Made by a program: the position numbers and the translations under genes
Notes under the pieces: model-generated
Told to the model about the DNA's origin: nothing
Database searches by the model: none
What the model saw: only the letters and a program-made list of their open reading frames with translations
In this document: positions 1 to 64,000 of the stretch, piece by piece
How the letters are laid out: the number at the start of each line of letters is the position of its first letter
How positions within the stretch are numbered: the first letter of the stretch is position 1
Assembly (NCBI GenBank): GCA_022614805.1
Contig: JAKEHY010000024.1
Coordinates: forward strand, 1,844 to 65,843
DNA: 64,000 nt
Origin: Candidatus Zixiibacteriota bacterium
Lineage (GTDB): Bacteria; Zixibacteria; MSB-5A5; DSPP01
Direction of reading: 5' to 3'

Positions 1-22
1 GGATAAAAAGGGGCAAAGCATA

Positions 23-2470
23 ATGGCCAGGGAAGAAGTAAAGCTGGAAGATGAGGGACTGAAAAAAGAGTTTGGCGGACTGCCGGTTCTGCCTACCCGG
101 GGGGTGGTGGTTTTCCCGGCCTTTTTGACCCCCCTGATGGTCTCCGACCAGCGTTACGCCCGGCTGATTGACGAGGCGGTGATGGCGGGGCGGGCCATCG
201 GACTTTTTTCCCAAAAAAACGAGGAGGAGGAAACGGTCGCCCCGGACGGGATTTACACGGTCGGCACCCTGGGGCAGGTCATCAAGATGCTGCGCTTTCC
301 GGACGGTTCGGTCCGTTTTTTGGTGCAGGGGCTTTCCCGCATCCGGCTCAAGAAATTCGTTAAAACCGAGCCGTACTTCACAGCCGAGGTGGAGGAAATC
401 CCCGAGCGTTTCGAAAAAACGGTCGAAGTCGAGGCCCTGGTGCGCAACATCACGGATTCCGTCAAAAAAATCGTCGGTTTGGCCCCCTACCTTTCCGAAG
501 AGCTGCAGATTTCCGCTTTGAACACGGAAGACCCCGGCAAACTGGCCGACTTGGTGGCCAATTCGCTCAATCTGCCGGTGGCCCAGAAACAGGAGGTCTT
601 GGAAACCTACGACATCCGGGAGCGGCTGTTCAAGGTGCATAAAATCCTGCTCAAGGAATCGGAGGTTTTGGAGCTTTCCCGCAAAATCCAATCCGAAGCC
701 GCCTCCGAGATGGGAAAATCGCAGAAGGAATACATCCTGCGGGAGCAGTTGAAGGCCATCCAGAAGGAACTGGGGGAATCGGACGAGCGCACCGCCGAGC
801 AGGAAGAATTCACCAAAAAAATCGAGGCGGCCAAAATGCCGCCGGTGGCCTTGGAGGCGGCCCAAAAGGAGCTGGAGCGGCTTTCCAAAATGAACCCGGC
901 CTCGGCGGAATACATCGTCTCCCGCAACTATCTGGACTGGCTGGTGGTGCTCCCCTGGAGCCGCTCGACCACCGACGTTTTAGACATCAAGCAGGCCAAA
1001 AAAATTCTGGACGAGGACCATTTCAATCTGGAAAAGGTCAAAGACCGGATTTTGGAGTTTTTGGCGGTGCGCAAGCTGAAAGAGACGCTCAAAGGGCCCA
1101 TACTCTGCTTCGTCGGCCCGCCCGGCGTCGGCAAAACTTCCCTGGGGCGTTCCATCGCCCGGGCGATGGGGCGGAAGTTTTCGCGCATTTCCCTCGGAGG
1201 GATGCATGACGAGGCGGAAATTCGCGGCCACCGCCGCACCTATGTTGGCTCCCTGCCGGGGCGCATCGTTCAAGAATTGCGCCGCTCGGAGGCCAACAAC
1301 CCAGTTTTTATGCTGGATGAAATCGACAAGGTGGGGCAGGATTTTCGGGGCGACCCGGCTTCCGCCCTGCTCGAGGTCTTGGACCCGGAGCAGAACAACA
1401 CCTTTTCCGACCATTACCTGGACGTCCCCTTTGATTTGTCGCGGGTGCTTTTCATCACCACCGCGAACTATCTGGACCCGATTCCGGGGGTTTTGCGCGA
1501 CCGGATGGAGGTCATCGAGCTGCCGGGCTACACCGATTTGGAAAAAATCGCCATCGCCAAAAAATTTCTCATTCCGCGCGAGCTGGAAAACCACGGACTC
1601 AAGCCCGACCAGCTCGAAATCAAAGAAGAAGCCTTGAAGAGAATCGTGCGGGATTACACCCGCGAAGCGGGGCTGCGGAATTTAGACCGCTATTTAGCTA
1701 CCCTCTGCCGCAAGGCGGCCAAAAAAGTGGCCGCCGAGGAGGAAAAGAGAATCATCGTAACCGGCGAGAATTTGTCCGACTTCCTCGGCGCCGCCCGTTA
1801 CTATCCGGAGCTTTCCACCCGCACGTCGCAGATGGGGGTGGTTCCCGGCTTGGCCTGGACCCCTTCCGGCGGAGAGATTCTGTTTATCGAAGCGACCAAG
1901 ATGCGCGGCAAGAAAAATCTGACTTTGACCGGCAATCTGGGGGACGTGATGCGGGAATCGGCCCAGGCGGCCCTTTCCTACCTGCGCTCCTCGGCCAAAA
2001 AATACGGCATTCCGGAGGATTTCTTCGAGCATTTCGACATCCACCTGCACGTGCCGGAGGGGGCCATTCCCAAGGACGGCCCTTCCGCCGGCATCACGAT
2101 GGTCACCGCTCTGGCTTCTCTTTTTGCGGAATTGCCGGTGAAGCCGTATTTGGCGATGACCGGCGAAATCACGTTGCGCGGGCTGGTGCTTCCCATCGGC
2201 GGGTTGAAGGAAAAATGCATGGCGGCCCACCGGGCCGGGATTAAGACCGTGATTTTGCCGGAGCAGAACAAAAAGGATTTTGAGGATATGCCGCTGGAGA
2301 TAAAAAAGGACGTCAAATTCGTATTCGTGTCCACCATCGACGAAGCGCTGGAGGAAGCCATCGATTTTCCCAAGGACAAGCCCAAAAAACTGCCTCGGGT
2401 TACCGTTTCCACCCGCAAAAACGGAAAAACCATCTCCGCCCGCGTTCCGGTCGCCGTCAAAGCGAAGTGA
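23..2470 (+). CDS. lon: ATP-dependent protease La (Lon)
   Basis: 815 aa. N-terminal LON substrate-binding region, Walker A GPPGVGKTS, and C-terminal proteolytic domain with the conserved PKDGPSAG Ser motif. RBS-like AAAAAGGGG lies upstream of ATG at 23. Confidence 0.93.
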   Translation: MAREEVKLEDEGLKKEFGGLPVLPTRGVVVFPAFLTPLMVSDQRYARLIDEAVMAGRAIGLFSQKNEEEETVAPDGIYTVGTLGQVIKMLRFPDGSVRFLVQGLSRIRLKKFVKTEPYFTAEVEEIPERFEKTVEVEALVRNITDSVKKIVGLAPYLSEELQISALNTEDPGKLADLVANSLNLPVAQKQEVLETYDIRERLFKVHKILLKESEVLELSRKIQSEAASEMGKSQKEYILREQLKAIQKELGESDERTAEQEEFTKKIEAAKMPPVALEAAQKELERLSKMNPASAEYIVSRNYLDWLVVLPWSRSTTDVLDIKQAKKILDEDHFNLEKVKDRILEFLAVRKLKETLKGPILCFVGPPGVGKTSLGRSIARAMGRKFSRISLGGMHDEAEIRGHRRTYVGSLPGRIVQELRRSEANNPVFMLDEIDKVGQDFRGDPASALLEVLDPEQNNTFSDHYLDVPFDLSRVLFITTANYLDPIPGVLRDRMEVIELPGYTDLEKIAIAKKFLIPRELENHGLKPDQLEIKEEALKRIVRDYTREAGLRNLDRYLATLCRKAAKKVAAEEEKRIIVTGENLSDFLGAARYYPELSTRTSQMGVVPGLAWTPSGGEILFIEATKMRGKKNLTLTGNLGDVMRESAQAALSYLRSSAKKYGIPEDFFEHFDIHLHVPEGAIPKDGPSAGITMVTALASLFAELPVKPYLAMTGEITLRGLVLPIGGLKEKCMAAHRAGIKTVILPEQNKKDFEDMPLEIKKDVKFVFVSTIDEALEEAIDFPKDKPKKLPRVTVSTRKNGKTISARVPVAVKAK

Positions 2471-2497
2471 GGTGCTTCTCAAACCGTCTCTACATTT

Positions 2498-2516
2498 CCT
2501 CCCTTTGTAGGGGAGG
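2498..2516. repeat. GC-rich hairpin CCTCCC-TTTGTA-GGGGAGG (type-1 member of intergenic hairpin family)
   Basis: Lies 28 nt after the lon stop. Reverse strand reads CCTCCCCTACAAAGGGAGG, which contains the family motif CCCCTACAAA. Confidence 0.45.
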
Positions 2517-2578
2517 ACCAAGGTGGAGTTAAAATTCCCGCTCAACGCTTCTCCTTTTTTACCGATATAACTAATAGA

Positions 2579-3364
2579 ATGCGGAAACTTATCCTAAGCG
2601 CACCGGGGTTGGCTATCCTCATTTTTTTGACTCTTGCCGGCTGCAACTCCCGCGGCGGTGGCAGCACCGGCCCGGGGGACAACGCCCCCTTCAAAATACA
2701 CGGTATTTTCGCGCGGGATGCCAATTTGACCAACGACAGGGATAAGGCCTATTTTGAATTAACCCGCAACGACACCCTTTTCAATCTGGCTGCCTTTACG
2801 CTTGATACTTTCAAGGTGGATACGACCATTTTTACCACCTATTACCGCCAATCCCCGCCCAACTTTCTGCGTCCGGCACAGAACCATGTCATACATTTAG
2901 TCTATTCCCCAAACACCCTAGATCTCACGACCTCACTTTTTATGCCGGACTCTTTCTTTATTTCTTCAATTACAGGGATTAATCCGGATCATACAAATCC
3001 AGGGGGCACGCAGCAGGCCAACGTAAACTGGACTGCTTCGGCTAACGCGACAGGCTACATTGTGGCTGTCGTTCATGACAGCGCCGCACTATCGAGTCAA
3101 ATCGACACGAGTTTCTTTCCCGATTTTGCCACTTCCACAAGCATACCGCTGGCTGCTTACCGGGATGCGAACAATCAATTGAGAACCGGTCTTTATAGAA
3201 TCTACTTGGTTGCCTTCCGTGGCGGACTTTTGCCTTTTTCCGGACAATCTTTTCCCCTGCCTCCCAATTATTCCGTTGCGGACACGAATTACTCTTTGAC
3301 CGTTGCAGGGAGGATAGTTTCAGCGTTTGTAGCCAAGTACGACACAATCCGTGTTCTTCCGTAA
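2579..3364 (+). CDS. hypothetical lipoprotein
   Basis: 261 aa. Signal peptide with lipobox LTLAGC followed by Gly-rich linker. No recognisable catalytic motifs. Confidence 0.5.
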   Translation: MRKLILSAPGLAILIFLTLAGCNSRGGGSTGPGDNAPFKIHGIFARDANLTNDRDKAYFELTRNDTLFNLAAFTLDTFKVDTTIFTTYYRQSPPNFLRPAQNHVIHLVYSPNTLDLTTSLFMPDSFFISSITGINPDHTNPGGTQQANVNWTASANATGYIVAVVHDSAALSSQIDTSFFPDFATSTSIPLAAYRDANNQLRTGLYRIYLVAFRGGLLPFSGQSFPLPPNYSVADTNYSLTVAGRIVSAFVAKYDTIRVLP

Positions 3365-3517
3365 CACCCTACCTAAGTAATCCAATTGTTTTTGCTGTAA
3401 GCTTCATTTCAACGACCTCCCCGTTTCAAATTCCCCTACTTTTTTTCCCTCAAAATTTTATATCTTACCCCAAGAGGGCAAATTATGCAGGTAGCGACAG
3501 CGTAGAAAGTAGAGGAT

Positions 3518-5641
3518 ATGGCGACGGCAAAGCAGACAATCGGGAAAACAGTGGCCGGGTGGCCGGCGGAGAAATTGTTGGAAATCTATCGGCTGATGTA
3601 TCTGTCCCGCCGGCTGGACGACAAGGAAATCACCCTAAAAAAGCAGAACAAAATATTTTTCCAAATCTCCGGCGCCGGGCACGAAGCGATTCTGGTCGCC
3701 GCCGGGCTGGCCTTGCGCCCCGGCTATGACTGGTTTTATCCCTACTACCGCGACCGGGGGCTGGTTCTTGCGCTCGGAATGACCCCCACCGAGGTCTTGA
3801 TGGAGGCCACCGGCTCCGCCGCCGACCCGAACTCCGGCGGACGGCAGATGCCCTGCCACTGGGGACATAAAAAGCTGAACATCGTCAACCAATCCTCGCC
3901 CACCGGAACGCAGTTTCTGCAGGCGGTCGGCTGCGCCAAAGCCACCCGCTACTACGCCGAAGTTTTGGGAGCGGAAGATAGGCCCTCCAATTTCCATCCG
4001 GACGAAATCACCTATGTTTCCGGCGGGGACGGCGCCACTTCCGAAGGGGAATTCTGGGAGGCGCTCAACTATGCCTGCCTTTACCGGTTGCCGGTGCTGT
4101 TTCTAATCGAGGACAACGACTATGCCATCTCCGTCCCGAAAGAGTTTCAGACGGCCGGCGGCTCGATTTCCAAGTTAGTCGCCAACTTCCCCTCCCTTTT
4201 CATCAAAGAAGTGGACGGCTGCGACCCATTGAAAAGCTACGAGGCGATTAAGGAGGCGGAGCGCCATCTCCGCGAAGGGCGCGGCCCGGCTCTGGTGCAC
4301 GCCCACGTCATCCGCCCTTATTCCCATTCGCTGTCGGACGTGCAGGCGGACTACCGCGCCCCCAAGGAAATTCAGGAGGAAAACGCCCGCGACCCGATTT
4401 TGACCTTCGCCAACTTTTTGGTCAAAGAAAAAGTGCTGACCGAAGCGGAGCTGGCCCAGCTGAAAGAGGAAGTGGATGCCGAAATCGACCAGGCGGCGGA
4501 TGAGGCGCTTGCCTCCCCCCAACCGGCGCCGGAAACGGCCGAGCTGTATGTCTATTCTCCCGATATCGACCCGACTTCAAAAGAGTTCGAATCGGAGCCG
4601 AAATTCAAAGAGGGAACGCAGCCGCTGACGCTGGTCGCCGCCATCAACACCTGCCTGAAAGAGGAGATGGCCCGCAACAAAAAAGTTCTGATTTACGGCG
4701 AAGACGTGGCCGACTGCTCCCGTGCTGAAAGTCTTAACCTCGTCCCCGGCAAGGGAGGGGTTTTCAAAGTAACCATCGGGCTGCAAAAAGCGTTCGGCGA
4801 AGGGCGGGCCTTCAATTCTCCCCTGGCGGAAGCCACCATCGTCGGCACGGCCGTGGGAATGGCCACGCGCGGGCTGAAGCCGGTCGTTGAAATTCAATTC
4901 TTCGACTACATCTGGCCGGCGATGATGCAGATGGTTAACGAATGGTCGAAAATGCGCTGGCGCTCCAACAACGCCAATTCCTCCCCGGCCATCATCCGGG
5001 TTCCTTTCGGCGGCTATTTGCACGGCGGCTCGGTGTACCATTCCCAATCGGGCGAGTCGATTTTCGCCCACATCCCCGGCATCCGCATCCTTTTTCCGTC
5101 CAATGCGCTCGATGCCAAGGGGCTTTTGCGCACCGCCATCCGCACGGACGACCCGGTTCTGTTTTTGGAGCACAAGCATCTCTACCGACAGCCCTACAAC
5201 CGCACCCCTGACCCCGGACCGGATTTCACCATCCCTTTCGGCCGCGCCCGAATCACCAAGCCGGGGAAAAACGTCACTTTGATTACCTACGGCGCTTTGG
5301 TTTACCGCTCCGAGCAGGCGGCGGCGGAAGCGCTGGAGCGCGGCATCGAAGTGGAGGTCATCGATTTGCGCACGATTATGCCCTACGACTGGGAAGCCAT
5401 CGCTGCCTCGGTGAAAAAGACCGGCAAGGTGGTGGTGGCGCACGAGGATGTTTTGACCTGCGGCTTTGGCGCCGAAATCGCCGCCCGGATTGCGCAAGAG
5501 CTTTTCGACTATCTGGACGCCCCTGTCACCCGCGTCGGCGCGCTGGACACCCCCGTCGGCTACGCCCCCTTCTTGGAAGAAGCGATTTTGCCCAGCCCAA
5601 AGAAGGTGCTGAAGGCGATTTTGGACGTGGCGGAATATTAA
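3518..5641 (+). CDS. 2-oxoacid dehydrogenase E1 component, fused alpha/beta subunits (TPP-dependent)
   Basis: 707 aa. N-terminal half resembles E1 alpha (TPP-binding [15 protein letters not shown]). C-terminal half resembles E1 beta / transketolase pyrimidine-binding plus C-terminal domain. No E2/E3 genes adjacent. Confidence 0.8.
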
Positions 5642-5643
5642 AG

Positions 5644-6264
5644 ATGGCTACTGAAGAAGATCAAAAACTAATTGAAGGGATTCTCTCCGCAAAGGAGCCG
5701 CTCAACAAAGGCATTTGTTGGGAAGAATGGGATGAACGTGAAAATGCGATTGACTCTTTGGAACAAGTTGCAGAATATCTAGATGAAAAATATGTGAATC
5801 GTCGGTTAAAACGCGTCTCAATTGCGCTTGATCATGCTTTTTATTCATTCACTATTTGTGCTATAAAGGGGACAAACTACGAACAAGTTCTTAAAGATAA
5901 AGGTAGCGATTTAATAGGTTTTTGGACGTCTTTAGAGCGGCTCGAAGCTCAGCCGGGAAGATTCGTGTTTAGTGTGCCTGTAGTTATTACCGATGAGCAA
6001 AAGAAATATATAGGAATTATTCATAATTTCGCGAACGATTTCAAACATTTTGTCCCGATGAGTTATCTCATCAAGTTAGAAAAGTTTCCAGAAGCAGTTA
6101 ACAGCGTCATTCAGGTAATCAAGTCAATTTATAGCTCCGGAGACTTTCCCGTTTATCATCTTTCAACTGAACAAAAAGTAAGGGTTCAATCGATTTTTGA
6201 TAAAATAGCCTCTTCTACACTCAGATGGAAAGAGCAAATTGGGGCAGTTTCGAAACTTGCCTAA
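5644..6264 (+). CDS. hypothetical protein, first gene of low-GC islet
   Basis: 206 aa ORF with AT-rich codon usage unlike its neighbours. ATG lies 2 nt after the E1 stop. No domain recognised by eye. Confidence 0.5.
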   Translation: MATEEDQKLIEGILSAKEPLNKGICWEEWDERENAIDSLEQVAEYLDEKYVNRRLKRVSIALDHAFYSFTICAIKGTNYEQVLKDKGSDLIGFWTSLERLEAQPGRFVFSVPVVITDEQKKYIGIIHNFANDFKHFVPMSYLIKLEKFPEAVNSVIQVIKSIYSSGDFPVYHLSTEQKVRVQSIFDKIASSTLRWKEQIGAVSKLA

Positions 6265-6302
6265 GCCACTATAGCGCAAAACATAAACAGCGAGATGATC
6301 TA

Positions 6303-7094
6303 ATGAGAAGACCAGAATACCAAAATTTTGGGCTTTCACCGAACCGTTCAGAGGAGATTCGGAGAACGGTATCACTTTTTGTAGGAAAGAAGGAAACTTT
6401 AATCGGTATACAAAAATCTCTCAAATATATATTGCTGACACTACTTTTAGTTTATGCGGCTTCTTTTCTATGGAACACTTCGGATAATTTCGTTAGTCGC
6501 ACGAAAATTTTTATAGCGTTGGCGATTGTACCGTTTGTAGTTTATTCGGCTCTTCATTTTATTCTCCCGCGCCAACTTGAAAAGTATAACCCTGAGAATG
6601 TTCCCGGCTATAAAGAACTGAAAGCTTTTGAAGTCGAAGTTAAGAAGTATGACCAAGAGCAAAGAAGATATGAAGAGGAGCAAAGGAGACTCGAATTAGA
6701 AAAAAGAGAGTTAGCGGAGTTAAAAAGAAAACGGTTTTGGCTCGAGCAAGATGGTTATACCTTCGAAAAAAACATTGCTAAAGTTTTCGAACGGTTAGGG
6801 CATAAGGTTCGACTTACCAAAAGTTCTGGAGATGAGGGAGTTGATATTTTTGTAGATGATGACAAAATAGTCCAATGCAAAGCAACCAGGTCACAAATTG
6901 CACCTGCAATTGTAAGAGATTTGTACGGAACTATGCGTGACAAAAAGGCAAAAAAGGGTATAATAGTGTCGACCGGTGGATTTTCCTCCGGGTGCTATGG
7001 ATTTGTTGCTAGACATAAAAACATTCAACTGTGGGATTTGAATAAACTGCTTGAAGTAGCCGGAAAATTGGGCGTAGGATATAAAGATAATTAA
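6303..7094 (+). CDS. membrane-anchored Mrr-type restriction endonuclease domain (PD-(D/E)xK) protein
   Basis: About 263 aa from the ATG at 6303 (ORF track gives an alternative start at 6225). Two predicted TM helices, then a charged coiled-coil (EQRRYEEEQRRLELEKRELAELKRKR). C-terminal Mrr_cat-like core: FEKNIAKVFERLGHKV..SSGDEGVDIFV..IVQCKATRSQIAPAIVRDLYGTM..GIIVSTGGFSSG. Low GC. Confidence 0.7.
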   Translation: MRRPEYQNFGLSPNRSEEIRRTVSLFVGKKETLIGIQKSLKYILLTLLLVYAASFLWNTSDNFVSRTKIFIALAIVPFVVYSALHFILPRQLEKYNPENVPGYKELKAFEVEVKKYDQEQRRYEEEQRRLELEKRELAELKRKRFWLEQDGYTFEKNIAKVFERLGHKVRLTKSSGDEGVDIFVDDDKIVQCKATRSQIAPAIVRDLYGTMRDKKAKKGIIVSTGGFSSGCYGFVARHKNIQLWDLNKLLEVAGKLGVGYKDN

Positions 7095-7210
7095 GACATA
7101 TCATTAGATTTCGAAGAGCTAGGCATACCTCGTTCCTACCTTTCTCCCTATCCCATAGCTGCAAAATACCCCTTGCCGTTTGAGCGGCTTCCGATTTCTT
7201 TGAAGGGACT

Positions 7211-9703
7211 ATGCAAGCCGTAATAATGGCCGGGGGGTTTGGCACCCGCTTGCGGCCGCTCACCGCCAACCGCCCCAAGCCGATGGTGCCGGTGGGCGGG
7301 GTGCCCTTGATGGAACAGGTCGTCCGGCTTTTGAAAAAGCATGGCTTTACCGAGGCCGTGGCTTTGGTTTTCTATCAGGCGGAGCAAATCAAGGAATATT
7401 TCAAGGACGGCAAGCGCTTTGGGCTGAAAATGACCTACCAACTGGCGGAAGCGGACTACGGCACGGCCGGGAGCGTCAAAAACGCTGCGGCGTTAATCAA
7501 AGGAGACTTTCTGGTCATCTCCGCCGACGTTTTGACCGACATCGATTTGACGGCGGCGGTGAAGTTTCACCGCGAAAAGGAGGCATCCGCCACGATTGTG
7601 CTCTCCCGGCAGGAAAACCCGCTCTCCTACGGCATCGTTCTGACCGATGAGGCGGGGAAAATCACCCGCTTTCTGGAAAAACCCTCCTGGGGGCAGGTTT
7701 TTTCCGACACCGTGAACACCGGCATTTACGTTTTGGACCGCGAGGTGTTGGAAAAAATTCCGGACCAGCAGGAATTCGACTTCAGCCAGAATCTCTTCCC
7801 AAAAATGCTGACCGAAAAAGCGCCCCTCTTCGGCTATGTAGCCAAAGGATATTGGAAGGACGTCGGCAACATTGACGAGTACTTCAAAGCGCATAGTGAC
7901 CTGTTGGCTGGCAAAGTTGAGATAGAAATGGCGGGAGATAAATCTAAAAAAGGAAATCTCTGGATTGGGGAGGGGGTGAAACTGGATGAAAGTGCCCAAA
8001 CCGAGGGGACGGTCTGCATCGGCGCCAAAAGCAAAATCGGCCCGAAGGTTTTTTTGAAAAACTCGATTCTCTCCCCCGGTGTGGCAATTGAAGATGAAGC
8101 CCGAATTGAGAACTCGATAATCTGGGAAAAAGCCGAAATCGGCAAAAAATCGAAAATCACCGGCGCCATCGTCGGGGCGGAGGTAAAAGTGGGGGAAGAA
8201 GCCGAAGTGGAGCAGGGGGTTTTGATTTCGGATGAAGCCCAAATCGGCGCCGGCGCGCGTATTTCCCCCAACGTCAAAATCTGGCCCGGAAAAAAAGTGG
8301 AGGAAAAGGCGGTGGTCACCGCCAATCTGGTCTGGGGAGAAAAGTGGAACCGGGAGCTTTTCACCGATTCCAAGGTGACCGGGCTGGCGAATCTGGAAAT
8401 CACACCGGAATTCGTGGTCAAGCTGGGGGCCGCTTTCGGCGCATTGTTGGGAAAAAATTCCACCGTCATCACCAGCCGGGACGCTTCGCCGGTTTCGCGG
8501 ATGATTAACCGCGCCGGGATATGCGGGTTGCTCTCCGCCGGGGCCAACGTGGAGGATTTGCGCCAGATGCCGATTCCCATCGTCCGCTTTCTGCTCAAAG
8601 CGGGCAAGGAGCGGGGGGGAATTTTCGTCCGCCACGCCCTCGCCGATTTGAAATCGACTGACATCGTTTTTTTCGACCAGGGGGGAATGGATTTGCCGGC
8701 TGCCAAAGTGAAATCGGTGGAGCGGCTCTTTTTCAGGGAGGATTTTCCCCGGGCGGAATGGAGCGAGGTGGGGCATCTCGATTTTCCCGTTCGGGTTCTG
8801 GAGGCCTACCGGCAGGAATTTTTGTCGCATTTGGATTTGGAGGCGATAAAAAAAGCCCGCTTCAAGGTAGTCATCGACTACTCCTATGGCTCCGGCTCGG
8901 AGGTCTTTCCCTCTCTTTTCGGCAGCTTGGGAATTGAAACCGTCTCGCTCAATTCCTACCCGGACGTCACCAAATTTTCGCCAACCGAGGAGGCCAAGGC
9001 CAAGGCCTTGGCCCAGCTTTCCTCCATCGTCCGCTCGGTGGAGGCCGATTTAGGGCTTTTGGTTGACCCCGGCGCGGAACGAATCGACCTGGTTGACTCG
9101 AACGGAGGGCAAATTGACCCGGACCGGTTGCTTTTGATTGTTACCGAAGTTTTTCTGGCGAGCAAGAAAGCTCCAAAAATTGCCGTGCCGGTGGTCGCCT
9201 CGATGGAAGCCGAGGAAATCGCCCAAAAGCATAGCGCGGATGTCGTCCGGGTCGGAAATGACCACCTTTCGATGATGAAAGCGGCACGTGAGAATTCGGT
9301 CGGGCTGGTGGGGGGCACCAAGGGAGGGTTCATTTTTCCCGAATTTCAGGTCGGGGCGGATTCGATGTTCGCCGCCGCCAAAATTCTGGAGCTTCTGGCC
9401 AAAAGGGGCAAAAGCCTCGCTGAACTGGCCCGGCAAATCGACCACTATCATCTTCTTTTCGACCGCGTTCCCTGTGCCTGGGGTAAAAAGGGGAAAGTGA
9501 TGCGGAAATTGATGAGTCACTCGGAAAAATCGGAACGCCAGCTTATCGACGGTGTGCGGATTTTGGGTGACGGCTTTTGGATTCTGGGCGCTCCCGACCG
9601 GCGGGAGGCCTATTTTAACCTTTTTGTGGAGGCGCGGGAGGAAAAGAAGGCCAAAAAATTGCTGGATGAATACAAAAAATTAGTCGAGGAATGGCAGAAA
9701 TGA
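7211..9703 (+). CDS. bifunctional sugar-1-phosphate nucleotidyltransferase / phosphomannomutase-like protein
   Basis: 830 aa. N-terminal NTP-transferase signature [20 protein letters not shown], central left-handed beta-helix hexapeptide repeats, and a C-terminal 400 aa alpha/beta region resembling PGM/PMM domains. The canonical TASHNP active-site motif is not evident. Confidence 0.65.
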
Positions 9704-11508
9704 ACGCGTTGCCTTTCGTCATCGGCGCTTTGTGCGTGATGGCCATCGCCTATCGATTTTATTCCGCTTTCATCGCCGCCAAGGTTCTGGCCCTCGACCC
9801 CAACCGCATTACTCCGGCCCATACCCTAAACGATGGGCACAACTATTACCCAACAAATAAATGGGTGCTTTTCGGCCACCACTTCGCCGCCATCTCCGGC
9901 GCCGGGCCTTTGATTGGCCCCGTTTTGGCGGCCCAGTTCGGCTTTCTCCCCGGTTTTTTGTGGCTTTTAATCGGAGTTGTTTTAGGCGGGGCGGTGCAGG
10001 ATTTTGTCATCCTCGCTGCTTCGATTCGAAGAAGCGGCCGCTCACTCGCGGAGATTGCCCGCACCGAAATTTCGCCGGTCTCCGGCCTCATTGCCGCTAT
10101 AGCCATCCTTTTCATCGTCATCATTGCGCTGGCGGGTCTCGGTCTGGCGGTCGTCAACGCTTTGCGCGAAAGCTCGTGGGGGGCTTTCACCATCGCGATG
10201 TCGATTCCGCTGGCGCTTTTCGTCGGACTGTGGATTTACCGCATCCGTCCCGGAAGAATCGTAGAGGGGAGTTTGATTGGGGTTGCCGGCCTGTTTCTTG
10301 CCGTGATTATCGGGCGCTGGATTCCGGGGTCGGCTCTGGCCCCTTATTTCACTTTTGACAAGGCTGAATTAACGTTTCTGATGGCCGCCTACGGCTTTAT
10401 CGCCTCGGTTTTGCCGGTCTGGGTGCTGCTCTGTCCGCGCGACTATCTTTCGAGCTATCTCAAAATCGGCACCATCGCCTTTCTGGCCATCGGCATAATC
10501 ATCGTCGCCCCCACCCTGCATATGCCTGCCTTTTCGGAGTTCGTAGGCGGTGGCGGGCCGATTATTCCGGGGAAGCTGTATCCTTTCGTTTTCATCACCA
10601 TCGCCTGCGGGGCGATTTCCGGCTTCCATTCGCTGGTTTCCTCCGGCACCACGCCGAAGATGATAAACAAGGAAACGGAGGCCCGGATGATTGGCTACGG
10701 GGCGATGCTGATGGAGGGGTTCGTCGGCATCACCTCCCTCGTTGCCGCCTCGGCCCTCTTTCCGGCCGATTATTTTGCCATCAACGTCCCCGCGGAAAAA
10801 TTTGGCACGCTGGGAATGGACCCGGTCAATCTCTCCACCCTGTCGGAACAGGTCGGCGAAAACGTGGCCGGGCGGCCCGGCGGGGCGGTTTCCCTGGCGG
10901 TTGGTATGGCCCAGATTTTTTCCTCCATCCCGGGAATGCGGGGGTTAATGTCGTACTGGTATCACTTCGCCATAATGTTCGAGGCGCTTTTCATTTTGAC
11001 CACCATCGACACGGGGACGAGAGTCGCCCGCTTTATTATGCAGGAGCTTTTCGGCAAGGTTTACCGGCCGTTTGCCCGGACCGACTGGTGGCCGGGGGCG
11101 ATACTCACCAGCCTGTTGGTCGTCTGCGGCTGGGGATATTTCATCCACGCCGGCACCATTTCCACCATCTGGCCGATGTTCGGGATTGCCAACCAGCTTC
11201 TGGCCGCCATCGCCCTCTGCGTCGGCACCACCGTGATTATCAACTCCGGCAAGGGCCGTTACGCCTGGATTACGCTTTTGCCTCTTTCGTTTGTCGCCAC
11301 CACCACCAGCTTTGCCGGCATCCGCTCAATTTTTGACAACTTTTTGCCTCTGGCTCAAAAGCCGGGGTTTGCTTTTCAGGGGTATTTGAACGCCGGTTTG
11401 ACCGCCATTATGATTGCCTCGGTGGTCGTCATTTTCTTCGATTCGCTGCGCCGCTGGGTCAAGCCCCTGAAGTCGGAACTTGCCTATGCCCCGGCGACGA
11501 GCAAATAA
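9691..11508 (+). CDS. cstA: carbon starvation protein A (peptide transporter CstA)
   Basis: 605 aa polytopic membrane protein. N-terminus [33 protein letters not shown] is typical of CstA. Overlaps the upstream gene by 13 nt. Confidence 0.85.
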
Positions 11509-11552
11509 AAATTCCTGATTTAGCTCGACTATTTTGCCGATAATTTAGAAAG

Positions 11553-12701
11553 ATGAGCAAATTCTTGAAGAAGCTTTCAGCCGCTTTATTCTTTGGCATT
11601 TTGGCAGCGCCTCCCTCCGCTTTTTGCCAGGTCGATACCGCTTGGGTGCGCTACTACAACGGGCCGGGCGACAAATCGGATGAAATGAGAGGGCTCGCTG
11701 TGGATGATAGCGGAAATGTAATTATTACCGGTTACAGCGGGACTGGATCGCCGTTCGGAGATCTCGTCACGATTAAGTACGATCGGAACGGCAACCAACT
11801 TTGGCTTCAAAATTACAATAGTGCAGTAAACACCGGGGATTATCCTGCTCTTTTTGCCATTGATAAAAAAGGGAATGTGTATGTAACGGGCGGATCATCG
11901 GCAGGAAATGATTGCTTGACGATCAAGTACGATTCCAACGGAAATCAGGTTTGGACAGCCCGCTATAACGGGCCCATAAATGGGGTGGACATTGGCTTAG
12001 GGGTCACGGTTGACGAAAGCGGGAATGTCTATGTTGCCGGGATCAGTCAGGGAGCCGTAAGAAATTGTTACTTCTACTCCGGCTTATACTATGATTTCGT
12101 GACACTAAAATACGACTCCAATGGAAACCAGCTTTGGGCTACCCGGTATGCTCCTCCGGGGGGGGATGATTATTGGAATCGCGCACATTTAATTGCAGTT
12201 GATTCATTTGGCAACATTTACGTCGGCGGATATAGTGAACATTGCCAAGGACCAACAGAATGGATAACCATCAAGTACGATTCGACCGGCGCGCAACTTT
12301 GGGTGCGATCCGATATCAAACAACCATGGAGTACTGCTGCCGGTGCTCCCGTCGACCTAAAATTGGATGCCAGCGGATATGTTTACCTGACTGGAGGAAG
12401 TCAGCAGGATAGCACAGCATATCGCAACTATACAACCGTTAAATATGACTTCCAAGGTAATATACTGTGGGCCGCCCGTTTTAACGGAAGCGCCAACAGC
12501 GATGATTATGCCACCGCCATGGCATTGGATTCACAGAACAATATTTACGTCACCGGCTTTAGTTATAGCGGAGCGGCAAACCGTGATGATATAGTTACCA
12601 TCAAATACGATTCAGACGGAAATGAGCTTTGGGCACGGAGTTACAACGGGCCGGGGAGTGGATTGGATAGAGGTTTTGATATATTCCTGGATACCGCGTG
12701 A
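11553..12701 (+). CDS. secreted SBBP beta-propeller-repeat protein, N-terminal part ending at an in-frame TGA
   Basis: Signal peptide, then at least 8 repeats of the pattern D-x-x-G-N-(I/V)-Y-V-x-G ... T-(I/L)-K-Y-D-S-N-G-N-Q-L-W (SBBP-like). Terminates at TGA 12699-12701. Confidence 0.7.
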   Translation: MSKFLKKLSAALFFGILAAPPSAFCQVDTAWVRYYNGPGDKSDEMRGLAVDDSGNVIITGYSGTGSPFGDLVTIKYDRNGNQLWLQNYNSAVNTGDYPALFAIDKKGNVYVTGGSSAGNDCLTIKYDSNGNQVWTARYNGPINGVDIGLGVTVDESGNVYVAGISQGAVRNCYFYSGLYYDFVTLKYDSNGNQLWATRYAPPGGDDYWNRAHLIAVDSFGNIYVGGYSEHCQGPTEWITIKYDSTGAQLWVRSDIKQPWSTAAGAPVDLKLDASGYVYLTGGSQQDSTAYRNYTTVKYDFQGNILWAARFNGSANSDDYATAMALDSQNNIYVTGFSYSGAANRDDIVTIKYDSDGNELWARSYNGPGSGLDRGFDIFLDTA

Positions 12702-12710
12702 AATATCTAC

Positions 12711-13127
12711 GTGGCCGGAGTAAGCTTTGGAAACGACTCAACTTACAATTATGTGATCTTAAAATACGATTCGAACGGTAATATCCTTTGGGAAAAGCGG
12801 TATGGGGGGCCAGTTTTTTACTACGCATTTCCAAAAATTTCAGTTGACCGGAACGGCAACGTATACCTTGCAGGTAGTGATATCAAAAACCAGTCGGATT
12901 TCGTGACCATCAAATATTCTCCCCTTCCCGCTTTAAAAGGCGATTTGAACTTGGACGGTGTTTTGACGATGGCGGATGTGGTTTTGATGCTCAATTTGGT
13001 TTTTAACGGCGAACTGCCCCCGGCGGCGCCAACGGCCGCGGATTTGAACTGCAACGGTTCGTTGTCGGCGGCTGACGTGGTAACCCTGCTTTATATGCTT
13101 TACGCCTCCGCTTCCCCGCCCTGCTAA
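12711..13127 (+). CDS. C-terminal continuation: SBBP repeats plus dockerin type I module
   Basis: Same reading frame as 11553-12701. Continues the repeat pattern (NIYVAGVS..ILKYDSNGNILW). Ends with two dockerin-like calcium-binding repeats: GDLNLDGVLTMADVVLMLNLVF and ADLNCNGSLSAADVVTLLYMLY. Confidence 0.65.
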   Translation: MAGVSFGNDSTYNYVILKYDSNGNILWEKRYGGPVFYYAFPKISVDRNGNVYLAGSDIKNQSDFVTIKYSPLPALKGDLNLDGVLTMADVVLMLNLVFNGELPPAAPTAADLNCNGSLSAADVVTLLYMLYASASPPC

Positions 13128-13135
13128 AAAAGAAA

Positions 13136-13164
13136 GGGGCCCGCTTGAGGACGGGCCCCTTTTG
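13136..13164 (+). terminator. rho-independent terminator
   Basis: GGGGCCCG-cttgagga-CGGGCCCC followed by TTTTG, immediately after the dockerin gene stop. Confidence 0.7.
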
Positions 13165-13369
13165 TTAGCGCTCACCGGTCCCTCGGTTATCCTCGGGATA
13201 AAGAGGCGAGCTGCTCATCGAACAGAGCTTCACAGCTCGGTATTATTTATATCGGCAAAAGGTTTTTTAGTTTTTAACTTTTTTTTACTTAAGCCGAATA
13301 GGGCAGAAGCACAAAGAGTGCCAGAAGCCAGCTGATTTTTTTCATCTTGGGTCTTTCTCTCGTTTCCTT

Positions 13370-14710
13370 TCAGGCAATCGTTTTAGCCTCCAAAAGCTCG
13401 TTCCAGCGGGTGGTGCAGCGCGGGGAACGGCGGCTCGATTTCATCCGCCAGCTTTGCAGCAGGCCGGCGGCGGCAAAACGCAGGGCGCCGGAGCCAAGCC
13501 GGGCGTTTACTTCGTCCAGTGCCTGCATCAGTTTTCCAGCGCTCCCGCGGTTTTTGCCGTCAAAAATGTCGGTTTGCACTTCTTCCGTAGGAACCAACCC
13601 GGAAAACACAACCCCCGCTTTTTTGAACCGGCCGTCCGCAAAAAAGATTTTTTCGGCTTCCCGCAGGGCATACCGTATCAGCTCCGGCGTGCTGTCGGTG
13701 GCCACCGGCAACTCGACGGTCGAGGAATGCGTTCGGGCCTGTTCGCTGTGGGGGCGGGTTATGCAAAAGACCGTCAGATGCTTTGCGGAAAGCCGGTCTT
13801 CGCGCAACGTTTCGGCCGCCTGGCTGGTGAATTCCGCCACCGCCTCCTTCAGTTCATTCAGTTTTTCGACGGCCCGGCCGAAGGAGCGGGAGCAGAGGAC
13901 ACTTTTGCGGGGGGAGCGAACCATTTCCAGAGGCAGACAGGAGATGCCGCGCAGTTCAAGGAGAATGCGCTGCCCGACTATCCCCATCCGCTTCAAAATC
14001 CATTGGTCATCCGCTTGCCGAAGCTTGTGGGCGGTCTCTATCCCCCAGCTTTTCAGCCGCCTTTCGCCGCTGGGGCCGATGCCCCAGATTTCTCCCACCT
14101 CTATTTGGGCCAGCCGTTCCTCCGGGTCGGGAAGGGCCGACCAATCCATCACCCCTTTCAGTTCGGGTCGCTTTTTGGCCTGTTTATTGGCCAGCTTGGC
14201 CAAAGTTTTGGTGGGGGCGATGCCAATCGATATCGGAATGCCGGTCCACTTTTTGACCGTGGCGACGATTTGGCGGGCGTAGTCGGAAAGGCCGGCCCGC
14301 TCAAAGCCGGAAAGGTTCAAAAAGACTTCGTCAATCGAATAGATTTCCCGTTCCGGCGTGAATTGCGCCAGCGTATGGATGACCCGCCGGGACATATCGC
14401 CGTAAAGGGTAAAATTGGCGGAGTAGACCCGGACGTTCGCTTGTTCAATCAAATCCCGCACCTCAAAAAACGGGACGGCCATTTTGATGCCCAGCGCTTT
14501 GGCCTCGTTGGAGCGGGAGATGATGCAGCCGTCGTTGTTGGAAAGGACAACGACCGGCACTCCCTCCAGGTTGGGATTAAAAACCCGCTCGCAGGAGACG
14601 TAGAAGTTGTTGCAGTCAACCAGGGCGAAGATGGTTTTGTTTGAAGCCACATCCGAAACCGGCTGCCCGCCACAGGCCGGTTTTTCCCGGTCACAAAGTA
14701 TGGATGACAT
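13370..14710 (-). CDS. umuC: Y-family error-prone DNA polymerase (UmuC / DNA polymerase V catalytic subunit)
   Basis: 446 aa. N-terminal IFALVDCNNFYVSCERVFNP..VVVLSNNDGCII is the Y-family (UmuC/DinB) palm signature. Overlaps umuD by 20 nt. Confidence 0.88.
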   Translation of the reverse strand: MSSILCDREKPACGGQPVSDVASNKTIFALVDCNNFYVSCERVFNPNLEGVPVVVLSNNDGCIISRSNEAKALGIKMAVPFFEVRDLIEQANVRVYSANFTLYGDMSRRVIHTLAQFTPEREIYSIDEVFLNLSGFERAGLSDYARQIVATVKKWTGIPISIGIAPTKTLAKLANKQAKKRPELKGVMDWSALPDPEERLAQIEVGEIWGIGPSGERRLKSWGIETAHKLRQADDQWILKRMGIVGQRILLELRGISCLPLEMVRSPRKSVLCSRSFGRAVEKLNELKEAVAEFTSQAAETLREDRLSAKHLTVFCITRPHSEQARTHSSTVELPVATDSTPELIRYALREAEKIFFADGRFKKAGVVFSGLVPTEEVQTDIFDGKNRGSAGKLMQALDEVNARLGSGALRFAAAGLLQSWRMKSSRRSPRCTTRWNELLEAKTIA

Positions 14711-15107
14711 AGGTTACCACGCCCCAGATTTCTATGCTCTCCGGTTTGCCTGACGGGCCGTTCTGCGAAAGAAGGGAGGGAGTCCTTTTTTTCAGCCGGT
14801 CAAAGTAGCCGACGACAAACTCCCCTTCCACCACGGCGATGACCACCCGGCCGGGGGCGGGCTCGAGCGAGCGGTCAACAATGAGCAGGTCGCCGTGGTG
14901 GATGCCGGCTTCCAACAGGGCATCCCCTTTGGCCCACAGGAAAAAAGTGGCGGCCGGGTGTTTTACCAGATGGGCGTTCAGGTTCAAAACCTTTTCGGCA
15001 AACGGCTCGGCGGGGGAGGGAAAGCCGACCGCGGCCGGAGTCTGTTCGGAGGCGTCGGCGCCGGCCCGGACGGGAGGCTGGTTGAACATTGGAATGTAGG
15101 GCGCCAT
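14691..15107 (-). CDS. umuD: UmuD-like S24 peptidase-fold protein with catalytic Ser replaced by Ala
   Basis: 138 aa. Aligns to E. coli UmuD through the GFPSPA..HP.ATFF..GD..GI..GDLLIVD core. Motif is AKGDALLEAGI where UmuD has [11 protein letters not shown]. Cleavage-site position reads VG rather than CG. Confidence 0.8.
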   Translation of the reverse strand: MAPYIPMFNQPPVRAGADASEQTPAAVGFPSPAEPFAEKVLNLNAHLVKHPAATFFLWAKGDALLEAGIHHGDLLIVDRSLEPAPGRVVIAVVEGEFVVGYFDRLKKRTPSLLSQNGPSGKPESIEIWGVVTYVIHTL

Positions 15108-15108
15108 T

Positions 15109-16410
15109 TTAGCGAAAAGCCCCCGGAGAAACGGCCCCGGCGATGGGGTAACGGGAAATCAAAGAAAGCTGCTCTCCCGGTTTGCGCTGGCGAAAATAGG
15201 TCTCCCGCCTTTCTTCCCGCGTCTGGCCGTAAAAGATGCCGCCTATGGTTACGAATTCCTTGGTCTGACGTACTCGCACCCCCAGTTTGGCTAAATCTTC
15301 GGGCTTGAAAATCGTCCCCTCCCGGCGGGCGGTTAAAATCCGCCGGGCGGAGACCGGGCCGACGCCGGGGACGGTCAGAAGCTGTTCATACGAGGCGGTT
15401 TTGATTTCGATGGGAAAGAACTCCGGGTGTAAAATCGCCCGGTGGAGCTTGGGGTCCAACTCCAAAGACAAATTGCCGTCTTTTTCGAGCGGGATTTCGT
15501 TCACGGAAAGCTTGTAGATTCGCAACAAGTGCTCTGCCTGATAGAGCCGGTAGCCGCGCGTGAAAGGGGTGGGTGCCAGATTCTCAAACGGCGTGTCGGA
15601 CATCGGCGCAAAAGTGGAAAAATGGGCGTGGTGCAAAAAACCGTCCCCCTCCAATTGGGAGACGAGGGAGAGGATTTCTTTATCCCTCTCCCTCCCCGGG
15701 CCGACCATAAACTGGGTGGTCACGCCGGCGGGGACCAGCTTTTTTCCTTCCAGTTTTCCGGCCTTCCAGAGTTCCCCTGCCTTTTGAATGGAGGGGAGAA
15801 TGACTTTGGAAAGCGACTTTTCCGGCGCGATTTCGGAAAGGGCGGCGTCCGAAGGGGCTTCGCAGTTTAAGGAGATGCGCGAGGCCAGCCGGGCGGCCTG
15901 GACAATCTGCTCCGGCTCGGCCCCGGGGAGGATTTTTAAATGAATGTAGCCGCTGAAGCGGTAGCGCTTGCGCAAAATTTCCAACGTGGCCAAAAGCTTG
16001 TCCATCATCGAAACGGGTGAACCGGGGATGCCGGAGGTCAAAAACAGTCCGTCGGTGTATCCCTTCTTATGGGCGGCGTAAAAAACGGAGGCCAGTTCTT
16101 CCGGCTGAAAGATGGTCCGGCGCAACTTGCGGCCGCAACGGGTGGCGCAATAGCGGCATTTCAAGCTGCAGGCGTTGGTCTGCATCACCCGCATCAGGTT
16201 AAAAGTTCGCCCGTGCGCCCCCGCCAATTGCATAATTCCGGGCAGGGCGGCTTTCTTGGCCGTTTTTGGCTCGACCCCCGTGAGCCCATTTTGGACCTCT
16301 TGGGTTGCCTGGCGGATGGGGATTGTCTGCCTCGGACGGCCCTCCGCATCCGAAGGGTTTATGGTATCGCCAAGGATATTAAGCTTATCAAGAAGACCTA
16401 ATCTGCGCAT
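15109..16410 (-). CDS. radical SAM protein of the putative DNA modification/repair class (rSAM core plus C-terminal helix-hairpin-helix)
   Basis: 433 aa. CX3CX2C cluster motif CSLKCRYC. C-terminal HhH LTVPGVGPVSARRIL. Stop is 1 nt from the umuD start, so same operon. Confidence 0.75.
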   Translation of the reverse strand: MRRLGLLDKLNILGDTINPSDAEGRPRQTIPIRQATQEVQNGLTGVEPKTAKKAALPGIMQLAGAHGRTFNLMRVMQTNACSLKCRYCATRCGRKLRRTIFQPEELASVFYAAHKKGYTDGLFLTSGIPGSPVSMMDKLLATLEILRKRYRFSGYIHLKILPGAEPEQIVQAARLASRISLNCEAPSDAALSEIAPEKSLSKVILPSIQKAGELWKAGKLEGKKLVPAGVTTQFMVGPGRERDKEILSLVSQLEGDGFLHHAHFSTFAPMSDTPFENLAPTPFTRGYRLYQAEHLLRIYKLSVNEIPLEKDGNLSLELDPKLHRAILHPEFFPIEIKTASYEQLLTVPGVGPVSARRILTARREGTIFKPEDLAKLGVRVRQTKEFVTIGGIFYGQTREERRETYFRQRKPGEQLSLISRYPIAGAVSPGAFR

Positions 16411-16433
16411 GTAACCTGTTGTTCTTCAATCTG

Positions 16434-16480
16434 TTTTATCATATTATTCACACTCATATAATACTATTTTATCATATTAT
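16434..16480. promoter_or_regulatory. pair of 14-bp direct repeats TTTTATCATATTAT in the divergent control region
   Basis: Copies at 16434-16447 and 16467-16480, inside the AT-rich 16411-16633 region between the rSAM-umuDC operon and the HTH-S24 repressor gene. Confidence 0.45.
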
Positions 16481-16633
16481 ACGTTTATGTAGTATAAAAG
16501 TCAAGTATTTTTTTAGAATTTTTTATTAGCTATTGCTTTTTTATATACGTATAATATATTGTGGGAAGTCAAATGGGATACCCCGACAGGTCGGGGCTAC
16601 CCTTGAAGATGGAACTAAAGAGAGGTGAGAAAA

Positions 16634-17311
16634 ATGGAGATAGGTGAAAGAATCAAAGCGCTACGGACGGCCAAGGGGCTGACGCTTTATCAGCTGGCCC
16701 GGCGGACCGGTCTGCAGTACACCGCCTTGAAAAAAATCGAAGAAGGGCAAACCGACCCGCGGGCGGATACGGTGGTGAAAATCGCCAGGGGAATTGGGGT
16801 GGAACCCTCCCGATTTTTCACGGATGATTCGGCCGTGCGGCCGCCGGTGGTTTTGAACATCGTCCCGCCGGAGCGGGGGGCGCGCAGCTTCCAGCCGAAG
16901 TTTTTGGCTACCCTGCCCCTTTTTGCGGACGCCGCTTCGCTCGGAGGTGGCCGCGAAATCAACGAGCTGGATATCGAGTCATTTTTGGTGGTGCCCAAAG
17001 ACCAGCTCCCCAACGAGGAGAACTGCTATTGCATCAAGGTGGTCGGCGATTCGATGACGCCGGTTTTTTCCTCCGGCGATATTGTGGCCATTGATTTTTC
17101 CCAGAAGGACCCGGCCCTCTTGGAAGGGGCCTATGTCGCCTGCCGGCTGGGGGAGGCCGAAGTGACGGTCAAACAGCTAAAAAACAAGCCGAACCACTTC
17201 CACTTGAAAGCGGTCAACCCGGATTGGGAAGACGCCAACGGCCCGCTTTTGGCGCCGAAAAAAGACGGCGTCATCCTCGGCAAAGTGGTGTGGCAGTGGA
17301 GGAAGTTTTAA
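16634..17311 (+). CDS. LexA-like repressor: XRE-type HTH plus S24 autopeptidase domain
   Basis: RBS AGAGGTGAG precedes ATG 16634 (ORF track lists a GTG at 16625). N-terminal HTH IKALRTAKGLTLYQLARRTGL. C-terminal S24 domain with intact Ser (VVGDSMTPV) and Lys (VKQLK). Confidence 0.8.
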   Translation: MEIGERIKALRTAKGLTLYQLARRTGLQYTALKKIEEGQTDPRADTVVKIARGIGVEPSRFFTDDSAVRPPVVLNIVPPERGARSFQPKFLATLPLFADAASLGGGREINELDIESFLVVPKDQLPNEENCYCIKVVGDSMTPVFSSGDIVAIDFSQKDPALLEGAYVACRLGEAEVTVKQLKNKPNHFHLKAVNPDWEDANGPLLAPKKDGVILGKVVWQWRKF

Positions 17312-17338
17312 TCTTTTTGTTGCGCGAAACCCGGTTTG

Positions 17339-18121
17339 CTACTCTTTGTACTTCATATCCGGCGGTTTCCACTCGTCTTTGATGCGGGAGCGAAACCGGA
17401 TCTCTTTTTGGGCGATGCGGGCGACTTGGCCGGATTTGAAAAGCCGATAGATTTCCCGCCCAATGCCAAAGGCGATGTAGCCAGCGCAAATCGGAAAGAT
17501 GGTCAGGCGCGGCTCGACGATGACCAGAATGGAAGAGGCGAAAATCGTCAGCCATTTCACCCGGTCGGACAAGGTGCGGAAGCCGCGCGGCTTGCCTTCA
17601 TATTCAACGGTGGAAACCATCAAAGCGGAAAAGACCACCATCATCGTAATCACCAGCTCGGTGGAGCGCAGCTCCCCCCAAATCTGGTAGCAGAAGATGG
17701 TATAGGCGGCCAGAGTCGAACCGGCCATCGGAATCGGCAGGCCGGTGAAATAGCGTTTTTCCTCCGATTTCACCTGCACATTGAAGCGGGCTAAACGAAA
17801 AGCGCCGCACATCACGTAGATAAAACCGATGACGAACCCCCATTTGCCAAATTCGAAAAGCTTGAAGGAATAGAAAATCAGAGCCGGGGCCAGGCCAAAG
17901 GACATCAGGTCGGCCAGCGAGTCCAGCTCGATGCCGATTTTGGAGGAGGCCTTGGAGATGCGGGCGACGGTGCCGTCCAGGCCGTCCAAAAAAGCGGCCA
18001 CAAGAACGAACCAGGCGGCCTGCAGGGCTTCGCCGTCGAAGGCGGACAAGACTGCAAGGAAACCGAAAAGCAGGTTCCCCATCGTGAAAACGCCGGGAAA
18101 AATGGGGCGGATATTGGCCAT
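17339..18121 (-). CDS. pssA: CDP-diacylglycerol--serine O-phosphatidyltransferase
   Basis: CDP-alcohol phosphatidyltransferase motif DGLDGTVAR..G..LDSLAD. Multiple TM helices. Adjacent to psd. Confidence 0.8.
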   Translation of the reverse strand: MANIRPIFPGVFTMGNLLFGFLAVLSAFDGEALQAAWFVLVAAFLDGLDGTVARISKASSKIGIELDSLADLMSFGLAPALIFYSFKLFEFGKWGFVIGFIYVMCGAFRLARFNVQVKSEEKRYFTGLPIPMAGSTLAAYTIFCYQIWGELRSTELVITMMVVFSALMVSTVEYEGKPRGFRTLSDRVKWLTIFASSILVIVEPRLTIFPICAGYIAFGIGREIYRLFKSGQVARIAQKEIRFRSRIKDEWKPPDMKYKE

Positions 18122-18811
18122 TTATTTTTTTGCCCTCATTGGAGTTTTGGCTTCAGGCTTCACTGTCGATGTTTTGGCGACTGCCAATATAGTTTCTCCT
18201 CCCGTTACTTTATCGCCTTTTTGAACTTTCAACTTCAGCCCCTCCGGTAGAAAAATATCGACCCGCGAGCCGAAGCGAATCATACCGAATCTCTCTCCGG
18301 CCCGCACCTCCTGTCCCAGTTTCAACCGGCAGACAATCCGGCGGGCCAGAATGCCGGCGATTTGCTTGAAAAGAATTTTTCCATTCGGAGTCGTAATCCC
18401 AATGGCGGCCTGCTCGTTGTCGGTCGAGGCCTTATCCTCAAATGCGGCCATAAACTTGCCCGGAAAGTAAGAGAGATAGTCCACCTTACCGGAGGCGGGA
18501 ATGCGGTTTACGTGCACATCCAACGGCGAAAGAAAAATGGAGATTTTTTGGGCCTGGCTTTTCAAGAAAAGCAGTTCGGAGACGGCTTCGACGCCGACGA
18601 CTTTTCCATCGGCGGGAGAGAGAATCAACTTCTCGCCGGACGGAATTTTTCGTTCCGGGTCGCGGAAGAAGTAGGCAAAAAAGAGGGTCAGAAATAAAAG
18701 AAGAAAGCTCAACAGCCACAGCCAGGGGCGGCCGGCTTTGAAAGCGGCGGCGAAGGATAGAACCGCCAACGTCGCAAACGGAAAAACGAAGGGCCAGCCA
18801 TCCTTGGCCAT
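18122..18811 (-). CDS. psd: phosphatidylserine decarboxylase (short archaeal-type proenzyme)
   Basis: 229 aa. N-terminal TM segments. C-terminal GERFGMIRFGSRVDIF self-cleavage-region motif. Stop abuts the pssA start. Confidence 0.8.
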   Translation of the reverse strand: MAKDGWPFVFPFATLAVLSFAAAFKAGRPWLWLLSFLLLFLTLFFAYFFRDPERKIPSGEKLILSPADGKVVGVEAVSELLFLKSQAQKISIFLSPLDVHVNRIPASGKVDYLSYFPGKFMAAFEDKASTDNEQAAIGITTPNGKILFKQIAGILARRIVCRLKLGQEVRAGERFGMIRFGSRVDIFLPEGLKLKVQKGDKVTGGETILAVAKTSTVKPEAKTPMRAKK

Positions 18812-18812
18812 T

Positions 18813-19463
18813 TCAAATCTGCTTCTTTCCCTTCTCCCAGTCGGCCAAGAAAGTCTTCAAACCGACGTCGGTCAAAGGATGGCGGAAAATCTGGTCGAAA
18901 ACTTTGAACGGCATCGTGGCCACGTCGGCCCCCAGCATCGCCGCATCGACCAAATGCAGGGGATGGCGGACGGAGGCGACCAGAACCTGCGTTTTGTATT
19001 CGTACTGGTCGAAAATGGTGATGATTTCCTCCACCAGCTGCAGTCCCTCGTGGGAAACGTCATCCAGCCGGCCGACAAAGGGGGAAACGTAGGAGGCGCC
19101 GGTCTTGGCGGCCAACAACGCCTGCAAAGGGGAAAAAATCAGGGTGACGTTGGTTTTGATTCCCAGCGAGGTGAACTTGCCGACCGCTTTGACGCCGTCT
19201 TTCAACAGCGGCACCTTGACAACGATGTTGTCGGCCATCTTGGCCAGCTCGGTCCCCTCCTTTATCATCCCCTCGTATTCGGTGGCCACCACTTCGGCGG
19301 AGACAGGGCCTTTGACCAACCCGCAAATCTCTTTCAAGATTCCCCGGAAGTTGGATTTCTCCTTGGCCACGAGGCTGGGGTTGGTGGTGACGCCGTCCAA
19401 AACGCCGATGTCGTTTATCACTTTGATTTCGTCCACGCTGGCGGTATCCAGAAAAAGCTTCAT
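18813..19463 (-). CDS. fsa: fructose-6-phosphate aldolase / short transaldolase (TalC/Fsa family)
   Basis: 216 aa. [23 protein letters not shown] is the hallmark N-terminus of short transaldolases. Confidence 0.85.
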
Positions 19464-19481
19464 CTTTGCTCCTTTATGAAG

Positions 19482-20207
19482 TTAATACTCCACGCGCATT
19501 AAAAAAAGTCCGGATGGGGGCACCAACGGGCCCCCTTTTTTCCCCTCCGGGTTTTGCAACAGCTTTTGAAACTCTTCCAAACTTAAAAAGCCGCGGGCCA
19601 CTTCTACCATCGAACCAACCAGCATCCGCACCATCCCGCGCAGGAAGCGGCTGGCGGTGACGTCAAAATAAAGGAAATTCCCCTCCTTTTTCCAGCCGGC
19701 TTCAAAGATGATGGCTTCCCGTTTGTCCCGTTCCTCTTCCGAACAAAAAGCCGAGAACTCTTGCTGCCCCTGCAAAAGCGCGGCACAGCTTTCCAAGAGG
19801 GAAAAATCGAGGTCGTGGAAAACCGGCCAGCAGTAGTTTCTCCACAAGGCAATCGGGCCGAGATGGATACGATACTGATAGGTACGGCTTTTGGCGGCAA
19901 AGCGGGCATTGAAGTTGGATTCCACTTCGGCCACCTCGCGCACCACGACATCCTCCGGCAGAATCGAGTTCAGGGCCTTTGTCCAGTTGATGCCGTTGGG
20001 GGACTGGGCGGTGTCGAAATGGGCCACTTGGCCCCGGGCGTGGGCACCGGCGTCCGTTCTTCCGGCGCCGGTAACGCGGATTTCCTCCTGCAGGATTGTT
20101 TGCAAGGCTTTTTCGATTTCTCCCTGGACGGTGCGTTCCACCGGCTGCAACTGCCAGCCGGCAAAGGCGGTTCCGTCATATTCGATTATCATCTTGAACT
20201 TGGGCAC
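19482..20207 (-). CDS. truA: tRNA pseudouridine(38-40) synthase
   Basis: 241 aa. MIIEYDGTAFAGWQLQ, then catalytic Asp context GAGRTDAGAHARGQVAHFD. Confidence 0.88.
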   Translation of the reverse strand: MPKFKMIIEYDGTAFAGWQLQPVERTVQGEIEKALQTILQEEIRVTGAGRTDAGAHARGQVAHFDTAQSPNGINWTKALNSILPEDVVVREVAEVESNFNARFAAKSRTYQYRIHLGPIALWRNYCWPVFHDLDFSLLESCAALLQGQQEFSAFCSEEERDKREAIIFEAGWKKEGNFLYFDVTASRFLRGMVRMLVGSMVEVARGFLSLEEFQKLLQNPEGKKGGPLVPPSGLFLMRVEY

Positions 20208-20543
20208 ACGGTTAAAATATCGAGAATGGCCAAGGGGAAGTCAATTGAATTAAAACATTGGCGATTGATTCATTGAATCATTTAATCATTGGAGACAATA
20301 CCTGCAAGGGAATCGGTAGCAAACTTGGCAAAAAAGAGGGGGATTTGGTTACTGTTTTGTCAAAAAAAGAAAAAAACCTCCATACAAGAACAGGGACTAT
20401 TCGTCAAGAATCAGTAATCGGTAAAATGCCGTATTAATTCAATCGTGTCTTTGTCGGAAAAGACAAAGTATGCCCTGTATAATTTGATGGAGCTTGCGAA
20501 TCGATACGATTTTGCGGGAGAAAATGCACCTCCTGCGGCCCTT

Positions 20544-20607
20544 GTCCCCTTCGTAAGGGGGACAATAAAGGCGGGCAGGCACGGGGATCTGCCCCTACAA
20601 AAAATTG
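20544..20607. repeat. compound hairpin element: GTCCCCTT-cgt-AAGGGGGAC, spacer, GGGCAG-10nt-CTGCCC + CTACAAAAAATTG
   Basis: Between the polX stop and the truA upstream region. Confidence 0.5.
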
Positions 20608-20615
20608 TCACGAAT

Positions 20616-22346
20616 TTATTTCTTCAGCAGTTTCAAAAATGCTTCCAACGGACGGGTGTTGACAACGTCCGATTTTTGGGCCCAGCCGCGGCGGGCCTGG
20701 GCGATGCCGTACTCGAGAAAATCGAGATGGGGAATGGAATGGGCGTCCGTATCAATTGCGAGCTTGACCCCGGCGGCAACACATTTGCGGATGTATTCGT
20801 CTTTCAAATCCAGCCGGTCGGGCATTGCGTCGATTTCCAGAACGGCGCCGGTTTCCTTGGCGGCTTTGATAATGGCGTCCATATCCAAATCGTAGGCTTC
20901 CCTCTTCCCTATCAGGCGGCCGGTGGGATGGAACAAAATATCGACATTGGGATTTTTTATCGCCCGGATGATTCTTCTGGTCTGCTCTTCCCGCGGCAGG
21001 TCAAAATGGGAATGGACGGCCACGCCGACCACGTCCAGTTGGGATAGAGTTTCATCGTCCAAATCGAGCGAGCCGTCTTTCAGAATATCACACTCCGTCC
21101 CTTTGAGAATTTTTAATTTCGGACCGATTTTTTTTTGCACCTGGTCGATTTCGGCCCATTGCTTGCGGATTTTTTTCTCATCCAGGCCGCCGGTCATTGC
21201 CAGCCGCTTGGTGTGGTCGGTGATGGCGATGTATTTGTGCCTGCGCTGGATGGCGGCCTGGGCGTATGCTTCAATCGAATCGGCGCCGTCGGTCCAGTCG
21301 GTCTGGATTTGCAAATCTCCCAGGAGGTCGCCGTAGCCGATGAGTTTGGGGAGTTTGTGTTTTTTGGCCGCTTTGATTTCCCCGGTGTTTTCGCGCATTT
21401 CCGGCTCGATGTAATCCATACCCAAAGCGGCGTAGAGCTCTTCCTCCGTCTTTCCGGCAATCTGTTTGTTACCCTTGAAAAGACCGTATTCGTTCAGCTT
21501 CCACCCTTTGGCCATCGCCATTTCCCGCAGGGTGACGTTGTGGTCCTTGGAGCCGGTGAAGTAGTTCAGGGCGGCGCCGTACGATTCCGCCGGAACGACC
21601 CGCAAATCAACATCGAGACCGGATTCCAGCTTGACCGCCGACTTGGTCTCCCCGTGGGCGGAAATGTGCACCACCTCCGGCATCGAAACGAAGAAATCCA
21701 TCACCGGCTTGGGCTTTTTGGAGACGACCAGAACGTCCAAATCGCCGATGGTTTCCTTGCGGCGGCGGAGCGACCCGGCCAGAGCTATCCGTTCGACTTC
21801 CTTCAGTTCACCGAGCCGCTTTTCAATCAGCCGCGCTTTGGGCAAAACCGCTCCCAATAGGAGCCGCCCGGTTGCTTTTTTCAGAAAGTCAAGCCCCTTC
21901 AGAATGTTTTCTTCCGATTTGGCACCGAAGTGCTCCAGTTTGGCGATTTTTCCGGCCCGGGCCGCTTTTTCCAAATCGGCTATGGTCTTGATGCCCAATT
22001 CCTCGTACAGTTTTTTAATCGACTTCGGCCCCAGCCCCTCGATTTTACGCAGCCCGGAGAGGTCAACCGGGACTTTTTTCTTCAGTTCGTCGTAATATTT
22101 GAGACGGCCGGTTTGGAGCAGCTCTTCGATTTTTTTGGCGATGGAGGCGCCGATGCCGGGGATTCCTTCAAGCGCTTTCAGCCCGCCGGCTTCGTAGATT
22201 TCGGAAACCCCTTTATCCAGCTCCCCCACCGCCTGGGCCGCTTTTTCGTAGGCGCGGGGTTTGAAGGGAATCCCTTCCATTTCGAGGTATTCGCCGATTT
22301 CGGCTAAAAGACGGGATGTTTCCTGATTCGAAATTCTTTTTACCAT
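20616..22346 (-). CDS. polX: DNA polymerase X family protein with C-terminal PHP phosphoesterase domain
   Basis: 576 aa. N-terminal HhH/Pol-beta-like region (ISNQETSRLLAEIGEYLEMEG.PFKPRAYEKAA). Nucleotidyltransferase GDLDVLV motif. C-terminal PHP histidine-rich domain (IAITDHTKRL...HSHFD). Confidence 0.88.
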   Translation of the reverse strand: MVKRISNQETSRLLAEIGEYLEMEGIPFKPRAYEKAAQAVGELDKGVSEIYEAGGLKALEGIPGIGASIAKKIEELLQTGRLKYYDELKKKVPVDLSGLRKIEGLGPKSIKKLYEELGIKTIADLEKAARAGKIAKLEHFGAKSEENILKGLDFLKKATGRLLLGAVLPKARLIEKRLGELKEVERIALAGSLRRRKETIGDLDVLVVSKKPKPVMDFFVSMPEVVHISAHGETKSAVKLESGLDVDLRVVPAESYGAALNYFTGSKDHNVTLREMAMAKGWKLNEYGLFKGNKQIAGKTEEELYAALGMDYIEPEMRENTGEIKAAKKHKLPKLIGYGDLLGDLQIQTDWTDGADSIEAYAQAAIQRRHKYIAITDHTKRLAMTGGLDEKKIRKQWAEIDQVQKKIGPKLKILKGTECDILKDGSLDLDDETLSQLDVVGVAVHSHFDLPREEQTRRIIRAIKNPNVDILFHPTGRLIGKREAYDLDMDAIIKAAKETGAVLEIDAMPDRLDLKDEYIRKCVAAGVKLAIDTDAHSIPHLDFLEYGIAQARRGWAQKSDVVNTRPLEAFLKLLKK

Positions 22347-22471
22347 TGACTGAATTATAATACGGCGGAGGGAGATTGCGCCACAAGCCGCGCTTCCCCT
22401 CCTTTTTTGAGGTTAGAATGGAATGCGTTTCCCAGGGGCGGAGGCCCCTGGGCTAAGCATTGGAAGGAAAT

Positions 22472-23593
22472 TCAGGTTTTCGACGTTTTTTCGGCGCCTG
22501 AATCGGGGTCGTCGTCCAAATACTCTGCCAGGAGCCGGTGAAACTGGTGCACGCCCACTTCCCGCGTGGGGGAAAACCGGCCCGCCGGGTAGTATCTGGA
22601 CTGCAGGCCGTTGTGCACCCCCTCCACGACGAACTCATCCTCCCGTTCCACCTTGTCCAGCATCGCGCCGGCGCCGCTTCCTAATTTCGATTCATCATAC
22701 ACGTAGGAGACGAAGGAGACTTTGGTGCGGTTTGGACTCAACGGCCGCACGAGGTTCACCGACAGTCCCCAGGGATAGAAATTGAACATCATATTCGGAA
22801 AAAGCCAAAAGTAGTAGGCGGCGACGTGCCGGCCGTGGTCGATGTGCCCGGCCGGCAGCTCGAACACCTCGCTTTGGTCCGCATATCCAATCTGCAAATT
22901 GAGATGCTCATACGCCACCGTGGTGTATTGGCCGTAATCGACGACTTTGTTCAAGTCGGCATGGACGAAGGGGATGTGAAACCCTTCGAGATAATTGTCA
23001 CAGTAGAGGGCCCAGTGGCAGTTGACGAGGTAATCCTTGCTTAAACTGTCGCTGCGTCTGAACTGATGCAGCGGAAGAAAACCGACCCGCTCGTTCATAA
23101 TGCTGAAGACTTCGGTTACGTCAAAACGGGGCTCCAGACCGACAAACAGGTGCGGCCCCCATTGGGCGAAATGAAACGGACGCAGGTCGTCGGATGGGCG
23201 GGGGAAATTTTCGGCCGTTTTGAACTCGGGCATTGATTTGAACTTTCCGTCCAGGTCAAATGAGCGGCCGTGGTAGCCGCAGACCAGGGTTTTCGGTTTC
23301 CCCGGATTCTGGACGATGATGTTGCCCCGGTGCGTGCAGACATTTGTCAGGCAGCGACCCACCCCTTCCCGGTCCCGGGTTAGCACCATCGGCTCGGAGA
23401 GGAATTTATCCAAGAGCACGAAAGGATAGACAGTATTTCCGGGAGGGAGAAGGCTGTCGTCGCCGACCCACTGCCAGGTTTTGGCGAACACGCGCTCTTT
23501 CAGTTCCTCAAAGACAGCGGGGTCCCGGTAGAAGGAGGCCGGCAGCGTTTCCGCTTTTTTTATGTCCGGGTCTATGCTGTAGCGCCGTTGCAT
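22472..23593 (-). CDS. Rieske [2Fe-2S] non-heme iron oxygenase alpha subunit
   Basis: 373 aa. Rieske motif CTHRG...CGYHG. Downstream mononuclear Fe motif EGFHIPFVHAD. Confidence 0.8.
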   Translation of the reverse strand: MQRRYSIDPDIKKAETLPASFYRDPAVFEELKERVFAKTWQWVGDDSLLPPGNTVYPFVLLDKFLSEPMVLTRDREGVGRCLTNVCTHRGNIIVQNPGKPKTLVCGYHGRSFDLDGKFKSMPEFKTAENFPRPSDDLRPFHFAQWGPHLFVGLEPRFDVTEVFSIMNERVGFLPLHQFRRSDSLSKDYLVNCHWALYCDNYLEGFHIPFVHADLNKVVDYGQYTTVAYEHLNLQIGYADQSEVFELPAGHIDHGRHVAAYYFWLFPNMMFNFYPWGLSVNLVRPLSPNRTKVSFVSYVYDESKLGSGAGAMLDKVEREDEFVVEGVHNGLQSRYYPAGRFSPTREVGVHQFHRLLAEYLDDDPDSGAEKTSKT

Positions 23594-23594
23594 A

Positions 23595-24950
23595 TCAACC
23601 GGACCGTTTCGCCGCTTCGCCGGAAGGCCCCGGGTCGGCCATTTTCATCCAGACGTAGAAGGGAATCCCGGCCACGAGAAGAATGAACCCCCAGAACACG
23701 ACCTCTTGGCCGCTCCCCACCATAACCCAGAGGGAAAAACCGAACGCCAGGCTGGCGAGTGTGAGTTTCCCGCCCAGCTCGCCCTCCCTCAACTTGGCCG
23801 ACTGTAGCACATAGCTCGCCGCCGAAAAAAAATAGGGGGTCAAGACCGAAAGCGTGGAGAGGGTTATCATAAAAGTGAAGGCGTCGACCAATGTTTTTGA
23901 GTAGTTCAAGGCCAAAAGCACCGAGGCCAGGATGCTCGAAATAACTATCCCCAAGGCGGGGGAGCCGTTTCGATTGAGCCGGCCGAAAACTTTCGGAAAG
24001 AGTTTGTCGCGGGCGGCGGACATCGGAATCTGTCCCTGTATCAGTATCCATCCGTTCAAGGCGCCGAAAGTCGAGATTACCGCTCCGGCTGCAATCACGT
24101 ACTGGGCGGAAGCTCCCCAGAAGACCGCCGCCGCATCGGCAAACGGGGCGTTTGACTTCGCCAGTGTTTCCCCCGGAAGCAGGCCCATTACCGCCACCGA
24201 GCCGAGCAAATATACGAAGACGGCGACTACGGTGCCGGCGATGGTCGATTTTCTAATCGTCACCGCGGCATCCTTGATTTTGGAGCCCGGTATGGTGGCG
24301 CTCTCCATTCCGAGGAAGGCAAAGAAGGTCAGCATCACGGTCGTCGTCAAAACGGAAAGGTTCGCCCCCCCGCTCGTGTTGAAAGCCGGAAAGTTATCGA
24401 GCTTCATATAGAAAATTCCCACGCCCCCAATCAGGAGGAGCGGAACGAGCTTCAAGATAGTGGTAATTAGTTGAACGGAGCCGACCGTCCGGATTTTTTT
24501 CGAATTCGTCCAGGTAAGAAGCCAGATGACGGACAAGCCGGTGAAAATTGCAGCCAGCGGGCTTTTTGAAAGGATGGGAATGAAAACGGTAAGGTAACTC
24601 ACCAAAGCGACGACAATGGCGGCGTTCGTGCACCAGATGGAAATCCAGTAGCTCCAGGCGACCAAGTAGGCGGGGAATTCCCCCAGACTGATTTTCGTGT
24701 AGGCGTACGGTCCCCCGGTGGTCCGGGGAGCCAGACGGCCCAGTTCCCCAAATACAAGCGCCATCAGGATGGCGCCAACCGCGGAGCAAAGCCAGGCCAA
24801 AAGGCTGATTCCGCCGTAGGCGGCCAGAGTTGCGGGCAAAAGGAATATGCCGGAGCCGATGATATTCCCCACGACAAGCGCGGTGCTCGACCAAAACCCC
24901 AATTTCGATTGGTGGTCTGGCTCCGATTGGAGGTCAACTTTTGGGTCCAC
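23595..24950 (-). CDS. APC-superfamily amino acid/amine permease
   Basis: 451 aa with about 12 TM helices. N-terminal GNIIGSGIFLLP-type consensus. Stop is 1 nt from the Rieske oxygenase start. Confidence 0.8.
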   Translation of the reverse strand: MDPKVDLQSEPDHQSKLGFWSSTALVVGNIIGSGIFLLPATLAAYGGISLLAWLCSAVGAILMALVFGELGRLAPRTTGGPYAYTKISLGEFPAYLVAWSYWISIWCTNAAIVVALVSYLTVFIPILSKSPLAAIFTGLSVIWLLTWTNSKKIRTVGSVQLITTILKLVPLLLIGGVGIFYMKLDNFPAFNTSGGANLSVLTTTVMLTFFAFLGMESATIPGSKIKDAAVTIRKSTIAGTVVAVFVYLLGSVAVMGLLPGETLAKSNAPFADAAAVFWGASAQYVIAAGAVISTFGALNGWILIQGQIPMSAARDKLFPKVFGRLNRNGSPALGIVISSILASVLLALNYSKTLVDAFTFMITLSTLSVLTPYFFSAASYVLQSAKLREGELGGKLTLASLAFGFSLWVMVGSGQEVVFWGFILLVAGIPFYVWMKMADPGPSGEAAKRSG

Positions 24951-24994
24951 GCCCGGCTAACTTACGAAATTTCAGTCAAATTCCGAACACCTGC

Positions 24995-26563
24995 CTACAT
25001 CCACAAGTTTCTATCCAGGGTGCGATACTGAATCGCCTCGGATAGATGGGATTCCTTGACGTCGGGGCTGGCTTCCAAATCGGCAATGGTGCGGGCCACT
25101 TTTAGGATACGGTCGTAAGCGCGAGCGGAGAGTCCGAGCTTGGACATCGCCGCTCGAAGCAGTTCCTGACCGGCCGACGTTATCGAGCAGTATTTTTTCA
25201 AATGCCGAGTTTGCATATGGGCGTTGGCGAAGATTTTTTTCTCCTTGGCAAACCGCTCGGTCTGAAGCCTCCGGGCGGCGCTCACCCGTTCCCGGATTTT
25301 GGAAGAGGGTTCGGCTCCATCGGGAGTGGAAAGTTCTTTGAACTTCACCGCCGGCACTTCGATGTGGATATCGATTCGGTCCAGAAGGGGGCCGGAGATT
25401 TTGGAGACGTAGCGCTGGATTTCCGCCGGGGAACAATGACACCGGCCCGAAGGGTCGCCGAAAAATCCACAGGGGCAGGGGTTCATTGCCGAAACCAGTT
25501 GAAATTGGGAGGGATAGGTCAAAGAAATTTTGGCGCGGGAGATGGTCACCCGGCCGTCCTCCATCGGCTGGCGCAAAACTTCTAACACATCTTTTTTGAA
25601 CTCCGGCATTTCGTCCAAAAACAGAACGCCGTGGTGCGCCAACGAAACTTCCCCCGGCCGGGGGACCGTCCCGCCGCCGATTAGCCCGGCGTCCGAAATG
25701 GTGTGATGCGGGCTGCGGAAGGGGCGGGTGGCCAGAAGCGGAACGCCGGGCTCCAGCTGGCCGGCGACGGAATGAATTTTGGTGGTTTCCAAAGCCTCCT
25801 CAATGGTCAAAGGGGGCAGAATGGTCGGCAGCCGGCGGGAGAGCATCGTTTTGCCCGAGCCGGGAGGGCCGATTAAGAGAATGTTATGCGAACCGGCCGC
25901 CGCCACCTCGAGGGAACGTTTGACCGCCTCCTGCCCTTTCACTTCCGAAAAGTCGAGGGGATAATCAAGCGCTTTTTCGAAAACCGAATGGATATCCAGA
26001 CTGAAGGGCTCGAGGACCTGCTCCCCTTCCAGAAAACCGGCCGCCTCCCGCAGGGAGGAAATCGGATAAACCGGCAGGCCGGTGGCCATCGCCGCCTCGG
26101 CGGCGTTTTCTTTCGGCACCAAAAGGACTTTGTTGTCGTTTTGCTTCAGGGCCAAAGCAATCGGCAGAACCCCAGGGATGGGTCGCACGCTGCCGTCCAG
26201 CGAAAGCTCCCCCACCATCACCACTTCCGAAAAATCCTCCCGCCCCAGCTGCCCGGTGGCGGCGAGGATGCCCACGGCCATCGGCAAATCGAAGGCGCTC
26301 CCCTCTTTTTTGATATCCGCCGGGGCCAGATTGATGGTCACTTTTTGGCGGGGGAAGGAGTAGCCGGAATTTTTTACGGCGGAGGCGACCCTTTCTTTGG
26401 CTTCCCGCACGGCTCCTTCCGGCAGGCCGACGGTGGCGAAGGCGGGAAGCCCGCTGGTGATGTCGGCTTCCACTTCCACCAGGTAGGCTTCGATGCCCAA
26501 AAGGGAGGAGGAATAAACCTTGGCCAGTCGGTTTCTCATAGGCAAACAAGGTAATGAGGCCAA
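24995..26563 (-). CDS. yifB: YifB/ComM family Mg-chelatase-like AAA+ ATPase
   Basis: 522 aa. N-terminal Lon-protease-like domain, then AAA+ region with Walker A GPPGSGKT and a C-terminal Mg-chelatase ChlI-like region. Confidence 0.88.
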
Positions 26564-26646
26564 AAGGGACTGTCAAACAGGTTTTGACCCTTCCCCCAAT
26601 AAGAATAGGGATTAGTGATTAGTGAAAACCAATACACCCCTATGGT

Positions 26647-26717
26647 CCCCCTTAAATACAGGGGGACAGGATTGGGCGGGTTTGAAACCCGCCCCTACAA
26701 GAACAAAGGACATCGCT
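26647..26717. repeat. compound hairpin element: CCCCCT-taaatac-AGGGGG, spacer ACAGGATT, GGGCGGG-tttgaaa-CCCGCCC + CTACAAGAACAAAGGAC
   Basis: In the divergent region between yifB and the Gly-rich secreted protein gene. Confidence 0.5.
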
Positions 26718-26871
26718 TAGAAATTGGCTTGACGGAGCCAAAGCGGGGCTTATCTTAAAATAAAGTTCTGGATGAAACGGCGGCGGTTTCGTGGGGGAAA
26801 CCGGCGCCCTCGCCCACCTTCCAGAAATGAAACTGGTGAAAATACAACCATATCAAAAAAGGAGCTGTGCA

Positions 26872-28341
26872 ATGAAACGCTTCAAGGTGCTTTGGGGAGT
26901 ATTTGTTCTATTGGCCTCATCAACCGCTGGAGCACTTTTTCCGAGCGGAGTTGAGGGAGCCATTCCCAGATTAATCAATTTTCAAGGAGTTTTGCGGGAT
27001 GGCAGCGGCAATCCAGTGGCGGACGGGTCGTATTCGGTAACTTTCAAAATCTACGACGCTCCGACTGTCGGGACCGTGCTCTGGACGGAAACTCAACCGG
27101 TAACCACGCTCGGCGGCTCGTTCAATGTTCTTCTGGGAGCCACTAACGCCGTGCCGGATTCTGCGTTCAATGGAGCCAACCGCTATTTGGGAATCGCGGT
27201 AGCTTCCGACCCGGAAATGTCGCCGAGGTTTCAACTCGTTTCGGTCGGCTACGCCTTCCGCGTCAATTCGGTGGATGGGGCTTTGGGAGGAACCATTAGT
27301 GGAGACATTAATATCATGGGAAAAGCTACAATTGGTTCCGGGAACAGCAACGCTGGTTCATTTGCATTTGTCGCGGGTACGAGGAACACTGTAACCGGAG
27401 CTGGTTCCACTATAGGCGGAGGAGACACTAATACAGTGACTCGCGATGGTGCCACCATAGGCGGCGGGAAAGCAAACGTAATAAGCGGCCAAGCTGCTAC
27501 GATTGCCGGAGGTCATTCTAATATCGCAAGTGGAGAAAGATCAACAATAGGTGGTGGGGGTTTTAACCGAGCCCGTGGGCATCTCTCTGTGGTTAGTGGC
27601 GGTGGCGATATCTATTCTATTGCTGATTCTAATTCAGCGCTCGGAGATTATTCTGCTGTTGGAGGCGGGAAAGGTAACATCGCAGAGGGGTTTGGCGCAA
27701 AAGTCGGGGGCGGTTCCATCAACAAGGCCACCGGAGGTTTTTCATTTGTGGGAGGGGGAATTAACAATTTGGCCAATGGCTCGCAGGCCACTATCGGCGG
27801 GGGGCAAACCAATATCGCCAGCGCCCCTTTTGCAACCGTTCCCGGAGGATGTGGAAACCAAGCCGGCGGTAGTTTTACAACCGTGGGTGGCGGATTCAAC
27901 AATGGAGCTGGAAATTTTTATTCCACCGTCGCCGGGGGGGACCAGGACACCGCCACCGGAAACTGGTCGGCCATTCCGGGCGGACAATTCAACAAAGCCG
28001 CCGGAAGCTATTCTTTTGCCGCCGGGCGGAGGGCCAAGGCGCTGCACCATGGTTCCTTTGTCTGGGCGGACAGCACGGACGCCGATTTTTCTTCGACGGC
28101 CCCCAACCAGTTTATAATTCGGGCTTCGGGAGGGTTTGGAATTGGAACGGCGAACCCGCAAGGGGCTTTGGATATGAGCAACGCCAACGGCGCTTTCATC
28201 GCCCCCCGAATGACCAATAACCAGAGAAATGCAATGACGCCCATCGACGGGATGGTTATTTACAACACGGAGACCCGGCAATTCAATTTTTGCGAAGACG
28301 GCCATTGGGTGACGAAGCAATCAAAGAGGGCGGACCGGTAG
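26872..28341 (+). CDS. secreted glycine-rich beta-helical repeat protein (tail-fibre / adhesin-head-like)
   Basis: RBS AAAAAAGGAG precedes ATG 26872, then a signal peptide. More than 12 degenerate repeats of the form (A/S)TIGGG-x-xN-x-A-xG. Distinct C-terminal about 80 aa domain (RMTNNQRNAMTPIDGMVIYNTETRQFNFCEDGHWV). Confidence 0.55.
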   Translation: MKRFKVLWGVFVLLASSTAGALFPSGVEGAIPRLINFQGVLRDGSGNPVADGSYSVTFKIYDAPTVGTVLWTETQPVTTLGGSFNVLLGATNAVPDSAFNGANRYLGIAVASDPEMSPRFQLVSVGYAFRVNSVDGALGGTISGDINIMGKATIGSGNSNAGSFAFVAGTRNTVTGAGSTIGGGDTNTVTRDGATIGGGKANVISGQAATIAGGHSNIASGERSTIGGGGFNRARGHLSVVSGGGDIYSIADSNSALGDYSAVGGGKGNIAEGFGAKVGGGSINKATGGFSFVGGGINNLANGSQATIGGGQTNIASAPFATVPGGCGNQAGGSFTTVGGGFNNGAGNFYSTVAGGDQDTATGNWSAIPGGQFNKAAGSYSFAAGRRAKALHHGSFVWADSTDADFSSTAPNQFIIRASGGFGIGTANPQGALDMSNANGAFIAPRMTNNQRNAMTPIDGMVIYNTETRQFNFCEDGHWVTKQSKRADR

Positions 28342-28356
28342 AACCTCACCCCTAAC

Positions 28357-28480
28357 CCCTCTCCTTACGAAGGAGAGGGAGGGCACAACAGTGTTGTGCC
28401 CCTACAAAAGAACGGAAATAAATAAGGGGCAACCATCCCTCGACTCCGCTCGGGACAGGCGGGGAGTTGCCCCTACGAGT
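28357..28480. repeat. compound hairpin element, three hairpins: CCCTCTCCTT-acg-AAGGAGAGGG; GGGCACAAC-agt-GTTGTGCCC + CTACAAAAGAAC; GGGGCAAC-32nt-GTTGCCCC + TACGAG
   Basis: Convergent intergenic region between the Gly-rich protein gene and the amidohydrolase gene. Confidence 0.55.
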
Positions 28481-29844
28481 TATTTTGTTTCTTCCCCTTC
28501 CCCGGCGCGCATCAGACCGTTGGTGGGGGCTTTCTGTTCATACTTGGCCTTGTACTTCTCGTACAACTGCGTATGGCGGGAAGTCAAATCGACTTTCTTC
28601 CCCTGAATGAATTCCAGCTCCACGTTGGAGGTGATTTCCAAGGGGTCGCCGGTGGTAACGATTAGAGTGGCATCCTTGCCGACCTCGAGAGAACCAATCC
28701 GGTCGGCCACGCCGAAAATTTCCGCCGGGAAAAGGGTGACGGTCTTCAAGGCGGCCTCTTTCGGCAGGCCATAGGCCGCCGCCATTGCGGCGTGGTAGGG
28801 CAGGTTGCGCTCGTTGGAGGCCCAGCCGCCGCCGTAAATGGCAAACTTCACCCCGGCTTCATATAGCTTTCCCGGCAAAGCATACGGCAAATCGTAATCT
28901 TCATAACGGCGGAAAGGGGTGCGCAGGGTGCCGCCGACCAGTACCGGAATGTTTTTGGCTTTCAAAAGTTCCGCCGCCCGCCAGGCATCGTAGCCGCCGC
29001 CGATGATAATTTTGATTTTTTCCTCCTCCGCCCAGGCCACGGCGGCCTGAATCTGCTGGAGATTTCCGGCCATCACCAAAACCGGCAGTTTTCCTTCAAA
29101 AACCGGAATCATCGCCTCCCAGCGCATATCGGTGGGAAGGTTTTTTCCGTTTAGAGCGGCCGCTTTTTTGGCCGTCCAGTAGGCGCGGGCATCCTTGAAG
29201 GCCTGGTGCAATTCCTTGAGGTTGCGCTCCCGGTTTTTCTTCTGCTCCTCTTCGGATTCGGTCACCCACCAGCCCCGCTGGGGAGTCATTTGCGGCCAGT
29301 TGACCAGAAGGGCCGCTGGAGCTTGGAAAGTCATCTCTTCCCAAGTCCAGCCATCCAGATTGATGACGGCGGCGGTGCCGGAGATGATGCCTCCCTCCGG
29401 AGAGGTTATAGCGGTGGTCACTCCGTTGGCCCGGGCGACCGGAATCAGCTCCGATTCCGGATTGATGGCCACCTCGGCCCGGACGTTGGGGTTGATGCGG
29501 CCTGTTTCGGTGACATCCTTGGTGGCCCGAACTTCCTCGATTTCGGTAAGCCCCAAATTGGTAAAAGCGTCGAAAAGCCCGGGATAGATGTGCTTCCCGG
29601 CGACGTCGATAACTTCCGTCCCGGCGGGCAGCGAAACGCCCCGACCGATGGCGGTGATTTTTCCCTTATCGAAAAGAATTGCCGCACCAGCGAGTTCCCC
29701 GCCAGTGACGGTATGAACGGTGCCGCCGACCAAGGCAACCGGCCGGCTTTGGGGGGGAGCGGGACGCTGGTCAAAGCCCCAAACAGATACTGCCAAAATG
29801 AACCCGAGTATCATCCCCACTCCAAATCCAAATATCTTTTTCAT
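28480..29844 (-). CDS. secreted amidohydrolase-family metal-dependent hydrolase
   Basis: RBS GGAGGAG precedes ATG 29844 (MKKIFGF...), then a signal peptide. Amidohydrolase N-terminal signature GGTVHTV..GKITAIG..IDVAGKHIYPGLFD. Start overlaps the upstream gene stop (ATGA). Confidence 0.75.
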   Translation of the reverse strand: MKKIFGFGVGMILGFILAVSVWGFDQRPAPPQSRPVALVGGTVHTVTGGELAGAAILFDKGKITAIGRGVSLPAGTEVIDVAGKHIYPGLFDAFTNLGLTEIEEVRATKDVTETGRINPNVRAEVAINPESELIPVARANGVTTAITSPEGGIISGTAAVINLDGWTWEEMTFQAPAALLVNWPQMTPQRGWWVTESEEEQKKNRERNLKELHQAFKDARAYWTAKKAAALNGKNLPTDMRWEAMIPVFEGKLPVLVMAGNLQQIQAAVAWAEEEKIKIIIGGGYDAWRAAELLKAKNIPVLVGGTLRTPFRRYEDYDLPYALPGKLYEAGVKFAIYGGGWASNERNLPYHAAMAAAYGLPKEAALKTVTLFPAEIFGVADRIGSLEVGKDATLIVTTGDPLEITSNVELEFIQGKKVDLTSRHTQLYEKYKAKYEQKAPTNGLMRAGEGEETK

Positions 29845-32800
29845 GGGTGCTCCTCCCCATCCATACAATTGTGCACTTCCTCATCTCCGGGCCGTTTCCA
29901 GCCCCCCTGTTCGCCGGAGCCCTCCTTGCCCGATTTTTTCTCCGCCAGAATTTTTTGAATCAGAACAGCCCGTTCGCGAGTGATTTCGTCTACCATCTTC
30001 TTGTCCTCTTCCCGGTCGAAATATTTCCGCCCGTCAATCCAGGTCTCTTCGCAAGATGAATAGGTGGAAAGCGGGTCGCCGCTCCAGAGGACAAAGTCGG
30101 CGTCCTTCCCCGGCTCCAGCGAGCCGACCCGATTGTCAATGCGCAACTGCTTGGCCGGGTTCAAGGTCACGAATTTAAGCGCCTCATCCGGCGGGACGCC
30201 GCCGTATTTGACCGCCTTGGCGGCTTCGAGGTTCAGCCGGCGGGCGAGCTCGTCCGAATCGGAGTTGAAGGAAACCACCACCCCGGCGTTGTGCATCAAC
30301 GTTCCGTTGTAGGGGATGGCGTCGTACACCTCGAATTTGTAGGCCCACCAGTCGGAAAAAGCGGAAGCCCCGATTCCCATTTCCGCCATCACGTCCGCCA
30401 CCTTGTACCCTTCCAGAACGTGCTGGAAAGCGCCGATGGTGAAGCCGAAATCGGAGGCAACCCGCATAAGCATCAAAATTTCATCCTGCCGGTAGGAGTG
30501 GGAATGCACGAGCCGTTTGTGCCGCAGAATTTCGGATATGGCTTCCAATTCCAAATCCCGGCGGGGGGGTAGTCTATTTTTATTTTTGGCCCAGTCGGCC
30601 CAGTCCTTCTGGTAATCCAGGCCGGCTTTGAAGGCATCCCGGATGATTTGTTCCACCCCCATCCGGGTTTGCGGGTAGCGAGTGGTGTATCGATCCCCCC
30701 AGTTGGACTGCTTGGGATTTTCGCCGAGGGCAAATTTAATGGACGGGATCGCCCCTTCGAACTTCATTTCCTCCGGGCCGGCCCCCCAGCGGAGCTTGAT
30801 AACCTGGTTTTGTCCGCCTATGGCGTTGGCCGAGCCGTGGAGGGCGTGGAGAACGGTCAAACCGCCGGCCAACTGGCGGTAGATGGAAATGTCGTCCGGG
30901 TCCAAAACGTCGCCGATGCGCACTTCCGCGGTTATGGTTTGTCCCGATTCGTTGACGTTTCCGGTAATGGCAGTATGGGAATGGCAGTCAATCAGGCCGG
31001 GGGTCAGATGCTTGCCCGCGGCGTTTATGACCACGGCGCCAGCCGGCGCGGAAAGATTTTTTCCGACGCGGACGATTTTGCCCCGGCGCACCAGAAGGTC
31101 ACCGGCCGCGACGGTGCCCTGCGGCCCGGAGGTCCAGATGGTGGCGCCCTTGACCAAAAGATTTTCCGGCTGCTCCGGCAGCTTTGTTCTTCCGAATTCG
31201 GCATATGGATAAACCGGCGGAAAGGAGGCCATCTCCGGCTTGGTTTTTTGGGAGGTATCCGGTTCTGGAGTAAAGGGAGCAATCCTTCTGCCCTTCCAAG
31301 TAAACGTTACACCATCCGCCAACTCACCGGTGCCCAAAATTTCATCGGCGGAAACGTTGCCGCCCATTCGAACCACCCCTTTGAAGCCGACCGAGTCGCC
31401 GGTAAACGAGAAAGTCAACCGCTTGCCGGAAAGGGTGACCTTGGAAAGCTTGGCTTCTTTTTTGATTTTGAAATTTCCTTCCGGCCCTTCTGCTTCCCCT
31501 TTCAAATCGAGCAGAACCGAATCCCCCGGTTTGGGGTCGGCGGATAACTTAAGCTCCCATTTGCCGCGCACGTCCACCAAGGGGTCCGGTTTGATTTCGT
31601 AGCGCCGGCCATCCACCCAGGTCTCTTTTATTTTGGTCTTTTCGGCAAACAAATCCCCGTCGGTTACGACCAGATTGGCGATTTTACCGGCGGACAAACT
31701 CCCCAGCTTGTCTTCCACACCGAACAACCGGGCCGGGGTGGCGGTCAAGGCGGCCAGGGCCTCCTCTTTGGACAGCCCCCGTTCGACCGCCTTTCGCACG
31801 TTCTTCAAAAAATTAGCGGGGTCTTTTAACGTTGCCGATGTGAAAGCGAATGGAATTTTCGCCTCCGCCAGCCGCTTGGGAGCCTCCCGCGCTTCGTCCC
31901 AGAGGCGCAGCTCCCGTAAGGTCACCTCCACCGCCTCGTCCGGATTTTCAACCGAGGGGGGGTCGGGGAAGTTGACCGGCAGAATCACCGGCAGGCCGGT
32001 GGCCCGGACGGCATCCAAGCGGAGATGCTCCGAACCGCTGCCGCGAATGATTAAGGGCAACGTAAACTCCAGACCGATTTTGGCGGCCCGCAGGAAATCC
32101 AGTTCATCCCCCGCTTCGATGACGTAGGCGCCGACGGGCTGGTTTAAAGCCTCCAGAGCCTCATTGACTTCCGGCCGTTCCAGTCTCGGATTGCGGCTCC
32201 AAGCCGCCTGCGCCTTTTGGTACCAGTCGGCATCCAAAAGGGTCTGGCGGACCAAGGCGATGGCTCCCATCAACGAATTGGGATAATCATCCCCCATTGA
32301 GTTGGTCTGCAAGGAGATATGCTGGGCTACGGCTGGTTTGACGATTAAATCGTTCGGCTTCCCTTCTCCCAGGTTGATTAAAGACGAGGTTCCCTTGAAA
32401 ATCCCTTTGGCCGGCACGGAAAGAACGGCTGTGATTCCCTGTTCCCGCAGTTTTTCCGCCGCTTCGCCGTCCGGAGAGAACAATTTATCCGCTTTCTGAT
32501 GAGATAGAACGTTGGGGTTCCAGTAGCGGGGCCCGCGTGGCTCTTCTTGAGGCTGCGGTTGCCCCTGCCGTCCCGGCCCTGGGCCGCCGGCGCTTCGCTT
32601 GGGTGGTTTGGGCAACCCCCAGTCGGTGTAGGAATCGATGAGCCCGGGATAAATGGTTTTGCCGGACATATCCAGGACAGTCGCATCAGCGGGAACGGCC
32701 GCATTGGCGCCAACCACCTCAATGATACCTTCGCGGATGACCACCGTCCCTTTTTCAATAGTCCGGCCTGGCGACAAGACTAGCCGGGCATTGGTCAAAG

Positions 32801-32936
32801 CAAAAACCTGCGGGGTGTTTTCCCGCAGCCCTTCCGGCGGGGTGGTTTTTGGTTCCGCCCGGAGGGACGAAAAAACGCATAAAAGAAAAACAAAAAAGCT
32901 CCCCCAAACGCTGCGCACCATAACGGCTCCTTTCAT
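29841..32936 (-). CDS. secreted tandem-domain amidohydrolase (two amidohydrolase modules in one polypeptide)
   Basis: Start chosen at MKGAVMVRSVW (ATG 32936; the ORF is open further to 33113). Signal peptide. Module 1: IREGIIEVVG..GKTIYPGLIDSYTD. Module 2: GKIVRVGK..AAGKHLTPGLIDCHSHTAITG with the HxH metal motif. Confidence 0.75.
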   Translation of the reverse strand: MKGAVMVRSVWGSFFVFLLCVFSSLRAEPKTTPPEGLRENTPQVFALTNARLVLSPGRTIEKGTVVIREGIIEVVGANAAVPADATVLDMSGKTIYPGLIDSYTDWGLPKPPKRSAGGPGPGRQGQPQPQEEPRGPRYWNPNVLSHQKADKLFSPDGEAAEKLREQGITAVLSVPAKGIFKGTSSLINLGEGKPNDLIVKPAVAQHISLQTNSMGDDYPNSLMGAIALVRQTLLDADWYQKAQAAWSRNPRLERPEVNEALEALNQPVGAYVIEAGDELDFLRAAKIGLEFTLPLIIRGSGSEHLRLDAVRATGLPVILPVNFPDPPSVENPDEAVEVTLRELRLWDEAREAPKRLAEAKIPFAFTSATLKDPANFLKNVRKAVERGLSKEEALAALTATPARLFGVEDKLGSLSAGKIANLVVTDGDLFAEKTKIKETWVDGRRYEIKPDPLVDVRGKWELKLSADPKPGDSVLLDLKGEAEGPEGNFKIKKEAKLSKVTLSGKRLTFSFTGDSVGFKGVVRMGGNVSADEILGTGELADGVTFTWKGRRIAPFTPEPDTSQKTKPEMASFPPVYPYAEFGRTKLPEQPENLLVKGATIWTSGPQGTVAAGDLLVRRGKIVRVGKNLSAPAGAVVINAAGKHLTPGLIDCHSHTAITGNVNESGQTITAEVRIGDVLDPDDISIYRQLAGGLTVLHALHGSANAIGGQNQVIKLRWGAGPEEMKFEGAIPSIKFALGENPKQSNWGDRYTTRYPQTRMGVEQIIRDAFKAGLDYQKDWADWAKNKNRLPPRRDLELEAISEILRHKRLVHSHSYRQDEILMLMRVASDFGFTIGAFQHVLEGYKVADVMAEMGIGASAFSDWWAYKFEVYDAIPYNGTLMHNAGVVVSFNSDSDELARRLNLEAAKAVKYGGVPPDEALKFVTLNPAKQLRIDNRVGSLEPGKDADFVLWSGDPLSTYSSCEETWIDGRKYFDREEDKKMVDEITRERAVLIQKILAEKKSGKEGSGEQGGWKRPGDEEVHNCMDGEEHP

Positions 32937-33374
32937 ATCCTTATGAGACGAAAACTGTCTGCGGCAAGTTACGCATTTTTTCACCGTCTGCGTGACGGAG
33001 ACACGTTTCACAACCAACTGAACTCCAACCCCGTTTTTTCGTACCCGCTTCCACCCCGAAACATCGGAGTGAAAACGGAAATTACGGGTTTCTCTCCTTT
33101 TTATCAACAACAAATTTCCTCAAGATAATTTCCCATAAATAAGGGCTTGGGTCTTGCCGTCAAACGGCGGAAAGGTTTATATTCTTTTTTATGTTGTCAT
33201 TTTATCTTAGAGCAGGGGTCAATATCATATATTTATGGAAGTTATCACAGACCGTTCGCAGCCGAATTGGTCAACATTGATGTTATAATACAAGCCATTT
33301 ATTACCAATAGGATATGCATTTATGAAAAATTTTCTTGCTTTTTATGAAACTTATTTTATATTCAAGCGTATTA

Positions 33375-33395
33375 ACTGACTGACGGTCAGTCAGT
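33375..33395. promoter_or_regulatory. perfect 10-1-10 palindrome ACTGACTGAC-G-GTCAGTCAGT, candidate TetR operator
   Basis: Lies 35 bp upstream of the tetR start, in the AT-rich divergent region between the amidohydrolase and tetR-efflux operons. Confidence 0.6.
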
Positions 33396-33429
33396 CGTTA
33401 AAGAGGGCCGCCAACCAAGGGAGAACAAA

Positions 33430-34113
33430 ATGGGTACAGCCGAACGAAAAGAAAGAGAAAAGTTACACCGAAAAGAGGAAATTATAGACGCCGCCGAAAA
33501 GGTGTTTTTTGACAAGGGGCTGGCAATGGCTACGATGGATGAAATCGCCGAACGGGCCGAGTTGTCCAAAGGAACGCTTTACCTCTACTATAAAAGCAAG
33601 GAAGATTTGTACATGGCCGTCATCTGCCGCGGCCATCAGATACTTTTGAAAATGTTCCAGCAAGCCGCCGCCACGGGCGAGCCGACCATCAAGCTTTTGC
33701 AAAACATCGGCGAGGCCTACTTTGCCTTCTATAAACGGCACCACGATTATTTTCGGATGTTTTCCTTTTCCGAAAACAGCCAATTGCAGTCCCAGGTTTC
33801 GGAGGAGATGCGAATGACCTGCGCGGAATCGGGGCAGTGCATCGGCGGGGTGGTTCAGGCCGTGATTCAACAGGGCAAGGAGGACGGCACGTACCGGCCG
33901 GAGGTGAGTCCTTTGGAAATGTCCTTCGTGCTCTGGGCCCACTGCCGGGGGGTGATGGAGTTAATCGACCACATTAAGAGCGTCCCGTCGGATGGGATAA
34001 AGCGGGCGTGCAGCGAAGTCGACTTTGACAAACTGTACCGGAAATCGACCGCCATGCTGGTCTATGCCATGCTGACCGAAGAGGCGCGAAAAAATTTCAA
34101 GCTGGAACTGTAA
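33430..34113 (+). CDS. TetR/AcrR family transcriptional regulator
   Basis: 227 aa. N-terminal TetR HTH: IIDAAEKVFFDKGLAMATMDEIAERAELSKGTLYLYYKSKEDLY. Confidence 0.88.
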   Translation: MGTAERKEREKLHRKEEIIDAAEKVFFDKGLAMATMDEIAERAELSKGTLYLYYKSKEDLYMAVICRGHQILLKMFQQAAATGEPTIKLLQNIGEAYFAFYKRHHDYFRMFSFSENSQLQSQVSEEMRMTCAESGQCIGGVVQAVIQQGKEDGTYRPEVSPLEMSFVLWAHCRGVMELIDHIKSVPSDGIKRACSEVDFDKLYRKSTAMLVYAMLTEEARKNFKLEL

Positions 34114-34141
34114 AACCGGGGACAATAAATCGTCATATGGG

Positions 34142-35722
34142 ATGGGGCAAAAGGAGCAGGTCTTGGTAAAGGGAAATATTTTATTGCGTAGGGCAGGGGT
34201 TTTAAGCGTGGTTCTTCTATTAAAAATCGGGACCGCTGCGTCCGCGCAGGAGCTTTTGGAAAACGATCCGGACAGCGCTTTGGCTTTAACTCTCTCGCAG
34301 TTTGAGGGAAGCTTTATCACCCTACAAGATGCCAAAAGCGAAGCCATGAAATATGCCACCTCGGTGCAGGAGGCCAAAGCGGCTCTGAAAGCCGCCGCCG
34401 GCGCTCATCGGAAAGAAAAAGGGGCCTTCGACCCGGAACTTTTCGCCGAAGGAGAAAAATCGAAAGTCCGCCAGCCGACCGCCTCTCGCTTCGCCGGCGC
34501 CACCGTTTTGGAAAATGAACAGGTCACCGGCTCGGCGGGCTTGCGTCTGAAATCGCCCATCGGAACTAAACTCGAGGTGTCATTGAATACCGCCAAGATA
34601 GAAACCAATGATACTTTTGCTGTGTTAAACCCGCGACATAACAATTTCGGCAAAGTGGAAATCAGCCAGCCGCTCCTCTCCGGTTTCGGCCCGGGGGCGG
34701 CGGCCGACTTGAGCTCCGCCCGCCGGGAATTGGAAGCGGCCCGCGCCCGCTACGCCGATGCCGTATTGTCCCTTAATGCGGAAGTGGAGCAAACCTACTG
34801 GGATTTGTACGCCGCCGAGCGGGATTTGGCGGTGCAGATTTTGATACGGGACCGGGCCGCCGCTTTTTTGAGGGAAACCGAACTGAAGGCCGCCGTCGGG
34901 CGCGTCGGCCCGAACCAGGTCGCGAACGCCCGGGTCTTTTTGGCCGAGCAGGAGCAGGCGGTTCTGGATAGAGAAGAAAGCTTGGACAAAATTTCCGACG
35001 AGCTGGCAACCCTTTTGGGCCGGCGGGCCGCTTCGATGCGCTACCGCCCCTCCGACCAGCCGCCGTCCGATTTTCCGGTGGAAGACCCGGACAGTTTGGT
35101 GGAAAGAGCAGTGGAAGAGAACCGCAACCTAAAAGTGGCCGAAAAAAACTGGGCCGCCGCCCGCGCGCTGGCCAAGGGGGCGGGTTGGAATGCCCTGCCT
35201 AAACTGGATCTGTATGGTATCTTGGGAGCCCCCGGCCTTTCCGGCAGCGATAGCTTGGGCGGTCCTTTTAACGGTAATGCCGACCGGGCCTGGACGCAGG
35301 TTTTTCAACGGGATTATCCAACTTGGAACGTCGGTTTTCGCTTCTCGCTTCCCATCGGTCTTCGTTCCGGATTGGGTGAACGCCAGCGCTTGAGAGGAGA
35401 AGCGGAGCAGGCTTACCTGCGTTACGTCGCCGCCCGGCGGAGCTTGGAGGAAAATGTGCGCGCCAGCCACCGGGAACTGTTGCACGCCAAAAAACGGCTG
35501 GAGGCGGCCCGAAGCGGCGTGGAGGCCTCCGCCGAGCAAGTGCGGATAGGAATGTTGGAATATCAGGTCGGCCGAACGACTGCTTTTGAACTCGTCCGTC
35601 TCTCCGCCGATTTGGCCACGGCTCAGCAGCGATACAGTCAGGCTTTGGTTCGCGCGGCCAAGGCGGCGGCGGAATTGAAAAAGCTTACAACAAGCGAAAT
35701 TGAAACTCGAAACCAAAATTAA
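34142..35722 (+). CDS. TolC-like outer membrane efflux protein
   Basis: 526 aa with signal peptide. Two-repeat OEP architecture with long coiled-coil-prone segments. Confidence 0.8.
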   Translation: MGQKEQVLVKGNILLRRAGVLSVVLLLKIGTAASAQELLENDPDSALALTLSQFEGSFITLQDAKSEAMKYATSVQEAKAALKAAAGAHRKEKGAFDPELFAEGEKSKVRQPTASRFAGATVLENEQVTGSAGLRLKSPIGTKLEVSLNTAKIETNDTFAVLNPRHNNFGKVEISQPLLSGFGPGAAADLSSARRELEAARARYADAVLSLNAEVEQTYWDLYAAERDLAVQILIRDRAAAFLRETELKAAVGRVGPNQVANARVFLAEQEQAVLDREESLDKISDELATLLGRRAASMRYRPSDQPPSDFPVEDPDSLVERAVEENRNLKVAEKNWAAARALAKGAGWNALPKLDLYGILGAPGLSGSDSLGGPFNGNADRAWTQVFQRDYPTWNVGFRFSLPIGLRSGLGERQRLRGEAEQAYLRYVAARRSLEENVRASHRELLHAKKRLEAARSGVEASAEQVRIGMLEYQVGRTTAFELVRLSADLATAQQRYSQALVRAAKAAAELKKLTTSEIETRNQN

Positions 35723-35731
35723 GAGGGCCAA

Positions 35732-36853
35732 ATGAAAACGAACAATCGTTGGGGAGTGGACGTGGGCTGGGTGATCGCTTTGGTTTTGATACTCCTGCTT
35801 GTGGCCGGTTGCGCCAAAAACTCCGGCGGCGGTTTCGCCCCGCCCCCGATGCCGGTGGAAGTCGCCACCGTGACCTCCGGGACGGTGGCCGACAAATTCG
35901 AAGCAGTCGGCACGTTGGAAGCGCTTGAAGCCATCACGGTGGTCTCCCAAATCGATGCTCTGGCTATGCAGGTTCCCTTCGAAGAGGGACGCTACATTGA
36001 AAAGGGGCAGCTAATCGCCCGGCTGGACGACGAGCAGTTGAAGGCCGAGGAAGCCCGGGCCGAGGCCCTGCGCGACCAAAGGAAAATCAGCTACGACCGG
36101 GTGAAATCGATCGTGGAGCAGAAAGCCGGCGCGCCGCAGGATTTGGACGACGCCGCCGCAGCCCTGAAAATGGCGGAGGCGGAGCTGGCTTTAATCCGCG
36201 CCCGGCTGGCCAAGACCAAAATCACCGCCCCCTTTTCCGGGCTGGTGGGGGCACGAAGGGTTTCCCCGGGGGCTTTTGTGCGCACCGGCGAGGCGATTAC
36301 CGAGCTGGCCCAGATTGACGAACTGCGAATTATTTTTTACGCTCCGGAACGCTATCTGGCCGACTTGAAAGCCGGCGCTTCCGTGGTGGTCTCCACCCCC
36401 GCTTTTCCCGGCTATTCCCTCAAGGGGAGAGTGAGCGTGGTGGAGCCGGTGGTCAACCCGGAAACCCGCTCGGTCAAAATTTTGGCCCGGGTGGCCAATC
36501 CGGCCCGGAAGTTCCGCCCCGGAATGTCGGCCAACGTCTCGGCCGTTTTGAGCGAGCGAAAAAACGCTTTGCTCGTGCCGGACGAAGCGATTTTCGCCGA
36601 GGGAAACAAAAATTTGGTTTACGTCATTCAGCCGGACAGCTCGGTGGCCCCTACTCCGGTCATTTTGGGAACCCGGCTGCCGGACGCGGTGGAAGTGTTG
36701 AGCGGGCTTTCGGCCGGAGCTCAAGTCGTTAAAGCCGGACACCAGAAACTTTTTCCGGGGGCTAAGGTTTTCCCCGTGCCTGATTCAGGCGCGCCCCCGC
36801 CGGGCCGTTCAGGCTCTGACGAGCTTTCAGGCTTGAAGAGAGGCAAATCATGA
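35732..36853 (+). CDS. RND efflux periplasmic adaptor (membrane fusion protein)
   Basis: 373 aa. N-terminal anchor/lipobox-like LVAGCAK, coiled-coil hairpin, beta-barrel and lipoyl-like segments. Overlaps the RND pump start by 4 nt. Confidence 0.85.
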   Translation: MKTNNRWGVDVGWVIALVLILLLVAGCAKNSGGGFAPPPMPVEVATVTSGTVADKFEAVGTLEALEAITVVSQIDALAMQVPFEEGRYIEKGQLIARLDDEQLKAEEARAEALRDQRKISYDRVKSIVEQKAGAPQDLDDAAAALKMAEAELALIRARLAKTKITAPFSGLVGARRVSPGAFVRTGEAITELAQIDELRIIFYAPERYLADLKAGASVVVSTPAFPGYSLKGRVSVVEPVVNPETRSVKILARVANPARKFRPGMSANVSAVLSERKNALLVPDEAIFAEGNKNLVYVIQPDSSVAPTPVILGTRLPDAVEVLSGLSAGAQVVKAGHQKLFPGAKVFPVPDSGAPPPGRSGSDELSGLKRGKS

Positions 36854-39800
36854 GGCTAAGCGAAATATCCATCCAGCGCCCGGTCTTCGCCTCGGTGATG
36901 AGCCTGGTCATTCTTCTTTTCGGGGCCCTTTCCTTCATCCGGATGCCGGTGCGGGAGTACCCGGACATCGACCCACCGGTGGTTTCCATAACCACCTTTT
37001 ACCGGGGCGCGAGTCCCAGCGTGGTGGAGACCGAAATCACCGACATTCTGGAAGAGCAGCTCTCCACCCTCGAAGGGGTGAAACAGCTCAAATCCTCGAG
37101 CGTGGAGCAGGGCTCGGTCATCTCCGTGGAGTTCGAACTCTCCCGGGACGTGGACGAGGCCGCCAACGACGTCCGCGACCGGGTCACCCGCATCCGTGGC
37201 GAGCTGCCGGAGGCGGCAGACGACCCCATCATCGAAAAATTGGACGTCAACGCCCAGCCCTTTTTGTGGCTTGCTCTCGCCAGCGAACGCCACTCCGATT
37301 TGGAAGTTTCGGAAATAGCCGACCGGATTTTGAAGGAGCGGCTGCAACGCCTTCCCGGCGTCGGCTCGGTCTTCATCGGCGGGGAGCGCCGCTATGCCAT
37401 GCGCGTCTGGCTGGATGCCCAGCGTATGGCCGCTTTCGGACTGACCACGCAGGACGTCGAAACCGCCATCCGCCGGGCCAACGCCGAGATTCCGGGCGGC
37501 CGGGTGGAGGGGGTCGGCCGGGAGTTTGCCGTCCGCACCCTCGGCAATCTGACCACCGCGGACGAGTTTTCCAACATCATCGTCAAGCAGGACGGGGACC
37601 GGCGGGTTCACCTGGGGCAGGTGGCGGAGGTAAAACTGGGGGCCGAGGATGAAAGGACCTTCGTGCGTTTCAACCGCCACCCGGCGGTGGGGGTGGGAAT
37701 CGGCAAGCAGACCAAGGCCTCCACCGTGGAGGTTTCCAAGACCGTGGTGGCGGCCCTGCCGGAGCTGGCGAAAACCCTGCCGGACGGAATGACGCTCACC
37801 GTGGCCTACAACGCCGCCGACTTCATCCAGGAATCGATAAACGAGGTGCGCGAGACCTTGCTAATCGCTTTTTTTCTTGTGGTTCTGGTGATTTTGGTCT
37901 TTTTGAAAAGTTTCCGCGCCACCTTGATTCCGACTTTGGCCATCCCGGTTTCTATTTTGGGCAGCTTCGCCGTCGGCTACTTTCTGGGATTTACCTTGAA
38001 CATTCTCACCCTTTTGGCTTTGGTTTTGGCCATAGGCTTGGTGGTGGATGACGCCATCGTGGTTTTGGAAAACGTCTATCGCCATATGCAGTTGGGGAAG
38101 GACAGGCGAAAGGCGGCCTTCGACGCTTCCAAGGAGATCGGCTTCGCGGTTCTGGCCATCACCATCGCTTTGGTGGCGGTCTTCGTGCCGCTTTCCTTTT
38201 TGACCGGCAACGTCGGGCGGCTTTTCCGGGAATTTGGAATCTCGGTCGCGGCCGCCGTTCTAATTTCCGGCTTCACCGCCTTGACTTTGACGCCGATGCT
38301 CACCTCCCGAATCTTGAAGCCGCTCTACGGCGGAGGCGGCAACCGCTTTTCCCGGGCTTTCGACGCCTTCTTCGCCCGGCTGGACGCCACCTACGCCCGG
38401 ATTCTGGAAAAATCCCTGAAGAACCGCTGGAAGGTCATCATCGGCGCAGCGGCTTTGGTTTTGGTCTCTTTGACTTTGTTTAGAATTCTCCCTTCCGAAC
38501 TCGTGCCGGTGGAGGACCGCGGCATCGCCTTCGGGGTGACCATCGCGCCGGAAGGGGCGACCTTGGAGTATTCCGACCGCTATATGCGCCAGGTGGAGGA
38601 TATTTTGATGAAGCTCCCCGAGCGGGAGGGGCTTTTCACCGCGGTCGGGCTGGGCTTTGCCGGGCCGGGGCGCGTCACCAACGGCGTTTTGTTTTTGCGC
38701 TTGAAAGCCCGCGGGGAGCGCGACCGATCCCAGCAGGAAATCGTGCAAAGCCTCTTCCCGCAGTTGATGTCGATTCCGGGCATTCTGGCCTTCGTCATCA
38801 ATCCCCCCAGTTTGGGGGCCGATTTCACTTCCAGCCCGGTGGAGTATGTCTTGCAGGGGGACACTTATGAGGAGCTGCAGCAATCGGTCGGGATTATGAT
38901 GGGGAAAGTGCAGCAGTTGGGATATCTGTACAACGTCGACACCGATTTGCGCCTGAACAAACCGCAGCTGGACATCAAAATCGACCGGGAGCGGGCCGCC
39001 GGGCTGGGAGTCTCGGTGACCGACATCGGCGCGACGTTGGAAACCTTTTTGGGCGGCCGGGTGGTCACCAACTTCAAGCGGGCCGCCAAGCAGTACGACG
39101 TCATCACCCAGCTGAAACCCTCCGACCGGGCCACGCCCCAAACGGTGGAAGACCTCTACATCCGCTCCAGCGGCGGGTTGGTGCAGTTGGCCAACGTGGT
39201 GCAAATCAAGGAAACCGTGGCTCCCAAGGAGTTGAACCATTTCAACCGAGTCCGCTCCGCCACCATCACCGCCAGCCTGCTCCCCGGCGTCAGCTTGGGA
39301 AAGGCCTTGGATGATTTTGACCAAATCCGGGAAAACGACCTGCCGGCCGGCATCAAGCGGGAGCTTTCCGGCCAGTCGCGGGAATTCCGGGAATCGAGCA
39401 CGGCTTTGTACTTCGTCTTTTTTATGGCGGTGGTTTTCATCTACCTTGTTTTGGCGGCCCAGTTCGAAAGCTTCATTCATCCTTTGACTATTTTGCTCTC
39501 CGTGCCGCTCGCCCTGGTCGGGGCTTTGATCTCCCTTTTCGTTTTCCGGCAGAGCTTGAACATCTATTCCCAGATTGGGCTCGTGATGTTAATCGGGCTG
39601 GTGACTAAAAACTCCATTCTTATTGTGGAGTTCGCCAATCAGCTTCGGGAGCGCGGGGTGGCGCTCTTTGACGCCGTGGCGCAAGCCTCCCGCACCCGGC
39701 TCCGGCCGATTTTGATGACCTCCTTGACCGTGGTCTTCGGCGTTTTGCCGATAGCCATCGGCTTGGGGGCCGGCGGCGAGGCCCGCCGTCCGCTTGGGAT

Positions 39801-40023
39801 TTCGGTCGTCGGCGGAATGCTCTTTTCGACCTTCCTGACTCTGGTTCTGGTGCCGGTGGTTTACACGCTGATGGCCCGCTTTACCAAACAGGAGGAGACG
39901 GCGCACGAAGCAGCGGGAGCCGCTCCCAACGGAGCCGAGGGAGGCGACGGCAAAGAACCGGCTCGGGAAGAAATTCCTTTGGGCGTCCCCGCCACCGCAC
40001 GCGGGGCTTTGCCGAGCGAATAA
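36850..40023 (+). CDS. RND (HAE1/AcrB-type) efflux permease
   Basis: 1057 aa with 12-TM topology. N-terminus MRLSEISIQRPVFASVMSLVILLFG is typical of AcrB-family pumps. Confidence 0.9.
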   Translation: MRLSEISIQRPVFASVMSLVILLFGALSFIRMPVREYPDIDPPVVSITTFYRGASPSVVETEITDILEEQLSTLEGVKQLKSSSVEQGSVISVEFELSRDVDEAANDVRDRVTRIRGELPEAADDPIIEKLDVNAQPFLWLALASERHSDLEVSEIADRILKERLQRLPGVGSVFIGGERRYAMRVWLDAQRMAAFGLTTQDVETAIRRANAEIPGGRVEGVGREFAVRTLGNLTTADEFSNIIVKQDGDRRVHLGQVAEVKLGAEDERTFVRFNRHPAVGVGIGKQTKASTVEVSKTVVAALPELAKTLPDGMTLTVAYNAADFIQESINEVRETLLIAFFLVVLVILVFLKSFRATLIPTLAIPVSILGSFAVGYFLGFTLNILTLLALVLAIGLVVDDAIVVLENVYRHMQLGKDRRKAAFDASKEIGFAVLAITIALVAVFVPLSFLTGNVGRLFREFGISVAAAVLISGFTALTLTPMLTSRILKPLYGGGGNRFSRAFDAFFARLDATYARILEKSLKNRWKVIIGAAALVLVSLTLFRILPSELVPVEDRGIAFGVTIAPEGATLEYSDRYMRQVEDILMKLPEREGLFTAVGLGFAGPGRVTNGVLFLRLKARGERDRSQQEIVQSLFPQLMSIPGILAFVINPPSLGADFTSSPVEYVLQGDTYEELQQSVGIMMGKVQQLGYLYNVDTDLRLNKPQLDIKIDRERAAGLGVSVTDIGATLETFLGGRVVTNFKRAAKQYDVITQLKPSDRATPQTVEDLYIRSSGGLVQLANVVQIKETVAPKELNHFNRVRSATITASLLPGVSLGKALDDFDQIRENDLPAGIKRELSGQSREFRESSTALYFVFFMAVVFIYLVLAAQFESFIHPLTILLSVPLALVGALISLFVFRQSLNIYSQIGLVMLIGLVTKNSILIVEFANQLRERGVALFDAVAQASRTRLRPILMTSLTVVFGVLPIAIGLGAGGEARRPLGISVVGGMLFSTFLTLVLVPVVYTLMARFTKQEETAHEAAGAAPNGAEGGDGKEPAREEIPLGVPATARGALPSE

Positions 40024-40038
40024 TCTTTCTTTCACCCC

Positions 40039-40088
40039 GAGGGCGAACCTATTTTGAGCCTCCCGAGTTCGCCCTCTTTTTTTTATTT
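40039..40088 (+). terminator. rho-independent terminator downstream of RND pump
   Basis: GAGGGCGAAC - 18 nt loop - GTTCGCCCTC, followed by TTTTTTTTATTT. Nested inside an outer inverted repeat TTTCACCCC (40030-40038) ... GGGGTGAAA (40091-40099). Confidence 0.6.
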
Positions 40089-40131
40089 GGGGTGAAACCT
40101 ACCCCACAGCCTCCGGACGAAAATTTACCGG

Positions 40132-40160
40132 TTGATAAAGGGTTGAAAAAATCGTTAATT
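40132..40160 (+). promoter_or_regulatory. candidate sigma70-type promoter for tRNA-Asp
   Basis: TTGATA - 17 bp - TTAATT, about 55 nt upstream of the tRNA 5' end. Pattern match only. Confidence 0.3.
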
Positions 40161-40216
40161 TAAGTTTTATTCACTCGTTGCCGGTGAGTGACGAACCGGA
40201 TAGGGATTGGCAGCAC

Positions 40217-40293
40217 GGGGTCGTAGTTCAGTTGGTTAGAACGCCTGCCTGTCACGCAGGAGGTCGCGAGTTCGAGTCTCGTCGGCCCCGCCA
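40217..40293 (+). tRNA. tRNA-Asp (anticodon GUC)
   Basis: 77 nt. GGGGTCGTAGTTCAGTTGGTTAGAACGCCTGCCTGTCACGCAGGAGGTCGCGAGTTCGAGTCTCGTCGGCCCCGCCA. D-loop AGTTGGTTAGAAC, anticodon loop CTGTCAC, T-loop GTTCGAGTC, encoded CCA. Confidence 0.92.
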
Positions 40294-40341
40294 TTTTTGA
40301 GCGAGAATAAAATCTTTTCCCCGAGCTGGGCGAAAATTAAA

Positions 40342-40632
40342 CTACAAACTGGAAGGTGTGGCCTTTTCAGTCGGCGGCATTGAAGCCGGCGCTTCCGGCT
40401 CTTTCTTTTTGTCCTTGATGATGATGGCTATCGGGATGATGACGCAGTAGCCCAGAACCAGCAAAATCGGCGCAAAGACGGTATCGCCGGTGCCGAGGAA
40501 GATAAAGCCGGCAATGATGGCCAGAAGCCCCACGGCGAACAGGATGTAGTTCCGTTTCCCGAAAATCGGGCCGGTTTCGGCCTTTATTTTCGGGGCCGGT
40601 TTGCCTTTAACGACTGGTTTGGGCTGCGCCAT
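40342..40632 (-). CDS. small membrane protein (two TM helices, Lys-rich N-terminus)
   Basis: 96 aa ORF. Hydrophobic segments ILFAVGLLAIIAGFIFLG and ILLVLGYCVIIPIAIII. No known motif. Confidence 0.4.
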   Translation of the reverse strand: MAQPKPVVKGKPAPKIKAETGPIFGKRNYILFAVGLLAIIAGFIFLGTGDTVFAPILLVLGYCVIIPIAIIIKDKKKEPEAPASMPPTEKATPSSL

Positions 40633-40691
40633 TTCTATCCTCCGTGAAGATTACCTTTTATCGTTCCAAAATCAAGCCGAAAACGATTGCA

Positions 40692-41024
40692 TCAGGAATC
40701 CCGGTCGAGGGCTTTGAATTCGCCGGTTACCTCGATGACCACCGGATACCCTTCCAACGATTTGGGCACCCCCTTTTCTATTTCGGCTGTTTTCGCGGTT
40801 ACAAACACCTTGATGCAGGGTTTGCCGTCCGCTTCTCCAATGGCCGTCCCGACCACGCCGGGGATGGACATCAAATGCTCGGTATGCTCTTCCTGCACCT
40901 GCTCTATGGTTTTACCAGTCATTTTGCTTTCCTTCGGGCTTTGGGCATCGTTTACGTCGGCGCATCCGGCCAGTGTGGCCAAGCCCAGCCCAAGAAACAC
41001 GCTTGAAAACAACTTCATATCCAC
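40692..41024 (-). CDS. small secreted lipoprotein paralogous to the N-terminal domain of the adjacent S1 protease
   Basis: 110 aa. Lipobox LATLAGC. Region EEHTEHLMSIPGVVGTAIGEADGKPCIKVFV aligns with QNRHTDRLMAIEGVVGTATGLSAEGKPVVKVYA of the 41108-42151 protein. Confidence 0.55.
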   Translation of the reverse strand: MDMKLFSSVFLGLGLATLAGCADVNDAQSPKESKMTGKTIEQVQEEHTEHLMSIPGVVGTAIGEADGKPCIKVFVTAKTAEIEKGVPKSLEGYPVVIEVTGEFKALDRDS

Positions 41025-41107
41025 TTCCTTTTACAATTAACCGCAGAGAAAAGAAAAAAACAAGCGGGAATCCTTTCAGATTCCCGCTTGCGAAACGCGA
41101 AAAGAAA

Positions 41108-42151
41108 CTACTGGCTGCAGATGGTCAGATTTCCCATCTGGGAAGTGCTCAACACTTCGTTGATCGGATTCAGAACGGTGGTGGTGCTGCTGCCGGCATA
41201 CAAAAGCCCCACCGGGTTGTTGTTGGCGTCGTTGGTCACCACCAAGGAGCCGGAATCGCCGGAGCGGGAGATACTGGTCGTGACTATCTGCCCCGTGAAA
41301 CGGGCCGTGCCGGCGGAGTACCCCACGTTGACGGTGGCGTTGATGGCCGTCACGGTGCCGGTCGAGAGCGAGGAGGTCCGCCCCACTTTCTTAACGGATT
41401 GACCCACAAAGGCCGCCACGGTAGTAGAACTGGGGAAGCCGTAATAGTTAGGCAGAGTGGCGCAGGTAATATCGGTGGTGGAATAGAGGGCTATGGCGGC
41501 ATCCACCCGATTGTTGGCCGAGGTGGAAAACACGATGGGCACGAACGCGGACAGGTCGGCCACCTTATTGGCGGCAATGTGAGCGCACTTCGGTTTGCTG
41601 TCATAGCGCCCGGGCTGAACGATGTCCTCCCCGATGGAAGCGGCGTTTTGCCTGGCCAGAACATGGTTATTGCTCAAAATGTATTTCTGGCCACCTTTTT
41701 CCACCACGCAGCCGATGGTACCGGCTGAACACTCATTGTCGTTGCCGACCGAAACCCCGATCGGCACCGGGCGGTACCGCTTGGTCAAGGCGAGGGCGTA
41801 GAACTTCCCTGTAACTTCCACCTCGACCGGTATGCCGTCCACGGTCGAAGGAATGCCGGCCACGCCCTGCCGTTCGGCATACACTTTCACCACCGGTTTG
41901 CCTTCTGCCGAAAGGCCGGTGGCCGTGCCGACCACCCCTTCGATGGCCATCAACCGGTCGGTGTGACGGTTTTGAACCTCCATCACTTTGTTTAGACCAA
42001 CGGCCGACAAAGCCACCGGCTGTTGCTGCGGAGCGGTAGAGGCCGGCTGCTTTTCGCTGCAGCTCACCCAGAATAAAGCTGAAGCCAAAAGCACCACCAC
42101 GGCCAGGTATCCCCATCTTCGGGCTGGCCCAAACAGATACTTGTGCATCAA
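41108..42151 (-). CDS. secreted trypsin-like (S1 family) serine protease with N-terminal prodomain-like region
   Basis: 347 aa with signal peptide. Catalytic Ser motif GDSGS. Candidate His in SNNHVLA. N-terminal about 90 aa domain shared with the upstream 110-aa protein. Confidence 0.55.
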   Translation of the reverse strand: MMHKYLFGPARRWGYLAVVVLLASALFWVSCSEKQPASTAPQQQPVALSAVGLNKVMEVQNRHTDRLMAIEGVVGTATGLSAEGKPVVKVYAERQGVAGIPSTVDGIPVEVEVTGKFYALALTKRYRPVPIGVSVGNDNECSAGTIGCVVEKGGQKYILSNNHVLARQNAASIGEDIVQPGRYDSKPKCAHIAANKVADLSAFVPIVFSTSANNRVDAAIALYSTTDITCATLPNYYGFPSSTTVAAFVGQSVKKVGRTSSLSTGTVTAINATVNVGYSAGTARFTGQIVTTSISRSGDSGSLVVTNDANNNPVGLLYAGSSTTTVLNPINEVLSTSQMGNLTICSQ

Positions 42152-42363
42152 GCACCTCCCTTTGGTTTAGGGTTATGGTTTTTGTTGACCGCCGAGAAAG
42201 ATAAACCGCCTCCTTCAGGGCTACCTATGACGTATGACATATTTTTTTACGTAACGAACAAAAATAAGTTTCAGCCCAAAAAAGTCAAGCTAATTGTTCT
42301 TGCCCATTTTGTTGGAATCCGGATACCTTTTTGTTATTTATTGCTGATTGAAAGGAGGAAAAA

Positions 42364-42801
42364 ATGTTGAAAGAATTCAAGGCCTTTGCAATGCAGGGAA
42401 ACGTTATGGATATGGCCGTCGGCATCATCATCGGCGCCGCCTTCGGCAAAATCGTAAGCTCTCTGGTGGGGGAGGTTTTGATGCCCCCTTTGGGGCTTCT
42501 AATCGGCAACGTCGATTTTTCCAACCTGTACTTCAACCTGTCGGGGCAAAGCTTTGCTTCTTTGACGGAGGCGAAAGCGGCCGGGGCGCCGGTTGTAAGC
42601 TACGGCCTTTTTTTCAACACCGTGATTGACTTCATCGTCGTGGCTTTCGTGATATTTCTTTTGGTCAAACAGATAAACCGGCTGAAAACCGGACCCACCC
42701 CGGCGGCGCCGAATACCAAGGATTGTCCCTACTGCCTTTCCACCATTCCCCTCAAAGCCAGTCGCTGTGCATATTGCACGGCGGATTTGAAAACGGCTTG
42801 A
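42364..42801 (+). CDS. mscL: large-conductance mechanosensitive channel with C-terminal Cys4 zinc-ribbon extension
   Basis: 145 aa. Canonical MscL N-terminus [44 protein letters not shown] and TM2. C-terminal CPYC-x11-CAYC replaces the usual helical bundle. Confidence 0.85.
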
Positions 42802-42810
42802 CGCCAAAAG

Positions 42811-42840
42811 AAAAGGGCGTCCGCAAGGACGCCCTTTTTA
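42811..42840. terminator. bidirectional rho-independent terminator between mscL and ompA-like gene
   Basis: AAAAG-GGGCGTCC-gcaa-GGACGCCC-TTTTTATTT. Confidence 0.7.
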
Positions 42841-42855
42841 TTTCCGCTTCAGAGC

Positions 42856-44412
42856 CTACTGCACTCTCTTTAACTCCACCCGGCGGTTTTGGGCCCGGCC
42901 GGACACCGTCTTGTTGTCCGCTATCGGGGTGGTTTCGCCGTATCCCTTGACGAACAGGTTTTCCGCCTTTACGCCCTTTTCCACCAGGTAGTTCCGGACG
43001 GCGGTCGCCCGCTGCTCGGAAAGATTCAGGTTATGGGCGTCAGAGCCGGTGGCGTCGGTATGCCCGCCGACTTCCACCTTCACCTCCGGATGGGCCATCA
43101 GGCTGATGGCCACCTCGTCCAGAACCGTTTTGGAAGCATCGAGGAGGACCGCCTTGCCGGTTTGGAAATTAACCCCTTTCAAAACCAGCGGCTTTTCGGG
43201 AGTCGGAATGTATTCGACCTTCGGCAACACGCAGCCGACCGCATTCACTTCGCTTCCCGCCGGCGTGTTCGGGCACTGGTCGACTCCGTCACAAACGCCG
43301 TCGCCGTCTGAATCCGTCTGGCAACCGGAAGCATCCACGGTGCAGCCTCTGGGGGTATCCGCGCATTTATCCAGCCCGTCGCAAACCCCGTCGCCGTCGG
43401 CATCGGTCGGGCAACCGGCGGCGTCCACCGTGCATCCCTTGGGGGTGTTGTCGCACTTGTCCGTTCCATCCGAAACGCCGTCTCCATCAGAATCGGTCGG
43501 GCATCCCTTGCTGTCCACTTTGACCCCTTTGGGGGAATTGGCGCAGGCATCGATGCCGTCGCAGACCCCGTCGCCGTCCGAATCAACCGGACAACCGTCG
43601 GCATCCACCCGGCAGCCAACCCTCGTGCCGGGGCATTTATCCTTTTTGTCGGAAACGCCGTCCAAGTCCTCGTCCCCGACCTTGCCGCCAAAGTAGAAGG
43701 AAAAGCCGGTGTACACTTCCGCCGTGAGCTTCGGCAAATCCAGTTCGTTGGCTCCCGTGCCAACTATATCCTTGTCATCCTTGAAATCGGTCAGAAAGTG
43801 GGAAAGGTAGCGCGCGCGCCCTCCCAGCTCCCAGGAGAAATTCTCACTGATGAAATATTCCACTCCGAGCCCCAGCATTCCATACAACTCCTGATCTTTC
43901 AGTTCATACGGATTGCCGGCCTTGTCGGTGTCGGGGACACCTGTGCCGTTCAAGAGGGAGGTGTCGGACATCAGGGTGTTCCCGTCCTTGTCCCTCCACT
44001 TCCACAAGTAAATCCCGGCCCCGATGGAAACATAGGGGGAAAGCTTTTTCTCCGGCATAAAGTGGTACTCGGCCAAAAGCCCGCCGCTGAAGGCACGCTG
44101 CTGGGGCCCGTCGGCGAGATTGTCAAAAGTAAAGCCGGCCCCGTCCGCGAACTTAGAAGTATCCGCCAGCCAGTTCATCCGGCCGGTTCCTTCCACGCCG
44201 ACCACCCAGTTTTTGGTAAGTCCGTACTTCAGGCTGGCGTCCACCACCCCGCCAATCGTCCAGTAGTCGGAATGGTCGGTCAGCCCCAGCTTGTAGCCCC
44301 CTCCATGGACGGATAAGCCCATCTTTCCCTTCAAGTCCACGCCGAAGGCGGCGGTGGAAACGAAAGAAAGAAAAACGAGAGCCAAAAGTGATGTCAAAAC
44401 GGTTCTTTTCAT
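42856..44412 (-). CDS. OmpA-family outer membrane protein with thrombospondin type 3 calcium-binding repeats
   Basis: Start at MKRTVL (ATG 44412, RBS GGAGAGAG). N-terminal beta-barrel region. More than 5 TSP3-like repeats: DSDGDGVCDG, DADGDGVCDGLDKC. C-terminal OmpA peptidoglycan-binding domain (NLNLSEQRATAVRNYLVEKGV..RRVEL). Confidence 0.8.
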   Translation of the reverse strand: MKRTVLTSLLALVFLSFVSTAAFGVDLKGKMGLSVHGGGYKLGLTDHSDYWTIGGVVDASLKYGLTKNWVVGVEGTGRMNWLADTSKFADGAGFTFDNLADGPQQRAFSGGLLAEYHFMPEKKLSPYVSIGAGIYLWKWRDKDGNTLMSDTSLLNGTGVPDTDKAGNPYELKDQELYGMLGLGVEYFISENFSWELGGRARYLSHFLTDFKDDKDIVGTGANELDLPKLTAEVYTGFSFYFGGKVGDEDLDGVSDKKDKCPGTRVGCRVDADGCPVDSDGDGVCDGIDACANSPKGVKVDSKGCPTDSDGDGVSDGTDKCDNTPKGCTVDAAGCPTDADGDGVCDGLDKCADTPRGCTVDASGCQTDSDGDGVCDGVDQCPNTPAGSEVNAVGCVLPKVEYIPTPEKPLVLKGVNFQTGKAVLLDASKTVLDEVAISLMAHPEVKVEVGGHTDATGSDAHNLNLSEQRATAVRNYLVEKGVKAENLFVKGYGETTPIADNKTVSGRAQNRRVELKRVQ

Positions 44413-44599
44413 CTCTCCTCCTTTTCTCCTATTGTTCTCGTCCAAGATAGGGGGAAATAATCGCCCCCCCGCCGCCGCTTGTCAAGGGAATTTTTAGCTC
44501 CGCCGACTTTTTTTGGCGCAGGGGCGGGTATTGGAAAAGGGAGTTGAAAGGTGTATATTCCGATTTTGAAGGGAATCGCGTAGAAAAGAGAGAGAAAAG

Positions 44600-45478
44600 A
44601 TGACCAAAGAAGAAGCCTGGAAAGTCAAAGTCGGCCTGGCGGAAATGCTGAAAGGCGGCGTGATTATGGACGTCACCACGGCCGAGCAGGCCAAAGTGGC
44701 CGAAGAGGCGGGCGCCTGCGCCGTGATGGCTTTGGAGCGGGTCCCGGCCGACATCCGCAAGGAAGGGGGGGTCGCGCGGATGGCCGACCCCAAAATCATC
44801 GAGGAAATTCAGGCAGCCGTCACCATTCCGGTGATGGCCAAATGCCGTATCGGGCATTTTGCCGAAGCCCAGGTATTGGAAGCTCTGGAAGTGGATTACA
44901 TCGACGAAAGCGAGGTTTTGACCCCCGCCGACGAGAAAAACCACATCGAAAAACACCAGTTCAAGGTTCCCTTCGTTTGCGGCGCCCGCAATCTGGGAGA
45001 GGCTTTGCGCAGAATCGGCGAAGGGGCGGCCTTGATACGCACCAAAGGGGAGGCCGGCTCCGGCAACATCGTGGAGGCGGTGCGCCATATCCGCGACGTC
45101 ATCGGCGCCATCAAGCGCTTGACCACGCTCGGCGATGAGGAGTTAATGGCGGAGACGAAGAATCTGGGCGCGCCGTATGAGCTGGTGCGTGAAGTGGCCA
45201 AAACCGGCAAGCTGCCGGTCCCCAACTTTGCCGCTGGCGGAGTGGCCACCCCGGCCGATGCCGCTTTGGTGATGCAGCTTGGAGCCGAAGCGGTCTTCGT
45301 CGGCTCCGGCATCTTCAAATCGGAGGACCCGGCCAAACGGGCCAAAGCCATCGTGGTTGCCACCACGCATTTCAAGGACCCCAAAAAAGTGGCCGAGGCT
45401 TGCAAGGGGCTGGGGGAGCCGATGAAGGGGCTGGACATCAAGCTGATTCCCGAAAATCAGTTGCTCCAGATTCGATGA
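44600..45478 (+). CDS. pdxS: pyridoxal 5'-phosphate synthase lyase subunit
   Basis: 292 aa. [38 protein letters not shown] is the PdxS consensus. Confidence 0.92.
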
Positions 45479-46089
45479 GAGTCTCCGAAGGAAACCCGGT
45501 CGGGATTTTGTCCCTGCAGGGGGATTTTGAAAAGCACCGGCAGGCGCTGGCTGAAATAAACAGCCCATCCAAAGAAGTTCGCACGGTGGAAGATTTGACT
45601 CCCTGTTCGGCCTTGATTATCCCCGGCGGGGAATCCACTACGATGCGCAAGTTGATGGCGGCCGAAGAGCTTGATTCCGCCGTCAAAAAATTCGCCGAAA
45701 GTCGGCCAATTATGGGAACCTGCGCCGGGATGATTTTGCTTTCCTCCAAGGTTGAGGACTCGACAGTCGAACCATTGAAGCTGATAGATATGACTGTCCG
45801 GCGCAATGCTTATGGAAGGCAGATTCATTCCTTCATCGACACCGGGCGGGTGCCGATGTGGGAGGATAACTCAAAACTCGAAATGGTTTTCATCCGCGCC
45901 CCACAGGTCGTTTCGTACGGGCCGGCGGTGATACCTTTGGCCACACTGGGAGAGGAAGTGGTTATGGTCCGTTCCGGGAAAATTCTGGTACTGGCCTTTC
46001 ATCCGGAACTCGCGGCCGACCGGCGGGTGCACCGATTCTTTGTGGAGGAGTTTATCGAGGAACGGAAAGGTATTCCGGTAGCGCTCTAA
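45475..46089 (+). CDS. pdxT: pyridoxal 5'-phosphate synthase glutaminase subunit
   Basis: ATG 45475 overlaps the pdxS stop (ATGA). [21 protein letters not shown] class-I glutamine amidotransferase motifs. Confidence 0.88.
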
Positions 46090-46147
46090 TTTCGCCAACC
46101 GGAGAAAAAAGTGTATAGGACGCAAGAAAAAAGAAAGGGAGGGTAAG

Positions 46148-46816
46148 ATGCCCAGAAAAGCTAAAAAGAAACCGAAAAAAACCGCCCGGAAAAAAATGAC
46201 CCGCGCCAGGAGGCCGAAGAAAGTAAGGGCCAAAGCCAAAAAAACGGTAAAAAGGGCCAAGCGGGTTGTCAAAAGAGTCAAAAAGGCCGCTCCCCGGCGG
46301 ACCCCAGCCCCCAAGCCGATGGCGGTTCCCACCCCTCCGACCGAACCGACTCCGGTTTTGATGGAGGGGATGCGGGCGCCCGATTTCCGGCTGAAGGCCT
46401 ATCCGGACGGGGAGTATGCCCTGTCCGATTTCCGCGGCAAAAAAGTGGTGCTCTATTTTTATCCCAAAGACGACACCCCCGGCTGCACGATGGAGGCCTG
46501 TTCCTTTCGGGATACCAAATCGGAATGGGAAGGAGCCGGCGCAACCGTCCTGGGAGTATCCAACGACGACTGGTCTTCCCACCAGAACTTTGCCCAGAAG
46601 TACAACCTGAACTTCACCCTTCTTTCCGACCCGGACGCCTCTGTTTCCAAAAGCTACGGCGTGTACAAGGAAAAGAATATGTACGGCAAGAAGCTCTGGG
46701 GGATTGAGCGCACCACCTTCATCATCGACCCGGAGGGGAAAATCGCCAAAATCTTCCCCCGGGTGCAGGTGGACGGCCACTCATCCGAGGTTCTGGAAAC
46801 GCTGCGCAGGATATAG
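46148..46816 (+). CDS. bcp: Bcp-type peroxiredoxin with 60-aa lysine/arginine-rich N-terminal extension
   Basis: 222 aa. Residues 1-60 are about 45% K/R (KAKKKPKKTARKK..KVRAKAKKTVKRAKRVVKRVKK). C-terminal AhpC/TSA fold with PGCTMEAC peroxidatic/resolving Cys pair. Confidence 0.85.
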   Translation: MPRKAKKKPKKTARKKMTRARRPKKVRAKAKKTVKRAKRVVKRVKKAAPRRTPAPKPMAVPTPPTEPTPVLMEGMRAPDFRLKAYPDGEYALSDFRGKKVVLYFYPKDDTPGCTMEACSFRDTKSEWEGAGATVLGVSNDDWSSHQNFAQKYNLNFTLLSDPDASVSKSYGVYKEKNMYGKKLWGIERTTFIIDPEGKIAKIFPRVQVDGHSSEVLETLRRI

Positions 46817-46836
46817 TTCACATTACCAACAAAAAA

Positions 46837-46863
46837 GCCCCCGCAGCAAGGGGGCTTTTTTTG
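46837..46863 (+). terminator. rho-independent terminator after bcp
   Basis: GCCCCC-gcagcaa-GGGGGC followed by TTTTTTTG. Confidence 0.75.
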
Positions 46864-46877
46864 TTGGCTTTTTTCTC

Positions 46878-47405
46878 TTACTTTTTCTCCGGCCCGGTAA
46901 AGAAAATTTCCAGTTCAGCCAGCCCGCCGCTGGCTAAGGTGCGAAGTTGAAGGCTCGACATTGAAGCATTCTCTGGATAAACGAGTATTCCAAAATTGGG
47001 GAGTTCTCCTTGTTGCCACGCCCTAACGATGCGGGTGATGCGCACCTGACCAAGTCCGCTCTTCGACCCTATTCGTCCAAAATTGATATGAAGCGGAGAG
47101 GCGGCTGACTCGGAAAGGTTGGACAGCCGAACCCCGTTTGTCCAGGGTACCAGCATAGGCCGTACCAACAGACCAAGAGCTTCGCGGGAGGTATCGGCTT
47201 GAACCTGGAACCGAAGGTAGGCCATATCAATTCTTGCGTCTTGCAGAGCAGCCGGCAGGTCAAATTTGAAGAGCAAACCCGGCCGGTCGGCATCTCCTAC
47301 TTTGTCCACCGAACCGGTGATTGTAGTGCTCACATTAAGGTCGGCTGCCCAAGCATTGGAAATGAGCAGCAACCCAATCAGAATCCCCAGGATTAGCTTT
47401 TTCAT
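46878..47405 (-). CDS. small secreted hypothetical protein
   Basis: Start at MKKLILGILIGLLLISNAWA (ATG 47405, RBS GGAGGAGA). About 175 aa. No motif recognised. Confidence 0.5.
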   Translation of the reverse strand: MKKLILGILIGLLLISNAWAADLNVSTTITGSVDKVGDADRPGLLFKFDLPAALQDARIDMAYLRFQVQADTSREALGLLVRPMLVPWTNGVRLSNLSESAASPLHINFGRIGSKSGLGQVRITRIVRAWQQGELPNFGILVYPENASMSSLQLRTLASGGLAELEIFFTGPEKK

Positions 47406-47416
47406 TTTCTCCTCCC

Positions 47417-50400
47417 TCACTTTAAGAAGAGCATTCGTTTGACTTCCCGAAAGCTGGACGTTTCTAATTTGTAGAAGTAAATCCCGCTTGAAACGGGGCT
47501 GCCCCGGGAATCCGTTCCGTCCCATATGACGGTATGAACGCCAGCTGGCTTCTCGTCATCCACAAGAATTCTGACTTTTTGCCCCAGAATGTTGTAAATC
47601 GCCAGCGTAATTTTTTCGGCTTGGGGCAAAGAGAGGCTGATTGTCGTGGTCGGATTAAACGGATTGGGATAGTTTTGGTTCAGCGAAAAATGGTTAGGCA
47701 GGGCAGGCGGCCCTTCAAATTCATCTCCGACTGCCAGCTTTGCCGGAGGGCTGGCAAGATAGGGAACATATGCAACAGGGCCTGTGAAGCTTGCCGAACC
47801 TCCCCAATAGTTGTTCTTCGCATAAACGGAATCAGTAGTCGTATTGTAATTTCCAACAGAGTATGATTTCCATCCTCGGAGAATGGAGTTATTACCAGGG
47901 TCCGGCGAAGCGCGGCCTAAATCGAGTCTTGGTGCGGCCGTTACCTTTACGAGCGGAATGGTGCTGGAATAACCGGAGTAGGAAACGGTCGAGTTGCGAA
48001 CTATGGCCGAGTCCGCACCCAAAGATAGAACGGCCACGTTGTCGGGCGGGTCCTCCGGCAAGGGACCCGAAGGTGCATATATTTTCAGCCTCGAGTTCAA
48101 TACCTTGAGCCGGGCGTGGGCACTCACAGCCGCCAGATTGAACTGCCCGCTGTCCAGGTTGTTCTCGAAAGTCAAAAATTGGGTGGCCCCACCCACCGTC
48201 CCTTCGGCCTGCAAACCGACATCCGAATTATAGAGGGTTCCGATTATCCTACTGTTGGCAATACGCCCGAATGACCCAATCGTGTAAATGCCGATGGCAT
48301 TGCTTTTGAAGTAGCAGCTCTCGATGACCGCGCTGGCGGGGTCGAAGCAGACCCCCATATTCGTGTTGTTTTGAAAGGTGTCCTGCACGATATACACGTT
48401 GCTGTTTCGGGCTTGGATGCCAAACATAAAGTTCTTCTCGAAGAAACAGCCCCGCACGGTATCGTAGGCCGTGTCTTGAAAATCAATTCCCACGTAGGCG
48501 TTTTTAACCCGGCAGTTGGTGAACTTAGCCGAACCAAAAACTCGAATTCCAAACCAGTCCTGGGTGCCCGGAGTCACTGAAGATGAAGCAAATTTTACAG
48601 GATCAGTCGTAGCACCCTGACCTTCCATAGTGCCGTTGACAATAAACTCGCACTTATTGATATCCGCGCCGGAGTGAAGGGTATCCCTGTTAGCCAGCAA
48701 GATGACCTGAGCCTGTGGTTGCAAAATCTTGAGTTTTTTCCCTGACGGAATAGTCACATCGCCATCGACCGTTATCTTTCCCTGCCATGTTACGTGATTG
48801 ACTGTGCCGTGAATATAGGTAGACGCGGGGACTATTTTGAAAAGTTTCCCCTCGCCCGGATTTAAGCGGGTAGTAAGCGGCGCTCCAGTGCCAACATTAC
48901 CTGTCAGCACGGTATCACCAGAAAAGATATCTATAACGTAGCTATGGCCGGTTTTGTTCAGCCAAGCCGTTACATCCTGCGTCTCGGTGGAAAGCACCCG
49001 CCGGTTAACCAGCATAAAATAATCGGTGTTCACACTGTCCTTGAAAAAACCTGCCTCAACGTAGGGAGTGGAAAACTGTGCACTCTTGAGAGAATCCAAG
49101 TAGCGGATTGCACTGTTTGCAATTTTAGCGGTGTCCCAAGTCAAATCCAAAAGAACCGGGCCGATTTTATCCAAGAGTGAATCAGCGTGTCGCACGGCAT
49201 ACCACTTATAGTTTGGGACAAACCTTGGATTAGTCGGATGAAAGTTCCAGTCAACCAAGCCATGAAGTGCTGGGTAACTGGAGGCCGGGAATGCGCCCGT
49301 AACTTCCCCCATACTATCTGGGGGAATTTCTTTAATCAATCGCACCAGCGGTGACCTGTGGTATACAGTTGTGTAAGTGAAATACCCAATCCCCTTCGCT
49401 CCGTGAGTCAAAGCCAAAAAAACTTGCACATAGATTTCCGGGCGTTGAGGGTCGCGGAATCCTATGGGATTGCCCAGAGTATCAAATTGCCCCACTGCCT
49501 GAATCATGGGATAGAACGGCAAGCTTTGTTGAGCAACCGTTTGACGGGCCTTGATAAGGCTGGGCAAAAAAATAGTATCTATCGCATGCTGAACATTATG
49601 TGTAGCTGAAGATGAAGAATCATAGCCATTAGCAAAAGGATAAACAAAATAATCCAACTGGGGTGCCTGAATCTCGGAAAGATATGAACTCCATATATGA
49701 CTATTGTTGGAGCCAATTTCTGAGGTTGTTTTTCCGCGCGGCCCAATAACCGAAGAAAAACCCTCGAAATATTTTTGGGTGCGAAACATACTCGCCCACA
49801 GTTCGTCAGCGGGATACCATCGCAAAAGCCTTGCCGTGTCAATCGAGTTGTAATACGCCGTAAAGGCATTGCTCACCGCCGTTGGACTTAAACCAAAGAG
49901 CGTTTTCGCGTCGAAATCTCTAAAATCGATTCGGTCCACATAAAGGTCAATGTTTCCCTGCCAAAAAACCTGTAATTGTACAAATCCATAATCGGAAGCT
50001 GAGACGGCTCCCGCAAAGCCGGAAATTTCAACTTCTTGATATTGGTCACGAACCGGAAAGTTGCTTAACCTTAACAAGGTAGTTGCGACTGTTTGCAAAT
50101 CATAGCCAATCCGTATGGACAAGCTGCAAACAGGCGTACTGTCCGGCAAACTGGTATTAGGAACTTTTAAGCGGAATTTTGCATAATAGGTTTTAAACCG
50201 TGGACGCCTTGCACAGCTTTTCACGCAGCCGAAGGGGCCGGCTATCAAATAGCCCGGGGAATGAGAGCCTGCTATTCCAATCCTTGCGTTTTTTTGTTGT
50301 TCATCACCTCCGAGAGCACCTGCATCCTGAATTTCTACGCCTGTTGTCGGAGTAAAGTAGTACCCAACAGCATCAAGTCGAGCCGGGTCATTTTCTTCCG

Positions 50401-50731
50401 CCTCAAAAAACACGCTGTTGCCTATCCGGGTAACTGGCCATCCGTTGACGGTAAGCGACTCGTTGTTGTAGTATTGAAAAGCGGAAGCGAGCGGGCTGGT
50501 AGTACTATTCAGCAAACCGACGATAATGTTCACGCCGGAGCTTTCCATTTGCCCGTAGTACGTCAATGCTTGACTCGCCTTGTCCGTGTTTCTCAAATAT
50601 AAATACGGCTCCAAAAAGGAAATTTTGGGGAATTTCTTGGGCCCTGCGGCATAAAGCCAGGAAGGTAAGCCGAATATAAATATGGTTGCCATCAACAAGC
50701 GTGCGCGAATGCTTATCCGATTCGTTTTCAC
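47417..50731 (-). CDS. large secreted right-handed beta-helix (PbH1) protein with T9SS C-terminal sorting domain
   Basis: 1104 aa. Signal peptide. Beta-helix repeats in the C-terminal third (e.g. NSNVYIVQDTFQNNTNMGVCF). Terminal NYPNPFNPTTTISL..LVDDEKPAGVHTVIWDGTDSRGSPVSSGIYFYKL..KRMLFLK matches the Por/T9SS CTD. Confidence 0.75.
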   Translation of the reverse strand: MKTNRISIRARLLMATIFIFGLPSWLYAAGPKKFPKISFLEPYLYLRNTDKASQALTYYGQMESSGVNIIVGLLNSTTSPLASAFQYYNNESLTVNGWPVTRIGNSVFFEAEENDPARLDAVGYYFTPTTGVEIQDAGALGGDEQQKNARIGIAGSHSPGYLIAGPFGCVKSCARRPRFKTYYAKFRLKVPNTSLPDSTPVCSLSIRIGYDLQTVATTLLRLSNFPVRDQYQEVEISGFAGAVSASDYGFVQLQVFWQGNIDLYVDRIDFRDFDAKTLFGLSPTAVSNAFTAYYNSIDTARLLRWYPADELWASMFRTQKYFEGFSSVIGPRGKTTSEIGSNNSHIWSSYLSEIQAPQLDYFVYPFANGYDSSSSATHNVQHAIDTIFLPSLIKARQTVAQQSLPFYPMIQAVGQFDTLGNPIGFRDPQRPEIYVQVFLALTHGAKGIGYFTYTTVYHRSPLVRLIKEIPPDSMGEVTGAFPASSYPALHGLVDWNFHPTNPRFVPNYKWYAVRHADSLLDKIGPVLLDLTWDTAKIANSAIRYLDSLKSAQFSTPYVEAGFFKDSVNTDYFMLVNRRVLSTETQDVTAWLNKTGHSYVIDIFSGDTVLTGNVGTGAPLTTRLNPGEGKLFKIVPASTYIHGTVNHVTWQGKITVDGDVTIPSGKKLKILQPQAQVILLANRDTLHSGADINKCEFIVNGTMEGQGATTDPVKFASSSVTPGTQDWFGIRVFGSAKFTNCRVKNAYVGIDFQDTAYDTVRGCFFEKNFMFGIQARNSNVYIVQDTFQNNTNMGVCFDPASAVIESCYFKSNAIGIYTIGSFGRIANSRIIGTLYNSDVGLQAEGTVGGATQFLTFENNLDSGQFNLAAVSAHARLKVLNSRLKIYAPSGPLPEDPPDNVAVLSLGADSAIVRNSTVSYSGYSSTIPLVKVTAAPRLDLGRASPDPGNNSILRGWKSYSVGNYNTTTDSVYAKNNYWGGSASFTGPVAYVPYLASPPAKLAVGDEFEGPPALPNHFSLNQNYPNPFNPTTTISLSLPQAEKITLAIYNILGQKVRILVDDEKPAGVHTVIWDGTDSRGSPVSSGIYFYKLETSSFREVKRMLFLK

Positions 50732-50757
50732 TTTACCCTCCGCTGTTTTTAAAAAGG

Positions 50758-52392
50758 TTAGCGAATAATAACCATCTTCTTCACTTGCGCTTCCGTGCCA
50801 ACACTAAGTTTATATAGATAAATTCCCGATGGCACCAATTTGCCATTTCCATCCTTTCCATCCCACACCGCCTTGCGTTCTCCTCCTTTGGCTCTTTCTT
50901 CAACGAGTGTCCTGATTTTCTGACCCAATAAATTGTAGATTTCTAAACGCAAACTTTCCGTTCTTGCCGCTGATTTAAGCTTAAAACCAATTGCAGTGGA
51001 CGAGGAAAAAGGATTGGGACTGTTTTGAAAGAGTTCGAAGGTACGCGGAATTGGAGAGCCGCCTCCGTCTTCAACGCCGGTCTGGACGGCCGTGTTACCG
51101 GCAAACATAAAAACCTCGTGGAAGTTACCCGGTATCCGGTCGGCCAAGAACATAAACTCCTCGGCTCCGTCACCGTTTATGTCTCCTATGAAACCGACGG
51201 CGCTGCCGATGTTTTCTAATGCGTGTGGAGGGAGGTCCTGGTCGGTTATGACTGCATCGGCCACGGTGTCAAAACGCGGCCCCCCCAAATAAAACAGCAC
51301 ACCTCCAAAGCCGAGGGGGGGCGGATAGGTCGTAAAACCATTCATTAAGTCCAGAAAGCCGTCACCATTTACATCGCCAACGTCTATTCCACCTCCCGTT
51401 ATTTGATATCTGGGCTGCCAATTTATACTTGGAGGGCCCGAATATATGTTTGAAGGCCCGCTAACAGCGAGCTCGGGCCAAAAGTCGCCGTTTAAATCGC
51501 CTAAGAATTTTACCGTAATTCCGAAATATATAGAATCGAGACGGGAAGTATTGAGAGTTGGGGGATTTATCACAAAATCTGGAATGGTATCAAGGGTAAA
51601 ATTTGGCCCCCCCAGATATATTTGTACCAAGCCAAATATTGAATCTTGGAATTCAAAAGCCGCCCGCTTGCCAACAAAAATATCAGCATAACCGTCATTA
51701 TTCAAATCGCCAGCGTCCATGCCTGTCAACTCCCTCAGGGCTGAAGGAGAAAGCGGCGGAGTCGATACTTTCCAACTTGGCAGACTGTCAACGCCGCCTG
51801 ATTTTCCGTTGAACAGGTACACGGCATTACCGGAATCTCGGTGGAGATATAACAGCAGGACATCTTTAAAACTATCACCGTTTACGTCCACGTTCGAAAC
51901 AATCTCCGCACGGTCACTACCACTTGGACTTGACGGAATCGGAAAAGGCAATAAGCGATTGGGAATTGTATCAATCCCGGTTGAGGTCCCCCAGTAAACG
52001 GTTACTTGGTTGGGTAAATAGGGGCAGGGGGAGGGCGAAGGTGTAGAAAGAAAATCGGTGTAACCATCTCCATTCAAATCCCCTGCCTGTACAAAACTGG
52101 TGAAATCACCCCCGGGGGTAAGCTCATAAATCGGAATCGTATCTAAAACACTACCTCCTCTGAAAACTTGCTGCTTCCCGCAGAGAGAGGATTGGCTTAC
52201 CAAACGGTATGTATAATCCCCAAAACTATCCCCGTTTATTTTTCCTATGGATTTGAAATCGAAAGCAATAAAGTCGCTGTCCGGCACAAATATGCGCAGG
52301 GGCGAAAAGGGGTTGTTTTGGGCGAAAACGACCCTGGAAAGAAGCAACACCACCCCTGTGGTAAGAAACGACCGGAGTTTCCCGACCTTCAT
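50758..52392 (-). CDS. secreted FG-GAP repeat protein with T9SS C-terminal sorting domain
   Basis: 544 aa. Signal peptide. Repeated GDLNGDGYTDF / GDVNGDGFLD / GDINGDGAEEF integrin-alpha-like FG-GAP motifs. Terminal NSPNPFSSSTAIGF..LVEERAKGGERKAVWDGKDGNGKLVPSGIYLYKL..KKMVIIR T9SS CTD. Confidence 0.75.
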   Translation of the reverse strand: MKVGKLRSFLTTGVVLLLSRVVFAQNNPFSPLRIFVPDSDFIAFDFKSIGKINGDSFGDYTYRLVSQSSLCGKQQVFRGGSVLDTIPIYELTPGGDFTSFVQAGDLNGDGYTDFLSTPSPSPCPYLPNQVTVYWGTSTGIDTIPNRLLPFPIPSSPSGSDRAEIVSNVDVNGDSFKDVLLLYLHRDSGNAVYLFNGKSGGVDSLPSWKVSTPPLSPSALRELTGMDAGDLNNDGYADIFVGKRAAFEFQDSIFGLVQIYLGGPNFTLDTIPDFVINPPTLNTSRLDSIYFGITVKFLGDLNGDFWPELAVSGPSNIYSGPPSINWQPRYQITGGGIDVGDVNGDGFLDLMNGFTTYPPPLGFGGVLFYLGGPRFDTVADAVITDQDLPPHALENIGSAVGFIGDINGDGAEEFMFLADRIPGNFHEVFMFAGNTAVQTGVEDGGGSPIPRTFELFQNSPNPFSSSTAIGFKLKSAARTESLRLEIYNLLGQKIRTLVEERAKGGERKAVWDGKDGNGKLVPSGIYLYKLSVGTEAQVKKMVIIR

Positions 52393-52507
52393 AATTGAAC
52401 CTCTACCGGAAAGATGGGGTGTAAAGAAGGGTTGTCAAGGCGAAATCCTAACCGAAAGCAAAAAAGCCCCATAAAGTTCACAAGGGCTTCGTTCAAAAAG
52501 TCCGACT

Positions 52508-52954
52508 TTACTTCTTCTTCGGTTTTTCGACTAATTCTTCGGCCAGCGAAAGCGCCACGCCGGAAAGCATAACCTCCACCCCCAACTTGGTAAAATCGCC
52601 GGAGATGACTTCCCGGTTGACGTTGGCGTAAAGCGAGCAGGCGGCCACCCGCTCGACGACGAGGCCGGAAAGCCGCCCGCCGGCTTCGCCGACGAAGGTC
52701 ACTTCCCCCAATTCCTCGCTGGTGACGAATCCGGAAACGTGGTGCAGCTGCAGGTGGGCCGTCGGCGTATAGACCACCACCATCGCTCCCTTATCACCTC
52801 CCAGAGTTGTGTCGGGATAAATTTCCAAAGAAAGGGAGCGGCGGGAGGCGGCATCGGCGACTTTTAAATAATACTTGTCGGCCTGCTTTTCCACCTCGGC
52901 CGCTTTCAACACCCGGCCGATTTCGTGGATTTTATCCGCCGAAAAAACCGCCAT
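52508..52954 (-). CDS. hypothetical protein translationally coupled to tatA
   Basis: 148 aa. Its ATG overlaps the tatA stop by 1 nt (TGATG). No motif recognised. Confidence 0.45.
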   Translation of the reverse strand: MAVFSADKIHEIGRVLKAAEVEKQADKYYLKVADAASRRSLSLEIYPDTTLGGDKGAMVVVYTPTAHLQLHHVSGFVTSEELGEVTFVGEAGGRLSGLVVERVAACSLYANVNREVISGDFTKLGVEVMLSGVALSLAEELVEKPKKK

Positions 52955-53145
52955 CAGCCGCCGGGGTTTATTTTTTTGGACTCATCCGGATTCAACGCTT
53001 CCTCCCCTTCCCGCACGGCCCGTTTGAACTCGTGGATGCCGCGTCCCAGCCCGCGCGCCAGCTCCGGAATCTTTTTGGCGCCGAAGAGCAAAAGAAGCAC
53101 CAACAGTATTAGAATTATCTCTTGGGCGCCGAAATTTCCAAACAT
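52954..53145 (-). CDS. tatA: twin-arginine translocase subunit TatA/E
   Basis: 63 aa: MFGNFGAQEIILILLVLLLLFGAKKIPELARGLGRGIHEFKRA (TM helix plus amphipathic helix). Confidence 0.88.
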   Translation of the reverse strand: MFGNFGAQEIILILLVLLLLFGAKKIPELARGLGRGIHEFKRAVREGEEALNPDESKKINPGG

Positions 53146-53203
53146 ACGTCCTCCTTACTGCCTCAGTTCAATAAAAACTATCGAACTCTTTCCGTCAAGC
53201 CGC

Positions 53204-53470
53204 CTACAGGTACCACCAGCGGAAATAGACGAACACCAGCACCACCATTAAAAGCGATACAAAATTCAAGGTTACCAAAAGCCCGATGGTGAAAGTGAAA
53301 GTGTAGAGGTGCAAAGTCGTCGGTTCAAAGCCGATTTCCACCGAGCGGGAAAAAAGGGTTTTGGCGGCCCCGTCCGGCAGAAAGGAGCCGATGATTTCCC
53401 CCAAAAGACCGCCCAAAATCGCCCCCAAAAGCAAAGCCACCGTCAAAAGCCAGGCCTGCGGTTTTCTCAT
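53204..53470 (-). CDS. small membrane protein
   Basis: 88 aa, two hydrophobic segments, aromatic C-terminus. Confidence 0.4.
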   Translation of the reverse strand: MRKPQAWLLTVALLLGAILGGLLGEIIGSFLPDGAAKTLFSRSVEIGFEPTTLHLYTFTFTIGLLVTLNFVSLLMVVLVFVYFRWWYL

Positions 53471-53506
53471 CTGCCTCCCGTCTTGAACTCAATCATTATC
53501 GAAAAT

Positions 53507-54211
53507 TTACGCCACCACAAGCCCGGCAAAGCGGGCCACCATCGAAAAGAAAATACCGGCCCCGTCGGCGCTCCCCAAAATCGCCTCCGCCGCCCGGTCG
53601 GGATGGGGCATCAACCCCATCACGTTGCCGGAGGAGTTGACGATGCCGGCGATGTTGTTCAAAGAGCCGTTCGGGTTGGCGGCTTCGGTGACGTTTCCCT
53701 CCCGGTCGCAATAGCGGAACAGAACCTGCCCGCCCGCTTCGAGCTTTTTGATTTCTTCCGGGGTGTTGTAGTAGCAGCCGTCGCCGTGGGCCGCCAGCAT
53801 TTTCAAAACCTGGTCTTTCCGGTAGGCGTTGGTGAAGGGGGTATCGTTTTTCTCCACGCGGAGATAAACCGGGCGGTGGAGGAAGCGCAAAGACCGGTTG
53901 CGCAAAAGCGCTCCCGGCAAAAGCCCCGCTTCGCACAGAATCTGGAAGCCGTTGCAGATGCCGATAACGAGGCCCCCCCGCATCGCAAAATCCACGACCT
54001 CCCGCATAATCGGGGAAAAGCGGGCGATGGCGCCGGTGCGTAAATAGTCGCCGTGGGCGAACCCGCCGGGGAGGATGATGACATCGCAGTTGTCGAAATG
54101 ATGTTCCTTGTGCCACAAATAGACCGCCGGCTGCCGGACCACATCTTGTACGACGTGGTAGCAGTCGTAGTCGCAGTTGGAGCCGGGAAATGTGACCACG
54201 CCGAACTTCAA
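53507..54211 (-). CDS. purQ: phosphoribosylformylglycinamidine synthase subunit PurQ
   Basis: 234 aa. [32 protein letters not shown] glutaminase triad context. Confidence 0.9.
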
Positions 54212-54462
54212 TTCTTAACCCCGTCTTCAAGTTCAACCCGGAATTCTTCGATGACCGGGTTGGCCAAGAGCCGGCGGGCCATTTCCCGCAGTTTTTCCTC
54301 CGCTTCCTTTGGATTTTCCGTTTCCAGTTCGAGTTCAAACACCCGTCCGGAGCGGACGGCGCCGACCTCCCTGTACCCCAGGTTCAAAAGCGCTTTTTGG
54401 ATGGTGGCCCCCTCCGGGTCCAAAACCCCCGCTTTCTTTTTGACAAAAACCTTCCCTTTCAC
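54208..54462 (-). CDS. purS: phosphoribosylformylglycinamidine synthase subunit PurS
   Basis: Only the C-terminal about 85 aa of the 146-aa ORF resemble PurS ([29 protein letters not shown]..). Start assigned to GTG 54460-54462. Stop overlaps purQ start. Confidence 0.6.
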
Positions 54463-54656
54463 ACGCTCATAATAAGAAAACCGCGCCTCTTTGCCAACCC
54501 TAAAAATTTTCCCCAAACGCCAACAATTTTCGACTTCTTCCGTAAGATTAGGTAGTTGACATAAATTGGCCGCCCCGTCCCCACCGGGAGGCCGAATGGC
54601 GGGTAACCCCGAGTATCCGGGTTTTTTGGTGTTTTGAACCTGAAACAAGGGAGGGT

Positions 54657-55097
54657 TTGCGTATGAGTTGGGCGAAAGCCGTTTTGACGACAGTCGGATT
54701 GTTGTTGTTCACCTCCACGGCCCGGGGGGACACCGATACGGTCTTGGTGCGAGATTTCAATTTCTTTCCGGCCTCTTTGACCATCAGGCCCGGCGACAAG
54801 GTGGTGTGGAAATTCATCCAGGCGTGCTGCATTGACCACACCGTCACCCGCACCGCTTCCCCGATGAGCTGGAATTCCGGCTCGCTGGCCGTCGGTGAAA
54901 CGTTTGAGCTGGTGTTCCCAACGGCGGGGACTTTCGCCTATCACTGTATCCCCCATCAGGCGATAGGGATGACCGGTTCCATTACAGTCGAACCGATTCG
55001 GGCTTCCACCCTCGGCTGGCTGGGGCTTTTTTTGCTGGCGGCCTCTTTAACCGCGGCCGGCATCTATGTTTTGGGGTACAAACGCCAGAGCGCCTGA
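54657..55097 (+). CDS. membrane-anchored type-1 copper (cupredoxin/plastocyanin-like) protein
   Basis: Signal peptide. Cupredoxin fold with Cu ligands in HTVT..YHCIPHQAIGM (His, Cys, His, Met). C-terminal hydrophobic anchor LGWLGLFLLAASLTAAGIYVLG. Confidence 0.75.
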   Translation: MRMSWAKAVLTTVGLLLFTSTARGDTDTVLVRDFNFFPASLTIRPGDKVVWKFIQACCIDHTVTRTASPMSWNSGSLAVGETFELVFPTAGTFAYHCIPHQAIGMTGSITVEPIRASTLGWLGLFLLAASLTAAGIYVLGYKRQSA

Positions 55098-55115
55098 TTT
55101 GTTCAAGGCACCAAC

Positions 55116-55146
55116 AAAAAAGCCCCGCCAAAGCGGGGCTTTTTTG
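55116..55146. terminator. bidirectional rho-independent terminator
   Basis: AAAAA-AGCCCCGC-caaa-GCGGGGCT-TTTTTG between convergent cupredoxin and surA-like genes. Confidence 0.75.
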
Positions 55147-55170
55147 TTTTAAAAGGGCAAGTTTTTTAGT

Positions 55171-56466
55171 CTAATACCTCACATCCACATACGTTTTTTT
55201 CTTCAGCTCCGCCACCCAGTCGGCCACCAACCGTTCGGTTTTTTTGCGGCGGGCCATCTCCTTGATGGTGTCCCAGTCTTCCTCGAGGCTCAAGGTGTGG
55301 GGGGCCTTCTGGTCGGCCAAATGGAGGATGTAATACCCTCCCGGAGCGGCCAGCGGGCCGCGGTACTCCCCCACTTTCATACTATCCACGGACGGCTGTA
55401 AGAGCGGATTGATACCACCCATTTCAAACCAGCCCAAATCCCCGCCCGATTTTTTCGATTCCTCGTCGGCGGAATAGGCTTTCGCCAGCTCCGCAAACGA
55501 GGCTCCGGATTTGAGGCGGGCAACGAGCGAATCGGCCAATCGGGCCACCCGCTGGCTGTCCGTTTTGGAGGGATGCAGACCGAAGAGAACGTGCTGGGTA
55601 TGCACCTTGCGCCCGTCGTTGGCCAAAACCTTAATCAAGTGAAAGCCGAAAACCGTTTTTACCGGGCCGACCAGCTCCCCCGTTTTGGCGCCAAAGGCGG
55701 CCCGCTCAAATTCCGGCACCAGTTCCCCCCGCCCATAGCTGCCGATGTCCCCCCCCCGCTCGGCGGAAGGGTCTTCCGAATAGCGTCGGGCCGCTTCGCC
55801 GAAGTCCAGGCCGGTCTTTATCTCTGCCAAAACGGCATCGGCTTTGGCCTGCAAGGAATCGAGCGTGGCCGGTGCCGGTTCCACCGGCAAAAGAATCTGG
55901 AAAAGCCGCACCTGTTTGGGGGATTCCGGCAAGGAGTCTTTATAGTCCGAATAAAATTTTCGCACTTCGAAATCGGCCACGGTGACTTTGGCCAACCGGG
56001 AGGCAATCAGCCGCTGCTTTAGCAGTTCCCCCCGCACCGTTTCCCGATAACGCTTCAAAAGCTCCCGTTCCGTCAGTCCCTCGCGAGCCAGCTGGGCGGC
56101 AAAGGCAGCCGGGGAGGCGAACTGGCTTTTCACCCGCGCCAGCTGCTCTTCCGCCGCCGCGCTCACTTCCGCCGGGGTCACCTTCAAGTTGCTGTCCTGC
56201 GCCGCTTGCTGCAAAAGCAACTGGTCGGTCACCATTTGGTCCAAAAGTTTTTTCTGCAGAGCCGCCACCCCGGCCGAATCGGAAGGGGGGGTACCACTCT
56301 GGGCCAGATACATCTGGGTCTGCAAGTTCAGTTCGGAAAAGGTGATGACCTCCTTCCCCACGACCGCCGCCACTTTGTCCACCAAGAGGGTGTCTTGGGC
56401 CAAAAGTAAGGGGGCTGTCCAAAAAAGGAACGCCCAAACAAACCGGATGGCTCGTCGGAAAAGCAT
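55171..56466 (-). CDS. SurA-like periplasmic chaperone / parvulin-type peptidyl-prolyl isomerase
   Basis: 431 aa. Signal peptide, SurA N-terminal chaperone region, two parvulin domains (FGFHLIKV motif). Confidence 0.8.
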   Translation of the reverse strand: MLFRRAIRFVWAFLFWTAPLLLAQDTLLVDKVAAVVGKEVITFSELNLQTQMYLAQSGTPPSDSAGVAALQKKLLDQMVTDQLLLQQAAQDSNLKVTPAEVSAAAEEQLARVKSQFASPAAFAAQLAREGLTERELLKRYRETVRGELLKQRLIASRLAKVTVADFEVRKFYSDYKDSLPESPKQVRLFQILLPVEPAPATLDSLQAKADAVLAEIKTGLDFGEAARRYSEDPSAERGGDIGSYGRGELVPEFERAAFGAKTGELVGPVKTVFGFHLIKVLANDGRKVHTQHVLFGLHPSKTDSQRVARLADSLVARLKSGASFAELAKAYSADEESKKSGGDLGWFEMGGINPLLQPSVDSMKVGEYRGPLAAPGGYYILHLADQKAPHTLSLEEDWDTIKEMARRKKTERLVADWVAELKKKTYVDVRY

Positions 56467-56467
56467 T

Positions 56468-58231
56468 TTAGCTGGTCCCCTCCTTCGCTTGCTCCCGCCA
56501 TTCTTTCAGCTTGGCGTAGTAGACCGGGTCCACCGTTTTTTGCAAAACTTCCGGATAAACCGCCACCGGGGTTTTTTTCTTCTGCCCGGCCGTCCAGACG
56601 GCGAAGGCGGAATCGGCCGCCCTCATCCAGAGCCTTTGCCAAAGCCCCTCTTTGACCTCGCCAAAACTCTGCTTGCGGGCGGGCCGTTTGGCCTCGAGGT
56701 AAATAAGGGAAAAACTTCCATCCGCCAACTCAATCGGCCCGGCGATTTGGCCTTTCTTCATTTTGGCGGCGGCGGCAAAAAGCTCCGGGAACTGGTGCTG
56801 TTCCACCCACCCCAACTCACCGTTCAGGGGGCGGAGGTGGGTCCGGGCCGTGAATCTGGAAGCGGCCGCCAAGAGTTGACCCTTGTCCCGAACCCCTTTT
56901 TTAAGGGAGTCGATTTCCTCCCGGCTGGGGCGGTTGATTTCGAAAAGATGGAGGGCCGCGGGCACAAGAAATTCTTCCGAGTGGGTGCCGAAGTAGGACC
57001 GAACCGCGGGGGAATCGATCCGAACCGAGGACAGAAGCCGGGCTTTTAAGAGCAGGGCCATTCGCCCTTCCACCGCCCCTTTGAATAGCTTCAAAAACTC
57101 GGGGTCTTTGTCCAGCCCTTTGGAGAGGGCCGCATTCACCATCGCTTCCTGGAAGACCAGTTGAAACAAACGGGCTTTGGTTTCCTCGGTGGTGTCCAAG
57201 ACCAGGCGGTCCATCGGCCGGCTTCCCTGAAGGGTTTGCAGGTACTGCCCGGCGGTGACGGCCCCTCCCTTGAAAGTAAGCAACGGCATATCCCGCTGGG
57301 CCGATGAGAGCATGTCGGTCTGAAGATAGATGGAATAACGTTCCGGCCGACCGGGTTCGACAACTTTTGAAAGCTCTTTTTGCATGAGGTTGACGAAGCG
57401 GGCCGTGGAATCGACGATGCGGAAGTTCAGGTTTTTTCGGATTTCCACCACCAAATTGGCGGCCCGGTCCGCCTCCCGGGAGGGCTCTAACAGTTTGCGC
57501 AATTCCGGCTCGAACAGCCGGAGGTCCGGCAGCTGGGCCGGCCGCTGTTCGTAGCATTGTAAAAGGAGCCAGCCTTCCGGCATCCGGAAAGGTCCGGCCA
57601 AATCCCCCGGCTTCATCTCCACCCCCCTCGCAAACAAGGGTTCGGGCAGCTTGCGGCTCCATCCGTACCAGCCGATGTCACCCCCTTTGGGAGCGGAAAG
57701 CGGGTCTTTCGAATGGAGCAGGGCCAAGCTGTCAAAGCGGGCCCCCCTGCGCAAGAAGGACAAGAGGCTGTCGGCCAACTTCCCGTCGAAGGTCAGAATT
57801 TGCTTGAAGCACCGGTCGGTTCGAAAGGCGCGGTAGTAGCGCAAAACCTCGGCATTGGTCAGCCGGACCTTGTCCCGTGCCTCGCGAAAGTAGAGGACGT
57901 CCAGCAAAAAAAGGGGGCGTTCCGACTCCGCAAAGGCCCGAATTAAACTGTCCTGATCCAGCTTCTGACGGTAGGCCTCCTGGACCAGAAGCCGGGTTTC
58001 CACGAGGCTATCCAAAAGCCGCATCTTTTCTGCCAGTTCCTCTTCGGCCGAGGGAAAAAGAAGCCTTTGCCGCTCCAATATTTCGGTTATTTCCCCCGCC
58101 AAAATCTTTTCTTCCCCCACCGCGGCCACCGGCGGCGATTCACTCGCTTTTTTTGAACAACCAAAACCCCACACGGCCGCTGAAAGCAGTGCCAGACCGG
58201 TTAAAAAGGGGCGGCCCCGGCGTTTTCTCAT
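56468..58231 (-). CDS. parvulin-type peptidyl-prolyl isomerase (PpiD/SurA-like)
   Basis: Start placed at ATG 58231 (MRKRRGRPF...) to avoid a 64-nt overlap with mfd. Signal peptide. Parvulin domain GDIGWYGWS / GELGWVEQ. Confidence 0.7.
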   Translation of the reverse strand: MRKRRGRPFLTGLALLSAAVWGFGCSKKASESPPVAAVGEEKILAGEITEILERQRLLFPSAEEELAEKMRLLDSLVETRLLVQEAYRQKLDQDSLIRAFAESERPLFLLDVLYFREARDKVRLTNAEVLRYYRAFRTDRCFKQILTFDGKLADSLLSFLRRGARFDSLALLHSKDPLSAPKGGDIGWYGWSRKLPEPLFARGVEMKPGDLAGPFRMPEGWLLLQCYEQRPAQLPDLRLFEPELRKLLEPSREADRAANLVVEIRKNLNFRIVDSTARFVNLMQKELSKVVEPGRPERYSIYLQTDMLSSAQRDMPLLTFKGGAVTAGQYLQTLQGSRPMDRLVLDTTEETKARLFQLVFQEAMVNAALSKGLDKDPEFLKLFKGAVEGRMALLLKARLLSSVRIDSPAVRSYFGTHSEEFLVPAALHLFEINRPSREEIDSLKKGVRDKGQLLAAASRFTARTHLRPLNGELGWVEQHQFPELFAAAAKMKKGQIAGPIELADGSFSLIYLEAKRPARKQSFGEVKEGLWQRLWMRAADSAFAVWTAGQKKKTPVAVYPEVLQKTVDPVYYAKLKEWREQAKEGTS

Positions 58232-58245
58232 CTCCATCCTTTCGA

Positions 58246-61200
58246 TTATATGCTTGAAAGCAGTTTTCGGGCTTCCTCCAAAAGCTCGCCCCCCGTACAG
58301 GCGGAACACCCCACCCGCAGGGCCAATCCCGGCGCAAAGGCGAACTCGATGGCGTCCGGCAGCCGCATCCGCAGCTCCTCGATGCTTTTGCGGGTGGCCG
58401 GAAATTCGGATGTAAAGACCGCCTCCAGCCGCCCGCCGGAGGCTTTCAACTCCCCGATTTTCTTCTCTTCGGCCAGGAGTTTCAGTTCCACCATTTTTAG
58501 AAGCTCCTCCCCCTTCGGCGGCGGCGGCCCGAAGCGGTCCTCCAGTTCCAAGCGAAAATCCTCCAGCCCGGCTCTGTTTTTCAATTCCGAAAGCCGCTTG
58601 TACACCTCAATCCGGTCGGCCGGGGAGGCAACATAATCTTCCGGCAGGCCGGGGACAATCGGAAACGACAGTTTGACCTCCGGCCGGATGGCGTGCGCCT
58701 CTCCTTTAAGCCGGGCGACCGCCTCCTCCAAAAGCTCGCAATATAAATCAAAACCGACCTCTTCGATAAAGCCGTGCTGCTGGGCCCCCAACAGATTGCC
58801 GGCCCCCCGGATTTCCAAATCCCGCATCGCCAGGTAAAACCCGGAGCCGAGCTCGGTGAACTCGGCAATAGCCTTGAGCCTTTTTTTGGCCGTGTCCGTG
58901 AGGGAACTCCAGGGAGGAGTGAAAAAATAGGCGAACGCCTTTTCGGAACTGCGGCCGACCCGGCCCCGCAGCTGGTAAAGCTGGGCCAGGCCGAAACGGT
59001 CTGCCCGGTTGACGATTAAGGTGTTAACCGAGGGGATGTCTAGGCCGGACTCGATGATGGAGGTGGACAAAAGCAAATCGAACTTGCGCACCAGAAAATC
59101 GACCATCACCCGCTCCAAGGTCTCTTCCGAAAGCTGCCCGTGAGCCACCCCCAGTTTCAGCCCCGGAATCAGATCCAGCAAGTAATTTTTCATCCCCTCG
59201 ATGGTCTCCACCCGGTTGTGGACGAAGAACACTTGCCCCCCCCGCTCCAGCTCGAACAAAACCGCGTCCCGGACGGCCTCATCGGAGAAGGGAAGAATCT
59301 CGGTCTGAATCGGAAGCCGCCCGCGCGGCGGTGTGGAGATGACCGAAAGGTCGCGCGCCCCGGAGAGCGAAAGCTGCAGGGTGCGGGGAATCGGTGTGGC
59401 GGAAAGGGTCAAAACATCCACCGTTTCCTTCATTTTTTTCAGCTTCTCTTTTTGAACAACTCCAAAACGGTGCTCCTCGTCGATGACCAAAAGCCCCGGG
59501 TCTTTGAAAGCGACGTCCTTGGCCAAAAGCCGGTGGGTGCCGATGACGATGTCCACCGTTCCTTTTTTCAACTCCGCCACCACTTTTTTCTGTTCTTTGG
59601 CCGGGCGGAAACGGGAAAGCAGCTCAATCCGCACCGGGAAAGGCAAAAGCCGCTCGCCGAAGGTCAAATAATGCTGCAGCGCGAGAATGGTGGTGGGGAC
59701 CAGAACCGCCGCCTGCTTGCCGTCCGCCACCGCTTTGAGCGAAGCCCGCACCGCCACTTCGGTTTTGCCAAATCCGACGTCTCCCAAAACCAGCCGGTCC
59801 ATCGGAGCGGCAAACTCCATATCCCGACGAACTGCCTCGATGGCTTCATTCTGGTCGGGCGTTTCGTCGTAGGGGAAACTGGTCTCCAATTCCCGCATCC
59901 AGGAGGAATCGACTGAAAAGGGGTGCCCCGGCCGGGATTTGCGGGCGGCGTAGAGCGCCACCAGCTCGCCGGCCATCTCCGCCAGCGCCTTTTGAACCTT
60001 CTCCTTGGCCCGTTCCCAGCTTTTGGTTCCCAGCCGGGTTAAAGCCGGCTCCCCCTCCTTGCCGGCGTACTTTTGCACCCGTCGGAACTGCTCAATGGGA
60101 ACGTAGAGCTTGTCCCCTCCGGCGTAGGCCAAATGCAGGCAGTCGGTTTTCTCTCCCTCGACGGTAACGCTCGCAAGCCCCGCGAAACGCCCCACTCCGT
60201 AATCGACGTGAACGACAAAATCCCCCGGGGTCAGTGAGGTGTAGGAGGCCAAAGCGATTCCTTCGCGGGCTTTCCGCCTCGGGCGGGTCCGCAATTTCCG
60301 GCCGAAAAGCTCGTGCCCGGTAAAAACGGCAAATCCGGCATCCGGATATATGAATCCTTCTGCAAAGCGCCCCACCCCCGTTGCCAGGGGCATTCGCTCC
60401 TCTTCCAAAAGGGAACCGATGCGGTTTTTTTCCTCCTCCGTTTCGCAAAAAAGGAAGGGGCGAATCCCCCGCTCGGAAAGGGTGGAAACTTCCTTGGCCC
60501 AGACGGAGAGGTTGCGCCCCAGCCCAGGCAGGGGGGCACTGGCGAAGATGATGCGGTTCGGTCCGGAAAGACCGACCGATGGGAATATCAGTCCGGACCG
60601 GGAACGCAGGCCATCCCAGGTCTTTTCGGCCCGGGTTAAAATCTCTTTCCCCGAAGCGCCAAAGATTTTCTCCCACTCCGACTGATTGTAGGCTCCCTTT
60701 TCCAGCCATTCCCTCTTGCGGGCTTCCAGTTCCTCGTTTTCCACCCAGGCCACCGCCGAAAGGTCGGGCGAAAGGTACTCTTCCAGACCTCCCATTGATG
60801 TCCCCAGAAACGGAGCCAGATATTCGAGGGCCGGGAAACGGTTGGAAAGCTCCTTCTCCCCGAAAAAGGGGGCCGCAAAATCTTCCGGCAGGGATTTCAA
60901 GGTGCGGGTCACCTGCTCGGTGTCGACTAAGACCTCCTGGTTCGGAAGCAGCGTGAAACTTTCTAATTTCTCCTTGGAGCGCTGGTCCAAAACCGAAAAC
61001 GCCCGCAGCGATTCCACCCGGTCGCCGAAAAACTCGACCCGCACCGGGGCGGAGGCGACCGGCGGGAATAAATCGACGATGCCTCCCCGCACAGAATAAT
61101 CGGCCGGTTCCTGGGTCAAAGGCACGCGATGGTAGCCCAGCTTCTCGAGGGTGGCCATCAATTTTTCCGGCCCCAACTCCTGACCAATTCTGACATCGAA

Positions 61201-61659
61201 GCGGTTTTTCACAAGAAGAGGTTTGGGCATAGTCGGCTCCAGGAGGGTCTGGGTAACCGTTACAACGATGGCGTTTGGATTATCGGTGAGGTGCGACAAA
61301 ACGGCAATCCGCTGTCCGGAAATATCCTCCAGCACCCGGTGCGGATAGAAAGGCTCGATGCCAAAGGAGGGAAAATAGAGGATGATTTCATCCGGCAGGA
61401 GGGTGGTCAAATCCTGCTGAAGCGCCAGGGCCTGTTCTTCTTTGGGCACAACCGCCAGCCGCAAGCCGCCCCGATTTTGAAAAGCGGCGGCCAAGAGGAA
61501 AGAACGGGCCGAGCCGGAAAGCCCCACCGGAAACGCCTCCCGCCCCTCCTCGAGCCGGGCCAACACGACCTGGGCGGGACGGGTTTGACGAAAAGCCTCC
61601 AGCAGCCGTTCTATTCGTCGGCCTTCCCTCATCAAAACCGGCGGGGCCATCTCGGGCAT
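58246..61659 (-). CDS. mfd: transcription-repair coupling factor
   Basis: 1137 aa. UvrB-homology N-terminal domains, RNAP-interacting domain, superfamily-2 translocase motifs (GDVGFGKTEVA, DEEHRFG), C-terminal TRG/D7 region. Confidence 0.92.
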   Translation of the reverse strand: MPEMAPPVLMREGRRIERLLEAFRQTRPAQVVLARLEEGREAFPVGLSGSARSFLLAAAFQNRGGLRLAVVPKEEQALALQQDLTTLLPDEIILYFPSFGIEPFYPHRVLEDISGQRIAVLSHLTDNPNAIVVTVTQTLLEPTMPKPLLVKNRFDVRIGQELGPEKLMATLEKLGYHRVPLTQEPADYSVRGGIVDLFPPVASAPVRVEFFGDRVESLRAFSVLDQRSKEKLESFTLLPNQEVLVDTEQVTRTLKSLPEDFAAPFFGEKELSNRFPALEYLAPFLGTSMGGLEEYLSPDLSAVAWVENEELEARKREWLEKGAYNQSEWEKIFGASGKEILTRAEKTWDGLRSRSGLIFPSVGLSGPNRIIFASAPLPGLGRNLSVWAKEVSTLSERGIRPFLFCETEEEKNRIGSLLEEERMPLATGVGRFAEGFIYPDAGFAVFTGHELFGRKLRTRPRRKAREGIALASYTSLTPGDFVVHVDYGVGRFAGLASVTVEGEKTDCLHLAYAGGDKLYVPIEQFRRVQKYAGKEGEPALTRLGTKSWERAKEKVQKALAEMAGELVALYAARKSRPGHPFSVDSSWMRELETSFPYDETPDQNEAIEAVRRDMEFAAPMDRLVLGDVGFGKTEVAVRASLKAVADGKQAAVLVPTTILALQHYLTFGERLLPFPVRIELLSRFRPAKEQKKVVAELKKGTVDIVIGTHRLLAKDVAFKDPGLLVIDEEHRFGVVQKEKLKKMKETVDVLTLSATPIPRTLQLSLSGARDLSVISTPPRGRLPIQTEILPFSDEAVRDAVLFELERGGQVFFVHNRVETIEGMKNYLLDLIPGLKLGVAHGQLSEETLERVMVDFLVRKFDLLLSTSIIESGLDIPSVNTLIVNRADRFGLAQLYQLRGRVGRSSEKAFAYFFTPPWSSLTDTAKKRLKAIAEFTELGSGFYLAMRDLEIRGAGNLLGAQQHGFIEEVGFDLYCELLEEAVARLKGEAHAIRPEVKLSFPIVPGLPEDYVASPADRIEVYKRLSELKNRAGLEDFRLELEDRFGPPPPKGEELLKMVELKLLAEEKKIGELKASGGRLEAVFTSEFPATRKSIEELRMRLPDAIEFAFAPGLALRVGCSACTGGELLEEARKLLSSI

Positions 61660-61827
61660 AATTTTTCTTTTCCGGCAACACCAAAACCCCGCCTTCGTCT
61701 GAAACCAGTAGGAAGAAGGCGGGTTGCCAGCCGCAAAGAACCGAATCTAACTAAAACCGGCCGTTTCTACAAGAGGCGGAAAACCCGGATAAAGGTGGCA
61801 AAAGGCCGGGAGGTGTGGTAAATTGGG

Positions 61828-62529
61828 ATGATGAAGAAAAAAAACTGGACGGGTGCGGTTTTTTTGACGGTTCTTCTGGCCACTTTGGGCCTTGCCAAAA
61901 CGAGCAAGAAAACCGAAACCCCAAACCCGATTTCCCGTATGATTGCCGCTTTGGGGGGGGACAAATTCTTAAATCTATCCGCTTTTCAGCTCTCCGGCCG
62001 TGGGTTTTTGGTTGGCAAAAACCCGGTCAAAATAGATTTCGCCCAGCGGGGGGGGAAAATGCGCTCCCAGATAGAGACGAACTTTTGGAGCTCCACCGAA
62101 GTTTTCGACGGGGTCTCCGGCTGGCGCCGCTTCGGCGCCGAAAAACCGTTCAAGCTTTCCCAGAGCCCGCTGGCCCTTTTTGCCCGAAACGGCCTTTTGC
62201 GCCTGCAGCAAATCGAGCGGAGTGTTTTTGAACTGGAAAAAGACACTGTAATAGACAAAACTTCCTGTTATTGGATAAAAAGTCTCGATTCCACCTTCGG
62301 CGAACTCTGGATTTTTTTGGACCAAAAGACCTTCCGCCCCAAGGAGCTCTATTCTCCGGCCAATGGAATCACCGCCGGTCTTGCGGCCTACGAGTTGATG
62401 GAAGAGGTTTATTTTCCCTACATGATAACCGTCCGCCGGGGGGTGCAAAGCTATTTGGAATTGAAATTGGACACCGTGGCGGTCAACCCGACCCTGCCCG
62501 ACTCCTTTTTCACCTTCCCCGAAGAGTAG
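61828..62529 (+). CDS. secreted hypothetical protein (possibly LolA-like fold)
   Basis: 233 aa, signal peptide MMKKKNWTGAVFLTVLLATLGLA. No catalytic motif. Confidence 0.45.
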   Translation: MMKKKNWTGAVFLTVLLATLGLAKTSKKTETPNPISRMIAALGGDKFLNLSAFQLSGRGFLVGKNPVKIDFAQRGGKMRSQIETNFWSSTEVFDGVSGWRRFGAEKPFKLSQSPLALFARNGLLRLQQIERSVFELEKDTVIDKTSCYWIKSLDSTFGELWIFLDQKTFRPKELYSPANGITAGLAAYELMEEVYFPYMITVRRGVQSYLELKLDTVAVNPTLPDSFFTFPEE

Positions 62530-62584
62530 GGGCAATTCATGAATTGCCCCTACCATTTTCCCCCTTCCCGCGTCGGGAAGGGGG
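62529..62584. repeat. compound hairpin element: 22-bp perfect palindrome GGGGCAATTCATGAATTGCCCC + TACCATTTT, then CCCCCTTCCCG-cgt-CGGGAAGGGGG
   Basis: Starts at the last base of the 61828-62529 gene stop. Lies upstream of hflX. Confidence 0.55.
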
Positions 62585-62619
62585 TAAGGTCTCCTTCCCG
62601 GGGTAGTGCGGGGTGTACG

Positions 62620-62647
62620 AATCTCTAATCTCAAATCTCCAATCTCT
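62620..62647. repeat. four tandem heptamers AATCTCN
   Basis: AATCTCT AATCTCA AATCTCC AATCTCT, 52 bp upstream of the hflX start. Confidence 0.6.
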
Positions 62648-62698
62648 GCCTTTCCCCCCCTATCTTCCGGCACTTATTTTGCGTATTTTAATTGGCAG

Positions 62699-63832
62699 AT
62701 GGATAAGCTGGTTACCACCCGTCCCAAGGAAAAAGCGCTTTTAGCCGGGGCTTTTATAAACGGAACGGCGGCCGAATCGATGGCGGAGCTGGAGGCCCTG
62801 ACGCTCTCCGCCGGGGCGATTGTGGTCGGCCGTTTGGCGCAAAGGCGCACGGCCCCCGACCCGGCCTTTTTCATCGGCCGGGGAAAAGTGGAGGAAATCA
62901 AAACGAAAGCGGAGGAAGCCGAAGCCGACGTCGTTATTTTCGACGACGAGCTGACCGGCGCCCAAGTTGCTAATCTGCAGGAGTTGACCGGCGTCCGCAC
63001 GATTGACCGCACGAATCTGATTCTGGACATCTTCGCCCAGCGGGCCAAAACCAGGGAGGCGAAAGCCCAAGTGGAGCTCGCCCAGTTGGAGTACCTCTTG
63101 CCTCGGTTGGCTGGGCGCTGGTCGCATTTGGAACGGCAGGTCGGCGGCATCGGCACCCGCGGCCCCGGCGAAACCCAGCTGGAAACCGACCGCCGGCAGG
63201 TGCGCCACAAAATCGTTCATTTGAAAAAAGTGCTGAAGGAAATCGACCGCCAAAGAGCCGTCCAGCACAAAAAAAGAAGTGCGGTGTACCGGGTCAGCTT
63301 GGTGGGCTACACCAACGCCGGCAAATCCTCCCTTTTCAACCAGCTCACCCGTTCCCAGACCAAAGTGGAGGACCGCTTCTTTTCGACCTTGGATTCCACG
63401 ACGCGGGTGTTGAAGTTCCCCTACTTTCCCCGGGTGATTCTGACCGACACGGTCGGCTTCATCAAAAAACTGCCGACCCACCTGATCGCCTCCTTCCGCT
63501 CCACCCTTTCGGAGGCGGCCGAATCGGACCTCCTTTTGCACGTGGTGGATTTCTCCCGTTCCGACTTTCGCGAAAATATCGCCGAGGTGCAGAAAATCCT
63601 GACTTCGTTGAAGGCCGATAAAATCCCGACCTTTCTGGTTTTGAACAAAATAGACCGGCTGGAAAGGGAAATCGGATTCGAAAATAAAAACGGCTTCTGG
63701 GATGTGGCGCGTGTGTCGGCCCTCAAGGGAAGCGGCATCGTGGGCTTGACGAACAAAATCGAATCCTTTTTGCGCTGGAGCTCCCAGAACCAAAACGGCG
63801 CCCCCGTGCGGGCCAACGAGCCCCCGGCCTAA
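62699..63832 (+). CDS. hflX: GTPase HflX
   Basis: Start at MDKLVTTRPKEKALLAGAF (ATG 62699). HflX N-terminal domain, then G-domain GYTNAGKSSLFN, DTVGFI, LNKID. Confidence 0.88.
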   Translation: MDKLVTTRPKEKALLAGAFINGTAAESMAELEALTLSAGAIVVGRLAQRRTAPDPAFFIGRGKVEEIKTKAEEAEADVVIFDDELTGAQVANLQELTGVRTIDRTNLILDIFAQRAKTREAKAQVELAQLEYLLPRLAGRWSHLERQVGGIGTRGPGETQLETDRRQVRHKIVHLKKVLKEIDRQRAVQHKKRSAVYRVSLVGYTNAGKSSLFNQLTRSQTKVEDRFFSTLDSTTRVLKFPYFPRVILTDTVGFIKKLPTHLIASFRSTLSEAAESDLLLHVVDFSRSDFRENIAEVQKILTSLKADKIPTFLVLNKIDRLEREIGFENKNGFWDVARVSALKGSGIVGLTNKIESFLRWSSQNQNGAPVRANEPPA

Positions 63833-63911
63833 GCGAACAACTCTCTTTCTTTTAACCTTTTTAGTTAAACCCGTGCCTCTTTTTGCCGAAAATATAGAGG
63901 GATATCAGCCA

Positions 63912-64000
63912 ATGCAGAACGACGCGCGCCGGGTCTTGATAGTGGACGACAACCCGAATATGTCCAATTTGCTCTCCGATATGCTGGAGGTTTTTGAATT
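63912..64000 (+). CDS. response regulator receiver domain protein (5' partial, continues beyond window)
   Basis: MQNDARRVLIVDDNPNMSNLLSDMLEVFEF is a CheY-like receiver N-terminus. Confidence 0.6.
   Translation, partial: MQNDARRVLIVDDNPNMSNLLSDMLEVFE

Follow-up and report, generated by a model that had tools for sequence, protein, structure and literature searches.

What is a small AT-rich islet of two genes doing between GC-rich housekeeping genes of a bacterium of the Zixibacteria, and do its two genes belong together? The islet lies at positions 5644 to 7094 of a 64,000-nucleotide stretch of a Candidatus Zixiibacteriota contig (the window, below). Its GC content was 38.5%, as compared with 55.5% in the remaining window, and this was the lowest value among all segments of the same length (1451 bp; mean 0.551, SD 0.040), about 4.2 SD below the mean. 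In 200-bp steps, the GC fraction fell from 0.635 at 5400-5599 to 0.405 at 5600-5799 and stood at 0.57 at 7100-7299. GC at third codon positions (GC3) was 0.33 in each of the two genes, against 0.665 ± 0.089 in 38 other long ORFs (minimum 0.48), and the share of ATT among ATT and ATC codons was 0.87 to 0.90 in the islet, against mostly 0.2 to 0.6 elsewhere, with three other ORFs at 0.80 to 0.85. The sharp fall in GC, the unusual codon usage and the compositional foreignness of both genes, all of which the initial annotation had claimed, are thus confirmed by measurement.

The islet is surrounded by housekeeping genes and not by a defence island. Upstream of it is an E1_dh/Transket_pyr/Transketolase_C fusion (E1 dehydrogenase), and downstream is an NTP_transferase-PGM/PMM fusion; gene 1 and gene 2 lie on the same strand, 38 nt apart (Table 1). 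The ATG of gene 1 at 5644 follows the E1 stop codon (5639-5641) by 2 nt, as had been noted, and no promoter-like site was found upstream of gene 1 at the left border, where the E1 transcript probably extends into the gene. At the right border, the hairpin folds with −23.4 kcal/mol (z −5.0) in the sister lineage L001 and −20.4 kcal/mol (z −3.7) in L006, while the remnant in the window reaches −6.7 kcal/mol (z −0.5). There is no tRNA at the borders (those of the window are at 40217 and 62076 only), no significant flanking repeat, and no integrase ORF between Lon and CstA. Classical genomic island features are therefore absent, and the ORF, tRNA and repeat checks agree with the earlier remark that neither integrase, tRNA nor flanking direct repeat marks the insertion. 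In its overall form, the islet looks like a small AT-rich two-gene cassette in the Zixibacteria chromosome that resembles anti-phage or anti-plasmid cargo.

Table 1. Coordinates of the islet genes, their parts and the islet borders
Feature	Position	Strand	Basis or remark
Left border	5639..5643	+	E1 stop codon TAA plus 2 nt
Gene 1, HEPN-fold protein, 206 aa	5644..6264	+	Divergent copy without R130, W55, W57
Degenerate HEPN motif A130-N-D-F-K-H135	6031..6048	+	Read from sequence; family consensus R-N-x-F-x-H-F-x-P
Gene 2, predicted membrane-anchored Mrr-type nuclease, 263 aa	6303..7094	+	Mrr_cat match, conserved N-terminus, NCBI length 263
N-terminal cytoplasmic motif P-E-Y-Q-N-F-G-L-S (predicted location)	6312..6338	+	Family pattern P-x3-5-[FY]-G-[LIM]-[ST]
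Two predicted TM helices (aa 39-57, 69-89), short loop between	6417..6569	+	Kyte-Doolittle hydropathy
Charged alpha-helical linker, heptad hydrophobic stripe	6615..6740	+	60% K/R/E/D, aa 105-146
Mrr_cat PD-(D/E)xK nuclease domain	6747..7055	+	Pfam PF04471
Catalytic-type residues of gene 2	D177, D181 (6843-6845), Q191 (6873-6875), K193 (6879-6881)	+	Codons read from sequence
Right border	7095..7150	+	Remnant, now decayed, of the GC-rich hairpin found after gene 2 in the two sister lineages (alignment A5)

Gene 2 is the better defined of the two proteins. The start at 6225 given in the initial annotation proved to be an over-extension, as NCBI annotates 263 residues and the N-termini of the homologues, which all start M-[KR]-[KR]-P-E-Y-x-[DN]-F-G-L-S, fit the ATG at 6303; this is almost certainly the true start. 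The N-terminal motif was present in 20 of the 40 gene 2 homologues, and P4 and G10 within it are at least 90% conserved (alignment A2). The Kyte-Doolittle 19-mer maxima of the two predicted transmembrane segments are 1.68 and 2.37 (a hydropathy prediction in the numbering of the 263-residue form). This region diverges more than any other part of the protein, with 29 to 49% identity to the orthologues, against 72 to 75% in the nuclease domain. One heptad stripe of the linker helix (F, Y, Y, L, L) is clean, and the second core position is partly polar. Within the same helix, the DNA carries a 21-nt tandem duplication, one heptad in length, at 6648-6689. The full arrangement of N-terminal motif, transmembrane region and Mrr domain recurs in about half of the 40 homologues.

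The C-terminal domain of gene 2 matched Mrr_cat with an E-value of 4.1e-25 and 88.6 bits (cut-off 21), over profile positions 4 to 113 of 115. D177, G179, D181, Q191, C192 and K193 are the same in all 12 proteins of an alignment made within the gene 2 family rather than residue by residue against a characterised Mrr, and the GxD…QxK arrangement is what we take to be the Mrr-type active-site configuration. The catalytic residues that the initial annotation had read into gene 2 are thus intact. Its further description, two transmembrane helices and a charged coiled-coil joined to an Mrr core, stands for the Mrr_cat match, the two hydrophobic segments and the 60% charge; the coiled-coil is a matter of heptad inspection. 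No Mrr_N winged-helix domain matched gene 2 at E-values up to 1, and PDB searches with protein or profile gave no relevant match for either gene. A dN/dS of 0.09 to 0.18 indicates purifying selection. Taken together, these results support gene 2 as a membrane-anchored Mrr-type PD-(D/E)xK nuclease, with a membrane topology predicted from hydropathy.

Gene 1 is more difficult to place. A word-indexed search returned three proteins, as would be seen for an orphan; this was rejected when an exhaustive profile search returned 809 clusters. Pfam, PADLOC, NCBIfam and PHROGs gave no match to gene 1 or to 50 members of its family, with the exception of one sub-threshold HEPN_Cthe2314 match, and the HEPN models of Pfam, NCBIfam and PADLOC detected none of the 50 above threshold. 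At the fold level, gene 1 was assigned to the all-alpha HEPN class. That gene 1 lacks a recognisable domain, as stated earlier, is correct for the sequence libraries and incorrect for the fold. In an alignment of 224 family members, R130 is found in 207, N131 in 205 and H135 in 209, and the RNxxxH motif in 207. Alanine at position 130 with N131 and H135 retained was seen only in the window protein and in its 84%-identical orthologue from the L001 lineage, and A-N-D-F-K-H departs from the canonical R-x4-6-H motif. The family has additional invariant motifs of its own (ENAIDSLE, KWKW and Y67), and it has members fused to full AbiD and to the Schlafen domain SLFN_AlbA_2. Gene 1 itself has a dN/dS of 0.10, indicating purifying selection. 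We conclude that it belongs to an undescribed HEPN family absent from the curated libraries and, because the catalytic arginine has been lost, that it is a HEPN member by fold and descent and probably not a canonical RNase.

The slot between the E1 dehydrogenase and NTP-transferase genes is also filled in two other Zixibacteria lineages, one comprising loci L001-L003 and L096 and the other L006. The flank proteins are 92 to 96% identical across the three lineages, and gene 2 is merely 54 to 63% identical. Gene 1 is present in the first sister lineage, while in L006 its place is taken by an unrelated 262-residue gene that overlaps gene 2 by 4 nt. Comparison of sequences and of profiles led us to reject the reading of this gene as a diverged HEPN protein (BLASTP E-value 5.9, hhalign probability 0.1%). 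Overall, the islet proteins have diverged about 10 times as much as the flanks, and the upstream gene has been replaced at least once.

These comparisons bear on whether the two genes are a pair. Beyond the window, gene 1 and gene 2 were found together only at the orthologous locus of the L001 lineage. At 28 independent loci carrying members of the gene 1 family, no gene resembling gene 2 was found within 4 kb, and no recurring upstream partner was found for distant gene 2 relatives. A constant upstream partner for the HEPN family members was likewise rejected, as the upstream genes of L092 and L094 are unrelated and the neighbours heterogeneous. The initial annotation had proposed a conserved pair or system and had made co-occurrence in other genomes its measure; since such co-occurrence is largely missing, the proposal is badly weakened. 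The 38-nt spacing and the 4-nt overlap in L006 do argue for some coupling between gene 2 and whatever gene lies upstream, and on the contig that carries P0005 the Mrr gene is preceded, at a distance of 35 nt, by the end of a gene of at least 198 residues. Functional coupling of gene 1 itself to gene 2 is possible, if somewhat doubtful; gene 1 may be either an accessory of gene 2 (a sensor, regulator or inhibitor) or an independent passenger.

The surroundings of relatives elsewhere have a mobile or defence character. Solitary gene 2 relatives adjoin an integrase with HTH_17, an Eco57I-type methylase or PIN/DUF2281, and one on a Butyrivibrio plasmid adjoins RelB/YoeB, a REase and a type I restriction-modification (R-M) system. 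DUF2283 and an MqsA-like zinc-ribbon gene precede P0003, a remote homologue of gene 1, and another member of the gene 1 family adjoins a PHD-like antitoxin. GC is usually lower in members of both families than in the DNA around them (7 of 7 and 10 of 11 loci). With the matches of gene 2 to PDC-S02, ZorD and type IV REase models and the AbiD and AlbA_2 fusions of the gene 1 family, these neighbourhoods bear out the defence flavour first ascribed to the islet. In plasmids, tblastn matched gene 2 at the Mrr domain only and gene 1 not at all; scans of viral contigs found neither family, a weak negative that depends on short motifs.

We propose that the islet is a foreign defence-type cassette in a fixed slot, in which gene 2 is a self-sufficient, membrane-sequestered nuclease and the upstream gene is variable; we consider the chance that this is right to be about even. 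Gene 2 would be the constant component, a single-gene module consisting of the N-terminal motif, two transmembrane helices, the charged heptad helix and a cytoplasmic Mrr-type DNase, and gene 1 would be the occupant of the variable position beside it. The nuclease may be kept apart from the nucleoid by its attachment to the inner membrane, by analogy with SNIPE (PD-λ-1), a nuclease that is bound to the membrane and cuts phage DNA while this is being injected (Nature 2026, PMC13190303). Gene 2 would then cut DNA appearing at the membrane, for instance DNA injected by a phage or transferred by conjugation, and may add an Mrr-like preference for modified DNA; its fast-evolving N-terminal and transmembrane part could set the specificity for target or partner. 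We infer this membrane sequestration as the most likely mechanism. Against an autonomous gene 2 stand its close spacing to gene 1 and the overlap in L006. Against a defence role stand the housekeeping neighbourhood, the weak negative of the viral scans and the behaviour of a PDC-S02 representative, itself unrelated, which was not among the protectors of E. coli B against T7, T5 and T4 (bioRxiv 10.1101/2024.09.26.614923); moreover, gene 2 matches only the nuclease half of the PDC-S02 models.

How the islet came to be in its slot allows a different answer, a recent insertion or repeated acquisition at a hotspot, with AT-rich alleles swapped by recombination in the conserved flanks. We regard this as rather unlikely. 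It would account for the GC3 of 0.31 to 0.39 in the islet genes of all three lineages, which shows no sign of amelioration towards about 0.7 despite an apparent islet dS of 1.0 to 3.1, against 0.5 to 0.8 in the flanks. It would also account for the swapped upstream gene in L006 and for the rearrangement breakpoint and truncated NTP-transferase gene directly downstream of the islet in the L001 lineage. However, dS values above 1, obtained by the Nei-Gojobori method in AT-skewed genes, are unreliable and were not used quantitatively, and the neighbouring lipoprotein gene has a similar dS of 1.6 to 1.9 although its GC is not foreign. Mobility genes and repeats were not found at the borders. In addition, all three lineages have homologous sequence in gene 2, near its stop codon and in the hairpin that follows, so that gene 2 represents one lineage of alleles rather than three unrelated arrivals. 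The best explanation is that the islet was not inserted recently and that its slot was already occupied when the three sampled lineages parted, in which case insertion scars are not to be expected. The mode of insertion, which the initial annotation had called unclear, thus becomes a question about a slot occupied before that divergence (flank dS 0.5 to 0.8).

As to function, an obligate two-component system, in which the HEPN protein, having no catalytic arginine, detects infection or keeps the nuclease in check and passes control to the membrane-anchored Mrr effector, would explain why the two genes share a strand and a single compositional block, 38 nt apart, and are co-inherited in two lineages. 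The close upstream genes in L006 and P0005 fit as well, as do the purifying selection on gene 1 (ω 0.10) and the finding that the Mrr-linked HEPN copies alone have lost R130, W55 and W57 yet keep N131 and H135, which suits a non-catalytic role. Precedents are known in HEPN modules, PrrC and others, that form part of R-M systems or are kept in check by them (PMC3710099). We nevertheless find such a system unlikely, since the two genes co-occur at one orthologous locus only, the L006 slot gene is unrelated, and neither the 28 other HEPN loci nor the distant gene 2 relatives show the expected partner. The small same-strand layout would also suit a toxin-antitoxin module, with an Mrr toxin neutralised by the HEPN-like protein or by the toxin's own membrane anchor, and with the cassette maintained by post-segregational killing rather than by defence. 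The antitoxin-like neighbours of P0003 and of the other family member, and the retention of the cassette in a housekeeping context across three lineages, are consistent with addiction. This is very unlikely, because in HEPN toxin-antitoxin systems HEPN is the toxin and has an MNT partner, while here there is no MNT and no catalytic arginine; gene 2 relatives are commonly solitary and require no cognate antitoxin, and a slot between essential-type genes persists without addiction. A non-defence housekeeping role, for example as a membrane-associated nuclease in DNA uptake or in envelope- or nucleoid-linked repair, co-transcribed with E1 dehydrogenase, would agree with gene 1 lying flush against E1 without a promoter-like site, with the housekeeping neighbours and with retention in three lineages. 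It is highly improbable given the tenfold protein divergence, the foreign composition, the replaceable upstream gene and the patchy distribution, with relatives in mobile, R-M or toxin-antitoxin contexts. In a search of genome contigs with the E1 protein, the 80 loci listed, from other phyla (59 to 66% identical, mostly Acidobacteriota and Gemmatimonadota), contained neither islet gene.

On the sequence evidence, it is plausible that the islet is a candidate defence cassette of known domain classes. If membrane sequestration of gene 2 is true, distinction of self from non-self by location would extend from the GIY-YIG nuclease SNIPE, the only case shown, to the common Mrr/PD-(D/E)xK nucleases, and part of the PDC-S02 candidate class would gain a testable mechanism. 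A sizeable HEPN family that lacks a Pfam, NCBIfam or PADLOC model and carries RNxxxH and AbiD and Schlafen AlbA_2 fusions is a sensible target for defence screens. The locus is also a natural experiment, one slot in three lineages with flanks that are 92 to 96% identical and a low GC3 that is kept, and is useful for studying the turnover of small defence cassettes without mobility genes: the nuclease is conserved, the anchor diverges and the upstream gene is swapped. A more far-reaching reading, which we consider quite unlikely, is that the combination of N-terminal motif, two transmembrane helices, charged helix and Mrr_cat forms a second, independent class of entry-point nuclease, convergent with SNIPE in function on a PD-(D/E)xK domain instead. 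The upstream gene would then be a swappable adaptor that sets the trigger of the nuclease, an arginine-less HEPN protein here and the unrelated 262-residue protein in the sister lineage. Apart from this, the HEPN family of about 800 clusters, with its RNxxxH, ENAIDSLE and KWKW motifs and its AbiD and Schlafen fusions, would be new defence RNases.

Among known systems, the nuclease domain of gene 2 matches ZorD models (E-value 1e-8), and Zorya is built around membrane-anchored components. In contrast to ZorD, the islet has neither the SNF2 helicase part nor ZorABC genes, and the likeness is confined to the Mrr_cat fold. Gene 1 differs from described members of the HEPN superfamily, such as the HEPN-MNT toxins, AbiD/Abi2, AbiV and Csm6 (Anantharaman et al. 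2013, PMC3710099), in that it lacks the arginine and an MNT partner: its neighbours are E1_dh and Mrr_cat, and no nucleotidyltransferase-type match was found in gene 2 or in the slot genes. With the Mrr type IV restriction endonucleases gene 2 shares the nuclease domain: its C-terminus matches Mrr_cat nearly at full length and also the mREase_IV models of PADLOC; unlike the E. coli-type Mrr, gene 2 has no Mrr_N domain and carries the N-terminal motif, the two predicted transmembrane helices and the charged helix instead. The best PADLOC match of gene 2 is the phage-defence candidate PDC-S02, with E-values of 2.4e-17, 2.7e-13 and 3e-11 for three models and the same single-gene logic denoted by the "S", and its distant relatives P0009 and P0012 match these models too. 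Gene 2 aligns only with the C-terminal 130 to 140 positions of models that are 334 to 390 positions long (positions 170 to 305 of 334 in the best alignment), and its N-terminal half differs. SNIPE is not homologous, as it consists of DUF4041 and GIY-YIG, while gene 2 has Mrr_cat and neither SNIPE domain (no Pfam match to DUF4041 at E-values up to 1). The resemblance lies in the arrangement: an N-terminal membrane anchor, predicted in the case of gene 2, an elongated middle and a C-terminal cytoplasmic DNase. SNIPE homologues, some of which have two transmembrane segments, likewise combine a conserved nuclease with a fast-diverging N-terminal region (PMC13190303), just as the nuclease domain of gene 2 is conserved and its transmembrane part divergent.

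The window is part of a ~70-kb contig from a candidate-division Zixibacteria MAG, and the islet within it proved as deviant in composition as the initial annotation had described. Its GC content is 38.5%, compared with 55.5% for the remainder of the window, which is the lowest value among all 1451-bp windows (~4.2 SD under the mean), and a 200-bp profile steps down between positions 5500 and 5700 and up between 7000 and 7200. Codon usage deviates as claimed: GC3 is 0.33 in gene 1 and gene 2 versus 0.665±0.089 in the other long ORFs (n=38), none of which falls below 0.48, and the isoleucine codon preference is inverted relative to those ORFs. The expected left border was also found, with the TAA of the fused E1 dehydrogenase gene followed by 2 nt and the ATG of gene 1, while the gene 3′ of the islet is an NTP-transferase/phosphomannomutase fusion; as had been noted, there is no integrase, tRNA or meaningful flanking repeat at either border. 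Two moderately low-GC regions, encoding a beta-propeller protein and surface proteins, are much milder than the islet.

Coordinates of the islet and of related features (window positions unless a locus is named)
Feature	Position	Strand	Description
Islet	5644-7094		gene 1 and gene 2
Gene 1	5644-6264	+	206 aa; NCBI "hypothetical protein L0196_07225"
Gene 2	6303-7094	+	263 aa; NCBI "restriction endonuclease"
Predicted lipoprotein gene	2579-3364		261 aa, no Pfam match; directly 5′ of E1
Tandem duplication in gene 2	6648-6689		21 nt, TATGACCAAGAGCAAAGAAGA / TATGAAGAGGAGCAAAGGAGA, encoding YDQEQRR / YEEEQRR
Sigma-70-like match	6937-6964	+	GTGACA-16-TATAAT, 11/12, consensus match only
Nearly invariant stretch	7151-7210		~60 nt before NTP-transferase ATG
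Uninterrupted site	7211		hairpin-rich element absent
Hairpin-rich element	L001:9526-9705; L006:6917-7081		~155-170 bp; 10-bp duplication ATGCAAGCCG / ATGCAGGCCG
Region with NTP-transferase remnant	L001/L002:9654-10417		remnant of 73 aa
SBBP beta-propeller protein	11553-12701	+	GC 0.48-0.49
T9SS-sorted surface proteins	47417-52392	-	GC 0.48-0.49; Por_Secre_tail, FlgD_ig, beta-helix, FG-GAP
Small membrane protein/DnaJ pair	L103:367-1291; L107:3019-3937; L108:1040-1964		directly 5′ of HEPN gene; ~90-99 aa and ~220 aa, the latter with C-terminal DnaJ (J) domain

Gene 2 carries the Mrr_cat-like core attributed to it (Mrr_cat match, 88.6 bits), and the PD-(D/E)xK residues hold on alignment: D177, G179, D181 and Q191-C-K193 are invariant across 12 aligned relatives, the D…QxK pattern being what we take to be the Mrr version of the site. 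An ORF start at 6225 is an over-extension; the ATG at 6303 agrees with the 263-aa length annotated by NCBI and is supported by the 37-38-nt gap to gene 1, equal in a sister lineage, and all full-length homologues share the N-terminus M-[KR]-[KR]-P-E-Y-x-[DN]-F-G-L-S. Two hydrophobic segments (aa 39-57 and 69-89) are predicted to span the membrane, and a 42-residue stretch, 60% charged, in which one heptad stripe stands out cleanly (F,Y,Y,L,L), is a plausible candidate coiled-coil. The tandem duplication in this helix is precisely one heptad long; linker length varies greatly among homologues and appears to evolve via heptad duplication. PADLOC matched gene 2 to three models of PDC-S02, a single-gene phage-defence candidate (best E 2.4e-17), aligned over the C-terminal half only, and to the ZorD and mREase_IV models at their nuclease ends. 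As a caution, the only PDC-S02 representative assayed in E. coli B did not feature in the set of candidates that gave protection (bioRxiv 10.1101/2024.09.26.614923). The motif P-x3-5-[FY]-G-[LIM]-[ST] is N-terminal in 20 of 40 homologues, TM segments precede the nuclease in ~26 of the 40, and a 284-aa protein of Butyrivibrio plasmid pCY186 has a gene 2-like build; the whole architecture is not confined to the source genome.

Gene 1 had been described as lacking any recognisable domain, which holds for the sequence libraries (Pfam, PADLOC, NCBIfam and PHROGs returned nothing) but not for motif and fold. A word-indexed search recovered three proteins only, and an exhaustive profile search recovered 809 cluster representatives at E≤1e-3, 366 of them at E≤1e-10. 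In a 224-member alignment the consensus residue is present at N34 in 213 members, D37 in 210, W55 in 211, K56 in 221, W57 in 213, Y67 in 221, R130 in 207, N131 in 205, H135 in 209 and P138 in 215; the last four make up an R-N-x-F-x-H-F-x-P block, a HEPN-type Rx4H motif that, judging from its type, would occupy the HEPN active-site position. The AlphaFold2 model (50-sequence alignment) reached pLDDT 90.2, and its high-probability Foldseek matches were HEPN, Csm6 and HEPN-MNT, with weak E-values. Fusion partners seen in the family are a complete AbiD (PADLOC 2e-83; Pfam Abi_2 1.7e-57) and Schlafen AlbA_2. In gene 1 and the orthologue 84% identical to it, the motif is A-N-D-F-K-H and neither tryptophan is retained, a combination found in these two alone of the 224; both are nonetheless under purifying selection (ω 0.10). 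The simplest reading is a non-canonical, probably non-RNase role; earlier work has considered binding or regulatory roles for inactive HEPN domains (PMC3710099).

A low-GC pair occupies the identical position, 3′ of the E1 stop, in two further Zixibacteria lineages, one from hot-spring-type metagenomes (L001-L003/L096) and one from GCA_040960215.1 (L006), with GC 0.37-0.41 and GC3 0.31-0.39 against a flank GC3 of 0.68-0.76. The flanking proteins (Lon, E1, NTP-transferase, CstA) are 92-96% identical (dN 0.02-0.06, dS 0.5-0.8), gene 2 is 54-63% identical (dN 0.23-0.34; nuclease domain 72-75%, TM region 29-49%), and gene 1 could be compared between the window and L001 only (84%, dN 0.10, dS 1.0). 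L006 has, in place of gene 1, a gene for a 262-aa protein that is unrelated to gene 1 (BLASTP E 5.9; hhalign probability 0.1%) and whose end shares 4 nt with gene 2. Homology among the three loci restarts within gene 2 and extends past the stop codon, across a GC-rich hairpin and into the NTP-transferase leader; L001 and L006 have a strong form of this hairpin, the window a decayed one. The slot was thus filled before the three lineages diverged, which accounts for the lack of insertion scars, and after the split the upstream gene was replaced at least once. A GC3 of ~0.33 persists although apparent synonymous divergence is large, which may reflect selection for AT-richness or allele replacement from an AT-rich pool, dS values >1 being too unreliable to choose.

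The stretch before the NTP-transferase ATG is nearly invariant across the three lineages, although flanking genes have a dS of 0.5-0.8; it is probably a conserved promoter or leader and shows where the islet truly ends on the right. At the start codon itself, both sister lineages carry a hairpin-rich element whose flanking 10-bp duplication restores the codon; it resembles a MITE or REP-like insertion that duplicated its target site. The top sigma-70-like match of the region sits within the gene 2 CDS, directed at the NTP-transferase gene; since the hairpin is decayed in the window, the AT-rich insert may supply or permit read-through transcription of that gene. In the L001 lineage the NTP-transferase remnant is followed by different genes (Gmad2, two M16 peptidases), and upstream past the lipoprotein the genes also differ (EVE/NucS_C, LexA-like, radical SAM, UmuD/IMS), so rearrangement breakpoints directly adjoin the islet. 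The predicted lipoprotein gene (GC 0.50, mildly reduced) is a second fast-evolving gene nearby, ~61% identical between lineages versus 94-96% for its neighbours.

The proposal that gene 1 and gene 2 form a conserved pair is not supported: a gene 2-like neighbour lies within ≤4 kb at 0 of 28 independent metagenomic HEPN-family loci, and none adjoins the family loci L004, L092, L094 and L095. Neighbours are heterogeneous, among them an N6/N4 methylase with LexA, a PHD-like antitoxin, DUF2283 with an MqsA-like zinc ribbon, and an Eco57I-type R-M close to an integrase. At three independent loci a conserved pair, a small membrane protein and a DnaJ-domain protein, directly precedes the HEPN gene, and these may form a distinct three-gene module around a catalytically intact HEPN form. 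Nor does any upstream gene recur among distant gene 2 relatives, which adjoin PheRS, a PIN/DUF2281 pair, a DUF4258 gene, an integrase with HTH_17, or an Eco57I-type methylase and DUF5677, and on the plasmid RelB/YoeB with an REase and type I R-M. On this evidence, gene 2 is more likely an autonomous module, and the position upstream of it a variable one. A functional link between the two positions is a lesser but real prospect because the upstream occupant is tightly spaced or overlapping with gene 2.

The islet is not a new kind of system, because the two domain superfamilies are each common in known defence systems and their pairing here is confined to one lineage. What is new is a sizeable HEPN family without a curated model, a recurrent N-motif/2TM/helix/Mrr_cat architecture of which the PADLOC candidate covers only half, and a three-lineage slot with cassette turnover and no mobility genes.

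As to mechanism, gene 2 combines an intact Mrr-type catalytic core with a predicted membrane anchor that evolves fast versus a conserved nuclease, and its relatives lie in mobile or defence-type contexts. We hypothesize that the nuclease would be sequestered at the inner membrane and would act on DNA reaching it; a putative Mrr-like dependence on modified DNA may replace or complement this as a source of specificity. [quoted passage not shown] Gene 2 has none of SNIPE's domains and is not a SNIPE; common to both are the logic and the evolutionary pattern, and by analogy gene 2 may work in a SNIPE-like manner.

Follow-up and report, generated by a model that had tools for sequence, protein, structure and literature searches.

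This locus raises the question of what kind of element is represented by the GC-rich hairpins that follow one another between two convergent genes and recur at other intergenic sites of the window, i.e. of the whole 64-kb stretch of DNA that was analysed. A first-pass annotation had sorted them into two types, type 1 with a C-rich arm facing a G-rich one and type 2 with a stem based on GGGC or GGGG, and had taken the fact that the stems differ among copies while staying complementary as a mark of selection on RNA structure rather than of a spread mobile repeat. Our analysis leads to another answer: the cluster is very probably made up of small interspersed palindromic DNA repeats of two kinds, both described before and present here in a Zixibacteria chromosome, and individual copies may take on a host role. 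Judged by their sequence, the type-2 hairpins belong to the GTAG-tagged REP elements, of the kind associated with subclass 2.4 TnpA_REP or group 4 RAYT; the type-1 hairpins are a family distinct from them.

The hairpins first listed do exist where they had been placed, as found both by sequence reading of the five loci and by a hairpin census (Table 1). All of them lie between long ORFs, and the neighbouring genes are ordinary housekeeping genes (Lon, ComM-like Mg-chelatase, PolX, TruA, HflX, amidohydrolases). Type-2 REPs number 5 per 64 kb in this window and are intergenic throughout; all five have a GGGC/GCCC or GGGG/CCCC foot, stems of 6-10 bp and GTAG at the foot, on the minus strand or on both strands. 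The pattern GCCCCTAC occurs in 7 copies where 1.74 are expected, a number that none of 100 shuffles of the window attained; the seventh copy, at 36647, lies without a hairpin inside a coding ORF and is taken as chance. Pyrimidine-arm/purine-arm hairpins were found 5 times in the window for 0.27 expected from Markov simulations. A partial motif reported at 20380-20398 came down to one shared 10-mer, not clearly above chance.

Table 1. Hairpin repeats of the 64-kb window; family assignments are by sequence match
Feature	Position	Strand	Remarks
Type-2 REP, single-foot: GTAG-GGGCACAAC-act-GTTGTGCCC	28381..28405	-	9-bp perfect stem, GGGC foot, GTAG tag
Type-2 REP-like GTAG hairpin: GGGGCAAC...GTTGCCCC, 32-nt loop	28426..28476	-	between convergent genes
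Type-2 REP, single-foot: GTAGGGGCGGGTTTCAAACCCGCCC	26674..26698	-	from hairpin census and sequence reading
Type-2 REP, single-foot, short stem: GTAG-GGGCAG-atccccgtgc-CTGCCC	20573..20598	-	
Type-2 REP, double-foot: GTAGGGGCAATTCATGAATTGCCCCTAC	62526..62553	.	GTAG...CTAC, tag on both sides
Type-1 hairpin with third segment, matching BoxC/PIT/'TM' type A: CCCTCTCC-ttcgtaa-GGAGAGGG-gtta-GGGGTGAGG	28345..28379	-	
Type-1 hairpin: GTCCCCCT-gtattta-AGGGGGAC, then cata-GGGGTGT	26634..26667 (hairpin 26645-26667)	-	
Type-1 hairpin: TTGTCCCC-ttcgtaag-GGGGACAA	20542..20565	.	adjoins untagged side of the 20573-20598 REP
Type-1 hairpin: CCCCCTTCCCG-cgt-CGGGAAGGGGG	62560..62584	.	alternative stem possible at 62574-62600
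Type-1 hairpin, solitary: TCCTCCC-tttgtag-GGGAGGA + cca-AGGTGGAG	2497..2531 (hairpin 2497-2517)	+	

Some of the copies have features of their own. The REP at 20573-20598 begins 17 nt past the stop of a PolX-like gene (20616-22346, minus strand) and looks like a decayed copy. ORF 61828-62529 ends on the double-foot REP: the TAG within the GTAG foot of this repeat (62526-62529) serves as its stop codon, and the repeat therefore supplies, or overlaps, the end of the gene. The loop of 28426-28476 contains, at about 28437-28460, a nested third small repeat, CCCTCGACTCCGCTCGGGACAGG; its pattern, CCCTCG(A/G)CT(C/T)CGCTCGG(G/A)ACAGG, is shared by window positions 28437-28460 and by positions 9777-9800, in an intergenic repeat cluster, of the related Zixibacteria locus L164. 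All four single-foot REPs (20573-28476) carry GTAG on the minus strand, which with n = 4 is not significant; such a strand bias, if real, would be in keeping with transposition that takes place at the replication fork, on single-stranded DNA. Other repeated or palindromic sequences of the window are of more usual kinds: 46816-46865 and 55101-55150 are canonical bidirectional terminators (A-run, GCCCC...GGGGC, T-run) with 72% identity over 50 nt, further T-tract terminators are found at 13133-13166 and 40039-40084, and the segments 43244-43617 and 11760-12791 hold four tandem copies of a 90-nt repeat and six dispersed copies of a 45-nt one, which lie within long-ORF spans and are therefore presumably repeated protein domains.

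Read on the minus strand, a type-2 hairpin is made of GTAG, GGGC, a variable stem, a loop and a complementary arm ending in GCCC. The anatomy of GTAG-tagged REPs is set out in passages of Di Nocera et al. 2013 (PMC3733652), and passages of Quentin et al. 2018 (PMC6006769) link REPs of such a kind to subclass 2.4 TnpA_REP/RAYT; there, the REPs of this subclass are described as long, with three G-C pairs at the base of the stem and with 'double foot' forms, as occurring in frame inside tnpAREP, and as having a patchy distribution over several phyla. The head GTAGGGGC is present 105 times in Table S1 of the latter paper, the passages of that table considered here being all subclass 2.4 rows. Within the same passages, the double-foot REP consensus of Chlorobium chlorochromatii (ABB27827.1) is identical to window 62526-62553, and the Chloroflexus aurantiacus consensus, GTAGGGGCGGGTTCTAAACCCGCCC, differs from window 26674-26698 in the loop alone. 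The annotation had thus been right in kind when it listed a REP-like element among its candidates, but the element is not novel, since GTAGGGGC and the exact 28-mer already stand in that part of Table S1 (PMC6006769). Matching of full-text literature on 8-mers and hairpin strings returned unrelated papers only.

How far the stems recur and how diverse they are was judged by exact-pattern scans and by a census anchored on RAYT genes. Exact matches to the 25-mer GGGCGGGTTTSAAACCCGCCCCTAC of 26674-26698 were found in 43 stretches of IMG/VR and, among species-representative (GTDB) genomes, in at least 120 stretches. More than 15 phyla are represented among the matches listed, where the carriers include Chloroflexota, Binatia, Nitrospirota, Thermodesulfobacteriota, Myxococcota, Rubrobacter, Omnitrophota, Planctomycetota, Zixibacteria, Acidobacteriota, three Proteobacteria classes, Clostridia, Deinococcus and others. 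Other stems co-occur on the contigs that carry this 25-mer, and a second one, GGGGCAATTCATGAATTGCCCCTAC (62529-62553), is found unchanged in 10 IMG/VR stretches. The annotation had presented the copies as covarying rather than as one repeated sequence, and had named beforehand identical stems elsewhere as the finding that would speak against it; identical stems in unrelated phyla are what the scans returned. The stems of the window are members of recurrent sub-families, not unique covarying solutions. For the GGGCACAAC...GTTGTGCCC stem (28381-28405) there was no match in IMG/VR, and this copy could therefore have diverged in place.

The copies from other genomes also define where the repeat ends. 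In 261 of them, conservation stops exactly at GTAG and CTAC and the flanks are random; 90 of the 261 are double-footed. The conserved 3′ flank noted earlier is the foot of the stem followed by the CTAC tag (GTAG on the opposite strand). An A-run after CTAC is real, but in this lineage only: it follows 10 of 14 copies at Zixibacteria loci, as against 34 of 394 (∼9%) elsewhere, and to this extent the CTACAA flank of the annotation holds good. The longer flank CTACAAGAAC did not hold as a conserved feature, with 4 occurrences for 1.77 expected, a number reached in 10 of 100 shuffles, and nothing beyond CTAC in the 261 copies elsewhere. Partial and nested REP forms are common (L043, L037, L013 and other loci), an example being GGGGCGGGTTTG-GTAC-GGGCGGGTTTGAAACCCGCCCC, and the tag of the second side is GTAC instead of GTAG in 24 of the 261 copies. 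Such GTAC and nested forms hint at the joining or duplication of copies.

A link with RAYT genes came from a six-frame motif search (NHxH ... WQRxYYEH ... YIxxNP) of fetched loci near such hairpins, which found three ORFs with this series of motifs (loci L116, L152 and L058). A profile scan was applied to the L116 and L152 ORFs, the L058 ORF, which has an in-frame stop, being left out; both match Pfam Y1_Tnp (34 bits for a cut-off of 23) and NCBIfam REP_Tyr_transpos, the REP-associated tyrosine transposase (E = 7e-22 and 7e-19). The RAYT from L152 had no match among PDB sequences. In L058 the RAYT-like gene, at about 4450-5000, has its in-frame stop past the WQRSYYEHVIRN motif while its flanks keep GTAG hairpins; it is probably a pseudogene or the result of a sequencing error. 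All three genes have GTAGGGGC hairpins on their flanks and one or two more in frame between the HuH and W motifs, where they encode peptides such as RAGLKPAPT. An alignment of the three proteins recovered 80 metagenomic RAYT loci (the IMG/VR scan gave only 3 loci). At these 80 loci tagged hairpins occur at 2.9/kb in the gene, 2.5/kb in the near flanks and 0.17/kb farther out, so that GTAGGGGC hairpins are about 15-fold enriched in and beside the RAYT gene. Tagged hairpins are found at 72 of the 80, with heads that are nearly all GTAGGGGC, and there are 93 distinct stem arms in total, with at least two different stems at 53 of the 80. A fixed GTAG-GGGC foot with freely varying stems is hence usual at RAYT loci, and 'different but complementary stems', varied around a single RAYT gene, are therefore built into the REP family and are not compensatory RNA evolution. 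The 64-kb window itself holds no RAYT gene.

The type-1 hairpins have a relationship that had been missed, namely to BoxC/PIT-type elements (cf. PMC4666352). Holder et al. 2015 (PMC4666352) describe an E. coli 'TM' motif, CCCTCTCCCTTGAGGGAGAGGGTTAGGGTGAGGGT, which is the older BoxC/PIT element (Bachellier; Hoyne and Maher); the motif is intergenic, more than 260 genomes are reported to carry it, and it has been associated with local rearrangement. The layout at 28345-28379, which unites the type-1 hairpin of the annotation (28357-28379) with its CTCACCCC box, is CCCTCTCC - loop - GGAGAGGG - TTA - GGGGTGAGG and matches the E. coli type A motifs of Table 1 in PMC4666352; by its sequence, this segment would be a BoxC/PIT/'TM' triplex-type motif. 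The three-part layout of such motifs (pyrimidine arm, loop, purine arm, linker, G/T-rich mirror segment) is present in full at 28345-28379 and, by inspection, nearly so, with other arms, at 26634-26667 and 2497-2531. At 2497-2531, 6 of 7 positions fit a mirror third segment, again by inspection; that of 26634-26667 reads as one G short and is perfect in L164. At 20542-20565 and 62560-62584 a convincing third segment was looked for by reading and none was seen, and these two are therefore BoxC-like in the hairpin alone. Elsewhere, 80 type-1 hairpins were counted in 1.31 Mb of other repeat-rich genomes, many with a CCCTCACCCC box. No enrichment was found at RAYT loci, with 5 in 277 kb; type-1 hairpins, common elsewhere yet not enriched at RAYT genes, are therefore a separate family.

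Comparison with the syntenic loci of related Zixibacteria (L164, L166, L169, L171, L172 and L173) shows what happens to both families at orthologous sites. In the gap between the ComM and tail-fibre-like genes, the window and L164 share a type-1 hairpin and the REP GGGCGGGTTT(G/A)AAACCCGCCC-CTAC, i.e. the REP of 26674-26698, and L164 has additional repeats; in L166 the REP is absent and the gap is empty of repeats, the adjoining promoter-proximal sequence being conserved. The type-1 unit of 26634-26667 recurs three times in L164 (1349, 9703 and 11645). In the convergent-gene gap, the window holds BoxC, REP(GGGCACAAC...) and a REP with a long loop; L164 holds BoxC, REP(GGGCGGGTTTTAAACCCGCCC), two type-1 hairpins and a double-foot REP; L171 and L172 hold a pair of REPs besides a BoxC that has decayed; in L166 there is a single hairpin, whose tag has decayed, and L169 and L173 have a plain hairpin only. 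The slot of 28381-28405 is occupied by GGGCGGGTTTTAAACCCGCCC in L164, L171 and L166, different 21-nt hairpins thus standing beside BoxC with identical junctions. Presence or absence and replacement at orthologous sites are gain, loss and exchange as expected of mobile or recombining repeats, and they run against the claim of RNA-level selection. For single copies, slow compensatory change at a conserved site could also have occurred, since these relatives diverge by 16-25% in neighbouring protein sequence. Two genes for DNA methyltransferases and one HNH gene also lie upstream of ComM in L164 (1736-5674); they are missing from that position in the window.

The interpretation of the hairpins as a small structured RNA or cis-acting RNA motif family, with stems that co-vary under selection on RNA secondary structure, had some appeal: the hairpins are thermodynamically strong (for 28340-28495, z is -5.1 for the plus and -4.1 for the minus strand), pairing is kept while stems vary among copies, and the orthologous hairpin of L173, GGGGTAACC/GGTTGCCCC, has a G-T position that pairs only at the RNA level. 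Nevertheless, the same stems occur letter for letter in many phyla, conservation does not extend past the 4-nt tags, neither a promoter nor another motif being present, orthologous sites show gain, loss and exchange of copies, hairpins cluster on and within RAYT genes, and the settings are mixed (3′ region of a gene, between convergent genes, upstream of divergent genes). The comparison with Rfam that the annotation had proposed gave no match to the hairpins: with the Rfam 15 covariance models, only tRNA attained the gathering score in the whole window, and nothing appeared at E ≤ 1 in 20300-28600. Given stems identical across phyla, RAYT clustering and no Rfam match, we rejected this interpretation as highly improbable; the case for a new family of structured RNAs finds no support, both repeat families having been described before in bacteria. 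Another possibility is that the hairpins are primarily terminators, or stabilisers of mRNA 3′ ends, kept by the host, and that their resemblance to REPs is secondary. The best case for it is 28426-28476. The annotation held that no hairpin is followed by a U-tract in either orientation; this is so for the others, whereas here, on the minus strand, a T-run (TTATTTATTT) comes directly after the hairpin, giving the only intrinsic-terminator layout (GC-rich hairpin and U-run) among them, and A-rich and T-rich runs frame the hairpin as is typical of bidirectional terminators. In all relatives the first hairpin past the amidohydrolase stop is GGGG(C/T)(G)AAC(C)...GTT(C)GCCCC, then a T-run (TTTT in the orthologues); all five keep hairpin and T-run at this site, with or without GTAG, the tag being present in the window, L164 and L171 and not in L169 and L173. 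This copy is probably an intrinsic bidirectional terminator, as predicted for both convergent genes. Moreover, three of four loci lie just 3′ of a gene, with GTAG first on the sense strand of that gene, and E. coli REPs stabilise upstream mRNA according to passages of PMC3733652. But no T-run stands downstream of the four other REPs or of any type-1 hairpin, the T-run of this Zixibacteria lineage is upstream of GTAG, the 26634-26698 cluster is located between divergent gene starts, ordinary T-tract terminators are found elsewhere in the genome (46816-46865, 55101-55150 and 40039-40084), and earlier work cited in passages of PMC4666352 had PIT/BoxC motifs without terminator activity. As an account of the whole set, host-kept terminators are thus unlikely.

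The close association of the two families deserves attention by itself. Of the five type-2 hairpins, four have a type-1 neighbour no more than 10 nt away, which none of 20000 permutations over intergenic positions matched, and the order of each pair in the window is constant: GTAG, type-2 hairpin, short spacer, type-1 hairpin. One explanation could be a single composite mobile element (MITE- or BIME-like), multiplied as a whole from one master copy, for which both the non-random adjacency and the fixed order would argue. However, the four pairs have neither hairpin sequences nor spacers in common, type-1 hairpins also occur alone (2497 and many in other genomes) and are not enriched at RAYT loci, and in L164 a type-1 unit comes after a REP on its tagged side as well; a composite copied as a unit is very unlikely and, for want of shared sequence in the four pairs, was rejected. 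The abutment and the A-run after CTAC could instead reflect an insertion-site preference. It is the untagged side of the REP that adjoins another hairpin in 3 of 3 single-foot cases in the window, and among 267 single-foot REPs (the three window copies included) a hairpin neighbour was found 24 times on the untagged and 6 times on the tagged side, about half of the 24 cases being inverted REP pairs. The T-run before the tag, TTTTGTAGGGGC (CTACAAAA on the other strand), is seen at window 20595-20602, 26695-26702 and 28402-28409, at L164 9752, 11623 and 11766 and at L171 11374-11420, and may be a lineage-specific insertion target or part of a longer repeat unit. We may speculate that REPs are inserted, and later exchanged, at 'landing pads', namely the foot of pre-existing triplex-prone pyrimidine/purine hairpins, and T-runs. 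The adjacency of four of the five REPs to type-1 hairpins in pairs that share no sequence, the 24-to-6 bias in other genomes, the lineage-specific junction TTTTGTAG and the swap of one 21-nt hairpin for another in the same slot all fit such a scheme, which is still doubtful; if it were true, BoxC-type motifs would direct the placement of REPs by a RAYT-type enzyme. At the least, the close juxtaposition of REPs and triplex-type hairpins gives a small, testable lead on REP insertion sites.

To return to the preferred explanation, two families of DNA repeat, it can be given a tentative mechanism. The subclass 2.4 TnpA_REP, or group 4 RAYT, is a domesticated HUH tyrosine (Y1) transposase, and we know of no experimental demonstration of REP movement by enzymes of this subclass. 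By analogy with E. coli TnpA_REP and with IS200/IS605, the enzyme would recognise both the hairpin, as single-stranded DNA, and its GTAG guide, and would cut and rejoin beside the hairpin, whereby copies would spread, be deleted or be replaced. Constraint would then be limited to the foot and to the ability to form a hairpin, and we propose that it is because of this that stems diverge among sub-families yet remain self-complementary. It would act at the level of the DNA hairpin and not of RNA: if the enzyme reads a single-stranded hairpin and its tag, complementarity would be maintained without RNA involvement. Individual copies could still acquire a host role, as is probably the case for 28426-28476, at whose site each relative has the terminator of the amidohydrolase gene. 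For the source genome we infer RAYT-mediated mobility, and terminator activity likewise.

The practical value of this outcome lies in annotation. Short GC-rich palindromes are very common in the genomes of uncultivated bacteria, where they yield spurious ORFs and mimic covarying RNA structures, and naming them as REP or BoxC-type repeats guards against mistaken 'new RNA' annotations. Zixibacteria now come within the documented range of subclass 2.4-type REPs, and one 25-mer unchanged across more than 15 phyla, among the matches listed, bears on how such elements spread.

Among known systems, the closest to the type-2 hairpins is that of the subclass 2.4 TnpA_REP of Quentin et al. 2018 (PMC6006769), which corresponds to the group 4 RAYTs of Bertels. 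In common with its REPs, the window hairpins have GTAG at the foot and a GGGC/GCCC stem base, units of 20-29 nt with a double-foot form, extragenic positions that are mostly downstream of genes, and several stem types per genome. They differ in that the passages of PMC6006769 and PMC3733652 considered here do not name the host phylum, Zixibacteria, that no RAYT gene lies within the 64 kb, that a T-run precedes GTAG in this Zixibacteria lineage and that the REPs adjoin pyrimidine/purine hairpins. They also lack inverted pairs, or REPINs: none was found in the window, where 28381-28405 and 28426-28476, the sole adjacent REPs, have the same orientation, whereas inverted REP pairs are present in other genomes sampled. 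With the REP/BIME system of E. coli and its TnpA_REP (subclass 2.2; PDB 4ER8), the elements share a GTAG guide with a GC-rich hairpin, a single domesticated Y1 enzyme and the roles proposed for REPs in mRNA stabilisation, termination and protein binding; but the E. coli REPs are longer, have bulged stems and are arranged in BIMEs, and the E. coli enzyme belongs to another subclass, with DHLH/YIHYNP in place of NHxH/YIxNNP motifs. As for the BoxC/PIT/'TM' intrastrand triplex motif, 28345-28379 has the same order of segments, whereas the other type-1 hairpins have different arms (GTCCCCCT, TCCTCCC, CCCCCTTCCCG) and two of them no clear third segment. Lastly, the cyanobacterial small dispersed repeats of Elhai et al. 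2008 are reportedly palindromic, about 21-27 nt long, untagged and without a known enzyme, and are said to appear at new sites and to nest in one another; the loop of 28426-28476 offers a similar case of nesting.
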